From contig CM119271.1 of assembly GCA_051294375.1 (NCBI GenBank), forward strand, positions 12,701,039-12,765,038: a DNA stretch of 64,000 nucleotides, in the 5' to 3' direction. Positions 1 through 64,000 of the stretch are shown here, piece by piece (positions within the stretch are counted from its first letter, which is position 1; each line of letters begins with the position of its first letter). This DNA comes from Paraspadella gotoi (taxonomy: Eukaryota > Animalia > Chaetognatha). The notes below the pieces were generated by a model. The model was not told the DNA's origin. It did not search any database and saw only the letters and a list, made by a program, of their open reading frames with translations. The position numbers and the translations under genes were made by a program.

Positions 1-986
1 CTCAGCGCCGAGTTGGCCACGCCCAGGTGGTACAAGTTTTTCAGGGTCCACTCGTTGAGACAGGTGACGAGCTCTTCCACGGTCAACGATCGGAGATCCT
101 CGGCTGGAAGCGGACGATTGGGTCAATAATTAATTAATCGTTAATTAATTTTAATCGATCAAGTCTTTTCTACTGGTTACTTGATAATTATTAATTATTT
201 TTAATCGATAAAGTCTTTTCTACCCGTTCCTTGATAATTGTTAATTAATTTTAATCGATAAAGTCTTTTTTACCCGTTCCTTGATAATTGTTAATTAATT
301 TCAATCCATAAAGTCTTTTCTACCGGTTACTTGATAATTATTAATTAATTTTAATCAATAAAGTCTTTTCTACCGGTGAGTAGAACGACGTTGTGATGCT
401 TCAGGATTTCGAGTCCCCGAAGAGAGAGAACCGGCGAGTTTTTGACGACGACGTTTCTCAGTTTCGTTCGATGAGGATGAAAAAGTTGAAGGAGCGAATC
501 TGGACGAGCCAATTTGGAAGGTTCAATCGAAAAAAAAAAAGAATGAGCTTTTTGCGGACGCGATCGACGAACCTGTGAGTTTTCCGGAGACGCTCCATTG
601 TTCCAACAATTGATCAGCGATTCGACTGTGCAAAAAGACTTCGCCTGTAAAACAATGGGAAGGTCCATGCGAAATAATGATTGATGATGATGATTTGATT
701 TGATGCAATGATTTTTAATCAATATTTTCGAGCGATCGCCGAAAAATCATTCGATTGAGAGTCGTAAAGCGTGAATGAAAGAGACCGAGGTGATGATGAC
801 AAATATCACTTACTCATTAATAATTAGTAAATATTTATTATTTAGAATAATTAAATGCAGACCTTTGAACTCGCATTTACTGAGCGTGGGATCGTTGGGG
901 TCTTCCTTGACTTCGCAAACGGCGTCGACGTTTTCGCAGATGTAGGAGACGCACCGCTCTTGAAGTTTGTCCGGACTGTCGTACAT
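1..986 (-). CDS. ZYG11/ZER1-family CRL2 substrate receptor, 5' part (exons ~986-863, 644-574, ~505-376, <~105); continues beyond window start
   Basis: Spliced translation MYDSPDKLQERCVSYICENVDAVC...GEVFLHSRIADQLLEQWSVSGKLT DSLLQLFHPHRTKLRNVVVKNSPVLSLRGLEILKHH resembles the ZYG11/ZER1 N-terminus; GT-AG introns in phase. Confidence 0.75.
141..375. repeat. 50-bp minisatellite, ~5 copies, in ZYG11-like intron
   Basis: Unit ttaattaattttaatcgataaagtcttttctacccgttccttgataattg recurs at 141, 191, 241, 291, 341. Confidence 0.95.
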
Positions 987-1263
987 TTTTGTTCTTAGTT
1001 TAATCGTAATTTAAGAGGGGAAACGAACATGGCGAAAAACTCACTTTGTTAAAAATAAAAAAAAAAATAAAAAAAATAACAGACGCGGTAAAAAAAAGAC
1101 GAATCATAAATAGGGATGTAACGAAGGGCGATTTAAATATAACATAACTTGGGGGAAGTTGCTTTAGTCCTCAACTCCGCCCAATAAACGAAGGAACGGA
1201 AGAACAAACGAGGTAACGGACTGACGAATGTCAGTGACCAAGGAACTAAAGGAACTCACTCGA

Positions 1264-3295
1264 CTACTTCTTCCACGCGACCAAAGCGAAACACCGAGGC
1301 GACACGATGGGATCGAAGAGACGAATCAAACCCACGTCGGTCGTCCACTTCGACTCCAACAAATAAACGAATCTGTCCAAGAGGACGAGGCTTTCCACGA
1401 CGGGCGAGAGACAAGTTCGGAGTTGATGAAAGGCCAAGAGGCGATTGCGGAAGGGAAGGAATCCTTCCACGAAGGCTTCCAGTTCTTCGTCGGGCGGGAG
1501 GGTCGAGTCCAGAGTCTCGAGTCCCATCTTGAGGTAGTCTATGTCAGAGCGGCAACGCTTCGAGGCGTTCTTCAATAACTTCTTGCGTTGAGCGGGAAAA
1601 CCGTATTTGTCTGTGGGAGGAAAAAAAAAAGAAATTAAAAAATACGACTTGAAGTTACAAACAAAAAAACAATTGAAGAGAGCAAAGTATATCCTGTCAA
1701 ATCCTTTCCCTCTCACCTTGGATCAAAACGTCGAAAACTGCGCGGGAAAAGATCCGAGGATGTGGCCGACGCTTCGCCCGCCATATTCGATCCGGGGGCT
1801 GACTCGCCAACATCCGGGCGTTTTGACCCAAAACGAAGTCGCGACTTTTGAGAGCGTGGCTCATGGGGAAGTGAGGGGCGGACGAGGCGTTGGGGGAAGA
1901 AGGATCGAGAGTCAGAGGAAAATCGAAGGAGTCGGTTGTACGTTTCGGTCTGGCACAAGTTGAAAGGGATTTGATGAAATATATAATGAAATAATAATGA
2001 AATATGTATATAATTATATATATATTATTATTTTTTATGTTTTATACGTTGCATTATCTGTTTTGGATGTTTTCAAACTAAAACGAAACATCGGTGCAGC
2101 GGCAACGACCGACCCATGGAATTAAAATCCAAAAGTTCAGATGGGTCATTTGTGCCCGAGGCAAGTCATTCGCCTCCCAGCCCAAATGTCCGCGGTTCGA
2201 GCCAGGTGGCGGCCTCGCAATTATGTGGGACAGGGGGCGACAGCCGGAACCATAGCTGACTGCAACTAACCTTGTTAGCTTGTAATTACGCAACCCTCTC
2301 ACCCACCTTTCCTTCAACTTGTGATAACAACACCCGACGACGCAAAGACCCCGAATCCTCGGATGCCCTTCCACCAAACACTGCAAAGCGACGGACGAGA
2401 GGCCTCCGCATGCGTGGAGCGCTCCGATCACCGATCGCTTCGTCCCCGCCTTCTCGGAGATTTCGTCGAGGATGCGGGCGAGGTCGGCGGCGTCCTTAAC
2501 TTCCGCGCAAATCGATCGTCCGACGAGGTTCATTTCTTCTTCAGATTCTTCCTCGCTCTTTTCGATTTTCCCCACGAAATCTGGATTTTTGTCGATTCCG
2601 ACGACGACCGACCGACCAACGCTCTCCTCCAACGACTTCTCGACATCGAAGCGAACCCTTAGACGCTTCGTCAAGTGGCCCACGCCGCAACCGACGTCGA
2701 CGACGGCATCCGCAGAGGTGCGTCGCTTCAATCTCTCCACGCAGTCCGCCATCGCCGCCAGTTCGTGGGCCTTTTTGAAACTGAGGTCAGAGTCGAGTTG
2801 TCGTTGTTTTCCATCGGTTTTCGGTCGATTCGAGGTCTCGAACCCGGGATCTCCGATTCGAAAAACGGCGGCGTGCGACTCGATCAACGACGACGGACTT
2901 CGATCGCGAAGACTCGAGATGAACTTGAAAAGGTTGGGCGTCGGAGGCGACGACGCGGACGAGCCGCTCCGGGGATCGACGAGCATCTGGGTTAGAGAGA
3001 GAAAAGCCCCGCGCTCGGCCACGCCTTCCAACTCGTCCGTCAAGTCTTCGGGGATTCGTCTCCAGTGATCGCGGGTGAAGAAGTTGGCGGGACAGGCGTT
3101 CGCCAGCGGGAGAAGCGGAGAGAGGAAGTCGGCGAGATGATGGAGAATCTTCGTCGCCGACGAGAGTTTGATATGAGAAGATTCATCGTCGTCGTCGTTG
3201 TTGTTGTGATGAACGACGATGGACGAGACAGGAAAATCATTGGGGTTTTTAAGTTGGACGTGAAACAGACGACGAGACAAATGGCGATGGAACAT
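1264..3295 (-). CDS. METTL25: Methyltransferase-like 25 family protein (exons ~3295-2306, ~1958-1718, ~1609-1264)
   Basis: Motifs KKAHE, VVDVGCGVGHL (SAM binding), LHACGGL, VGCCYHKL and C-terminal ESLVLLDRFVYL...LFDPIVSPRCFALVAWKK; C-terminus closer to METTL25 than to RRNAD1/METTL25B. Confidence 0.8.
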
Positions 3296-4883
3296 TAACC
3301 ACTTTTTACGTTGACATTGAAAATGAAATTGACAATCTCCGTCACGTTTATTTCTGCAGAGAAATTAAAGAAGGGACAAGATTGCTACAAATTAAAATAA
3401 AGATCAAAAGCAAATAAACAAAGAATAGAAAATGCGATTTTTAAAAGTTAAGATGTTACGGATCCTTTTTTTTTAAACCTGAGTAACGCAGGAAACTGAG
3501 AAACAGTGAGCAACAGCGACAGTTAGACCTATCGAAATTTTTCTCTTCCATAATCCGAAAATGAAAAGTATACAGAATAAAAATATTTACTTTTTGAAAC
3601 AAGACATATTTGATCCATATTCGCTGTCACAATTTTTTTTTCCTGGACCGATTACAACACGCCCGAAAGAAAATCTCCCAGTCGAGACACACAAATAGTA
3701 TTTATGCTGCAAGAGACGCAACGTCTCTTTGGTATCACCCGATACTGTGGTCACCGTGTAAAATACCTCGTATAAAAATCTTTTCAAATATGTGAGTCTT
3801 AATTCTATGGAATCTATGGGTCAATTTCATCAAAATCGTAAATTTTTGGTGTTTTGGGTAAAGACACAATTTTTTTTCTTCCTGGGCAATTTATCTAACA
3901 CGACCGTGAAAAAATTCGGGGGTAAGATACCGTGCTTATCAAAAGAATAGATGATAACTTATCGTAACTAAACCTTGCAACTAATCCATTGTCTTAACGG
4001 TTAATTAAACATTAATTTATTCTTCAGCTAAAATATTCCGAAATTAAAGTAATAATACCGAGACAAATGATAGTAGTTACTTTTTATTTCAAATTTATAA
4101 ATTGCAATCTACTAAGTCTATAATGCTGTAAATTTGATTAATTAAAAATGTTGACTTATCTTTTGGCTGGGAATTAACAATCCTACCCATCGTTTTCTTT
4201 CGATAATCTAAGCTACAAAGCCTTTAGAGAATTCCGTTGAATCAAAATCCATAGTTAATATAGTAAATAGGGCTAAGAAAGAAAATAAGCTGGAAAATAT
4301 ATCAATAAAATACATGGCACAATTAGTGGTAAACACTAAAATAAAATAAAAAAACTTCAGTAAAATTAAACAAAAAGAATGTAAATGATTCTAGAATCTT
4401 TTAAAAGTTGGATGTTTAAACCGCAGAATATAATCATTAATCAGCAAATGAATCACTAAGGCTGTAGGCATAAAACAACAACTATCTTTGTTTTTAATAT
4501 CAATTACTAGAAAGAGAAATTTCCCTTCCGTTCTATTGAAATGTTTTAGGCATGATTAAAGATATCATCAACTTTTTTTTTTTTTTGATCATGCGTCGTT
4601 CAACTTCGTAAATATTCCATTTAAAAAAACCATCGTCTAAAAAGTTTGTTCTACGAAATCGCAATCGTAAAATCCGGGAAATGTATCACTTTTATTACGA
4701 AAACCTAAGTACAACCGTACCTTGAGCATCCGAACTTGAGCATAATACCTTCAAAATACCAAATACAGTAATCAAAAGCGGTGGAAATACAAAAACCCAA
4801 AAGAGAGAGAAGACCAGGGAAGTCGATCTGCAGTTCGAATCGTCACTTCATATTTGGTTTTTCATTATTCCATTCCACCCAAA

Positions 4884-4916
<33 letters not shown>

Positions 4917-4991
4917 AACGAGTGACCAAAAATTCGAAACAAAAAAAAAGTCGGTAATGTTTTTGAATTTGTTTTTCTTTCCATCCTCGGG

Positions 4992-7534
4992 TCAAAGAGA
5001 AGTCATGATAAACTCGGTTCCACCCACGTCTTTCCTCGCGAATTGATATCGCTGCAAAGTCCGCGTGAATTGTCCGTGATCCAATTGAAAGCTGTAACCG
5101 GAAAGCCTGAAAAAAAGGAGAAAGAAAGGGAATCGATTGGGCGGCACTCCCACCGGCCCACCCAGACCAAGGAGAGGGTTTCTCTAACCTGGCGCCGTAA
5201 AGGCTGGCGCCGACGGCGGAGGTGTCCTCCACCAAGACCAGAGAGACGACGACTCGCTCCACTTCCGGGACTTTGGCCGAGAGAATTCTGGACGAGGCGC
5301 TGGAGCCCAAGGCCTCCTCGAAGCCGGACTTCATGAAACGCCAAGCCTTCCAGACGGAGCCAACGCAGGCGACGCGTAAACCTTTCGAACTGAGAGGATT
5401 TAATTTGAAGGGATTTATTTAGATTTGACAGGATGTACAATTGTACATAGTACATTGTACATAGTAGATCAAAAGCGCTAACCCTGAAAATAACGCCGGG
5501 TCGGTCTTTGGCAGAATGGCGAGGACGTGCCTGGCAAGCATGACGCCTGATATATAATATTAATTGAGTTATATTAAATTAAAATAAACTTTTTAATCAA
5601 ACGACGGAATCGTTAAGGCAGACGTCGGATTCACCCGCTTGATGAAAGACGGAGAGGCAGAGGGGGTCACCGACTTGCCCGCCGGATTGACCGCCGGATT
5701 GACCGCCGGATTGACCGCTAGCGTCGCCTGCGTCGCCACTCGGTTTCCGGCCTTGAATCCCGTTGTCTTGCGACGGGAGACAAGCGGAGGTGAGGACGCG
5801 ACAAAAGGACGCGATGGATTCCTGTAAGAAGAAAAAGGGGAAAAGGTCAATTTAATAAGTTGATAGATAAATGAGATAAATACTTACCTTTTTAAACTCG
5901 GTCCCGTACAACTGCTTGAGTATGTCTTCCTTTCTGGCGAGGTCGAAGTGCTTGAGGAAGAGACCCTTGGCGACGGCGTTGTCGACGCCCGACGCCTCGA
6001 GTCCGTCCTCTATGGCGAAGATGCGCCGAATCGCCTGTTGCGCGATCCAGAAGGCGCCGCCCTCGTCGCCGATCAGGTGGCCCCAGCCTGGGGGGGGGGA
6101 TATCAGGGGTTATTTTCGACCATAAAATCCGAAACGTAAGTTTTTAAAGCGGAGTAATTTATACTCGATTTCAAATGAAATTAAGTCGAAAACTGATTTA
6201 CATATTGTAGTATTTTTATGAAGTTATTATTTTTTGTTTTCTCTTATTTTAGCTTGACAACATGACATAATTTTGGTGAAATTAGCTATATCTAATATCT
6301 ACAAAATGAAGTTAATTCCAAGTCCATGTAAACCTCACATTAGAAATAATATCGACTCTCACTTTCCCACCCAAACTCATCTCTCTCACCGCCGCATCGA
6401 TGACGATCTCCGCCGGGATTCAAGAGCTCGCAATTGGATCCCGTCCCCGCGATGAGGACGACGCCGCCGTTCGGCGCCGCTGTATAGAGCGCGCCTGATT
6501 TGAAGGTGAGGGGTCTGAGAGCCAAGGACAAACCCAAGTAATCAAGTCAGCAATCGCATGGTCCCTCTCGGCATCGCTCCTTTGACTTCGGTCTGCTCGA
6601 AATCGATCTCTCGTCTCCTCTCTCTCTCTCTCTCTCACCTTCGCTATCTTTCTTTCTTTGCTCTCTCTCTAACACTTTCGACATCGATCTCAATATCACT
6701 GTCGCCATAACTTTCTCTAAATCGTTCTCTCATCATTTTTTCTCTCGCCATCTCTTTCCCTCACTCCCTCTCATTTCGACTGACCTAACGTATCCTCGCA
6801 CATGGCGATCGGCGCCGCGCATTCCTTGGGATAGATGTCGCTGAATCTCTTGAGATATGCGTCGTCGTCCGCGGGGTTGATGCCGCCGCCGCTGAGCGCC
6901 AGGCCGAGGCTCGCCACCGGCGCGGCGTGGTCCAACCCGGCGACGCGTTTGGCGTCAGTGAGAAGCGAATGGATTCGCTCGATGCTGCTTTCGACGCCCA
7001 TGGAGTAAGGGTTGCTGCCTTCGCCGTTCGCGCGCGACACCTGTGGGAGAATAACTCTCATTTTTTAAATTTTAATACCTGCAGTATTAATTTCATGTTC
7101 ATTGTACTTTGATCCCCATTAAAGACGAGAACGATATTTTCCCCGATTTAATACTTATGGGAAAGGTCCTTTTATTCAATTGAAATACACAGGAAGTTAA
7201 TTAACTACACGGTGAAAGAGTCTTGATTGAAAGCTTCGAGCATTTCGCCTAATTATTATCTTGTGAGTGGGATAAAGGCTTTAAAGTTTAAACGACCATG
7301 CTAATAGTAATAATAAAAAGTACAACAAGATTCACGATTCATGATAGCTTATATATTAAACTGATACTGGATAGTCAATAAAAATTGGAATTATTTTTTC
7401 GATTGAACGAATTCCATTAACAATCTGACCTCTTTCCCTTTGCCATCGAGCAGAATTGCGACAGTGTTGGTTCCGCCTCCTTCGATTCCAGCGTGGATGT
7501 CGAGCGCCTCGCCGCAGACGCCGGTGCCGCTCAT
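4992..7534 (-). CDS. NAGK: N-acetyl-D-glucosamine kinase, multi-exon
   Basis: Exons encode [69 protein letters not shown]; stop TGA at 4992-4994. Confidence 0.92.
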
Positions 7535-8983
7535 GACGAACCGAGAGTTCACACACACACACAAACGAAACGCACGCACAAAATCACAGGCGGAATTTCT
7601 CAATCACCGAGTGAGACGAGAATCTCTCATCGGGACGAAACTTTTTTTTTTTCGCGCTCAATTTCTATTCGCCGCAAAAGTTGAGTCGTGACATCGACTA
7701 CGAATGAATTTGTAGACGAGACGTTGGGTATGTGACGATTGGCGAGTGACGTACGTCAACGGACGAGAGTCAAAAAACTATAAAAAAAATGACTAACTTT
7801 CGTTTCTAGTTTTTTACTAGGGTTCCATAAAAAGCTTCAGACAGTCCAGCGAATTTCTCGAAGTCGCGAGCGAAAACAAAACAAAAATTCGAAGAAGGAT
7901 TTTCTTAGGGAGGAAATTGTTGGGCGATCGAAGAGGAACACTGAAGACAACAACAACAACAGCAAGAAGCGAGGCGTGGAAACAAACTTTTTTTCTCTTT
8001 TTCTTTGGACGAATTGACGATTTACTTTTTTTTTTGGGGGGGGGTTGGGCTATAAGTTCCCTTTACTTTAGATTACAAGTTTTTTGGTTGATCGGTTGAC
8101 AAAACAGGTCGGCATTGACGAGTGAACATTTGTAGAGAAAAGAAAACTAAAGGAAGGCGTACCACCCAAAACTTAAGGTTATCACAGTCGCAAGAAATTC
8201 GGGGAATACAAAAAAAAAGAACGCAAACGAAGACGACGACGATGATGATGATGACTAGCGAAGTCTTTCTTCCCTTCCGATTTTCAATTGTTCAACGTTA
8301 AATCAGTTTGTAATAATAACTAATTTAAATAGTTTTTTTTCCTAGAAGTTCTAACGCGGGATTAAACGGTAATACGCTATGCGAGATATATTTTTATTGA
8401 TCTGTAGCAGAAAAAAAAAACTAGAACATGTAAAAGGAACGAGCGATAAAACTCATTAATCAATTCTTGAAGCAGCAATAAAATAATTGCAATTTGAACG
8501 TCTACTAAAGAAGTAATAATTTGTTTGTTTTTTTTTTTTTTGAAAAAGAAAAATAACGGATGAAAAAAAAAAAAAGATTTAACGTCTTGAAACGAAAAAA
8601 AAAGTTGAAATTCGATTTTTTTCGGGATCGAGCGAACGAGACTCCGGTTAACTTCAGGAAATGATAAGTCGCGACCGGCGACTTGGGGCAAGACTAATTT
8701 TTTTGCGGGTTTCAAATTTCAGCGATTACAATAACAAAGTCTACAAATTATTCAAGTTTTACTAGGTTATAGAATAGAAACTTCAAGTTAAATTTCGTCT
8801 CGATCCCTCAATTCAAAAACGCATATTCAATTCTGGAAAAAAAATTAAAAGGGACGAAATCCAAGTTTCTTCTTCTCTCCTTCAATTGTCCGTCGAACCC
8901 TCCTCCACCCCCAGCCCGACCCCCCCAAACCCCCGTCAAACAGTCCAACGAATCCTTCCCTCCCTCGGCCCACGAACAAAGTT

Positions 8984-11508
8984 TCACTGCTGCTGATATC
9001 CTCCGTAGTTTCCGTACGATCCGTATCCGTATCCGCCGTAGCCCTGACCCCATTGGCCCTGACCCCACTGGCCCCATTGGCCCTGACTTTGACCCCAGGC
9101 CGCCGCCGCCGCCGCGGTGGCGTCCCACTGGGAGGCCGAAGTGGTGGGCGGGGCGGCGGCAGCCGCGGGCGTAGCGCCGTTAGATGCTGCTGCTGCGGCG
9201 GCTGCGGCGGCGACTGGGGCGGAGGCGGAGGAGGAAGAGGAGCGCTCGCGATGTTTCTTCGAATCGTCCCTGGAAAGTAATGATAATGTAAACTGATATA
9301 TCGTAAACTGCTATAATATGTAAATTAGATTTAGGAATTCGATCTTATTTGAAACGAATCACGAATTTCTCCTCAAAACACAGAGAGACGAAGATAATTC
9401 ATTTACATAAAATCTTCTGTAATTTATCAATAAAACAAATAAAAATAAAAAAAAGTTTCAACCTGTCGTCGGATCCTCGCTTCTTCGCCAAATTGGCGAC
9501 TAGGTTCTGATGCTCCTCGTGCATATGAAGAAGAGTCTCGATCTTTCCGCCTTGCTCCTCCAGGTATTCGAGCCGCCGCTGAAGAGGAGTTGGAGGAAGA
9601 GTTGGGGGGGGAAGTGGTTGAAGAGGATTTGGGGGGGGAAGTGGTTGAAGGAAGAGTTGAAGAGTCAAGATCAAAGCTTTCACTTACATGAGAAAACTGC
9701 AACTTTCTGTTGTCGTCCTTCTCGTTCTTGACGAGCTGTTCGAAGATCTTGAGGACGCGGGATTCGTTGACGACCTCGTTGCGCAGCTCGACGTCGAGGA
9801 GCTGCATCTGCAGGCGGACGTTCTCTGCAAGAGAGAAGTGAAATAAAGTCAATCATTCGTTGAAAAAAATGTGGCTGCGGTTTTAAATTTTAGTCCAGTG
9901 TCCTATTTACACTGTCCCCTTTTTAAAGGGTCTTTTCCAGTCTCTGTCCTAGACTTCGTCTGTTATGATCTTTGTCCTTTAATCTTCTCCTCCTCGTTCC
10001 TCACCTTTGTCCTTTTTGATGGCGTCCCTCAAGACTTCCCTCGCTCGTTCGTAGTTGTTCTCTTTGGACAAAAATCGGGCGAATTTGACGGAGAAAAAAT
10101 TGAAGGCGTCCGTGGATTTGGCGGAATCCAGAAGACATTGTTCGAAGGTCTCGACAACTGAGGGTGTACGGGTATGTATTATGTAAGACGAAGAGATGAA
10201 ATCTTAAAAATATAGTATTTCAATCTCATTTACATATTGAAGTAATTAATTTTAACTTTAGTTTTTTTTACAGGGTTTGATAATAGATATCATTTGTAGG
10301 GCATGGAAAGAAATAATAAAAAAAAAAAAGAATAGCCGGGTAATTTTAGCAACGTCATTCGTCCGATTATGATTCGTTTCCGAGGTAATGTCTTTGTTTC
10401 GTTGGGTCTCCTTCGAAACCCAGACAAATACCCACCTTTGACTTTGTCTCCCTTTCGACGATGAAGGCCGATGAGTCGCGTGGAGATGAGAAGGAGATCG
10501 GGAAACGCGTTTTGGATATTGTTCAAGATGGACGCCGCTTGCGCCGTGTTGCCTGCAAATCATGCAACGTAAATCATTTACAGACTCACGAAACATTTGA
10601 TCTTTAAAACTCCGGCCCGCCGCCCGGGACCCGCGGACTCGCCTTGGCTTTCCTCGAAGGCGGCCCACTCCATGTGGATGGTGGGTTTCCTCTGCAAGTG
10701 AATCCCGCACGCGCGTTGGTAGACGGACCGCGCGGCCTCGTCGCTGTGTTTTTTGAGGTAACCGATGTACCTGGGAAAGGGTGAAATTGTATCAATAAAA
10801 AATAATAATAAAAAAAAAAACAAGATTAATAATAAATAATATTAACAATTCCTGGCCGAAACTGACTTTTGCCAATACTCTTCGTAGAGTGCGCAGGCGA
10901 TGACGCAACGTTCGAAGAGGACGACGCTTCGTTCGAATCCTCCGTTGTCCACCTCGAAGTCCAGATATTCCTTCCAGTTCTTCAGCTGCGCCTTCTCGAG
11001 AGGCTTGACGTGGAAGTAGGGCCGCTTGATGCCCTCCTCGAAGGCCCAGCGTTTGGAGACTTCCAGCTCCGTGTTTTTGTATAAGGATTCCTTGGGGGGG
11101 GGGGGGAGAAAAGATTTTTTTAGAAAAATTAACAGTTTTATTCAAAATCGTTGAGGTTATGAAATTAGATTATTGATGGGATGGTTAAACCCCGATACAG
11201 TATTCAAAAACAATAATCGGATTTGAAGATAATTTATATTTGAAAAATGTAGGACTTGACGAAGATGACGTCAATAAGAAACATAATTTAACCCCGCGAG
11301 AGATGTCCTGAAGTGAAGAGTAATAAACGTATTTTCGATGAAATAAGAGAAGAGAAAAATTTCCGACTCGACGTCAAACAAATAAAAAAAAACAAAAAAA
11401 CCACAAANNNNNNNNNNTTAACCCCGCGAGAGACGTCCTCAAGAGTAATAAACGTATTTTCGATGAAATAAGAGAATAAGAGAAAAATTTCCGACTTGAC
11501 GTCAAACA

Positions 11509-11552
<44 letters not shown>

Positions 11553-13991
11553 AAAACTAACGTATTGAGAGATGATCTTGTCCCGCGCTTTGGCCTTGTC
11601 CTCGGACGCGATGACGGTGGGATCGTTAGATTCTTCGCTCTTTTCCTCCGCCTCCTTGTCCTCCTTTTCCTTGTTGTCCTTGTCTTTGTCCTTCTCTTTC
11701 TCCTCTTCCTCCTTTTTCTGCTTCCTTCTCTTCCGATCGTTGATTCTCTTCGCGAGATCCGCGTAGTCGCTCTCGGTCAAGATGTCCTTCGGGTCGTTGG
11801 ATTGGACGAACGTCTTGAACCTTTTTTTTTTTTGGAGGGGGGGGGAACGATCATTATTGACCAATCGCTTCGATGATAGGAAAGCCAAGAACTCGGAAAG
11901 TTATTAAACTAGGCTGCGAGAAAGTTTTGCTTGTAAGCTTGCAGAATGCAGTCTTGCTATGTTATTATCTTACGAGAGGTTTGGAGGCCTAAACCCTTCA
12001 TAGCCTGTCCATGTCAATGTCCATGTCCAAAGTCAGGGTCAAGATAACTTGTTTATTAAATAAATGAATAACTTTTAATATTAATTGTACCAATTTCGTA
12101 TATATATAATTCCCCCCTCACTTTTCAAAGTTTCCGCTGTACAACTGAGTAGGGATAGCAATGAGTCGCTTGTAGATGTTGAAGACGCTGGCCATGTGCT
12201 TCTTGCTCGTCTCCCAGTTGATGTAGTGATCCCAGAGCTTGTCCGAACGGAACTCCAGCCCGGCGCTGATGACCGCGCGTTCGTACAGCCTGCATAAGTG
12301 TGTATAATTAATTATTATTTATATAAAGAGCATTTAGTTTTAATATATTGATTTTCCTAATTAAACTCAAGTTTGCTATTGGAATCTCACTTGCGAATCT
12401 TGTCGTAGTCTTCCACATTTTTGCCGAATTGATCCACGTAAAAATTCAAGTAGTGAATCCAGAGATCGATGCTGAGCGGAATGGCTTCGACGCCGCGCTC
12501 GAACACCTGGCAGAACCGGCGAGTGGAGATCGAGTGGAAAAAGGGAGAGAGAGAGAGTGAGAGAGAGAAAAGAGAGAGAGAGAGAGGCGAGTCGGGGGGA
12601 AGAAAAAACAAGCAAAACTCAATTAGCCCAACAAAATGACCAGGTACGTCTAAAACGAGCGTCGATCTGAAAGAAAATTCGTTGTGGTTAAAAAAAATCA
12701 TGAAATGATGTACATTAATTCAAGAAAAAATTCAATTACCACTAGACATTGGGGACTACAGCGGCGGAGCCACAAGGCACAAGACGCGCTCCGATAATTT
12801 TGAACCCGTCGTCAAATGCGACTTTTTGCAGAGGGAAAGAGGGTGTGAAGATGATTTTTTTTTTGTGTGTTTGGGTGTGTGAGTGTGGCATTCATATCCT
12901 TTTTTTTTTTCAAGCCCCGTAAATATTTCAAACAATCGATCAACGGATTTCGCGAGACAGAGACGGACGTCGTCTCAAGATCGTCTTCAGCGACGCGAGT
13001 CGTCCCCCGGTCAAAACTGTCGATCTGAGATCCGGGTCCGAGTGTCGCGCCGCGATGGCGATTTACATTAAGCCTTATCAAATTTCAAAATATTTCAAAA
13101 CGACCCAATTTTCCTTACATGTCTTCCCTATTTTTTTTAGGTGGTAATTTTTTTATTTGGCTCTGATTTTCATCAGACATCATCATCTGTGGGGGAAGAA
13201 AAATCAGTTTGGTACTGTTTCGATTATATGAACGAAAATTTCACAAAAAAAAAAATCTCAAAACAAAATTTCAAGATTCCTACCACCGGAATTTTTTTTT
13301 TCTCTCTCGCGACCAGAACGAGAGAGACAGAGAGGACGCACTCTCTCTCTCTCTCTCGGCAACCACGCGGGGCGGCCCGCCCTTTCCCGAGAGGACGTCG
13401 AGGGGGGGAAGAAGTAAGGACGAAATCTGAGGGTGGCGTCCATTGTGGAATCACTAATGACGTTTTTGTTTTGTTTTTTTTTGTTTTGGCAAAACGGGAG
13501 CGGAAAACGGGAACGAGAGAAAATTGGGGGGAAAAAAAGAAACAACAAGAAAGAAAGAAGCTGAGGTCAGGAAAACTCACCTTCTCGGCGACGATAGGAT
13601 TCTCGTGTTTTCGTTCCATATCTGCGGTATTTTTTCCAATAGCCATAACAAGTCGTTTTGTTCCACGTACTGAGAGGGAGAGGGAGAGAGAGAGAGAGAT
13701 GAGAGGAGGGGAAAGGAGAAGAACATGAAGAGAAAGAACGGGGAGGTAGGTTGGGGGAACGTTGGAAAGTTCAAATAAAGCCGCCATCATATTTATAATC
13801 TATATTATATATATTAATATAGATAAATATTTATTAAAAAAGGCGCCATCATATTTCAACAAAATACATTATTAGGGTCGCCTATTCCGAGAGATATCGC
13901 ATTCCTTTCTAATGTATTCTTTCCTTATTATCAACTGTTAACATTCCCTTTCCCTTTTTTCATTCTTTTCACAACTCATTTGATTATCGCT

Positions 13992-14025
<34 letters not shown>

Positions 14026-14632
14026 CTCCCTCTTTTCGGTTTGAATTTCATCTCAACAAGACATCGATTTTTTTCCCCTTTCATTCGATAAAATGCTTCG
14101 CCGTCTCCGCCCTCTCTCCGACATTCCTTCCCAAAGGCATCGTTTTGATTGTCCAACCCTGGGAGATAATTGAAATACTCGAAACCGCTTCAATGGCCAA
14201 ACCTGCAAGAGATAAGTCCAAGCGGTGAAATCCGTCGGGTCGTCTTTGACCCCTTTCCAATACTTCATCAATTCTGGATTAGGCTCTTCGTCCTCTTCCT
14301 CCTTCGCCTTGGTTTCACGTCGGTTCTTCCTCCTCGTCCACTTCCTCTTCGCTTTGGGTTTGGGTTCTTCCTCCCTTTTCCTCTTCTTCCTCTTTCTTTT
14401 TGCTCTTCTTTTTCCTCTTCCTCCTCCTCTTTCCTTTCCTCGATCGTTTCCTCCATTTTTTTCTTCTCTTCTCCCTCCTCCTCCTCTTCCTCCGCAGTCG
14501 AGGTCATCTCCTCCTCTCCGGCGACGAGCGATTCCGACTTCTCTCCGGCGCCGCGACGGGCGACTTCAACTCCGCAGCGGGAGAGGGTTTGTCGTCGGTC
14601 TCCTGGGAGAGGGTGAAAAAGGATTTGTGTGC

Positions 14633-14679
<47 letters not shown>

Positions 14680-15726
14680 CCACTAAATCACCATCCCGTC
14701 GCCTCCATTGGACATCGAATCCTCATTGACGCCCGTTGAACTTCCGCAGTCGGCGCCGCGCGGCTCCAACGGTTCGTCGACGGCTTCGGCGGCGTCGTGT
14801 TCCGGCGTCGACGCCCGCGGCGCCGCTCCTCCGGAGACGAGGCCTCTTTAGCCTCGACGACTTTGGCGCGGCGGCCTCGGCGGCGGCCATGGCGACGGCG
14901 GCGCCATGGCGGCCTCCTGGGCGTCGGCCTTCTCCTTGGAGAGGGCTTCGAGGAGCCGTTCTTGAGGACGGCCTTGACGCCTTTGCTCTCGAGTCCTCGT
15001 TCCTCCAACGCGTCTCTCAATTCCTTCACGCTGAGGAAAGGGGATTTGGTTAATGCCGGATTACGGATTACGACTCTCTGCTATCACCCTCTTATGAAAC
15101 ACATCGTGCTACAAGAATAGTGCTGTGACAAACATTTGACATTAGACATTAGACTCTGTGGATAGTAGACCGCCAACGCTGGGCCACCTTCGACAGTTCC
15201 GTTCCCAGAGTATCAGTGATACCACTTTGCTCAACAGTCANNNNNNNNNNTTACGGATTACGACTCCCTGCTATCACCCTCTTATGAAACACATCGTGCT
15301 CCAAGAATAGTGCCGCGACAAACATTTGACATTAGACATTAGACTCTGTGGACAGTAGACCGCCAACGCTGGGCCACCTTCGACTGTTCAGTTCCCAGAG
15401 TATCAGTGATACCGCTTTGCTCAACAGTCAGACCCATCATCACACGATAGGGGATGTGAGTGATTCGTCACTTAACGTAACCACCTGTGACTTTCCAAAC
15501 GAGAATAATATTTTTAAAACTGGGTTAAAGAGCAGAAGGAAATTGATGAGCGACTCCCTTAGGTTCTTCCACGCCCATCAACGCCTCTCTCCGCCTCTCT
15601 CAAACCCCACTGCTCCTCAACCACCTTCATGGAGTCGAGATCCAACTCGTTGGTCGCGTTCATCTTCATTCTCTTCGCCTCCGGAACTTCGTCGAGGGAA
15701 GAGTCGAGATAATCCGAGGAATCCAT
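8984..15726 (-). CDS. PRPF39: Pre-mRNA-processing factor 39 (HAT repeats) with N-terminal SAP-like domain, acidic linker and Pro/Gly-rich tail; several apparent indels
   Basis: [97 protein letters not shown]; C-terminus ...[14 protein letters not shown]. Confidence 0.9.
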
Positions 15727-15942
15727 CGTCGTCGTCTTTCAAAGTTTTTCTTTTTTTTTTAGAGTCAAAAACCGCGAAAGACTCGAATTCTTTTGGCGGG
15801 AACAACTGCGAAAGCGATTCACCTAAACCGAGAAAAAAAATTTACGCGGAAAATATATATATATATTTATTTTTTATCAGGCGGGATTTTGTTTTTTTCA
15901 TTCTTAAATAAAAAAGGACATTTGTCGTTGACGTGAATTGGC

Positions 15943-15952
15943 GCGCATGCGC
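15943..15952. promoter_or_regulatory. NRF1-like palindrome GCGCATGCGC with adjacent CCAAT box ~220 nt upstream of PRPF39 ATG
   Basis: attggcgcgcatgcgcg at 15937-15953, in a GC-rich patch within AT-rich intergenic DNA. Confidence 0.4.
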
Positions 15953-17024
15953 GGGGCAGCTTTCGAAAAAAAAAATGTAGCTTTAGAGTTTGGAGCTTCA
16001 GAGAACAGAAAAAGGAAAAAGGAAAGAGGAAAGAGGGGTGGCGTCCGGCCATCGTTTTAAGGAGTAAATTAAATGGGATGAAGAGTAAAAAAAATTATGG
16101 TCGAATTTTAATAACAAAAAAATGGGAAATTTGTCTCCCCCCAAAAAAAGTGGAAAAATCGAGAGAGAAGCGCCGAGGATATTGTAAAACTATCCATTGT
16201 CGTTTCACATACAGCGCTTTGCGTCTGTGAGAACCCAAACTCACGATTTATAAAGTACATAATTGATCATTTTGAGAGCAACGTTATATTTGGTCACTTT
16301 TAATGACGAGACGTAAATAATTAACCCAATGGATTCAGACAATCTCTTTATAATACAAATTCGGCCAAATATTATCAGCTTTACACAATGAGTCATTTTT
16401 TTTTTTTTTTGGTAATTTTGATGATTTTATAAAAAACGCAACGCTCCCAAAAAGCTTTTATATATTCATAATCATTGTCAAAACAATGGACAGGCCACCC
16501 TTCGGTAATATCTAGTCACTATCATGAACGTAATACTGTAAACAAAAGCAAACTTTTTTTTCTAATTAGTCGTTCCGATATATATATATAAACGATCATT
16601 CGCCTCTTGAGAGATATTTATCTACAAACGGAAGTGTTCACCAATTGTTAAATCCAAGCCCCCCCCCAAAAAAAAAGGAGAAAAAAGACAACGAACGATT
16701 CATGTTTTGTTTAATCAAAGATACTTTTTTTTAAAATTATTTTGCGTTTTTGCTGACGACGACGATATAAGGCACTTTTTTTTCCTTCCCCAGCGAATCA
16801 AAAAAAAAAGCAGACGATGAAAAAAATGTTCGTTCAATCAGCGAAGACCAAAACAAATCGAGTCCACCAATCAGGAGACGAGGATCCCATTTTCGATTCT
16901 CTTTTCTCTCTCGCTTTGTTTTTTTTTTTTTGTTGTTGTTGTTAGAAGCGGAAATATCACAGAGAAGAAAGAAAGAGGAGAGAAGAATAGATAAGAGAAG
17001 AAGAGAGGTAAAGAGAAGGGTTGA

Positions 17025-19508
17025 TTATGAAGCCCAGTCGGCGAGTTCTGCCAATTCCGAGTCCTCGGCTTCGGCCGTCTTTTTCGCGGGGGAGGCTTTG
17101 GCGGCGGGAGTCGGAAGCGAAGTCGCCGGGACTGTAGGAAGGTCGGCCAAAGCGGGGCCTTCGTCCGGGAGCTGAAGGATTAAAAAAAAAACAGTTGAAT
17201 GTTTGCTTATGCATTAATAAATGTTTTATTACGTTTCACTAATTGAAAACATTTTTAGAACAACTTGATTCATATTACAGAAATTCTCATGATAAAAAAT
17301 GTATAATTTGTAGACCGCAGTCATGAATAGGTTTCGGTTTCATGGCAGACGAAATGGTAACTTCATTAACTTTATTTTAAATGAAAAACTGAGGCGACTT
17401 ACCACCGTTCACCTTCTCCTCACTTTTATTATTATTATTTTCGTCTTCTACAAAACATTTATTTGATAAAGAAGAACAACTTTCTAATCGTCTTCGTCAT
17501 TCCGATTTTAATTCTGTCCCACTCTTTCCGTCTTTCCCCTTCAGCAGGACCCTCTCTCTGTCCGTCTCTCTTTTTCTTTTATCATCTCTCTCTCTCTCTC
17601 TTCCCTTTTATCACCTGCAAAAGGTTCTTGTCCAACTCTTCCTGCTCCAACTCGTCCAACTCTGCCAAGAGTTCGTCCTCGTCGACGTCGGCTCCCATTC
17701 CCACCGGATTGGAGATCGCCTCGGAAATCTCGTTCGCGATCTGAGACCAAAAGAAAGGGGGGAATTAGACTGCGCCGTCTTACGGGGACTGCGCTGCGGA
17801 ACTGCGACGCTCACGTCTTGCTGCTCCTGAATGTCGTCCATGAGGTCGGATATCTTGTCCACGTCCAAGTTCTGATGAGCTTTCTTCAGCGATTGAGACG
17901 CGGTGTGCATCGCTTTGAGGACCTCGGTGTTTGTGCTGCGGGGGAAAAAAAGATGTGGAGGTTACAGGGATTGAAGGATAATTGTCACCAATTACCGGAC
18001 AGTGCCCAGCAGTATTTATTTAAGTATTAAAAGTATTAGAAAGAAGAAACCTGGCATTTTCTAGCGCCTCTCTTTGCAGTTCGATGGTGGAGAGCGTTCC
18101 GTCGATGGTTCCCAACTGCTTCTCGTATCGTTTCTTTCTCTTTAAAGCCTGAGGAGTGAATTATGTGTGAGAGAGAATTATGTGTGTGAGAGAGAGTTAA
18201 GTGAATTAGGAATGAATCGATCGAGTGGGTGAATGAATAAAGTGGTTAAGAAACGAAAAAATGAGAGGAGTGAAATTAATGAGCGGGTGAATAAAAAGCG
18301 AAGTTAATGAATTGGGATTGATAATAGTCACCTGGTAATTATGTAGTTAATCGAATAAATTTAAAATATACTACCAAATTAAAGAATAAATGAAAGTGAA
18401 TGAATGAGTGAAAGAATTCCATAAAGGGGTCCGATGGACCTTCTTTCCCCCCCTTCCCATTACGATTAGGCTGAGGAAGGAAGGAGCACGAGCAGGTCTT
18501 TTAAAAAATCCCCCATGCCCCTTCTCAACCACAGTTTTCCCAAAAATCCTTCATTGTGCCCCTTCCCCCACGCCCTTCTCAACCCACAGTTTTCCCAAAA
18601 ATCCTTCATTGTGCCCCTCCCCCACGCCCCTTCCCAACCCACAGTTTTCCCAAAAATCCTTCATTGTGCCCCTCCCCACGCCCCTTCCCAACCACAGTTT
18701 CCAAAAATCCTTCATTGTGCCCCTCCCCCACCGCCCCTTCCCAACCCACAGATTTCCCAAAAATCCTTCATTGTTGCCCCTCCCCCACGCCCCTCTCAAC
18801 CACAGTTTTTCCCAAAAATCCTTCATTGTGCCCCTCCCCCACGCCCCTTCTCAACCCACAGTTTTTCCCAAAAATCCTTCATTTGTGCCCCTCCCCCCAG
18901 CCCCTTCCCAACCCACAGTTTTCCCAAAAATCCTTCATTGTGCCCCTCCCCCACGCCTCCTTTCCACCCACACGTTTTCCCAAAAAAATCCTTTCATTTG
19001 CCCCTCCCCCCACGCCCCTTCCAACCCACAGTTTTCCAAAAATCCTTCATTGTGCCCCCTCCCCCACTTTCAACCCCCCCCATTTTTCCCAAAAAAATCG
19101 GTCATTGTGACCCCCACCCCTTCTCAACCCCACCGTTTTTCCAAAAATCATTCATTGTGCCCCCGCCTTATCTTTAACCCCAAAATTTTCCCAAAAATCG
19201 TTCATTGTGCCCCCCCCCCATCTCAACCTCACCATTTCCCAAAAATCGATTCTTGTTGCCCCCCCCCCCCCCGTTTACTCCAAACTCGCCTGCAACGCCG
19301 CTCTTTTATTCTTGGTCCCGTGATTCTTGGCCGGCTTGAGTTCCTCCCCGATTTTTCTTTTCCAAAAACTCGGATTTTTGTTGAGCATCTCCTCCGTTTC
19401 GCCGGAGACGCATGGATGGCCGTGTCGTATGGGTCGTTATCTGGCCGTCTGAGGGTCGTCCCCCAAGTCTTTCTTTTTCCCGCCGAAAAGTTTTCCCAAG
19501 AGGCTCAT
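17025..19508 (-). CDS. CHMP4: ESCRT-III subunit CHMP4/SNF7/Shrub
   Basis: MSLLGKLFGGKK..., KNKRAALQ|ALKRKKRYEKQLGTIDGTLSTIELQREALENA, AHQNLDVDKISDLMDDIQEQQD, DEDELLAELDELEQEELD, ELADWAS*; local indels in exon 1. Confidence 0.93.
18505..19272. repeat. C-rich ~55-60 bp minisatellite (~13 copies) in CHMP4 intron 1
   Basis: Unit cccaaaaatccttcattgtgcccctccccacgccccttcccaacccacagtttt, degenerating toward 19270; produces the spurious Pro-rich ORFs at 18408-19529. Confidence 0.95.
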
Positions 19509-20610
19509 GGTCGGTCCGTCCGTCGATGACAGGGGGGGGTGAGAGTGGGGGGGTAAAAAACGCTGGCTGGAAAAGAAGAATATTACGTATTGGGCCAATC
19601 ACAAAAATAAACTTGATTCAAGGAATGCGTAACAATTCGAGACCATAGGAAAATTATGCTGATTGACCAGCTGTATAACGTATATTGTACTAAATTAGAA
19701 GTAACAAAAAAGATCAAAACGTCAGTTGATAACAATTTTGTTATAAATAATCAAACAAATTTTATCTAAAATGCGCTTTAACAATAACATAAAAAAAATT
19801 AAACAAACTAAGCTAAAATTGGTCTGTAAGATCGTTGTTCACACTCGAGAGGTTATCAAATGTTAGGATATTGTTAAATCAAAGCTGAAACAACAAAAAC
19901 TGAACCTCAGCGTCGCAGGAATAAATAACATGATATAAAAGTTTAAATCATTAACGAAGATGTCATAAATTCTTTGACCAAACTCCAAGACGAGAGGGGA
20001 ACTTCGTATAACTATCTGTTGTCAAGCCAACGATTTTAAAGACTCATTGTTTTTTTTTCCACTACACATGGTCTGTCCGTCTATGTCAGGGGGTGAGAGT
20101 AGGGTGGGAAAAAATGCTGGCTAGAAAAGAAGAACATTACGAATGGGGCCAATCACAAAAATAAACTTGATTTAAGGAATGCATAACAATTCGAGACCAT
20201 AGGAAAAATATGCTGATTGACCAGCTGTATAATATATATAGTACTAAATATAAATAACAAAAAAGATCAAAATGTCAATTGATAACAATTTTGTTATAAA
20301 TAGTCTAATGAATTTTATCTAAAATGCGCATTAACAATAATGTAAAAAAAATTTAAGCTAAAATCGGTCTAAAACCGTTTTTCACACTCGCGAGATTATC
20401 GAACGTTAGGATAACGTTTAATCAAAGCTGAAACAACAAAAACTGAAACTCAGCGTCGTGGGAATAAATAACACAAAATAAAAGTTTAGATCATTAACAA
20501 AGATGTCATAAACTCTTTGACCAAACTTCAAGACGAGAGGCAAACTTCTTATGACTTTATCCGTTGTCAAGTCAACGATTTCAAAGATTCCTGGGTTTTT
20601 TTCCACTACG
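19505..20610. repeat. Diverged tandem duplication (~560 bp unit): ~19505-20065 vs ~20067-20610
   Basis: Both copies share ggtgagagt..gctggct.gaaaagaagaa..ggccaatcacaaaaataaacttg...ccactac; differences are mostly substitutions. Confidence 0.9.
19877..20065 (-). pseudogene. Orphan copy of F-box A terminal exon
   Basis: Encodes ...PLVLEFGQRIYDIFVNDLNFY...FCCFSFD, similar to 20418-20606, with no upstream F-box exon. Confidence 0.7.
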
Positions 20611-21770
20611 ATAAATTCGCTGATGCCTCTGTGAAATAAAAAAATAGGGCGATGTGATATAGACTAAATATTGTTGAAAATTGTTAAATGAATTAATATC
20701 TTTTGACCCTCTTATAAATTTGATTAGCCTGATATTGTAAAAAATGAAATTAACAAATAAACTCACTTGCATTGATAAAACCGGACCGGTGTTCCATCCC
20801 TAAGCTTTTTCCATTCAAGAAATTTTGCCGTCTCATCAACAATGAGACAAAACTCGTTGAGATGGTTCCACAAATACGGCCAATTGAGAAAGCCTGCGGC
20901 CACATCCGCGCTCTTCCAAGCGACGCGTCGTGTTACCGTTTGCTCATTAAGATCAAAGACGATCACGTTTTTGTCCTTAACGAGATAAAGGAGATTCTTA
21001 AAGATGTCCGCGTTTTCGCTTTGAATATTTTTTTGATAAAGATATTCGAGCGATGGAAATGTAAAGACGAGGAGGGTGGAACAAATGCGGACGACGGCAT
21101 AATCATCGGAGACGAAGAGGGCATTGGTTAGTCGAGGACTTTCTCGCATTTCAAAACCGACCAGTTCCAATTGGCGTTCATTCCAAGACTTAACATTAAC
21201 ATCCAAATGGCACAACAAGATGATATGATTAAGTCTGAGCCGGAGAACAACCAAATGGCGGCCACGAATCTCGAATCCATACATCCAAGCAATGTTGTAC
21301 GCGTTGATCATCGTGGCATCTTTGCCAGAATAGATGCTCACTTGGTTCATGACGTGGTGAACAGGATTGTACAAAGCGATGTCCCCCGTGAGAGGGTCCA
21401 CTTTAAAGACAAACTCGGCGCCAATGGACGGAGATCTTTCAGCAATGAAAAAGTCATCGAATCTTTTTTCCTTTAATCGTTCATATCTCACTTTAGCCCT
21501 GAGGCAATGCGCCATTTTTTGAAGGTTGACCGAGTCGTCGATGGATCTCAATTTATGGGGAAAAAGGCGAAGGACTGTGTTGACAGAGGCGGGGAAATCG
21601 CGTCTGACTTGGCAGCAGTCATCTTTGACTTTTTGTACATAGGTTATTGTTTTTAAAAAAACAGAAGGGACTTCTTGATTGACAGCATTTCTTAGAATTT
21701 CCAGGGTGGACGGAGATAAATGAAAAAATATCTTTTCTAAAACGTCCGGTGGTAAGTCTAACAGAGACAT
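20418..21770 (-). CDS. F-box protein paralog A (exons 21770-20767, 20628-20418)
   Basis: N-terminal F-box MSLLDLPPDVLEKIFFHLSPSTL; beta-rich C-terminal region (LYLVKDKNVIVFDL, NWPYLW); phase-2 GT-AG last intron joins in frame. Confidence 0.85.
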
Positions 21771-21908
21771 TTTTTTTTCTGTAAAAATAATTTGAAAAGT
21801 TGAAGTATTTTTTAAAAATACACACAAGTCATAACAAAAAAAAAACTTGAACGAGATAATTGGTATGAATAATGGTTTATATTCATGAAGTATCACATGC
21901 AAAGACAT

Positions 21909-22400
21909 CTATTCAAAGCTAAAGGAACAAAAACTGAACCTCGAAGTCGCAGGAAAACATAAAACGAAATAAAAGATAAAATCATGAACAAAGATGTAAT
22001 GAATTTTTTGCCCAAACTCCAAGGGAGAGAGAGAGGGTAAAAATTCTGGTGAGAAGGGGATAGGAGAATAAGAAGAAACAGAAAAAATATGAGTATTTTT
22101 TTTAAATTTAAAGATTTCATACCAAAAATTGAAAAAAAATTCATTTTGAGAATTAACCGAATTTAACCGTTAAAATAAATATATTTAACGCGTTAAGTTT
22201 AAAATTAATTTTCTGAGACCGTAAATAACCGTTAACCAGGTTAGACGGTTATCGGTCAACNNNNNNNNNNNNNNNNNNNNNNNNNCATGAGAGGACAAAC
22301 ACTTCTTATGAGCTTTTCTCCACCCGTTGCTTCAAGTCAATATTTCAAGGATTTCCTGCGGTTTTTTCCACTACACGATCAATCTCGCTTGATCCCTCTG
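21909..22400 (-). CDS. Terminal exon of F-box paralog B (split by the N gap and a misjoined segment)
   Basis: 21909-22030 encodes LPLEFGQKIHYIFVHDFIFYFVLCFPATSRFSFCSFSFE*, homologous to the A last exon; 22286-22400 is a noisy copy of the exon's 5' half. Confidence 0.6.
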
Positions 22401-22855
22401 TTAAAATAAAAAATAGGGCGAAATGATACTAGACTAAATATTGGTCTTGAAAATTTGCTTAATGAATTAATATTCTTTTGACCCTCTTATAAAACCAGTT
22501 AGACCGACAGCAGTGAAAGAAAAAGATTAATCTGGAGTCCTCTGATATGAAATGATAATAATCTTAACTTAAACATCAATAGGTTTTACCACTTTCGCCT
22601 GAATTAAATGGTGTTATGGCAATGGCAAAGGCGCTAACTACCAAATCGTCAACGTCACGGTTCTTGCGCTAAAGAAAGCTGTGCATAAGCTGTTAAGCTT
22701 ATTGAAGACTGAGATTGAATTGTCATTATGTCAAAATGTATAACAGTTCGCCCACATTTTTATGTTGCCCATATTCAAATAAAGTCACCCCAATTGATGC
22801 GTGTTGCCAGGCATAAAGGACTTAAAGTCCAAAGCTTACGTCGAAAGTTTGAGAA

Positions 22856-24103
22856 GAGAGTTTCCGATAACCTGTTAATTTTTTAGGGAATTCCTTAACC
22901 GTTAAAAACTAACATTTTTAACGGTTAACCGTTAAGATCGGTTATTTTATGAATTTAACTTTAATTTTAAATATTTAGATTTTAAAACAAACTAAAATAC
23001 TTTATTGGTATTTTCTCTTTTAAACTCTGGCTCTTGAAATGCGCGATTAAAGATCTTGAAACACAGTCGAAAAATGTTTCTGTTTTTTATGTCAAATAAA
23101 ATTGTTGTTGTAACAATAACAAATATTTTAGCTAATCTCTCATAACACAACGAAACGAAAGGATATCATCAAATTTCTAATTCTATATTTTTGTTTTCCT
23201 CTTTCTCTTCTTTTGCTCTTCTCTTTTTCTTTCTCTACTTTCTTCTCTTCCTCATTATTTTTGTAGTTGTTAGTTTTCTTAAACGCTTGTTTTTCTGTTG
23301 TTAGCTTTCATAAACTATGACCAATGTCATTGGACATAAATATAATATATGATTTTTAATTTATTGATAGACTGGTTGATTTATCAATTGATCAAAACTA
23401 TTTATTGTTAATAAATATATTTTTCAGTTTAATTAAAAAGTATATCATCATATTCTTTTTATATGTCTTTTTTTAAGATTGTTCCTTTCTATTTAACTTT
23501 TTAAATTAAAAAAAACATATTTTATTGGTTTTCTATTCATTTTTTTTCATTCATCGGTTTTATTTCATTTGCTTCTTTGTTAATTTTAAATAGGCGAAAG
23601 AAAAAGAGAGAAAAAGTAAAATAAGAGGGATTATTTATTTTAGCTAAATTGAATATATATATTTGCAGGAAGGGCAAAAAAAGGAAAAAGGTAAAAGCAA
23701 AGGGCAAAAAAGGAGAAAAAGAAAGGAGGGAAAGAAAAAAGGGAAAAGTGAGAAAAAGAAAAGAAAGGAACAGGAGGAGATAAATAAAGGGGAAGAAAGA
23801 ATAAGAGAGAGATGAGGATAGAAAAAAAAGAAAAAAATAACAAAGGTAAAAAGCAGGGGAAAAGTGGAGAAGAGAGAGAGGGTAAAAATTCATGGTGAGA
23901 AGGGGATAGGAGAATAAGAGAGAACAGAAAAAAATAGTATTTTTTTTTTAAATTTAAAGATTTCATACCAAAAAATGAAAAAAAATCTTCATTTTGAAGA
24001 ATTAACCGAATTTAACACGTTAAAATAAATATATTTAACGCGTTAAGTTAAAATTATTTTTAGAACGTAATAACCGTTAACAGTTAACGGTTATCGGAAC
24101 ACT
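22856..24103. mobile_element. Candidate non-autonomous TIR DNA transposon (hAT-like ends)
   Basis: Left end ...gtttccgataacctgttaa and right end ttaacggttatcggaacact are inverted repeats; several subterminal TTAACCGTTAA/TTAACGGTTAA motifs at both ends; TSD unreadable in noisy sequence. Confidence 0.5.
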
Positions 24104-27100
24104 TAGTAAGAAGACCCATAGCATAGACATTAAAAAGAAATGGCATGATAAAATCCCTTTTGCAGGATTTGACTCTTATATTAGACAAAACCCATCAAAC
24201 TCGCCTGCATCGACGGAACCGGACCGGCGTTCGTCCCTTTCCAGTTTTCCACTCGACAACTTCCGCCGGCGCCATTAGCAATGCAAGAGAACTCGTCTTC
24301 CTTGTTCCACAAATACGGCCAATTGAAAATCCGCCGCGACGCCCTCGCTCCTCCACGTGACGCGTCCGTATCGTCCGCTCTTTGAGATCAAAGACGACCA
24401 CGTTTGTTGTTTCCTCGACGAGTGGTAAAGAAGATTCTTCGACAAAATCCGCCGTTGTTGTTATCCATATCTTTTCGATAGCCGAAATTCGAGGGAAGGA
24501 AATATGAGAAGACGCGAATTCTAGTTTCGATCGCGGACGACGACGCGTAATCCCGGAAACGAGAAGAGGGTTGGGATGGAGGGACTCTTCAACGAGAATG
24601 CCCCGTCGAGACATGACTTCACGTTCGTTACTCGACTCGGAGACGACCGTCTCGACAGCAGAGCGCCATGCGGAGATTGATTTTGTGCTTGAGCCAAAGA
24701 AACGACGACCCGCGAAAGGCGAAGGCACTCAAGAACATCAAAACTTGAAGGTCGAAGGAGTGGAGTAAAGCGGCGTCTTGGAAGAATAAATTCTCACTTG
24801 GCTGAGGACCCGGTTGGAAAGGGATAGTAGACGGCGATGTCGAGAGAGAGGGGTCCATTTTGAAGACGCACTTGTCTGAGGAGGTAAAGATTGGGAAAAA
24901 ATGTTTAAATGAATAGGATTTTTTTTTTAATTAAGAAAAGGTATTCTTTGTGAAGTACGACTTAAAGCCGAACTCACGACTCAATGGCAAAGAGGTTTAA
25001 GTCCATCTCGTCACGACCGTGAAGTGGCATTGCTCATGATTCGGGATATCTTACAAGTTTATATTTTAACCAATAGCCATACTGTGGCAGCAAACTTAAA
25101 GCTGCCTCACTGCTGTCCGTCCTCAGCCTCGTCTCAATGGCTGAGCAGGCTAAATCATCTCATATTCCATCCGTGCGTCCCGGGTTCAATCCCTGGTATC
25201 CCGGTTCTGGCTTAATGTGACGGTGCCGGTATAAACATGCCAGTGACAGGAGGCGGTCACTGAGGGTCCGCAGCCCTACGCCAGTTTGGTGAGATACCCC
25301 GCCGCCCCGGGTATCGCAGGCTATCCTCCCGTTGCCATAAGTGGTGAGCCCTACTCTCGAACATGCCAACCGCTGGCGCACCATGCGCCCATGCTTACGT
25401 CGCTTAGGGTTATGCATATCACGCCTATGCCCTACTTCTCTGGTAACGCTCCAGACTCGCTCGCCCACTCGCTCTCACTATGGCAATGAGATCAAAACCT
25501 TCTCTCAGACATCTCCTCAGGATTGAGGCCCCTGTGGAGAAGTCTGGTGGGGGGATCCTGTGGCAGCAAGACTTAAAGCTGCCTCACTGCTGTCCGTCCT
25601 CAGCCTCGTCTCAATGGCTGAGCAGGCTAAATTCATCTCATTTCATCGTGCGTCCCGGGTTCAATCCCTGGGTATCCGGTTCTGGCTTAAATGTGACGCG
25701 TGCCCGGTATAAACATGCCAGTGACAGGAGGCGGTCACTGAGGGTCCGCAGCCCCTACGCCAGTTGGTGAGATACCCGCGCCCCGGGTATCACAGGCTAT
25801 CCTCCCGTTGCCATAATACAAACATTTAACCAGAATTAGGATAACACACGGTTGAGACCGTCAATGCGAAGCAGTTCCAAGTCTTACCGCCTCAAAGCAG
25901 GTCTTACGCTTTACTATTTTACACAGATTTTTTATCAAATCTTTCAATTTTTCACTTAACCTAAAATCTGCTTGAAAAAGCATTTAGACTTTTTGCGACA
26001 CATTTTTTTTATAAATTACACGTTGACTTTTCCCTCTTGGTCAAACATTGAATACAATTTTTTCGCCTCCGCATTTCCAGCCCTTTCAACTATTTTTCTA
26101 AATCATTTTTTTTTGGTAGCCAAACTCGAGCCCCTTACATTCTTCGTCGCCAGACGGAGGCTTTTCGGCGACGAAGAAAAGTCGTGGAATCGTTTCTCCT
26201 TCGGCTTCCCATCTCTGACTTTGGCCCTGAGGCAAAGCGCCATCTTGCGAAGGCCGACCGAGTCGTCGTGGGACCGCATTTGTTCGGAAAGAGACGAAGG
26301 ACCGTGTCGACGGAGACAGGGAAATCCCGTCTGACCGCGGGACAGTCGCCTTTGATTTCTCTACCAAAGTTAATGTTTGGAAAAGTGTGGAAGAGACGTC
26401 GGGATCGACGGCATTTCGAACATTTTCAAGATTCGACGGAGAGAGATGGAAAAATATTTCCAAAATGATCGTGGGCAAATCTGAAAGAGACATTTTTTCC
26501 CCCTGTAAAAATAGAAGAATGAGAATATTGAACAGAGTGAATATCTTTCAATATGGACGATACCATTCTGAATAGTAAGTCAGTCAACTGGCACAAGGGG
26601 AATAAAAAAGGACATGCTAAGTAAAGAAAGAATGCACCCTGTCAATTATTAAGGCAACGAGAGAAAATCACAGTAATGAACTTTGTATATAGGTATTCTG
26701 GCTTTTAATGCATTATGCAATTGCCATATATCTACTGTAAAATTGTAAATTGCCAAATGAAAGCAAAAAAATAAAAATAAAATAGAATCGAATAGAAAAA
26801 TTAAAAAATTAAGTTTTTTTTTTTTAAAAAAGGTACATAATGATTCAACCGAAAAAATGATTCAATATTAAAACGGTATATAATGTATAACAGCACAAGA
26901 GTATAATAAATCACACGAGATCAAATCACGAAAAGAGCATTTCTTCGCTGATGCTAAAAGATCGCAGGCAAAATCTACGGTTGTGACGGTCGGACAAAAT
27001 GAATAAACATGAAAATCATGGACAAATGTCCGATAAATGGACTGGTCACTTCCAATTCGATGGTCAAAATGTGCTAGGATTCCCCAGATGAAGAATGAAC

Positions 27101-30100
27101 CAACTCGATGTTTCCGTTTTGGAGTTCCGCCACGATCCAATCGGTAACGCCTTCTTCACTCTGTCAAATCAAAAGGGGCAAATGGAAATATTTAGTTTAT
27201 TATTTAGTTTATTATATTATTTACAAATTAGTTTCGTCCCCACCAGTCGTTTGACCGCTATAATTATGTCTCTGTAAGTAGTTTTCACGAAGTCGCTTCA
27301 ATTCGAATAAGAAAAGAGATTTCATTAGACTGTGACAAACAGCGAGTATCCAAACGGAATCACGCCTCCCAATAGCATAAGGAGACATCTTCAAAACGGT
27401 AAACATTACTCGCCTGCAACGCATGTATCGATCGCATCGCGGGACGACCTTCCATCGGAGACCACCCGAATTATCGCCCGCGACGACGGAGAATTTCCAC
27501 TCTCGATCTTCGTAGTCCCACAAGAAGGCCAACGAAGATGCTGGAAGCATATTCCCACGCTTCTCCACGTGACCCGCCTCGTGATCGCCCCTTCTTTAAG
27601 ATCCACTCAAGAGGTCGTCGTCCTCGACGAGGTAAAGAAGATTCCCGGCGACGTCGGCTTGCTTGTGCGCCAAGACGCGTTGGTGGGAGAATTCGCAAAG
27701 AAGGAAAGGTGAATACGACGAATCGCGTCGCGTCTGCGAACGACGGCGAAAAAGTCGGAAACGAGGAGCGAGTTTATAAAATTTCCGGTTTTCGGCGAGA
27801 GACTCGAAAAGGCCGGGACCGGGACGTCGGGGATGAGTTGGTTCCCAGCGTCCACGTCTCGCCATCCCAGGGACAAGCGACCGCGGCGCGCGCGTAATGG
27901 GAAATCCGAACGGACGATTTCCGCGGAGAAAAAACGAAACAGTGTGCGTGAAGGACGATGGCGCCCTCGCCGACGACGTCGTTGAGGTTGAACTCGTCTA
28001 TCAAAGTCGCGTTCTTCGAATAGAAAATTTTGACTGTGAAGCGAGACCTTACGTCGTTAGGATAGCAGACGGCGATGTCTCTCGTTCGAGGATCGAGTTT
28101 GAAGACGGTCGTCGTTTGAGAAAACTCAATTTCCGGTCTTTCCAAGAATATAAAAAATCGTTGAATCTCTTCTCCACCCAATTTCCTCCAATCTGTATTT
28201 TGGACTGGAGTTCATGGACGATCCGTCGCAGATTTCGGACATCTTCCTCCCGGCGCGGCAACCGGTGGCGGGAAGAGGGCGCGCAAGGTGTCGAGGGTCG
28301 CCGGAAACTCGCGTCTCAATTTGGGCGTGTTCGCGCTTGATGCCGGACCAAGGCCAACGTCGCGTCAAAGTTGGGAGGGAACTTCGTGCCCACGGCAGTT
28401 TGGAGATTTTCCAAGGAAGGAATGGAAAGAAGAAAAAATATTTGGCGGAGGGCGTCCGGGCGGCAAATCTTGCAGGGACATTTTTTTTATCTAAGAAATT
28501 AATAGCAACATATTTTTTTTAAAATGTATGAAAGAAATAAACGAACAATAAAAAAACATTAAACAACAAGTAATAGAGGTAATTTGGTTATAACTATCTC
28601 TATCTAATTTTGTTTCATCTCTAGAATTTAGAATTCCAGAACTTTATCCGCTTTGATTGAAAAAACTTTGCAACACACATTGGTGTCTAGAAAAAAAAAA
28701 GGTACAAGCTCTCTAATAATTGAAAGTTAATACGACGAAGATAAATAAAAGTAATTAAAATAGTGGAGGTGGTCGAGATAAAAATGGCGAACAAAATGAT
28801 CGATTGATTGAAATGAGAAAAGCGATTGGAATCGAATTGGCTCCAAGTGGCATTCATTTTTTTTAGAGAGAGAAAACTTTGGTTAAATTGGCAAACAAAA
28901 CAATACCAAAAAAAAAAAAGAATTCAAAATAATTTCTTATCGGGCAATGAATTTCTAAAGAATTCGTCTGGCGATTTTATTTTCTTTCTTAAATAATAAT
29001 ACTCAGGATCTCCACAAATATATATTGCTTGATATAACTAATATAACTAATAAACTGGAGTAAAACTAATAAATATAACAAATATATATAATAAATAATA
29101 TATACTAATATAATATCAGAACCGGTAACAACGAAATCTAGTATAAGAAAGACGCGTTCATTTGAGTAAAAGAAGTCTACGAAATGTAAAGTTCTTCTCA
29201 GTGAATATAATGATAACAAGTTCAAAATCATAAACGAATGCCTTCAGTATATCATCATCCATGTCCATTCCAAATCCAAGCGTTGGAGAATTTTCCCGGT
29301 GGACACCTCGAAGATTCGAGGAACCTTGTCATTCCATCATCTACCCTATACGTAACGAGAATCCATTCGTGGTAGCCACTACCCACCATTCTGCAAAAAA
29401 AACAAACCAATTCTCCATTTTATCTTAATAAAGCTGAATCACGAGTTCGTTTTAGTTTTTAAATTCTGCCTGCAGGACAATAAGCTTGCTAAATGACTTT
29501 TTTACTAGTTATGGCGATTCAGAAGGATACAGGGAGGATACAGGAAGGATACAGAGAGGATACAGGAAGGATACAGGAAAGGATACAGGAGGATACAGGG
29601 AGGATACAGGGAGGATAAGGATATGATACAGGGATGATACAGGGTGCTTAATACACGACGCCGCTTAGCTTCATTTCTGCCCTAAACTTTTGCGGGGTGA
29701 GCCCTCAACTCCCACGAGCCGCTCTCTTCTCTCTCTCTCTCTCTTCTCTCCCCCCTCTCTCTCTCTCTCTTATCGTCCCTTTCTCCTTCCCTTATTAATT
29801 CACTCTCCAGCACAGAGTAATAAAAACAAACGTTCATTACTTACGCGATACATCACACACAAAAGACAAGGCAACCACAAGTTCCACTCGTTCGAACCAT
29901 CGAATCCTGGTCTCCGTCGACGTTCTCCACAACAATATTTCCGATGGTAACAAAACAAATAGGGCCACTGAGTCGCATACTGTGATTCCCAAGTCATCGC
30001 TCCATAGTGCTCACTTATACTCTATGGTGGTGGGTCTCGAAGTTTCATTGGGAACCTTCCAAATGAAACTTCATACTGTCTGAGAAAACTTTCAATGGAC

Positions 30101-31325
30101 CAAAATTTCTAAAATGGCGAGAAGCTCTAGTAATTAATTTTTTAATATTTATTTATAGATAGAAATGTCCAATTTTTTTTTTAGATTCAGATAGCTTATG
30201 AAAGTGTTCTACACAAGTATAATTCTTTTTTCAATATTTTGATGATAAATGGGTCAAAATTGGAAAAACCTATAAAAAATCATCCTCATCATCATCATCC
30301 AATATTTTAACATTTTTTTTTTATTTTTCAGTATAAAACATCAAAATTTCTAAAAAAGTTGTCATTACATTTTTTTGCCTAACTTTGTGAGCTCTATCAG
30401 AATCAATTAAAAAAAAAATATCCTAAAAATTTTTTTTACATTATATAGCAATATAATAATTTTAATTAAAATCCATATGGATCGGAAAATTTTTGCCAAA
30501 AAAAAATATTTTAACACAATAACCAATACCAATAATGGATTCGTTTAATGCTGTGGCACATTAAAATGTAAATTTGGTCGGCTACGCTACCTTAAGACGT
30601 TCCTCCGCGTAAATCCCAGACGACGACGTCTTTCCCTTCGATGACGTAGAGCGCCGCCCCCGACAACTCACCGGTCGTCGACCATATAGTGTATTCGGCG
30701 CTAAAGCGACTTCGCAGTGTGTAGAATTCCCTATGTATGTTCAACATACTCTGTAAGTTATCTCGCTCTCTCGTTTGGTCGGCTGTGCTTTCTTCCTCTT
30801 TCGTTTTACTCTCGGTTCTGTTATCCTCGATATTTCTCGGTGGTGTACCACATGTCTTTTCCATCTCTTTTGGCATTTCCCTTATGTTTTCCTCGCTTTT
30901 GTGCGTTTTTCCCTTTTTTTCCGAGTTTATTTTCCCCTGTTTGTTTCCTGTGTTGGTTCGACCGAGTGACCCTGCGTGTGTATTCGGTGCCGCCAGGTCT
31001 GTGCCTTTCCTTTTGCCCCTTCTTTTCGATAAGTCCACTTCTCGCTACAACAAAGCTCTTCGGGTGGTCTTGGTTGTCCCGATCGAAGTCTTTCCCAAAT
31101 TCTCAGAGTATTAGCCAGCACGAATCGAACGCTTTTCACGAGAACGAGGCTTCGTCTTTTTTATCACCATCGTCGTTTCGTATGTTTTTCTCGATCTTCC
31201 ACTGGACATCCGATTGGCTCTTTTTTTCACGAACGTCCTCGACGGTTTCGATCCCCTTTTTTTCTTGGAATTACCACCTGAGATTTATGCGAGAGGACGC
31301 TATAGAACAAAAATCTTCGTGTTCC
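24103..31325. repeat. Error-rich duplicate of 31326-38320 (F-box B', C', partial D' and TRIM copy); probable assembly artefact
   Basis: Colinear and near-identical, differing mainly by 1-nt indels; 30690-31325 is an insertion-riddled version of 37940-38320. Confidence 0.85.
25083..25815 (+). mobile_element. TRIM with tRNA-like LTRs, duplicate copy
   Basis: LTRs 25083-25339 and 25559-25815, ATAC TSD, same flanks as 32295-33023. Confidence 0.85.
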
Positions 31326-31427
31326 TAACTAGTAAGAAGACCCATAGCATAGACATTAAAAGAAATGGCATGATAAAATCCCTTTTGCAGGATTTGACTC
31401 TTATATAGACAAACCCATCAAACTCGC

Positions 31428-33706
31428 CTGCATCGACGGAACCGGACCGGCGGTTCGTCCCTTTCCAGTTTTTTCCACTCGACAACTTCCGCCGGCCCAT
31501 TAGCAATGCAAGAGAACTCGTCTTCCTTGTTCCACAAATACGGCCAATTGAAAAATCCCGCCGCGACGCCCTCGCTCCTCCACGTGACGCGTCGCGTTAT
31601 CGTCCGCTCTTTGAGATCAAAGACGACCACGTCTTTGTCCTCGACGAGGTAAAGAAGATTCTCGAACAAATCCGCGTTGTTGTTATCCATATCTTTTCGA
31701 TAGCGAAATTCGAGGGAAGGAAATGAGAAGACGCGAATTCTAGTTCGATCGCGGACGACGACGTAATCCTCGGAAACGAGAAGAGGGTTGGGGATGGAGG
31801 GACTCTTCAACGAGAATGCCCCGTCGAGAATGACTTCACGTTCGTTACTCGACTCGGAGACGACGTCTCGACAGCAGAGCGCCATGCGGAGATTGATTTT
31901 GTGCTTGAGCCAAAGGAAACGACGACCGCGAAAGGCGAAGGCACTCAAGAACATCAAAACTTGAAGGTCGAAGGAGTGGAGTAAAGCGGCGTCTTGGGAA
32001 GAATAAATTCTCACTTGGCTGAGGACCCGGTGGAAAGGATAGTAGACGGCGATGTCGAGAGAGAGGGGGTCCATTTTGAAGACGCACTTGTCTGAGGGGT
32101 AAAGATTGGAAAAATGTTTAAATGAATAGGATTTTTTTTTTTAATTAAGAAAGGTATTCTTTGTGAAGTACGACTTAAAGCCGACTCACGACTCAATGGC
32201 AAAGAAGGTTTAGTCATCTCGTCACGACCGTGAAGTGGCATTGCTCATGATTTGGGGATATCTTACAAGTTTATATTTTAACCAATAGCCATACTGTCGG
32301 CAGCAAAGACTTAAAGCTGCCTCACTGCTGTCCGTCCTCAGCCTCGTCTCAATGGCTGAGCAGGCTAAATCATCTCATTCCATCCGTGCGTCCCGGGTTC
32401 AATCCCTGGGTATCCCGGTTCTGCTTAAATGTGACGGTGCCGGTATAAACATGCCAGTGACAGGAGGCGGTCACTGAGGGTCCGCCAGCCCCTACGCCAG
32501 TTGGTGAGATACCCCGCGCCCGGGTATCGCAGGCTATCCTCCCGTTGCCATAAGTGGTGAGCCCTACTCTCGAACATGCAACCGCTGCGCACCATGCGCC
32601 CATGCTTACGTCGCTTAGGGTATGCATATCACGCCTATGCCCTACTTCTCTGGTAACGCTCCAGACTCGCTCGCCCACTCGCTCTCACTATGGCAATGAG
32701 ATCAAAACCTTCTCTCAGACATCTCCTCAGGATTGAGGCCCCTGTGGAGAAGTCTGGTGGGGGGATCCTGTGGCAGCAAGACTTAAAGCTGCCTCACTGC
32801 TGTCCGTCCTCAGCCTCGTTTCAATGGCTGAGCAGGCTAAATCATCTATTTCATCCGTGCGTCCCGGGTTCAATCCCTGGGTATCCCGGTCTTGGCTTAA
32901 ATGTGACGGTGCCGGTATAAACATGCCAGTGACAGGAGGCGGTCACTGAGGTCCGCAGCCCCTACGCCAGTTGGTGAGATACCCCGCGCCCCGGGTATCA
33001 CAGGCTATCCTCCCGTTGCCATAATACAAACATTTAACCAGAATTAGGATACACACGGTTGAGACCGTCAATGCGAAGCAGTTCCAAGTCTTACCGCCTC
33101 AAAGCAGGTCTTACGCTTTACTATTTTACACAGATTTTTTATCAAATCTTTCAATTTTTCACTTAACCTAAAATCTGCTTGAAAAAGGCATTTAGACTTT
33201 TTGCGACACATTTTTTTATAAATTACACGTTGACTTTTCCCTCTTGGTCAAACATTGAATACAATTTTTTTCGCCTCCCGCATTTCCAGCCCTTTCAACT
33301 ATTTTTCTAAATCATTTTTTTTTTGGTAGCCAAACTCGAGCCCCTTACATTTCTCGTCGCCAGACGGAGGCTTTTCGGCGACGAAGAAGTCGTGGAATCG
33401 TTTCTCCTTCGGCTTCCCATCTCTGACTTTGGCCCTGAGGCAAAGCGCCATCTTGCGAAGGCCGACCGAGTCGTCGTGGGACCGCAATTTGTTCGGAAAG
33501 AGACGAAGGACCGTGTCGACGGAGACAGGGAAATCCCGTCTGACCGCGGGACAGTCGCCTTTGATTTTCTCTACCAAAGTTAATGTTTTGGAAAAGTGGG
33601 AAGAGACGTCGGGATCGACGGCATTTCGAACATTTTCAAGATTCGACGGAGAGAGATGGAAAAATATTTTTTCCAAAATGATCGTGGGCAAATCTGAAAG
33701 AGACAT
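31428..33706 (-). CDS. F-box protein paralog B (exons 33706-33349, 32091-31428; last exon at 21909-22400 in this assembly)
   Basis: MSLSDLPTIILEKIFFHLSPSNL; splice T|AC AAG TGC gives YKCVFKMDPLSLD in frame; LYLVEDKDVVVFDL, FNWPYLW; exon 2 ends at a GC donor. Confidence 0.8.
32295..33023 (+). mobile_element. Non-autonomous miniature LTR retrotransposon (TRIM) with tRNA-derived Pol III module in each LTR
   Basis: LTRs 32295-32552 and 32769-33023 (TGTGGCAGC...GTTGCCATA); PBS TGGTGAGCCC at 32555; G-rich PPT before 32769; 4-bp TSD ATAC (32291-94, 33024-27); A box TGGCTGAGCAGG and B box GGTTCAATCCC. Confidence 0.9.
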
Positions 33707-34136
33707 TTTTTCCCCCTGTAAAAATAGAAGAATGAGAATATTGAACAGAGTGAATATCTTTCAATATGGACGATACCATTCTGAATAGTAAGTCAGTCAA
33801 CTGGCACAAGGGGAATAAAAAAGGACATGCTAAGTAAAGAAATAGCACCCTGTCAATTATTAAGGCAACGAGAGAAAATCACAGTAATGAACTTTGTATA
33901 TAGGTATTCTGGCTTTTAATGCATTATGCAATTGCCATATATCTACTGTAAAATTGTAAATTGCCAAATGAAAGCAAAAAAATAAAAATAAAATAGAATC
34001 GAATAGAAAAATTAAAAAATTAAGTTTTTTTTTTTTAAAAAAGGTACATAATGATTCAACCGAAAAAATGATTCAATATTAAAACGGTATATAATGTATA
34101 ACAGCACAAGAGTATAATAAATCACACGAGATCAAA

Positions 34137-35727
34137 TCACGAAAAGAGCATTTCTTCGCTGATGCTAAAAGATCGCAGGCAAAATCTACGGTTGTGACGG
34201 TCGGACAAAATGAAATAAACATGAAAATCATGGACAAATGTCCGATAAATGGACTGGTCACTTCCCAATTCGAGGTCAAAATGTGCTAGGATGTCCCCAG
34301 ATGAAGAATGAACCAACTCGATGTTTCCGTTTTGGAGTTCGGCCACGATCCAATCGGTAACGCCTTTACTCACTCTGTCAAATCAAAAGGGGCAAATAGG
34401 AAATATTTAGTTTATTATTTAGTTTATTATATTATTTACAAATTAGTTTCGTCCCCCCCAGTCGTTGACCGAGCATCTACAATTCTACGTTCTACTGTCT
34501 CTACATCTAGTATTGGTAGTTTCACGAAGTCGCTCAAAACTTCAATGTTCTCGAATAAGAAAAGAGATTTCATTAGACTGTGACAAACAGCGAGTACTCC
34601 AAACGGAATCACGCTTCCCAATAGCATAAGAGACACATCTCAAAACGGATAAACATTACTCGCCTGCAACGCATGTATCGATCGCATCGCGGGACGACCT
34701 TCCATCGGAGACCACCCGAATTATCGCCGTGGACGACGGAGAATTTCCACTCTCGATCTTCGTAGTCCCACAAAGAAGGCCAACGAAGATGCTGGAAGCA
34801 TATTCCCACGCTTCTCCACGTGACCCGCCTCGTGATCGCCCCTTCTTTAAGATCCCACTCAATGAGGTCGTCGTCCTCGACGAGGTAAAGAAGATTCCCG
34901 GCGACGTCGGCTTGCTTGTGCGCCAAGACGCGTTGGTGGGAGAATCGCAAAGAAGGAAAGGTGAATACGACGAATCGCGTCGCGTCGCGAACGACGGCGA
35001 AAAAGTCGGAAACGAGGAGCGAGTTTATAAATTTCCGGTTTTCGGCGAGAGACTCGAAAAGGCCGGGGACCGGGACGTCGGGGATGAGTTGGTTCCCAGC
35101 GTCCACGTCTCGCCATCCCAGGGACAAGCGACCGGGCGCGCGCGTAATGGGAAATCCGAACGGACGATTTCCGCGGAGAAAAACGAAACAGTGTGCGTGA
35201 AGGACGATGGCGCCCTCGCCGACGACGTCGTTGAGGTTGAACTCGTCTATCAAAGTCGCGTTCTTCGAATAGAAAATTTTGACTGTGAAGCGAGACCTTA
35301 CGTCGTTAGGATAGCAGACGGCGATGTCTCTCGTTCGAGGATCGAGTTTGAAGACGGTCGTCGTTTGAGAAAACTCAATTTCCGGTCTTTCCAAGAATAA
35401 AAAATCGTTGAATCTCTTCTCCACCCAATTTCCTCCAATCTGTATTTTGGACTGGAGTTCATGGACGATCCGTCGCAGATTTCGGACATCTTCCTCCCGG
35501 CGCGGCAACCGGTGCGGGAAGAGGCGCCGCAAGGTGTCGAGGGTCGCCGGAAACTCGCGTCTCAATTTGGCGTGTTCGCGCTTGATGCCGGACACGAAGG
35601 CCAACGTCGCGTCAAAGTTGGGAGGGAACTTCGTGCCCACGGCAGTTTGGAGATTTTCCAAGGAAGGAATGGAAAGAAGAAAAAATATTTGGCGGAGGGC
35701 GTCCGGCGGCAAATCTTGCAGGGACAT
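34137..35727 (-). CDS. F-box protein paralog C (exons 35727-34664, 34374-34137)
   Basis: MSLQDLPPDALRQIFFLLSIPSL; LYLVEDDDLIEWDL, LRWPSLW; GC-AG phase-2 intron joins in frame to VSKGVTDWIV...EEMLFS*. Confidence 0.85.
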
Positions 35728-36404
35728 TTTTTTTATCTAAGAAATTAATAGCAACATATTTTTTTTAAAATGTATGAAAGATAATAACGAACAATAAAAA
35801 AACATTAAACAACAAGTAATAGAGGTAATTTGGTTATAACTATCTCTATCTAATTTTGTTTCATCTCTAGAATTTAGAATTCCAGAACTTTATCCGCTTT
35901 GATTGAAAAAACTTTGCAAACACATTGGTGTCTAGAAAAAAAAAAGGTACAAGCTCTCTAATAATGAAAGTTAATACGACGAAGATAAATAAAAGTAATT
36001 AAAATAGTGGAGGTGGTCGAGATAAAAATGGCGAACAAAATGATCGATTGATTGAAATGAGAAAAGCGATTGGAATCGAATTGGCTCCAAAGTGGCATTC
36101 ATTTTTTATAGAGAGAGAAACTTTGGTTAAATTGGCAAACAAAACAATACCAAAAAAAAAAAAGAATTCAAAATAATTTCTTATCGGGCAATGGAATTTC
36201 TAAAGAATTCGTCTGGCGATTTTATTTTCTTTCTTAAATAATAATACTCAGGATCTCCACTAAATATATATTGCTTGATATAACTAATATAACTAATAAA
36301 CTGGAGTAAAACTAATAAATATAACAAATATATATAATAAATAATATATACTAATAAATATCAGAACCGGTAACAACGAAATCTTAGTATAAGAAAGACG
36401 CGTT

Positions 36405-36951
36405 TCATTTGAGTAAAAAAGAGAGTCTACGAAATGTAAAGTTCTTCTCAGTGAATATAATGATAACAAGTTCAAAATCATAAACGAATGCCTTCAGTAT
36501 ATCATCATCCATGTCCATTCCAAGATCCAAGCGTTGGAGAATTTTCCCGGTGGACACCTCGAAGATTTCGAGGAACCTTGTCATTCCATCATCTACCCTA
36601 TACGTAACGAGAATCCATTCGTGGTAGCCACTACCCACCATTCTGCAAAAAAAAACAAACCAATTCTCCATTTTATCTTAATAAAGCTGAATCACGAGTT
36701 CGTTTTAGTTTTTAAATTCTGCCTGCAGGACAATAACGCTTGCTAAATGACTTTTTTACTAGTATGGCGATTCAGGAAGGATACAGGGAGGATACAGGAA
36801 GGATACAGGAAGGATACAGGGAGGATACAGGGAGGATACAGGGAGGATACAGGAATGATACAGGGATGATACAGGGTGCTTAATACACGACGCCGCTTAG
36901 CTTCATTTCTGCCCTAAACTTTTGCGTGGGTGGAGCTCAACTCCCACGAGC

Positions 36952-36991
<40 letters not shown>

Positions 36992-38697
36992 AATCGTCCC
37001 TTTTCTCCTTCCCCTTATTAATATTCGACTGCAGCAGGCAGAGTAATAAAAACAAACGTTCATTACTTACGCGTAATTCACACGACGAAAAGGACAAGGC
37101 AACCACAAGTTCCACTCGTTCGAATCCATCGAATCCTGGTCTCCGTCGACGTGTCTCCACAACAATATTTCCGATTGGTAACAAAACAAATAGGGCCACT
37201 TGAGTCGCATACTGTGAATTCCATTCTCCGTCCAAGTCATTCGCCTTAAGTAGGGCCAAACTTTGTCAATGGGGTGGGTCAGAAGTTTCATTTGGGAACC
37301 TTCCCAAATGAAACTTCATACATGTCTGAGAAAACTTTCAATGGACCAAAATTTTCTAAAATGGCGAGAAGCTCTAGTAATTAATTTTTTAATATTTATT
37401 TATAGATAGGAAATGTCAATTTTTTTTTTAGATTCAGATAGCTTATGAAAAGTTGTCTACACAAAGTATAATTCTTTTTTCAATATTTTGATGATAAATG
37501 GGTCAAAATTGGGAAAAACCTAAAAAAATCATCCTCATCATCATCATCCAATAATTTTAACAGTTTTTTTTATTTTTCAGTAATAAAACATCAAAATTCT
37601 AAAAAGTTGTCATTACATTTTTTTGCCTAACTTTGTGAGCTCTATCAGAATCAATTAAAAAAAAAAAATATCCTAAAAATTTTTTTACATTATATAGCAA
37701 TATAATAATTTTAATTAACGAATTACTCAATGGATCGGAAAATTTTTGCCAAAAAAAAATATTTTAACACAATAACCAATACCAATAATGGATTCGTTTA
37801 ATGCTGTGCACATTAAAATGTAAATTTGGTCGGCTACCGCTACCTTAAGACGTTCCTCCCGCGTAAATCCCAGACGACGACGTCTTTCCCTTCGATGACG
37901 TAGAGCCGCCCGCCGACAAGCTCAGCGCCGGTCGTCGACCAAGATTCGGAATAAGCGAATCGCAGAGAAGGAAAGTCAAAGACGAAGATGGTCGAGGCGT
38001 CTCGTACGACGGCGTAATCGTCGGAAAGTTCAATCATGTTTTGCAAGTTGGAGCGGTAACCGTGGACGGGGACCGAGGTGACGGACGGCGGGGCCGCGGC
38101 CTCGAAGTCCACTTCTCGTAAACAAAGCCTCGGGGTCTTGGCTGCGATCGAGTCTTCCCAATAATCAGAGAGCCAGACGAATCGACGGTCACGAGAAGAG
38201 GCGGAAACCACGTCGTCGAGTCGATCCACTTGGAACCGATTGGACGAACCGTCGACGGCGTGGAATTCCACTTGAGATTTATTGCGGAGGACGGTATAGA
38301 CAAAAATCACGTCTAATGAAAGAGGGTCAACGAAGAGACAATAAACGGTTTCAGTAGGGGGCGGGGGAATGTTCACCTTCATTACGCTCGTCTTTCTCTC
38401 CACGTGTCCGTGGATGATCTTAGACTTGAGACGATCCACCATCTTGGACAGATTCTCCGCGTCTTCCGGAAATCGCAATTTCTCGGGAAAACGACGACGG
38501 ACGAAGTCGACGGCCGAAGGATGAGTCCATTTCAACTTTAAGTAGTTGACCCGATTTTTTAAAACAAATTCCAACGTTTGGGAAAAGCGGGCGGGGATTT
38601 CCGATCCCGCGGCCTCTTTTAAAACTTCCAGAGTCGACGGGGAAAGAAGGAAAAAGATTTTTTCCAAGATTTCCGGCGGTAAATCTTGAAGAGACAT
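36405..38697 (-). CDS. F-box protein paralog D (exons 38697-37844, 37244-37071, 36642-36405)
   Basis: MSLQDLPPEILEKIFFLLSPSTL; ...VVVWDLRGRNVLR|RMTWTENG...LKWPYLF...; last exon MVGSGYHEW...SFLLK*; all junctions in frame. Confidence 0.85.
36775..36876. repeat. 10-bp minisatellite (GGATACAGG(G/A))n, ~10 copies; duplicate at ~29524-29645
   Basis: Direct inspection; lies in the last intron of F-box D. Confidence 0.9.
37250..37844. mobile_element. 595-bp TTAA-flanked insertion forming F-box D intron 1 (Introner-like)
   Basis: TTAA at 37246-49 and 37845-48; imperfect TIRs GTAGGGCCAAACTTT / GGTAGCGGTAGCCGACCAAATTT (rc); intron 37245-37843 = element + 4 nt. Confidence 0.75.
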
Positions 38698-39033
38698 TTT
38701 TTTTGGGGGGGGGTATATCTGTCGAGAGAAAAAAAGTTTTTCAATTGATACGAAAAATAATAATTGACATCGAAGAGGTAGATATGGTTATTGGATGATA
38801 ATTCTGGTAATTGTGTACTAGAATTAAATTAGATTAGAATAATTATGGTTTTTTTTGTACGATTATTTAATTTTCGTTGACAAAGTAAAAAAAAAATATG
38901 ACTAATATTTTATTGACAACACTTAAGTCAATATGTTTTTAAAAAAAAACGAAAAAAACAAGAAAAAAAAACAGATTAAGCTAATAATTTAACAACTAAC
39001 TGCCCATAAAACATGATTACAAGAAAGACGCTT

Positions 39034-40409
39034 TCATTTGAGGACGAAAGAATAAATAGCCAATCTACTCGTGTCGATGCAATGAGTGATCATAAAAAAT
39101 TGGAAATCGTGAAGAATCACGCGAACGGGGCCTTCCGACTTCTCCATCTCTTTGATTCGAAACTGTTTCAAGTTTTCTCCCGTCTGAACTTCGCAGAGGT
39201 CCGTGAATTGATAATCGGGGTGAGTGAGGATCCAATCGGAAATTCCCTCACTTTGTCTGTAAAATGGTTACGTTGAGATCAAACTCTTCGTATCGACTAT
39301 GGAACACGGATATTCCGTTGGTTCATTTATCGATTTAAATATATACAACTCACCCAATCTTTTCCTGCATCATGAAAAAAGGATTGTTCACGACGGGATT
39401 CCATTCCACGGACCGCGCGGACTCGTCTTCTCCATCTAGAACGGCGAAAGCGACCCCTTCGTTCCCGTCGCCGTACAAATAGGGCCACTTGAGGTTCGCC
39501 GTCTCTATTCCAGATCGTTTCCAGGTCAACCTCCTCCTCATCCTCCCCTCGCCCAAATCCCAAACGACGAGATCCCGATTTTCCAGGACGTAGAGAGATC
39601 GACCGACGATTTGAAAGCCTTGAGTCGCCCAGTTCTTTTTGTAGGCGAATCGGAGAGATGGAAAGTGAAAGACGAAGATTTGATGAGTATCGCGGACGAC
39701 GGCGAAAGAGTCGGAAACGACGAGACCGCCTTTGAGTATTCCGTGGTGACCGTGGATGGGCGTTTCGGTGACGGGCGGCGATCCTTCGCCGCCGAAATCC
39801 ACGTCTCGATAACAAATCCTCATGCAGCCGGCGATGGCGTCCTTCTGTTGGCTGAGCCAAACGAAACGACGACGACGAACGGAAAAGAACGGGCCCCAGA
39901 TCCACTGAAACTCTTTGGGCTGCGAAAGCGATCCATCCTTGGTAGGGTAGATCTTCACGGCGGATTTAGCGCGAGTGAGAAAATAAGAAAGGGCGACGTC
40001 GCAGGTGACGGCGTCGAACTTAAAAACGCATCTACGCTCTCCGGGTCGCGGTCCAAATCCAGCACGACCTTTTTTTCCTCCCATTCTCCGCGTTCCACTC
40101 TGGACGTGAGATCGTTCACGATCGCGAAGAGATTTTCCGCGTCTTCGCGGAAACGCAACTTTTCCGGGAAAGGCGCTGCGCCGTGTCGACGGAGGCGGGA
40201 ATGCTGGCTGTCTCAACCGGGCGTAGTCGCGTTGGGTTTTTAACGGAAACTCCAAGGATCGGGAAAAGTGGGCGGGGATTTCCGATCCCCGCGGCCTCTT
40301 TTAAAAGTTCCAGCGACGACGGGGAAAGGAGGAAAAATATTTTTTCTAAGATTTCCGGCGGCAATTCGTGCAAAGTCAGTGAACGAGTCGCGGATTGACT
40401 TTTCGACAT
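39034..40409 (-). CDS. F-box protein paralog E (exons 40409-39354, ~39256-39034); frameshifts at ~40000-40290, probably sequencing errors
   Basis: MSKSQSATRSLTLHELPPEILEKIFFLLSPSSL; LYVLENRDLVVWDL, LKWPYLY; phase-2 last intron shared with paralogs. Confidence 0.8.
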
Positions 40410-40523
40410 CTATAAAAAAATTAATTAATAAAAAAAAAAAAAATATAATAATAATACAGAAGAAAAGCAAATGGTAATTAAAAAAGGGGCCATGGGAGGG
40501 AACGGATCGAGGAAAATAAGAGG

Positions 40524-42215
40524 TCATCTAATGCAACTGTAACGAGAAAACTCGTTGGTGGTGAAACTGCCACGGGAGAGGGCCGACATGCCCATGGGCC
40601 CAGTTTCCACCGGAGCGAAAATCTTAATCTGTCGCATGTGAGTGTCTCTTCCGTTTTGATGGTTGGAGAGAACCGCGATTTGCACCATGAATGTCCTGGG
40701 AAGAAAACAGGACCTGTATCACGCAATGATTGTATTCAACAGTCATAATTTTTTTTTTTCAAAATCTGAATACAGTTCATCGATATTCGTTGAGAAAAGA
40801 CGTCGGCGTTAACAATTCACAATTCGGTAAATTTAAAAGCGTTTCGACCATTCATCATTCATAGAAAGACGTTGTTATGATTAATATTAAGATCCATCGT
40901 TCCGCCCATCGCCGTCGAAACCTGAGAGGCCGAGAGAGTCGAGCGTTGGGTCCGTTGGGTCCGTTGTGCTCAAGTGCGGACTGCAATGGGATGAAAGTCC
41001 ATCCAGTTGGTTCTTGAAGATCGACCGACTCGATCTCTTGCAGATCGTTGAAATGATTTCCTGCCGTGGAAAAATAAAAAAAAAGAATCAAGGAATGTCC
41101 ATTGTCCAATGGAAAGACGTTGATTGGATGAAATCACGCGGCCAATCACCGGCTCGAATGGAGATCCTGCTCGGCGTGTAGGATTCGTCTTGCTTGTAGT
41201 CGGCGAAGATGCAAACGTCTCGAACCTGAAGTCGAGGGAAAAAACAATGAACCCCATTGAAACAAAACCACTTTTGGCATCGACAACAACAACAACAACT
41301 GGGAAGATCGTATCGACCCCTTCGACCCTTTGCCTTCGACTACCCTTTACCTACTACCTAGAACCGATCTCGTTTCTCTGATTCGCTTTGTTGTATTCTC
41401 CGCGTTTTTCTATTGTTTTCTCTCTCCTTCTGCTATCGGCGTGTTTCTCGCTTTTTTAAAATGATTTGTAAATTGTTTTTTGTAAATAATTCGAGAAAGG
41501 TTCCAAGTCTATTGCCAATCAATCGACCCATAAAAAGACCAATCAACTCACCGCCGTCTTCTTTCTAAACTGTATGTTAACAAGATGAGGTTGAGGCCCG
41601 TCCGATTGCCAATAAGTATCCAATGAGTCGTCCCTCAATTGATCAACGCCGAAGCCTGAAGCGAGTCAGGAAACAAAAGATTGAGTTTTAAGTTGCTGCC
41701 GCCGCTGCTGCGGTCTGCCCCGCCGCCTCCTCCTCTCAAACTTACCCGGTTTGCATGAGCTCAAAGACCAGACGGCCTGATTCCCGACTTCCCTCACTTT
41801 TCCTTCCTTCTCCGCCTTTAAAGGATCCGAGTCGGTGGATGCAGCGGCGGCGTTGCGTTGAGAATCGTCTTGAGAGAAAAACGTCTGTAAAATAACTTAC
41901 CAATATCAAGCATTCAAATCACGATACTTACCATGAGCCCCGCTTCCGGCCGGACCGCTCTCCCCTCCCGCCACAGGCGACCGCTCGCCAGGCGTTCCGG
42001 CGTTGCTTCGCGGCGGCGGAGGCGGGGGCGGCGCCGTCTCGTTGGTGCTGCCCGGGGTGAAGGGTGGCGCCGGTGGCGGAGTTTCCCGCGCCGCCGTTGG
42101 GCAAGAATTGAGGCGAGGGATTGGCGGCGTTGTAGCCGCTTGAACCAGGGCCGGCAAGATGCGCGGGAATGTTGGCGGAATCGGGTTGGGGGGAGTCTCC
42201 GTTCTGTCGCTCCAT
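40524..42215 (-). CDS. ANAPC10: Anaphase-promoting complex subunit 10 (DOC1) with low-complexity N-terminal extension
   Basis: [89 protein letters not shown], ends with the IR* tail. Confidence 0.95.
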
Positions 42216-42910
42216 CGTTTAGCGGATTTTTTTTAGGGGGGTGTGGGAGGGAGTTGGAAGAGTTTGAAGGGGGGGCGCGTGGTGATTGGTTTCTTTTCCT
42301 TTTGAGTTTTTTTTTTTAAATTCATTCGTCGATCGAGAGAAAAATCTTAAAAAGTAGACGCGTGAAAAGAAAAAAAAAGAAGAAAAAAATTTGATAACAA
42401 GAAGAGGTCGGCGCGCGAGGGCCGCGAGTTATGTATGCATTGGGTCTACATATAAGTCAATAATCGATCAGTCTAGTTGTGTCATCTCTCTCTCTCTTTC
42501 TCTCTTCTCTCTCTCCGCGGAGCTCAATTTGGGGAGATAGAGAGAAAGAGACGCAATTCTGCAGAGAGATATCTCCCTTCAGTCACTAACGCACACACTC
42601 AAAAAAGAAAGAAAAGTCGGACCGCGTTGTAAAAAAAAAATATATTACCGCTAATAACTCGATCGATTGGAGACAAGAAAAAAAGAATCTATACCAAGTC
42701 CCCGTTATTCTAATTTAGTATCTAACAGTATTTTTATTTGTTTTTTTTTTTTTTTTGTTATTTTTTTATATAAATAGAAAACTAATCGTAGCAGGATTTT
42801 TAATTTTTTTGTTTTTTAAATTTTGCGAGGAAAAAAAAAAGGTTAGAGAGGTGGGAGGGGAAGGAAGGAGGGAGGAGAGAGAGAGAGAGGAGGAGAAGAG
42901 AGAGAGAGAG

Positions 42911-42946
<36 letters not shown>

Positions 42947-42954
42947 GAGACGTG

Positions 42955-44161
42955 TCATCGTTCTTCTAGGAACAAAGTTTCCTGAGGACAGAGATCGAGT
43001 TCCTTGAAAGTCTTTCTCAAATCGGAAGGATCGTTGCTGAGATCTCGTCTCGGCCAGGATGAGAGGATCTTGTACTCTTCGATCGGAAAACCTTTCGAAG
43101 CGATGAACTGGAAAGGAGGGAGAGCGAGAGGTTGGGAAGGTTAAGTGAGAACGAAACTGAGTCTGAAGGAGAGAGAGAGAAAGAGAGAGAGTTTGTGAAA
43201 GTAAGTGAAAACTGAGTCTGAGGAGACTCACCTGAAAAAGTTCGACGAGCGAAGCGGCCGCCAAAAATCTTAAAAAAAAAAAAAGATGAATATCCGTGAA
43301 CATTCTTCAACCCTTTCGACATCATTCCAAATTCTTTTAACAATCTTCAACATTCTTTAACAATTAACAATTAAGAATTAACGTCCTTGAGCCCCAAAGT
43401 AGTCACCGTCTTGGGAGGAACTCTCCGTCGGGTTTTTCGAATCCGAATTCTGGAGAATCGGCTCCGTCGTTGAATCGTCGGGTTCGTCGGGAGAATATCC
43501 TGTGGGGTTTGAAAAGAGGAGAAAGGGGGGGATGGAAGGGGGGAGGAGGGGGAATGGAAGGGGGAAGGAAGGGAGGGGGGAATGGAAGGGAGGGGATCGG
43601 AGGAATAATCAAGTAAGAAACGCGGATCAAAGAAAAAGACGGAAAAGTTAATAAAGAAAATGAGACGAAGAATAAACAAGAACGGAGATTCCGATGTGCC
43701 TTGCGACGGAGTGACTTTTTTTATCACGTGTATTTTCCGTGTATGTTCGACACGCACTGCAACAGAATAGGTGGCGCAAGGAGTCCCGCTTAGATTCGAG
43801 GTTCTTTTTCGTGTCAGCAAAAATAAGAAAAGAGCAACAAATTATGAGACCTTCTCCTTCCCCTTCCCCAAACCTGGATGATCTCTGGATGGCCGTCCTC
43901 AGCTCCTTCTCGTGCTCCTCCCTTTTCTTCTCGGCGATCCTCATCAGCTCCTCTCTTTCCTGCTCCTGTTTCCGCTCGATTCTCTTCCTCCTTTTTCTTC
44001 TCTTCTTTGGCGCGATCGATGGCGAGGGATTCCTATTGGGGGGGGGGGAATTTAATTAAATTAGCGATTATTTAATAAATTTAATGAATTCAATGAGTTT
44101 CATCATTTGAAACCCTGAAAAAAAGGCCGGGGGAAAATAGGATCCTCTTCTCTTGCTCCGT
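42955..44161 (-). other. FAF1: Duplicate of FAF1 3' exons (UBX domain); probable assembly artefact
   Basis: Near-identical to 47376-48550; ends at the 25-N gap 44162-44186. Confidence 0.8.
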
Positions 44162-44186
44162 NNNNNNNNNNNNNNNNNNNNNNNNN

Positions 44187-47100
44187 AACGAAACGACGAC
44201 GACGAACGAAAGAAGGAACAGGGTGCGCCGCTAATCGATCCACTTGAAACTCTTTGGGCTGCGAAAGTGATCCATCCTTTGTAGGGTTATCTTCACCGCG
44301 GATTTAGCGCGAGAGAAAATATAAGAAAGGGCGACGTGCAGGTGACGGCGTCGAACTTAAAAACGCATCTTGACGCTCTCCGGGTCGCGGTCCAATCCAG
44401 CACGACCTTTTTTCCTCCATTCTCTGCGCTTCCACTCTGGACGTGAGATCGTTCACGATCGCGAAGAGATTTTCCGCGTCTTCGCGGAAACGCAACTTTT
44501 CCGGGAAAAGGCGCTGCGCCGTGTCGACGGAGGCGGGGAATGCTGCGTCTCAACGCGGGCATAGTCGCGTTGGGTTTTTATGACAAACTCCAAGGATCGG
44601 AAAAGTGGGCGGATTTTCGATCCGCGCGGCCTCTTTTAAAAGTTCCAGCGACGACGGGGAAGGAGGAAAAATATTTTTTCTAAGATTTCCGCGGCGGCAA
44701 TTCGTGCAAAGTCAGTGAACGAGTCGCGGATTGACTTTTCGCCATTCTATAAAAAATTAATTAATAAAAAAAAAAAAAATAATAATATAATAAGGAGAGA
44801 AAAGCAAATGGTAATTAAAAAAGGGGCCATGGGAGGGAACGGATCGAGAAAATATAAGCAAGGGTCATCTAATGCAAAGGTTGGCAGTTGTCACCACCTA
44901 GATCGCCCTAGAAACTCGCGAGTTGGGAAACCTGCCATACGGTGTAGCACGGGACAGACATGCCGCATGGTTCGCACAGTTTTCTCAACCGGATTTAAAG
45001 TCTGAAAATCTTAAGCGTCGCGACAATGTGACACGATGTCTCTCCGTTTGATGGTTGAGAGAACCGCGATTGCACATGATGTCTGGGAAGAAACAGGATC
45101 TCTGTACTCACGCAATTGATTGCTATTCATACTCATGAATTATTTTTTATTTATCAAAATCTGTAATACAGTTCATCGATATTCGTTGAGAAAAGACGTC
45201 GGCTTAAATTAAATTCAAATTTAAGAATTATGATAACAAGCGTTTGTCGATACTCATGTCATTCACATTCATTAAGAAAGACGTTGTTATGATTAATTTA
45301 AGATCCATCGTTTCCGCCCATCGCCGTCGAAACCTGAGAGGCCGAGAGAGTCGAGCGTTGGGTCCGTTGGGTCCGTTGTGCTCAAGTGCGGACTGCAATG
45401 GGATGAAAGTCCATCCAGTTGGTTCTTGAAGATCGACCGACTCGATCTCTTGCAGATCGTTGAAATGATTTCCTGCCGTGGAAAAATAAAAAAAAGAATC
45501 AAGGAATGTCCATTGTCCAATGGAAAGACGTTGATTGGATGAAATGCACGCGGCCAATCACCGGCTCGAATGGAGATCCTGCTCGGCGTGTAGGATTCGT
45601 CTTGCTGTAGTCGGCGAAGATGCAAACGTCTCGAACCTGAAGTCGAGGGAAAAAACAATGAACCCCATTGAAACCAAAACCACTTTTGGCATCGACAAAA
45701 CAACAACAACTGGGAAGATCGTATCGACCCCTTCGACCCTTTTGCCTTCGACTACCTTTACCTACTACCTAGAACCGATCTCGTTTCTCTGATTCGCTTT
45801 GTTGTATTCTCCGCGTTTTTCTATTGTTTTCTCTCTCCTTCTGCTATCGGCGTGTTTCTCGCTTTTTTAAAATGATTTGTAAATTTTTTTTTGTAAATAA
45901 TTCGAAGAAAGGTTCCAAGTCTATTGCCAATCAATCGACCATAAAAAGATCAATCAACTCACCGCCGTCTTCTTTCTAAACTGTATGTTAAAAGATGAGG
46001 TTGAGGCCCGTCCGATTGCCAATAAGTATCACAATGAGTCGTCCCTCAATTGATCAACGCCGAAGCCTGAAGCGAGTCAGGAAACAAAAGAATTGAGTTT
46101 TAAGTTGCTGCCGCCGCTGCTGCGGTCTGCCCGCCGCCTCCTCCTCTCAAACTTACCCGGTTTGCATGAGCTCAAAGACCAGACGGCCTGAATTCCCGAC
46201 TTCCCTCCACTTTTCCTTCCTTCTCCGCCTTTAAAGGATCCGAGTCTGTGGATGCAGCGGCGCGGGCCGGCGCGTTGCGTGAGAATCGTCTTGAGAGAAA
46301 AACGTCTGTAAAATAACTTACAATATCAAGCATTCAAATCACGATACTTACCATGAGCCCGCTTCCGGCCGGACCGCTCTCCCCTCCGCCACAGGCGACC
46401 GCCTGCCAGGCGTTCCGGCGTTTGCTTCGCGGCGGCGGAGGCGGGGGCGGCGCCGTCTCGTTGGTGCTGCCCGGGGTGAGGGTGGCGCCGGTGGCGGAGT
46501 TTCCCGCGCCGCCGTTGGGCAAGAATTGAGGCGAGGGATTGGCGGCGTTGTAGCCGCTTGAACGCAAGGGCCGGCAAGATGGCGGGAATGTTGGCGGAAT
46601 CGGGTTGGGGGGAGTCTCCGTTCTGTCGCTCCATCGTTTAGCGGATTTTTTTTAGGGGGGTGGTGGGAGGGGAGTTGGAAGAGTTTGAAAGGGGGGGCGC
46701 GTGGTGATTGGTTTCCTTTTCCTTTTGAGTTTTTTTTTTTAAATTCATTCGTCGATCGAGAGAAAAATCTTTAAAAAGTAGACGCGTGAAAAGAAAAAAA
46801 AAAGAAGGAAAAAAATTTGATAACAAGAAGAGGTCGGGCGCGAGGGCCGCGAGTTATGTATGCATTGGGTCTACATATAAGTCAATAATCGATCAGTCTA
46901 GTTGGCATCTCTCTCTCTCTTTCTCTCTCTCTCTCCGCGGAGCTCATTTGGGGAGATAGAGAGAAAGAGACGCAATTCTGCCAGAGAGATATCTCCCTTC
47001 AGTCACTAACGCACACACTCAAAAAAGAAAGAAAAGTCGGACCGCGTTGTAAAAAAAAATATATTACCGCTAATAACTCGATCGATTGGAGACAAGAAAA

Positions 47101-47296
47101 AAAGAATCTATACCAAGTCCCCGTTATTCTAATTTAGTATCTAACAGTATTTATTTGTTTGTTTTTTTTTTTGTTATTTTTTTATATAAATAGAAACTAA
47201 TCGTAGGCAGGATTTTTAATTGTTTTTGTTTTTTAAATTTTGCGAGGAAAAAAAAAAAGGTTCTAGAGGGTGGGAGGGGAAGGAAGGAGGGAGGAG

Positions 47297-47371
<75 letters not shown>

Positions 47372-48550
47372 CGTGTCATCGTTCTTCTAGGAACAAAGTT
47401 TCCTGAGGACAGAGATCGAGTTCCTTGAAAGTCTTTCTCAAATCGGAAGGATCGTTGCTGAGATCTCGTCTCGGCCAGGATGAGAGGATCTTGTACTCTT
47501 CGATCGGAAAACCTTTCGAGGCGATGAACTGGAAAGGAGGGAGAGCGAGAGGTTGGGAAGGTTAAGTGAGAACGAAACTGAGTCTGAGGAGAGAGAGAGA
47601 AAGAGAGAGAGTTTGTGAAAGTAAGTGAAAACTGAGTCTGAGGAGACTCACCTGAAAAAGTTCGACGAGCGGAGCGGCCGCCAAAAATCTTAAAAAAAAA
47701 AAAAGATGAATATCCGTGAACATTCTTCAACACCTTTCGACATCATTCCAAATTCTTTTAACAATCTTCAACATTCTTTAACAATTAACAATTAAGAATT
47801 AACGTCCTTGAGCCCAAAAGTAGTCACCGTCTTGGGAGGAACTCTCCGTCGGGTTTTCGAATCCGAATTCTGGAGATCGGCTCCGTCGTTGAATCGTCGG
47901 GTTCGTCGGGGAGAATATCCTGTGGGGTTTGAAAAGAGGAGAAAGGGGGGGATGGAAGGGGGGAGGGAGGGGGAATGGAAGGGGGAAGGAAGGGAGGGGG
48001 GAATGGAAGGGAGGGGATCGGAGGAATAATCAAGTAAGAAACGCGGACAAAAGAAAAAGACGGAAAAGTTAATAAAAGAAAATGAGACGAAGAATAAACA
48101 AGAACGGAGATTCCGATGTGCCTTGCGACGGAGTGACTTTTTTTATCACGTGTATTTTCCGTGTATGTTCGACACGCACTGCAACAGAATAGGTGGCGCA
48201 AGGAGTCCCGCTTAGATTCGAGGTTCTTTTCGTGTCAGCAAAAATAAGAAAAGAGCAACAAAATTATGAGCCTTCTCCTTCCCCTTCCCCAAACCTGGAT
48301 CGATCTCTGGATGGCCGTCCTCAGCTCCTTCTCGTGCTCCTCTCTTTTCTTCTCGGCGATCCTCATCAGCTCCTCTCTTTCCTGCTCCTGTTTCGCTCGA
48401 TTCTCTTCCTCCTTTTTCTTCTCTTCTTTGGCGCGATCGATGGCGAGGGATTCCTATTGGGGGGGGGGGAAATTTAATTAATTAGCGATTATTTAATAAA
48501 TTAATGAATTCAATGTATCATTTTAAACCTGAAAAGCGATCTCTTGCTCG
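44187..48550. repeat. Second copy of ~39860-44161 (F-box E 5' part, ANAPC10 at 44865-46634, FAF1 3' end)
   Basis: Colinear near-identity; indel density rises toward the N gap. Confidence 0.9.
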
Positions 48551-51500
48551 TTTCTGACGCGTTCTCGCTCTTCTCGCTGGAGCTCCTCGTCCATTTCGAC
48601 CTGAACGAACAAAATAAGGATAAAAAACAATTGACCCCTCCTTATTTTAACTGTGACCCTGACCACCTTGATTCCCTCACTACCCCCGTAATTTAATTGT
48701 GACCCTGAGCACCTTCATTCCCTCACCACCCCCTTATTTTAACTGTGACCCTGACCACCTTCATTCCTCACCAACCCCTTATTTTAATTGTGACCCTGGC
48801 CACCTTCATTCCCTCACCACCCCCTTAATTTAATTGTGACCCTGACCACCTTCATTCCCTCACAACCCCCTTAATTTAATTGTGACCCTGACCACCTTCA
48901 TTCCTCACAACCCCTTAATTTAATTGTGACCCTGACCACCTTCATTCCTCATCACCCCCTTCTCCTTCCCCCTGGACCTCTGACCTGAATGGTTTGAGCA
49001 AAGACTTCGTGGGACGCGATGAGGTTCATCATGAGTTCGTCCAAGGTGCTGTTTCCTTGGATCACCGTCGATACCTTAATTTCCAGGGGGGGGGGGAGAA
49101 GAGATGTTCAGTTTCAGTTTTTGAAACGGAAAAAAATCGTTTAAATGATTTGTTTTATATGATTTGATTCAATTTTTAATTTTAACTTTGAATTCAATTT
49201 TAAATTCAATTTGAAATTCAATTTGGAATTTAATTTTGACTTGATTCAATTTGGATTATTAGATTAGTAGATTCGATAAGATTGAATGATTGAATGGGTG
49301 GTGGGGGATCGTGATCCCGACCTCATTGATTCCACGCTGCCGGGTGATGACGATGAGGAGCGGAAGATCGTCGTGACGATAATTACGAATCGTTGAGGCG
49401 GCGACACTGCCGAAGTGACGCGTCACCATCGTCAGCAGCTTCGCTCTGGACGTAATAAATAATTATTATCGGGATAATTAAACCCAACTATGAAGTAATA
49501 CCGATGTAAACGCGGCCTCACTTGTTCGCTTCGTGCGTCAAATCCCAGCCCAGGTCATAAATAATTGTTGGACAAAAAATTCACGACGGATTCTGGGAAA
49601 AAATTAGGGAATGAGAACAAAGTTCGTAACCGAAGATAAAATTAACGAACAAAGGAAGGATTTAACGATTCACCCAACGAACGCACGAACCTGCGCAGAG
49701 AATTCTCGCGCAAAAGACGTTGACGAGAACTGATCCGTCGTGATGGAGGTAGATGGCCAATGGCCGCCTCTCGCGAATCGGCGCTGAGAAGAAGAATCAA
49801 AGCGTAAGAAGAATAATACTTCAATTTCTAAAGCCACAATACTACTGTGAAATATTTAAATATCATTTGTAAAATTAAATCATCATTAAAAGGAAACGCA
49901 TAATAATAGTATAATAATAATAGTAATAATAAAAAAAACTTCCTAGAAACCCGAATAAAAAGTAGTGAGAAATAACGTATCCTCGGCGCCTCCCCTTAAA
50001 ACCCGCCCCCTGAAAAGCCCGTCCTCACCGGCGCAAGAATTCTTAACAGCCTCGTCGAGGGATCCGATGAAGAAGACGGGATGAACTTCGCCTCCGTAGC
50101 GAGAAATGAATTCCGCCGCAAAGTGCTCCGTCGCTTGAGTCTCCGATAACACGTCGCTGATTTGACAAAACAAACTAACCAACTAACGTAGCTAACAAAC
50201 TACGCTATTTATGTATTTATTGTTAAAATTTATGCTTTCAAACGCGAATGAAATGCAATGAGACTCCACATTTTTTTGCTTTACCAGCCATAAAATATAA
50301 TAAACTATAATAGATTCTGTGAGAGTGAAACATTTTCCTTATCTCCTACATTCCCGACTCACCCGTCGGGCATGAGCGGGTTGACTTTGTTGGAATGGAA
50401 GGTGCCGAAGTCTTCCTCCATGAAGGGCGGTTCGAGATCCATGTCCGAATCGTCGGAAAAGGCAGACTCCGAGGCGACTCTGTAATCGAGGGACACCGTT
50501 AGCTAATGAGTCCAATAATTAATTTATAAGTCTTACAGTTTAAAAATAATAAACCTATTAATAATAATCCTAAACTTCGAAGAAAACCAAATTCGTAATC
50601 TGTTCAGCCATAAAAATAATCTACATAAAAATCTACATTTACACTGCTACTATATGTAAATGAGATTAAGGAACTGAAAATCTTTTTATTATCACTCAAC
50701 AATACCTGTTCCCTCGCGTAGGCGACGCTGCCAGGTCCGAAGTGGAGGCGGCCCCCGATCCGGCAGCTGCGGCGCCTGCAGCCCCGGCGGATTCGTTGCT
50801 CGGATTTCGTTTTCTCGTCAGCGTCAATTCGTGGATCGGATGATGAATATTTCCGCCGGCCAGAGTCGTCGATACGTCCTCCAAGCATTCAGGCGGCCAA
50901 CCTTCAAGTAGTTCGTCAAAAAAAAAATATTTTTTTTTTCAAATTTAAAAAAAGAATTAATGAAGAGTCACGACCTTTCCAATGCTGATGACGGACGGGA
51001 ATGTTGGTGAGATCGAAGACGTCGCTCATGACTTCCCTCACCGTCTTCGATCCGGGCATCTGGAGCTTGACGGGGTTCTTGAAGGGGCTGGACTGAGAAG
51101 CCGGCTCGTCCACGTCCACGGTGATGTGGAGGGCGAAGGTGAGTTGGAGCCGGTCCAGCATTTCTGAGAAATTGGGGGGGGGGAACGGAAAGTCGGGATT
51201 ATGGATCGCCGTGATAGCGGTGAGCACCAAAAAAAAGAAACTTACCTATTTGGTCGGGTTCCTCGTTGGGAGCGGCCTCACCCCAATCGTTGGCCGAACT
51301 CACCTCCGGAGTCAAAAGAAACAATCGGTTTTCCTTTGGCAAATGAAGATCGCGGAGAATCGTCCTTTTCAAAATTAATTAAACTAGTTTCAAAAAATAG
51401 TATAATTTATCAACAATAATGCACTCGCTATGTTATTATCCTGTCTGTAAATCAGCAAGACTAAGAGGTGTGGAAGCATTAACCCACGATAGCTTATTTA

Positions 51501-53297
51501 TTAAATGTACGGACAATTATTACATTGGTTGTAACAATTCTACTTCCCCCCCCCTCAACCTGTCGGTGACGTCCTTCTTCCATCCTTTAAGGTCGAGCGA
51601 TCCGACGGGCATCTTGACTTCGTCGGCGAGGATGTCCTTCATTCGCCCCACGGAGTCGCCGTCGCTGATGACGAGAGGAATCGTTCGATCTCTGTAGTCG
51701 ACCGAGAAGTTGAGGAATCGGGATCGAATTTGGGAGGGGCCTGGGGGAGAAAAGGGGGGGTTGGATTTCTGATTTGATCTTTCTTTGTCTTCGTCTATCT
51801 TTGTCTTTCCTCCATCTCTATGCTTCCTACCGGCTTCGTCAAAGTCGTAGGCGAGATTTCTCCACCGCGGTTCTTGCGTGGAAACCGATGTGGAGGCCGT
51901 ACTCTTTTTCGGACTATGGTTCGACCCTGCGTCAGACAGAGAGAGAGAGAGAGAGAATGGACATTAAAGAAAAAATCATTAGATCTTGGACAACGACAAC
52001 CTTTTCTTGGACAACGACAACCTTTTCTCTCACTCGGTTCGATCCACTCACCTGTCGGCGGCGTGAATCCCACGGCGATGGGATTGTCGAAGCTGCCGCT
52101 GCCGCTGTTGGGCAGCGAACGCGGCGGAGGCGGCGGCGCTGCATTTGTCAAATCACATTTTAAAACTCAACAGGGTCATGAAAAGAAAGGGAGTGCCTCA
52201 GTAGACAACAACAACGACGAAGAGTCGATCACTGACCCATTTATTGTTATTTTTCCGATTCGTTATCGTCATTGATTTGATGCCTTTTCTCTTTTTATCC
52301 AACTCACCCGCTCCGGATTCCGAGGGTAAGGCTTGCGAACCGAGGTGAGGCATAACGGCGTTGATGGAATCGAGGAGATTCCATTGATTCGCCTCCAAAA
52401 CTTGGATCGCGGATTCGATATCCTCGATCCCGGTGCACGCCTGGCAAGTTGACAAATATACAGTGTCCGGAAGCAAAACTTATATTTCTATTTAAATGGC
52501 AAGAGATTTTTAAATATTTTATAAAAATCATCGTAAAAGAGCTAAAATGAAAGCTTAGTGTTTATTCTATCATTGACCCAAATATTATTAACTTAAATTG
52601 CAAGATTTCCAATAAACCATAGTTAAGTTGTGAACGAAAATTTGTGAAGACTTTTTCACGAAGATGTACGCACTTTCCCCCTTCATGGAGAGACCGTAAA
52701 ATCTCAGAATGACGTTTGGTTTATATTTAATACAAACTTCATTGATATCCTTCAAAGGGTTCAGGAGATATGCGTTTATTTGTAAGGATAATAAAATTTT
52801 TATAAGTTTTGCTTCCGAACCCTCTAAACAAAACTATTGTATTGTATTTTGATGCTAGTGCGGAGTACAATATAGTATTCCCTGATCTATTACTCAAGGG
52901 AGTGGTCATTTTATACAATTGAAAAATTCTTTGAAATATTATACGACTCCATTGGTGTATGAGAGTCTTGATTGAAAGTGAGCACTGAGCAGGGTCCTGC
53001 TATATGATATATATCATTATCTTGTAAGAGTGATGGAGACCTTAAACCACCATGGCAAGATGGCTTATTTATTAAATGAAAGAATAATTTTAATTTAATA
53101 TGTATATATTGTGCCGTGCCGCAAACTGCCCGAGATCTATGCCAGAGACTGTGCCAGAAAAGTGAAACGGAATGTTTGTCTATCACGCCGCCAAATACAA
53201 AATAGACTCAATTCATAAATATATATTCTTAATATGTATTTCTAACATTTCTCACCTGAAAGTCCATGAGAACGTTATCGCGGTCGGTGTCCGCCAT
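47376..53297 (-). CDS. FAF1: FAS-associated factor 1 (UBA-UBL-UAS-UBX p97 cofactor)
   Basis: MADTDRDNVLMDFQ|ACTGIEDIESAIQVLEANQWNLLDSINAVMP; FISRYGGEVHPVFFIGSL; C-terminal FPIEEYKILSSWPRRDLS...LCPQETLFLEER*. Confidence 0.93.
48642..48959. repeat. ~46-bp minisatellite, 7 copies, in FAF1 intron
   Basis: Unit ttattttaactgtgaccctgaccaccttcattccctcaccaccccc. Confidence 0.95.
52461..52824. mobile_element. Tc1/mariner-type MITE in FAF1 intron 1
   Basis: TIRs CAGTGTCCGGAAGCAAAACTTATA / TATAAGTTTTGCTTCCGAACCCTC, flanked by TA on both sides. Confidence 0.8.
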
Positions 53298-53627
53298 AAT
53301 TGCTATTTATTTATATCCGCGGGATTTTTAAGTCATTAAATATCACATTTCTGAGTCAAATATAAAAAACAAACTAGAAACTTGAAGGAAATTGTTTTTT
53401 TATTTTGTATTGGTCGAGTAAAAAAAACAGATTCAAAAAGTATATTTTTGTTTTTATCAAAAGGGACAGAATGTAGTTGTAAACGTATGAGTTAATGCAC
53501 CCGAAATAATTTCTTTTTATTTTCTGCGCAATGTTTAGAACATGATAAATAGAAAAATATCACAGATATTCCATTTCGTAAAACGTGAGTGACAAAAAAC
53601 CGCCCAAAAAAACAACGAATTTTTCGA

Positions 53628-56432
53628 TCACAGCTCAATTAGATGAAAGTCGCAAGAAAACTCGGTCGATATAGTAAGAAGGGCTTTAATTAACCGTTTG
53701 ACTCGCGGTTCGCAGCAAGTGGGCTTAACGCCGAGGGAGAACGTCGTCAAGGCAACGAATTGTTTTAAGCAGTTGGCGATGATTGGGATAGAATCTGGAG
53801 GAGAGAGAAACCGAAAGATAGAGACGAGCATCGACGACGTATTCCACATTTTTCCCCCCCAACCTCGCGCTCCTCACCTTCTTTGGCTTCTTCGCATTCG
53901 GTAAAGAGCATCGTGTACTCGGCCAAGAACAACTTTTTCAATCGATGCCCGTAGTGAAGACTCAAGACTCGAAGCACGGACTCTCCCGGGACGTCCATCT
54001 CCAAGGATTCCAAATAAGGGAAAGCGAGGCAATCGATGTCCATGCCGAATTCGGCGATCTCCGATTCCTCGTCGCGAAGGAAGAGATGGCGCCAATCGGA
54101 CGGGAGGAGACCCTCCACGCATCGAAGGCCCAAGTGGCGGAGGTGGACGAAAGTGTGGAGGAAATGCAGGCAGGAATTGGTGAGGAGGCAGTGCTTGACG
54201 TGGAAGCTTTTCGTGTTGGCTCCGTGGGTCGCGGCGAAGGACGTGAGGCCTTTCAAAAAAAGAACGACGGATACCGATTATCATTGGATCTTTTCTTTTA
54301 ATAGTTTTTTTTAAATTTAATTAAAAGGTAAATGGAGGAACAGCAGTTGCAAGGCGATGCGCCGCACGATAATTACAAATATAATTATGAATATTAAGTA
54401 AAATAATCAAATTTTCATTTCGTTTAATTTTATCGAAATTTAAATGATCTCGTCATTTTACATTCCATAAGATGGAAACATTATGAACATTCCATAACAA
54501 ATTTACACGACTATATTAACCCAGTATCACCCGAATATATATATATCTAAAACGTAAACAAGACGGACTAATAAACAGACTGACCGACCATAAAAAAAAA
54601 TTAGCAAGCGCTTACCGTCGATAGAGAATCTTCGGACGTAATGATAAGATGCGACATCGACTTTGAATTTCTTCAACTTTTTGTTGTTAGAACTGATTTG
54701 AGTGAGAATAGAGTTGATCTCGACGCGATTGTGAGGCGCGCAATCGTTTCTATCGCGTAGAGGAAAAAAAAACAAGAAGTTTGTTGAAGCGTAACGAAAA
54801 TTAGGTAAAAGGTGAATAACGCGAATATAGTTACTTCATTGGACCCGATTGATAAAATCCAAATTCTTCCAAGTCCTCGAGCTTCGTGAGAGTTGATTTT
54901 ATGCATTCTGCGAATAAAGGACAGTAATTTTAATATAAAAATTTTTATTTATAACTATTATTTTGTTAATTTATTTCGGATAAATTAAGAAAAAGACAAA
55001 GTTCATCTAGGATTCGGTCTAACGATCTCCATCGAGTATAAACAACGAAACGGAATTTTAAAACCTCCGCATAAACCAATAGTTTACGGCTTTAGCGACA
55101 TTTTAATCAATTCCAAGCCACCGATCGACCGACCGACCACTAGCCGCCACAATGACCTCTCAACACATCGTTCAGCTGGTGGAAAACTACCAAAGGGCCC
55201 GGGCCAACTTCGCCTTCGCAGTCTCCGATTTGACCACGCGACCGCAAAACGTCAAGCCGCTGATGGAGGTGGGCGTCATGACTCTGCTGCGTCCGCTGCT
55301 GCTCGACGTCGTGCCTTCGATCCAGCAGACGGCGGCGCTGGCTCTGGGCCGCCTGGCCAACCATTCTGGACCCGTGGCCGAAGAGCTCGTCCGCAGCGAC
55401 ATCTTGCCGCAGTTGGTCTACTCCCTGGCCGAGCAGAACAGGTTCTACAAGAAAGCGGCGGCGTTCGTTCTTCGCGCGGTGGCCAAGCATTCGCCGGAGA
55501 TGGCGCAGGCGGTGGTGGAATGCGGGGCGCTGGACGCCCTCGTCGTCTGCCTGGAAGAGTTCGACCCGGCCGTGAAAGAGGCGGCCGCGTGGGCGTTGGG
55601 ATACGTAGCGCGCCACAACGAAGAGTTGGCGCAGTTCGTGGTCGACTCCGGCGCGGTTCCGCTTCTCGTACTCTGCGTTCAGGAACCGGAAATCTCGCTC
55701 AAGTGCGTCGCGACTTCGGCGTTGAGCGACGTCGCCAAGCACACGGCGGAATTGGCGCAGACGGTCGTCGACGCGGGGACCATCTCCGTGCTTTCGCAGG
55801 TTCGAGGAGCCAACCGCGCGCAAAGGATAAAAAAAAACCCTTTTCTCATGTCCCTCTCATCTCTAGTAGATGTTGGATTTGACGGACAGCAAGTTAAAGC
55901 GGCAGATATTTTCTGCGCTGAGTCAAATCGCCAAGCATTCCGTGGATCTGGCGGAGATGGTCGTGGAGAGCGAGATATATCCATCTTGTCTCATATCTCT
56001 CCGCGACACCGACGAATTCGTGAGGAAGAATTGCGCTACTCTCGCGCGGTAATTATAATAATATCAATAGTATTATATATTATATTATTAATATATTATT
56101 ATTATTATAGTATTATATTACTATAAACAAACAATTTAAAAATAAATATCTTCAATGAACAGCGAAATAGCCAAGCACACGCCTGAACTCGCCCAGCTGC
56201 TCGTCAACGCGGGCGCCGTCGCCGCCATCGTCGACTACCTCGGCGACGCCTCCGGGACGATTCGTTTGCCCGGAATCATGGCACTGGGCTACGTCGCCGC
56301 GCATTCGGATAACCTGGCCATGACCGTCATCGTGTCCAAGGGCGTCGTTCAATTGGCCATTTGTTTGGGTAACAAAAAAAAGTTTTGAGACCACTCAATG
56401 TCAATTTTCAAAAATTATTTATAATTAATTTG

Positions 56433-56476
<44 letters not shown>

Positions 56477-58465
56477 TTCGCTTGCATATAATAAGAAAGA
56501 GCCGTGGCAAATCTAGCGCGAGAAACCGCCATTGTTTAGATAATCATTATTTAAAACCCCGCCACTTTCACAGAGGAAGAAAACGAGGATTACATTTTAG
56601 CTGCCACAGTTTGGGCTTTGGGTCAAATCGGGCGACACACTCCGGAGCACGCCAAGGCGGTAGCGATCGCCAACACTTTTCCCAAGATGCTTGATTGTTA
56701 TCTCAATCAAGGTTGGACTGATTCAAGTCTGATCCTCTGATATATATATATATATATATATCCACAATATAAATTGGTCGTGTCAAAATCATTCATTAAA
56801 TTTAACATTACCAAATATATTTAATCTTTGCCCGTCTCTCCCACAAAAAAAACAAAACAAAAAAAAAAAACGACAGACGCCTCTGAAGATCTCCGCGTCA
56901 AGTCAAAGCGCGGACTCAAAAACGTCCTGCAGAAATGCGTTCAACTGCAAGCGTTGGAGCCTTTGCTGCACATTGCGCCGCCGGAGATACTCAAACATAT
57001 CGTCGCTCAATTCGCCAAGGTCGGAATAAAATATATCTGTTTTGTACGAAGACAAAGATCCTCAAATCAATGGAAGTGATGTAAAAGCCAAAGCAGTCAA
57101 CCCGCCCCCCTCCCCCCTTTATAAAAATAGATTCTGCCTCACGATCCGAAGGCCAGACGCCTCTTCGTCACGACGGGAGGTTTGAGGCGAATCCAGGAGA
57201 TTCAGTACGAACCCGGATCCATGATGGAGGAATACATCAACGCCATCAACGGCTGCTTCCCCGAGGAAATCGTCAAGTATTACTCCCCCGGATATTCGGA
57301 CCAGCTGCTGGAGAAAGTGGAGCAGTATCAGCCTTTGGCGTGATTACCGAGTTTTCCTACAAGTTTATCTTTTTTTTTTTAAGATGCTCAAAAAGGTGTG
57401 TTTATGTTAATTGGTTTAATTAAAACGAACGGAATCAAGGCTCACATTAGGTTAGGACTCAAGACAGAATCGAACGAACGAAAGAGCTTACAATCGAATT
57501 TTATCTTGGATACTTCTATTTAGATAAAGATTAAAGAGGTTTTGTACAGTAGAATGACCATAACTAATATTTCAATCATTAGTTTACTCGAAAAAAAAAA
57601 TTCCAACCTGTATCGATGGTGTAAAATTTGCATTGCTCTTGGTGAATTTCAAGAGAGAGCAAGTGAGGTAGGGCGTCGCAAATATTCGTCAATTCCTGAT
57701 ATATAAAAAGAGTCAGGAATTAAGGATAACGAGTAAAAAGGAAATGAGGTGAGGGTCGTCAACCTGCTGGACAGAGTAAAACCTTCCTCCGCACAGATGA
57801 ACGCATAGTTTGGTCAACTTGGGAAGATCCTTCTTGATTCTGGCGCAGAGAGACTTGGTGACCCGTAATCCCGAGAGAATCGTGAGTTTTTTGGCGCGAG
57901 GAAACCGTTTGAAAATCTGTGAAGAGACGAGAAGTAGAGAAAGATTATTGATTTAATTATAATTTTAAGACTTTTGATGAGCGGGGTTTTCCGTCAGTTG
58001 AAATAGAATCATGATTAATCAAAGCAATGAAATAACAATGAACTGTATTGTTCGTGAACAAATATTGTTTATATTTTTAAACAGTTTTACAAAAGGCGAA
58101 TAAGAACGACGAATCACGACGAGAGTTTATGTCCAACACTTTTAGATAATTGATTTGGATAAAATTTAAGATAAATTGTAAAATAATCTCAACCTGGTGA
58201 AAGGAGACTCCCGACGTCAAACAGTTGGGACCGATTTGCACGGAAGGCCACAACGAAGCTTCGGAAGCAACTTGAGAAAACGATGAGCAAACCTGAAATG
58301 AAAAACAACAAGGGGGGGGGGATATAATATGATATAATTTGCGTCAAAGTAATTTCATCGGGAAAAACTCACTTGTTTTACGTTGGTGAGATCCTTCTGA
58401 TCCAGATTCTCGAAAATTTTCTTGAGAACTTCCCAGGGCAACAGGGAAAAGTTAAAGTCGACCAT
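53628..58465 (-). CDS. F-box/LRR-type protein, ~8 exons (58465-58373, ~58292-58194, ~57917-57764, ~57700-57608, ~54907-54834, ~54750-54615, ~54256-53878, ~53792-53628)
   Basis: MVDFNFSLLPWEVLKKIFENLDQKDLTNVKQ|VCSSFSQVASEASLW (F-box) followed by LRR-like segments LPKLTKLCVH, LPHLLSLEI, LEDLEEF, LRHLGL, FPYLESLEM. Confidence 0.75.
55152..57343 (+). CDS. SPAG6: Sperm-associated antigen 6 (PF16, armadillo-repeat central-pair axonemal protein); exons 55152-55799, 55870-56048, ~56164-56368, ~56574-56711, ~56877-57019, 57131-57343
   Basis: LRPLLLDVVPSIQQTAALALGRLAN, EQNRFYKKAAAFVLRAVAKHSPE, LEEFDPAVKEAAAWALGY, C-terminal FPEEIVKYYSPGYSDQLLEKVEQYQP. Confidence 0.95.
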
Positions 58466-58757
58466 TCTTTTCTCTTTTTTTTTTCTCTCTCTCTCTCTTA
58501 CCGCCTAAGGCAAAAAAAACAAACAAAAAAACCGCCTCGGTTTAAAAAAAAAGTAAAAAACCCGGATGTATGTGTAAAAGGTGAGAGAAAAGATCCAAAT
58601 TGAGATAAAACACAACGCAATATAATAAAAGCAAATGCAAGTTTCCCGTGGGTGCGAGACAATAAAACATTCATTAGCGTGGGCACGCACACGTAGCCAT
58701 ATCGCGCGCGCGCAAAGTTCTTTATATTTATTTTATTAATTTTGGCACGAAAGAGAC

Positions 58758-58858
58758 GAGCGAGTGGGCGGATCTCAAAGAGAGGAGCGAGTGGGCGGAT
58801 CTCAAAGAGAGGAGCGAGTGGGCGGATCTCAAAGAGAGGAGCGAGTGGGCGGATCTCC
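58758..58858. repeat. 27-bp tandem repeat x4 in BRK1 3' UTR
   Basis: gagcgagtgggcggatctcaaagagag repeated nearly perfectly. Confidence 0.95.
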
Positions 58859-58875
58859 AAGGCCTCCCGTCGACG

Positions 58876-59286
58876 TCATTGCAGAGTTTCTCCTTTGGTG
58901 ACTCTGGCTTCGATGTACTCGATCCGTCTCTCCATCGCAGTCAACTTCTCGTTGAGGAGAGCGAGACGCGAGCGGCAGGATAAGTCGAAGGCGTTGAGGA
59001 AATCGGTGATGCGTTTGATGCTGAGAATCGTTATCGAGCAATCGTTATCAAGCAATCGTTATCAAGCAATCGACAATTCGTCATCGATCAATCATCAAAG
59101 ACCAATCTTAATCAATCATTCGTGGAAAATCATCAATCATTGATTAATCAATGGATCAATCGATCATCTCTCACCTCGAGGTGATGACTTGAATGTATTG
59201 CGATTGGCCCAATCTTGTTGTATTTGTCTTTGTATTTTATTTTCGACGCCGCTCGGTCGGGAACGGGCGGACCGAGAATACTCCAT
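58876..59286 (-). CDS. BRK1: BRICK1/HSPC300, WAVE complex subunit (2 exons; 1-nt deletion near 59200)
   Basis: [12 protein letters not shown](E)YIQVITS|[48 protein letters not shown]. Confidence 0.93.
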
Positions 59287-60007
59287 TCTTAATTTATTTT
59301 TAGCTCTTGTGGGGGAAAACCGAGTTAGACGATACGGAAAAAAAAAACGAAGAATGACAATAATTAACTTAATTATATATATGTTAACATTAAGATAAAA
59401 GAGCAAACAGTTGCCAAGCCCCGAAAATTTCTGACCTTTGAACGTCGCTAAAAAAATAATTTTAATATTAAACAAATGAGACTTTTTTTTATCAATAATT
59501 CTAAGAATTATAATTTCGAATTCAAAAGCTAGACAAACTAAAATGAAATTAAAAAAATGGAAATGACACTCCTATGACGTCGAAATATTATTAGGGTTTA
59601 CTATTACCAATACTAACAAAAAAGTTACGCCGCCAGAAAAACTGGCAAAGAAATTCAGACAAACAAAACTGAACAAAATTTTTAACTAAGAACTCGTGAT
59701 CTAACACTACGTTTTTAAATCGTGCTATAACAAACACTAAAAAATACATAGTGTAAAAATGATAATACATTCAAGTGAAGAACGAATAAATTATTAAACA
59801 TCTTCGTGCTCATGCAAAATACTTGTAAATCAGTCTTCTCAGATCAAAACATCCGAGTCGCTAGAGTTTTATACTCATGTATACAATACATTGTATACTA
59901 TACTTTATGTAGTAACCATAAAAATAAGTTAATTTCAAAAAAAACAAACTTCATAACACTTTTTTCTCTTCGAACATTTTATTTTTATCTTTGTATCCAC
60001 CCGAACC

Positions 60008-61448
60008 TCATTTACTCTTGGTAGTTTTGAAAGAAACTTGAAGCGGCTTGTAGTTATTCTTGGAATAGGGTTGCCCGTTCAAACCCTGAATGGCCTCCAA
60101 GGCGGAGGCGTAATCGGAGAAGGTGACGAAGCCGAAGCCTTTCGACGTCTCCGTCTTGACGTCGCGTTGGACGTTGACATAGGAGACGGGGCCGAAGGGC
60201 GAGCAGAGGGCGTAGAGGTCGATCTCCGTCGCCTCCGCCCCCAAATTGTAGACGAAGAGTTTGTATTCTCCTTCGAGCGTCTCGTCCCTTCGTCCGGACG
60301 TCCGTCCGCCGAAAGGCGAAGCCGAGTAGCCGGAAAGAAGCGGCCCTCTGCCGGGAGAGGAAGCGGCGACGCCGAGAAGAGACGAGGGGCTGGACGAGTG
60401 GGGCGTGGCGAGCAAAGGAGCGCCGCCGCCGCCGCTTTCGTTTTTGACAGTTTTAAAAGAGACTTGCAAGGGTTTGTAATTGTTCTTCTCGTATCGGTGA
60501 CCGTCGAGGGCGGCGACGGCGCGCGCCGCCGATTCTCCGTCGCTAAACGTAACGAAGGCGTAACCTTTGGACGTTTTGTCCTTGTTTCGCGGGACGTCGA
60601 CTTTGACGATGGCGCCGTAGCGACCGAAAAGTGAATAGACGTCCAGTTCCGTGGCGACGCCTCCGATTTGATAGACAAATACTTTACAGGCGTCCATAGC
60701 TGATCCTCCCATCGCCGCTCCGCCCATTCCACCGATCATGGGTCCGCCAGAGGCGTGGACCGGGTTGAACCTATGACTCTTGCCGGAAACGGCGTTGCGT
60801 ATGGGTCCGCCGGTCGGACGCGCGGCTCCACCCATCGGCTGTCCGGCGCCGAGAAGGCCTCCGCCTCCGGCCAAGAACGCCGGCGGGCTGCCGAGGATTC
60901 CTTCGAAGGGATTAATCTTGGGCGTCTTGGATGCGTTGAAGGCGACGGGGATTCGACTCAACGACCTCTTCCTCTCTTCTCTCTTCTTCTCTTCCTCCAA
61001 AACTTTCTCTTGCTCTTTCTTGACGGGATCGTCCTCCGGATTCTCCGGGATGACGAGGAGCTTCTTCGCCTCTTCGATGGCCTTCTTCAGGCGCAGCGTG
61101 GCCCGAGAGGGCTCGTCGACCGCCTCGATGACAAGCTGGAGCGGGCGGGCCGAGTTCTCGCCCGTCTTGCTAACTCCTTTGCCCGTCAAGTTCATTTTGC
61201 AGCCCGTCTTGTCTCGGAGGCCCTGGAGGGTTTTGCCTTTCGGGCCGAGGATTCGTCCGATCCAGTTGCGGTCGTTGCCTTCCGACGGGACGGGCAGCGT
61301 GCCAGTAAGGGTCACGTGTTCTTCGCCCGTGGCCTCGGGAAGATCCAACTGACGCTCGTAGATTTCTCTGAGGGCTTTCTCGTCCTCTTCCTTGAAAGGG
61401 ATGTCGTCTTCAGGGTCGTAAGTGCCTGGAAGGATGAAAATAAATAAG

Positions 61449-61499
<51 letters not shown>

Positions 61500-62635
61500 A
61501 ACCGATTAAACATCGCAAATCACGAACCCGATAGAATCCTTTGCAGCCTTAACTGCCGGCTCCTGACTTGGTCGACCTCCCCGGGTTTGGCCAGCGTCCA
61601 CAGCGTGGCGACGTCCCGCTTGACGCAGTCGATGCGGAGCCGCGCGCGAAGGGGCGTGTCTCGCGCCGTCACCGTCAGGTGCATGTCCTCTGTCAGTGGC
61701 AGAGATCTTTTGTTGGCGACGGGGACGTGTTTACCGAGGACTAAAGCGGGGGGGAGGTGGGGGGGGGGGGAGGGGGAAGGAGGAATCGTAAAGGCAATGT
61801 TTTAGGTAACGAGGCAAGAAAAATTAAAAGAAATTTATATTATATAAATGAACGAATAAATTAATACAAAGCGTAGGATTTGAAGGGAAAAGATAGGGGG
61901 AAAATCAACTGAGAGCAAAAAAAATGAAGCGATGCAAAAAAAAAGGGAAAAGGAAAAAAAAAACACAAAAACTGATAAACGACCACCTCCAACAACAACA
62001 ACAACATCCCAAATCCCCCCCAACCCAACCTTTGATCTTAGTCCCCGACACGCCCTCCAAGGCGAGTAGAACGAGTCCGTGCGGCCCGAAGATTCTTCCC
62101 ACCATGTTGACCGTCTTCCTGTCTTCCTCGGAGATTTCCGGCGGGTAGACGTCCTCCACGAGCTCCACCTCCTCCTCCTCGGGATCTCCATCGGGCAGCA
62201 CCAACTCCTCCGTCAAGAGATCTCCGATCAAATCCTTCTGTTGCGGAAGAGTTTTGGCCGCGTGCTCCAGAGCTTCGTTGACCAGGCTGGTGGAGAAGAG
62301 GAATTCGTTTTTGATGGAGTAGGGGGTTGATTCTACAGCAACATCGATTAAACGCACCGAACGAGATGAAAGGACTGAACGCCGTAGTTGCTGAGAGAGT
62401 TGGCCACTTGTTTGTCGTGCAGAAGCTGAGCGACGAGCTCCGCCCACGAGAGAGGGCGTTGATCGTCGGAGAGAGATTCAGAGAGGGAGGATTTGTCGCC
62501 GCCGCCGCCCGCGTCGCCGCCAATTTCGACGCCGCCGTCGCCGTCGCCGCCGGCGTCCCCGTTTCCGCCTTCTTCTCCGTAGAACTCGTCCATGGTCACG
62601 TCTTCGGAGTTTTCCTCGGCCGAGTTGGATTTCAT
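60008..62635 (-). CDS. RNA-binding protein: QUA1 + two STAR-type KH domains + two RRMs (exons 62635-~62030, ~61740-61529, ~61425-60008; frameshift near 62360)
   Basis: ELVAQLLHDKQ...VRLID (QUA1-like); NMVGRIFGPHG and NWIGRILGPKGKTL (STAR KH); RNP1 motifs KGYAFVTF and KGFGFVTF, each RRM ending KPLQVSFKT. Confidence 0.85.
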
Positions 62636-63001
62636 GGTGTTATTACAAACGGTTATATTTGACAGTGTATATATATCGTTTATCTTTTTTTATTTAGAAA
62701 CGGCGAAAATGTAGTTGGAAGAATGAAAAAGCGAAGTCAAAAGGGGGAAAAAAAAAGAGAAAGGGAGGAGAGATAGTTTGAAATTCTAAAAAGTAAAATG
62801 AAGCTATGATTAAACAATAAAAGTTACTTATGAAAAATCAAAAGCAAAGTTGGCAAAATTTATTTAAAAAATTTAGAAATTTACATCATCATGGAATAAA
62901 ATTTTAAAAGATACAAAATTTAAAATAAATATTTATGGAGAGTCGCAAGGATGGAACATTTCGATTTTATGGATCCTAGGCAAGTTAAAAAATTTTTTTA
63001 T

Positions 63002-63108
63002 TGCAAATTTATCAGCATTTTCAATACTGTCTAATGCAAATTTATCAGCAAATTTATCAGCAAATTTATCAGCAAATTTATCAGCATTTTCAATACTGTC
63101 TAATGCAG
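63002..63108. repeat. Compound repeat (12-bp gcaaatttatca units within a duplicated ~33-bp block)
   Basis: Direct inspection; source of the spurious ADKFADKF ORF. Confidence 0.85.
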
Positions 63109-63482
63109 TCCGCAAAATAGAAAATAAAATAAAAAAACCAAAAAAAGAGCAAATTGAAAAAGGCGCATTTAAAAGGGGCTCGTCAAATTCTTAAAATGGA
63201 TCAATTACATAATTTTACCAAACCTATTTGCTTAAAAAGTGAAAATGAAAACTTGAGCACATAGGCATTGTAATTAAAGCGTCTTTCCAAGTGGGAACAT
63301 AAAATATCGGTTCAACGAATCGAAAAAAGCTTAGCTAAATAAAACGACGGTAAAAGTCTGCAAAACAACGCAAGAAAAAATGATTTTTGAATAGTCAAAA
63401 AAAAATTTTGAAAGTCAAAAAAGGGTAAAAATGAAAAAGCTTGATTTACTTAAAAAAAAAAACAAGTCAAAGTTAAGCTGTA

Positions 63483-63886
63483 TTACTTCGGTTTGAGCAT
63501 TATTAACTGAAGATCCATGACGTTGGTTCCCGTGAGTCCTAAAAATAAATTGAGTCTCATTTCCTGTCCACTGACCCATTTTATCCACAGTTAGCAATTT
63601 TACCAGTTTTGATCAGACCGCCCGCGTTTTTAAGCCGAGAGAAAAACGTGTACGAGTCGTTGTTGTCTAAAAAGGACCTCGCCTCATCCAAAGTTAGACT
63701 GGAATATAATCAAAATACTAATTTGAAAATAAACAAAGCTGGCCCCCGTCAAACAATATCGCAGAAAACCATCATGTCTCCTTGTACCCGCAATTTCTTA
63801 TCGTATTGAAATCAACGACGGCTCCGGCAGCGTCGGTCGGTCCGTCTTGACCGTCAGTTCCAACGCTCAAAATCGAAACATCGAAG
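63483..63886 (-). CDS. GLYCTK: Glycerate kinase, last three exons (MOFRL domain); 5' part lies beyond the window
   Basis: FDVSILSVGTDGQDGPTDAAGAVVD | LDEARSFLDNNDSYTFFSRL...IKTG | LTGTNVMDLQLIMLKPK*. Confidence 0.9.
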
Positions 63887-63932
63887 CTAAAAACAAAAGA
63901 GTAAATCTCATCTCATATGCATGAAGCCTAAA

Positions 63933-63979
<47 letters not shown>

Positions 63980-64000
63980 GCCTAATAATCATCGACTAAG

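What the first reader, a model, noticed from the sequence alone, without database searches (positions are those of the whole stretch)
37245..37848. Introner-like event: TTAA-targeting insertion that builds a perfectly spliced new intron in one F-box paralog
Seen: on the coding (minus) strand the sequence reads GTC TTAA G|GTAGCGGTAGCCGACCAAATTT ... AAAGTTTGGCCCTAC TTAAG|G CGA ATG. TTAA is duplicated either side of a 595-bp insert with imperfect inverted ends. The element's first bases supply the GT donor, and the second TTAA plus the flanking G supply the AG acceptor. The 599-nt intron equals element + TSD, so splicing restores GTC TTA AGG CGA ATG (VLRRM) exactly. Paralogs A, B, C and E have no intron at this position (TRRVAW/TRRVTW/RRRLTW). 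Known: Introners are transposons that create introns by co-opting TSDs; TTAA TSDs typify Kolobok and piggyBac. Inference: a TTAA-specific intron-generating family, possibly undescribed in this lineage.
Basis: partly seen in the sequence, partly recalled or inferred. Interest (0 to 1): 0.85.

Follow-up and report, generated by a model that had tools for sequence, protein, structure and literature searches.

The report
Transposon spliced out as new intron
A 592-base jumping element of a high-copy family sits in the coding sequence of one F-box-like gene and is cleanly missing from an assembled transcript, so it is likely a new intron, made by a chance landing on a suitable 7-base site rather than by the TTAA-targeting family first proposed.

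Summary
The insertion and the splice geometry are real, but the transposon was misread. The duplicated target is 7 bp (CTTAAGG), not TTAA. Other copies diverge from this locus at 37251 and 37842/3, and only 4 of 92 listed flank contigs run through TTAA. The element is therefore 592 bp with TAG…CTA ends and is hAT-like (inferred), not Kolobok or piggyBac. One RNA-type run has a contig joining the two exons exactly. Six DNA runs (5 samples) all carry the insertion with no sign of an empty allele. The donor GT is the target's last G plus the element's first T; the acceptor AG lies in the second target copy. Flanks suggest a preferred target nTnnnAn, and 0 of 1024 such 7-mers splice perfectly, so this copy looks like an off-consensus hit. 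No second intron-forming copy was shown. The same transcript also drops a 64-nt coding piece, which shifts the frame. hAT introners that co-opt both splice sites are already published. The scan noted other TAGGG-ended spliced elements elsewhere in this genome (e1-10599122, unchecked).

The parts
37251..37842 (-). 592-bp non-coding, AT-rich (26.5% GC) non-autonomous DNA transposon, termini TAG...CTA, high-copy family
   Evidence: Loose ends of other copies pile up at 37251 and 37842/37843; GC and termini; longest open frame 54 codons
37843..37849 (-). Upstream copy of the 7-bp target duplication (sense CTTAAGG); its last G is the G of the donor GT
37244..37250 (-). Downstream copy of the 7-bp target duplication; holds the acceptor AG (37246-37245)
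37245..37843 (-). New 599-nt GT-AG intron = 1 target base + element + 6 target bases; donor AAG|GTAGCG; branch-point-like CTGAC at -38 and TTGAC at -25
   Evidence: Sequence; X9 contig joins 37843 to 37243 (record 25) with exon 2 letters as the loose end
37844..38697 (-). Exon 1 of the F-box-like paralog (ATG at 38697)
   Evidence: F-box match weak (Pfam PF12937 E 0.04, below cut-off; Atlas F-box cluster 0.95 with sub-threshold recognition)
37071..37244 (-). Exon 2 (174 nt)
36643..37070 (-). Second, ordinary GT-AG intron (GTAAGT...GCAG)
   Evidence: X9 contig leaves the locus at 37071 and has zero depth at 36996-37059, where the DNA runs continue
36405..36642 (-). Exon 3 to the stop codon (inferred)
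38313..38376 (-). 64-nt GT-AG piece inside exon 1 (codons 108-129, coding in paralogs) that the X9 transcript removes, giving a frameshift and a stop at codon 109
   Evidence: Joint 38312-38377 CT..AC with zero X9 depth inside; translation; paralog alignment
37282..37317 (.). Perfect 17-bp-arm palindrome 31 bp inside one end of the element
   Evidence: most family contigs differ at 37289 and 37303, so it may not be perfect in the family
30021..30590 (-). Apparent second copy; part of a 6.7-kb indel-rich duplicate (24104-30684 vs 31330-37941) with the same upstream junction; likely an assembly artefact, not an independent insertion
   Evidence: locus depth in the DNA runs is like that of other copies' unique flanks (97 vs 75-127 in X3)

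Best explanation
A non-autonomous, likely hAT-type cut-and-paste transposon (592 bp, TAG...CTA ends) inserted into the first coding exon of one F-box-like paralog, duplicating the 7-base target CTTAAGG, and the insertion is likely removed from the RNA as an ordinary GT-AG intron that restores the original sequence exactly. The donor is the target's last G plus the element's first T, preceded by exonic AAG. The acceptor is the AG inside the second target copy. Both splice sites are therefore recruited wholly or partly from the target duplication. The family has many copies, but its apparent preferred target (T at position 2, A at position 6) cannot give a frame-neutral intron. This copy is therefore most likely a lucky off-consensus insertion that survived because it splices, possibly helped by weak selection on a redundant paralog. 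Shown: sequence anatomy, boundaries, multi-copy status, the exact exon junction in one RNA-type contig, and the insertion in 5 DNA samples. Inferred: hAT mobilisation, the 7-bp TSD as a family trait, the target preference, fixation and relaxed selection.
For: 7-bp exact repeat. Boundaries from other copies: 40 of 45 listed contigs break at 37251 (365 loose-end rows not shown); 32 of 47 break at 37842/3 (8 rows not shown). Summed contig depth is in the thousands to hundreds of thousands over the element against 14-97 over the exons (not a copy number); 28 flank contigs at one end in X1 alone. X9 record 25 runs 38618-38377, 38312-37843, 37243-37071 contiguously, and its loose end at 37843 is exon 2 sequence. 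It also lacks intron 2, so it behaves as spliced RNA. DNA runs X1, X3, X5, X6, X7, X8 (5 samples, 2 studies) each have one contig running from exon 1 into the element. X9's allele at 38142 also occurs on insertion-bearing contigs in X1 and X8. Four paralogs lack the intron. Target pattern: T at position 2 and A at position 6 in 8 of 8 unambiguous consensus rows at one end, and in 3 of 4 rows each at the other; A at position 7 in only 2 of 8. Enumeration: 762 of 16384 7-mers splice perfectly, 0 of 1024 with both T2 and A6; this site has T2 but G at position 6. Repbase holds hAT families with 7-bp TSDs (PMC4455052 passage). hATm termini begin TAGGG (PMC6004678 passage). hATx-6 target bias falls on sites 2 and 7 of its 8-bp TSD (PMC8721813 passage).
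Against: X9 is only guessed to be RNA, is a different sample from all the DNA runs, and is contigs, not reads. The spliced junction has the same sequence as an empty allele, so an X9 individual without the insertion cannot be formally excluded. TSD length was measured on both sides only at this locus. The target pattern comes from consensus lines of 2-28 AT-rich flanks (agreement about 0.5) in which the same loci recur across runs. No transposase or autonomous partner was found, and the TIR is only 3-5 bp, so hAT is an inference. 13 of 47 listed flanks align to 37845 or beyond; some may be AGG sites in other exons, which would favour a real introner family. The one transcript seen is frameshifted upstream by a 64-nt skip, so production of the full 421-aa protein is not shown.
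Confidence: 0.72

Rival explanations
1. The family is a true introner: several copies sit in exons of unrelated genes at AGG-, GGT- or AGGT-containing targets and are spliced out, so TAG-ended hAT-like elements are an ongoing source of introns in this genome.
For: Both element ends begin TAG, so a preceding AGG gives a donor in either orientation. The family is high-copy, and 2.7% of 7-mers in five coding stretches of the window (135 of 5006) are perfect targets. 13 of 47 listed flanks align to 37845 or beyond. An unchecked scan note (e1-10599122) reports TAGGG-ended elements with 9-bp TSDs as introns elsewhere in this genome.
Against: Only one copy is shown as an intron. Full-consensus targets never splice perfectly (0 of 1024). 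Most flank consensus lines are AT-rich, while the exons here are about 50% GC. The alignments tolerate mismatches, so the 13 flanks are not shown to be AGG sites.
Confidence: 0.2
2. The insertion is an unspliced or poorly spliced knockout allele, and the joined RNA contig comes from an individual carrying the empty site.
For: The spliced product equals the empty site. X9 is a separate sample with no matching DNA run. The gene may be dispensable (frameshifted transcript).
Against: All 5 DNA samples carry the insertion, on contigs that do not break at the insertion point. Both alleles at 38142 are seen on insertion-bearing contigs. The donor, acceptor and branch-like motifs are canonical.
Confidence: 0.07
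3. The element belongs to another superfamily with 7-bp TSDs, such as P, or to an unclassified group; the splicing mechanism is unchanged.
For: P elements make 7-8 bp TSDs (PMC5199201 passage). hATm makes 8-9 bp TSDs, not 7. No transposase was found.
Against: TAGGG/TAGCG ends resemble hATm termini. P termini begin CA (recalled, no call). hAT families with 7-bp TSDs exist.
Confidence: 0.12
4. A TTAA-specific Kolobok- or piggyBac-like element of 595 bp.
For: TTAA does occur on both sides at this locus.
Against: TTAA is the inside of a 7-bp repeat. Only 4 of 92 listed flank contigs run through TTAA, and 34 of 47 stop before the proposed element end at 37844. The proposed 3' end AC is not YY.
Confidence: 0.02

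Closest known systems
hAT-derived introners scored 'co-opt both' in Gozashti et al. 2025 (PMC12130899, Dataset S2 rows: Panicum virgatum fam14, Styela clava fam1, Fusarium oxysporum FOLYT1 'TA/TA termini, 8bp TSD'; section 6, passages and 30 of 63 'hAT' places of that file seen)
   Same: Non-autonomous TIR element in a coding exon; both splice sites taken wholly or partly from the target duplication; the FOLYT1 family also has TA...TA ends.
   Different: TSD here is 7 bp (8 in those rows); only one intron-forming copy is shown, whereas their definition needs at least 4 in unrelated genes; this element's end motifs had 0 hits in the 12 of 14 supplementary files searched, which may not hold consensus sequences.
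hATm family (PMC6004678, passages) and hAT families with 7-bp TSD in Repbase (PMC4455052, passage; the name hATw for the 7-bp group is recalled, from no call)
   Same: TAGGG-like termini, a 7-9 bp class TSD, symmetric bias at the second and second-last target positions (as in hATx-6, PMC8721813 passage).
   Different: hATm has TAGGGTG termini and 8-9 bp TSDs; here TAGGGCC/TAGCGGT and 7 bp; no transposase to place it.
Micromonas pusilla IE1 MITE introners (review PMC11282704, passages) and single transposon-derived introns generally
   Same: Element plus one TSD copy is excised and the acceptor AG comes from the TSD.
   Different: IE1 carries its own donor, has a 3-bp TSD and made thousands of introns; here the donor is a target/element hybrid and the case is single so far.
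Kolobok / piggyBac (PMC9587614, PMC5199201, passages)
   Same: TTAA appears on both sides at this one locus.
   Different: The family does not target TTAA, the duplication is 7 bp, and the termini are TAG...CTA, not RR...YY.

Membership tests
Kolobok | TTAA-specific 4-bp TSD | tested here: not met
   7-bp repeat; 4 of 92 listed flank contigs run through TTAA
Kolobok | Termini 5'-RR...YY-3' | tested here: not met
piggyBac | TTAA TSD | tested here: not met
hAT superfamily | Short TIRs beginning YAG (recalled) / TAGGG as in hATm | tested here: inconclusive
   TAG exact at both ends, 4 of 5 in TAGCG/TAGGG, little complementarity beyond
hAT superfamily | 8-bp TSD, with known 7-bp families | tested here: inconclusive
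   7 bp at this locus; one-sided flanks fit 7-bp symmetry; Repbase lists 7-bp hAT families
hAT superfamily | Autonomous partner with hAT transposase (PF05699) and matching ends | not testable with these tools
   No whole genome held; the element has no frame over 54 codons
hATm | TAGGGTG...CACCCTA termini and 8-9 bp TSD | tested here: not met
   Ends TAGGGCC / TAGCGGT and 7-bp TSD
Introner (Gozashti et al.) | Element is spliced out of an exon upon insertion | tested here: met
   One RNA-type contig with the exact junction; different sample from the DNA runs
Introner (Gozashti et al.) | Homologous genes lack an intron at that position | tested here: met
   4 of 4 distinct paralogs spanning the site are uninterrupted; orthologs in other species were not available (one search found none)
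Introner (Gozashti et al.) | Repeat family with dispersed copies | tested here: met
   28 flank contigs at one end in X1; many more in 6 other runs
Introner (Gozashti et al.) | At least 4 intron-forming copies in unrelated genes | not testable with these tools
   Criterion from PMC12130899 passage; no genome or annotation held; flanks are given only as 30-letter consensus lines
Helitron/Helentron | No TSD; subterminal hairpin | tested here: not met
   Hairpin present but an exact 7-bp duplication is too; absence of TSD in helitrons per PMC12130899 section 6

The most novel reading that the evidence does not exclude
TAG-ended hAT-like transposons with different TSD lengths (7 bp here; 9 bp in an unchecked note on another piece of this genome) are an active multi-family intron factory in a likely animal genome. 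Any landing behind AGG builds a hybrid G|TAG donor in either orientation, and introns accumulate only at off-consensus targets, so selection on splicing and not targeting decides which copies persist in exons.
Probability: 0.22. Interest if true: 0.65.

Novelty: new member of a known kind. Interest (0 to 1): 0.42.

Why it matters
Recent, sequence-resolved intron gains from transposons are rarely documented in animals (PMC9860276 passage: two animal groups among 835 animal and land-plant genomes; more were added in PMC12130899). This case has the whole chain in view: intronless paralogs, an exact TSD, a high-copy family, the insertion in five samples and a joined transcript. It also yields a testable rule. 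Frame-neutral splicing needs targets that break the family's apparent T2/A6 preference, whereas the common targets ending in AG would splice one base short. Exonic copies should therefore be strongly enriched for off-consensus sites compared with intergenic ones. The mechanism itself is already described.

Tried and rejected
No whole genome is held, so no genome-wide copy census was possible. The second in-window hit (30021-30590) was rejected as an independent copy: it has the same junction inside a 6.7-kb indel-rich duplicate. Homolog search with exon 1: none at E<=0.001 among 1012 candidates, so there is no ortholog test. Lineage unresolved: SPAG6 best identity 77% to unnamed proteins; the quick tree (63 of 120 hits used; careful search unfinished) groups the window only with two unnamed proteins; the KH-RRM protein has no named close relative. 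'Likely animal' rests on these hits and on unchecked scan notes. No run is on record as RNA; X9 is a guess. Rfam: 4 weak matches (E 0.2-1), all far below gathering scores. A scan for other YAG-ended elements with 7-9 bp repeats gave 9 pairs including this one; the two examined (11910-12359, 41179-41435) look like chance. Literature: 'introner'+'TTAA' 0 papers; 'introner'+'Kolobok' 1 listing, not read; a six-term TSD search 0; 'hATw'+'TSD' gave no statement of TSD length. PMC12130899 Dataset S2 has Kolobok-terminus hits only in unclassified dinoflagellate rows and no piggyBac. Files 13-14 of that paper and Repbase/Dfam were not searched and could hold this family.

Full report
Observation. On the minus strand an F-box-like ORF starts at 38697 and is interrupted at 37844. 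TTAA lies at 37845-37848 and 37246-37249, 595 bp apart. The only GT-AG pair around the ends defines a 599-nt intron, 37843-37245 (a GC donor at 37840 was the only other candidate in the range tested). Removing it, and an ordinary second intron, gives 421 aa. Four paralogs in the window are uninterrupted at this point and align without a gap across the junction; unspliced, the frame stops one codon later. The insert is 26.5% GC against 52% and 47% for the exons. The F-box call is weak: PF12937 E 0.04 here, PF00646 E 0.003 in one paralog, both below cut-off; Atlas F-box cluster 0.95 with sub-threshold recognition.

The duplication is 7 bp, not 4. Comparing both sides at the 599 offset gives an exact CTTAAGG repeat at 37843-37849 and 37244-37250. 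The sequence alone allows any register inside it, so I used other copies to fix the ends.

The in-window second copy is not independent. The 94% hit at 30021-30590 lies in a 6.7-kb duplicate full of one-base indels (24104-30684 vs 31330-37941, 165 gap openings) and has the same upstream junction. Locus depth in DNA runs resembles that of other copies' unique flanks (97 vs 75-127 in X3). It is likely an assembly artefact.

Family and boundaries. No genome is held, so I laid public contigs. Nine of 11 listed runs hold the stretch, from 3 studies; I laid 7 of them. Summed depth over the element is tens to thousands of times that over the exons; the tool warns this is no copy number. At the 37251 end, 45 flank contigs are listed: 40 break at 37251, 4 at 37250 and 1 at 37246 (365 loose-end rows hidden). 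At the other end, 47 are listed: 18 at 37842, 14 at 37843, 2 at 37837, 2 at 37845, 8 at 37846 and 3 at 37848-37850 (8 rows hidden). A TTAA-targeting 595-bp element predicts that all match through 37246 and 37848; 4 of 92 do. The element is thus 37251-37842, 592 bp, with ends TAGCGG and TAGGGC, a TIR of only 3-5 bp, no frame over 54 codons, a 17-bp-arm palindrome near one end and no Rfam family.

Target preference. Reading the first seven flank bases of the eight unambiguous consensus rows at the 37842 end, position 2 is T in 8 of 8, position 6 is A in 8 of 8 and position 7 is A in 2 of 8. At the other end T2 and A6 each hold in 3 of 4 rows. This fits a palindromic 7-bp target nTnnnAn. The caveats are small, AT-rich, non-independent samples, and that TSD length was measured on both sides only here. 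It parallels the site 2/7 bias of hATx-6 in its 8-bp TSD (PMC8721813 passage). hATm ends begin TAGGG but make 8-9 bp TSDs (PMC6004678 passage), and Repbase lists hAT families with 7-bp TSDs (PMC4455052 passage). Kolobok needs TTAA and RR...YY ends (PMC9587614 passage); both fail. P elements also make 7-8 bp TSDs (PMC5199201 passage) and remain a rival. With no transposase in hand, 'hAT-like' is an inference.

Splicing. X9 record 25 (1158 nt, depth 17) maps contiguously to 38618-38377, 38312-37843 and 37243-37071, and X9 has no depth in the second intron where DNA runs continue. Its loose end at 37843 is exon 2 sequence, so the junction is exactly the predicted one. No X9 contig joining exon 1 to the element was seen. 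Six DNA runs from five samples each have a single contig running from exon 1 into the element, with no break at the insertion point; contigs drop rare variants, so this shows high frequency, not fixation. The spliced junction is identical to an empty allele and X9 is a sixth sample without DNA, so an empty allele is not formally excluded. X9's allele at 38142 does occur on insertion-bearing contigs in X1 and X8.

Mechanism. Intron = last G of the first target copy + element + first six bases of the second copy. The donor AAG|GTAGCG is a hybrid of target and element; the acceptor AG is inside the target; branch-like motifs lie at -38 and -25. For this element 762 of 16384 possible 7-mers give a frame-neutral GT-AG intron, in either orientation, but 0 of 1024 with both T2 and A6 do; this site has G at position 6. 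Consensus targets ending in AG would splice one base short. In five coding stretches of the window 135 of 5006 7-mers (2.7%) are perfect targets. So the family is not built to make introns, but a high-copy family will sometimes do so. Against this reading, 13 of 47 flanks align to 37845 or beyond and could include further AGG sites; mismatch-tolerant alignment prevents a decision.

A complication. The same X9 contig removes 38376-38313, a 64-nt GT-AG piece, and X9 has no depth inside it. The piece encodes residues 108-129, including the DP motif shared with three of four paralogs. Its loss shifts the frame to a stop at codon 109. The only transcript seen therefore cannot make the full protein. 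A retained form may have been collapsed by the assembler, or the paralog may be decaying, which would make tolerance of the insertion less remarkable.

Comparison and novelty. Introners that recruit both splice sites from the TSD are described (PMC9860276 passages). hAT introners scored 'co-opt both' are listed for switchgrass, the tunicate Styela and Fusarium (PMC12130899 Dataset S2 rows). That catalogue covers annotated genomes and requires four or more introns in unrelated genes; this element's end motifs were absent from 12 of 14 supplementary files. Searches for introner+TTAA found nothing and introner+Kolobok one unread listing, but the TTAA premise fails anyway. The bioRxiv version was seen only as abstract and outline. 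The lineage is unresolved. An unchecked scan note reports TAGGG-ended elements with 9-bp TSDs as introns elsewhere in this genome; a sequence look-up with this element did not return that note, so it is likely a different family. Verdict: a well-supported single transposon-derived intron, a new member of a known kind; the TTAA/Kolobok family claim is rejected; introner-family status is open.

Noticed in passing
window 38313-38376 (-): 64-nt GT-AG exitron removed in the only transcript contig seen; frameshifts the F-box-like gene (stop at codon 109).
   Followed up: partly
window 24104-30684 vs 31330-37941; 39860-44121 vs 44187-48535; N runs at 11408, 15241, 22261, 44162: Long indel-rich near-duplicates and short overlaps beside N gaps, plus garbled sequence at about 30700-31330, look like error-prone long-read gap filling; gene copy numbers in this window are unreliable.
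   Followed up: partly
window about 20760-44700 (-): Tandem cluster of at least five divergent F-box-like paralogs (33-39% identity to this one) with no database relatives at E<=0.001.
   Followed up: partly
window 38142 and 38160: Polymorphisms in exon 1: a missense change (A186T) in X1, X8 and X9, and an in-frame 3-nt deletion in X8.
   Followed up: no
window 37282-37317: Perfect 36-bp palindrome inside the element; most family contigs differ at two of its positions.
   Followed up: partly
window 60008-61519 (-): Single long ORF with a KH domain followed by two RRMs; best relative is an unnamed protein at 43% identity.
   Followed up: partly
window 55152-55802 (+): SPAG6/PF16-like armadillo exon; indicates a flagellated or ciliated eukaryote; long branch, lineage unresolved.
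   Followed up: partly
window 41179-41435 (and duplicate 45591-45846): TAG...CTA stretch of 257 bp flanked by an 8-bp direct repeat; likely chance, not tested against reads.
   Followed up: partly
window 18509-19269, 36770-36870, 48637-48961, 135-377: Tandem arrays (about 55-bp, 11-bp, 92-bp and 50-bp units) seen in self-comparison or by eye.
   Followed up: no
X7 record 10 and X8 records 18-19: Some other copies' flank contigs have about half or less of the typical depth, which may mean polymorphic insertions and recent activity.
   Followed up: no
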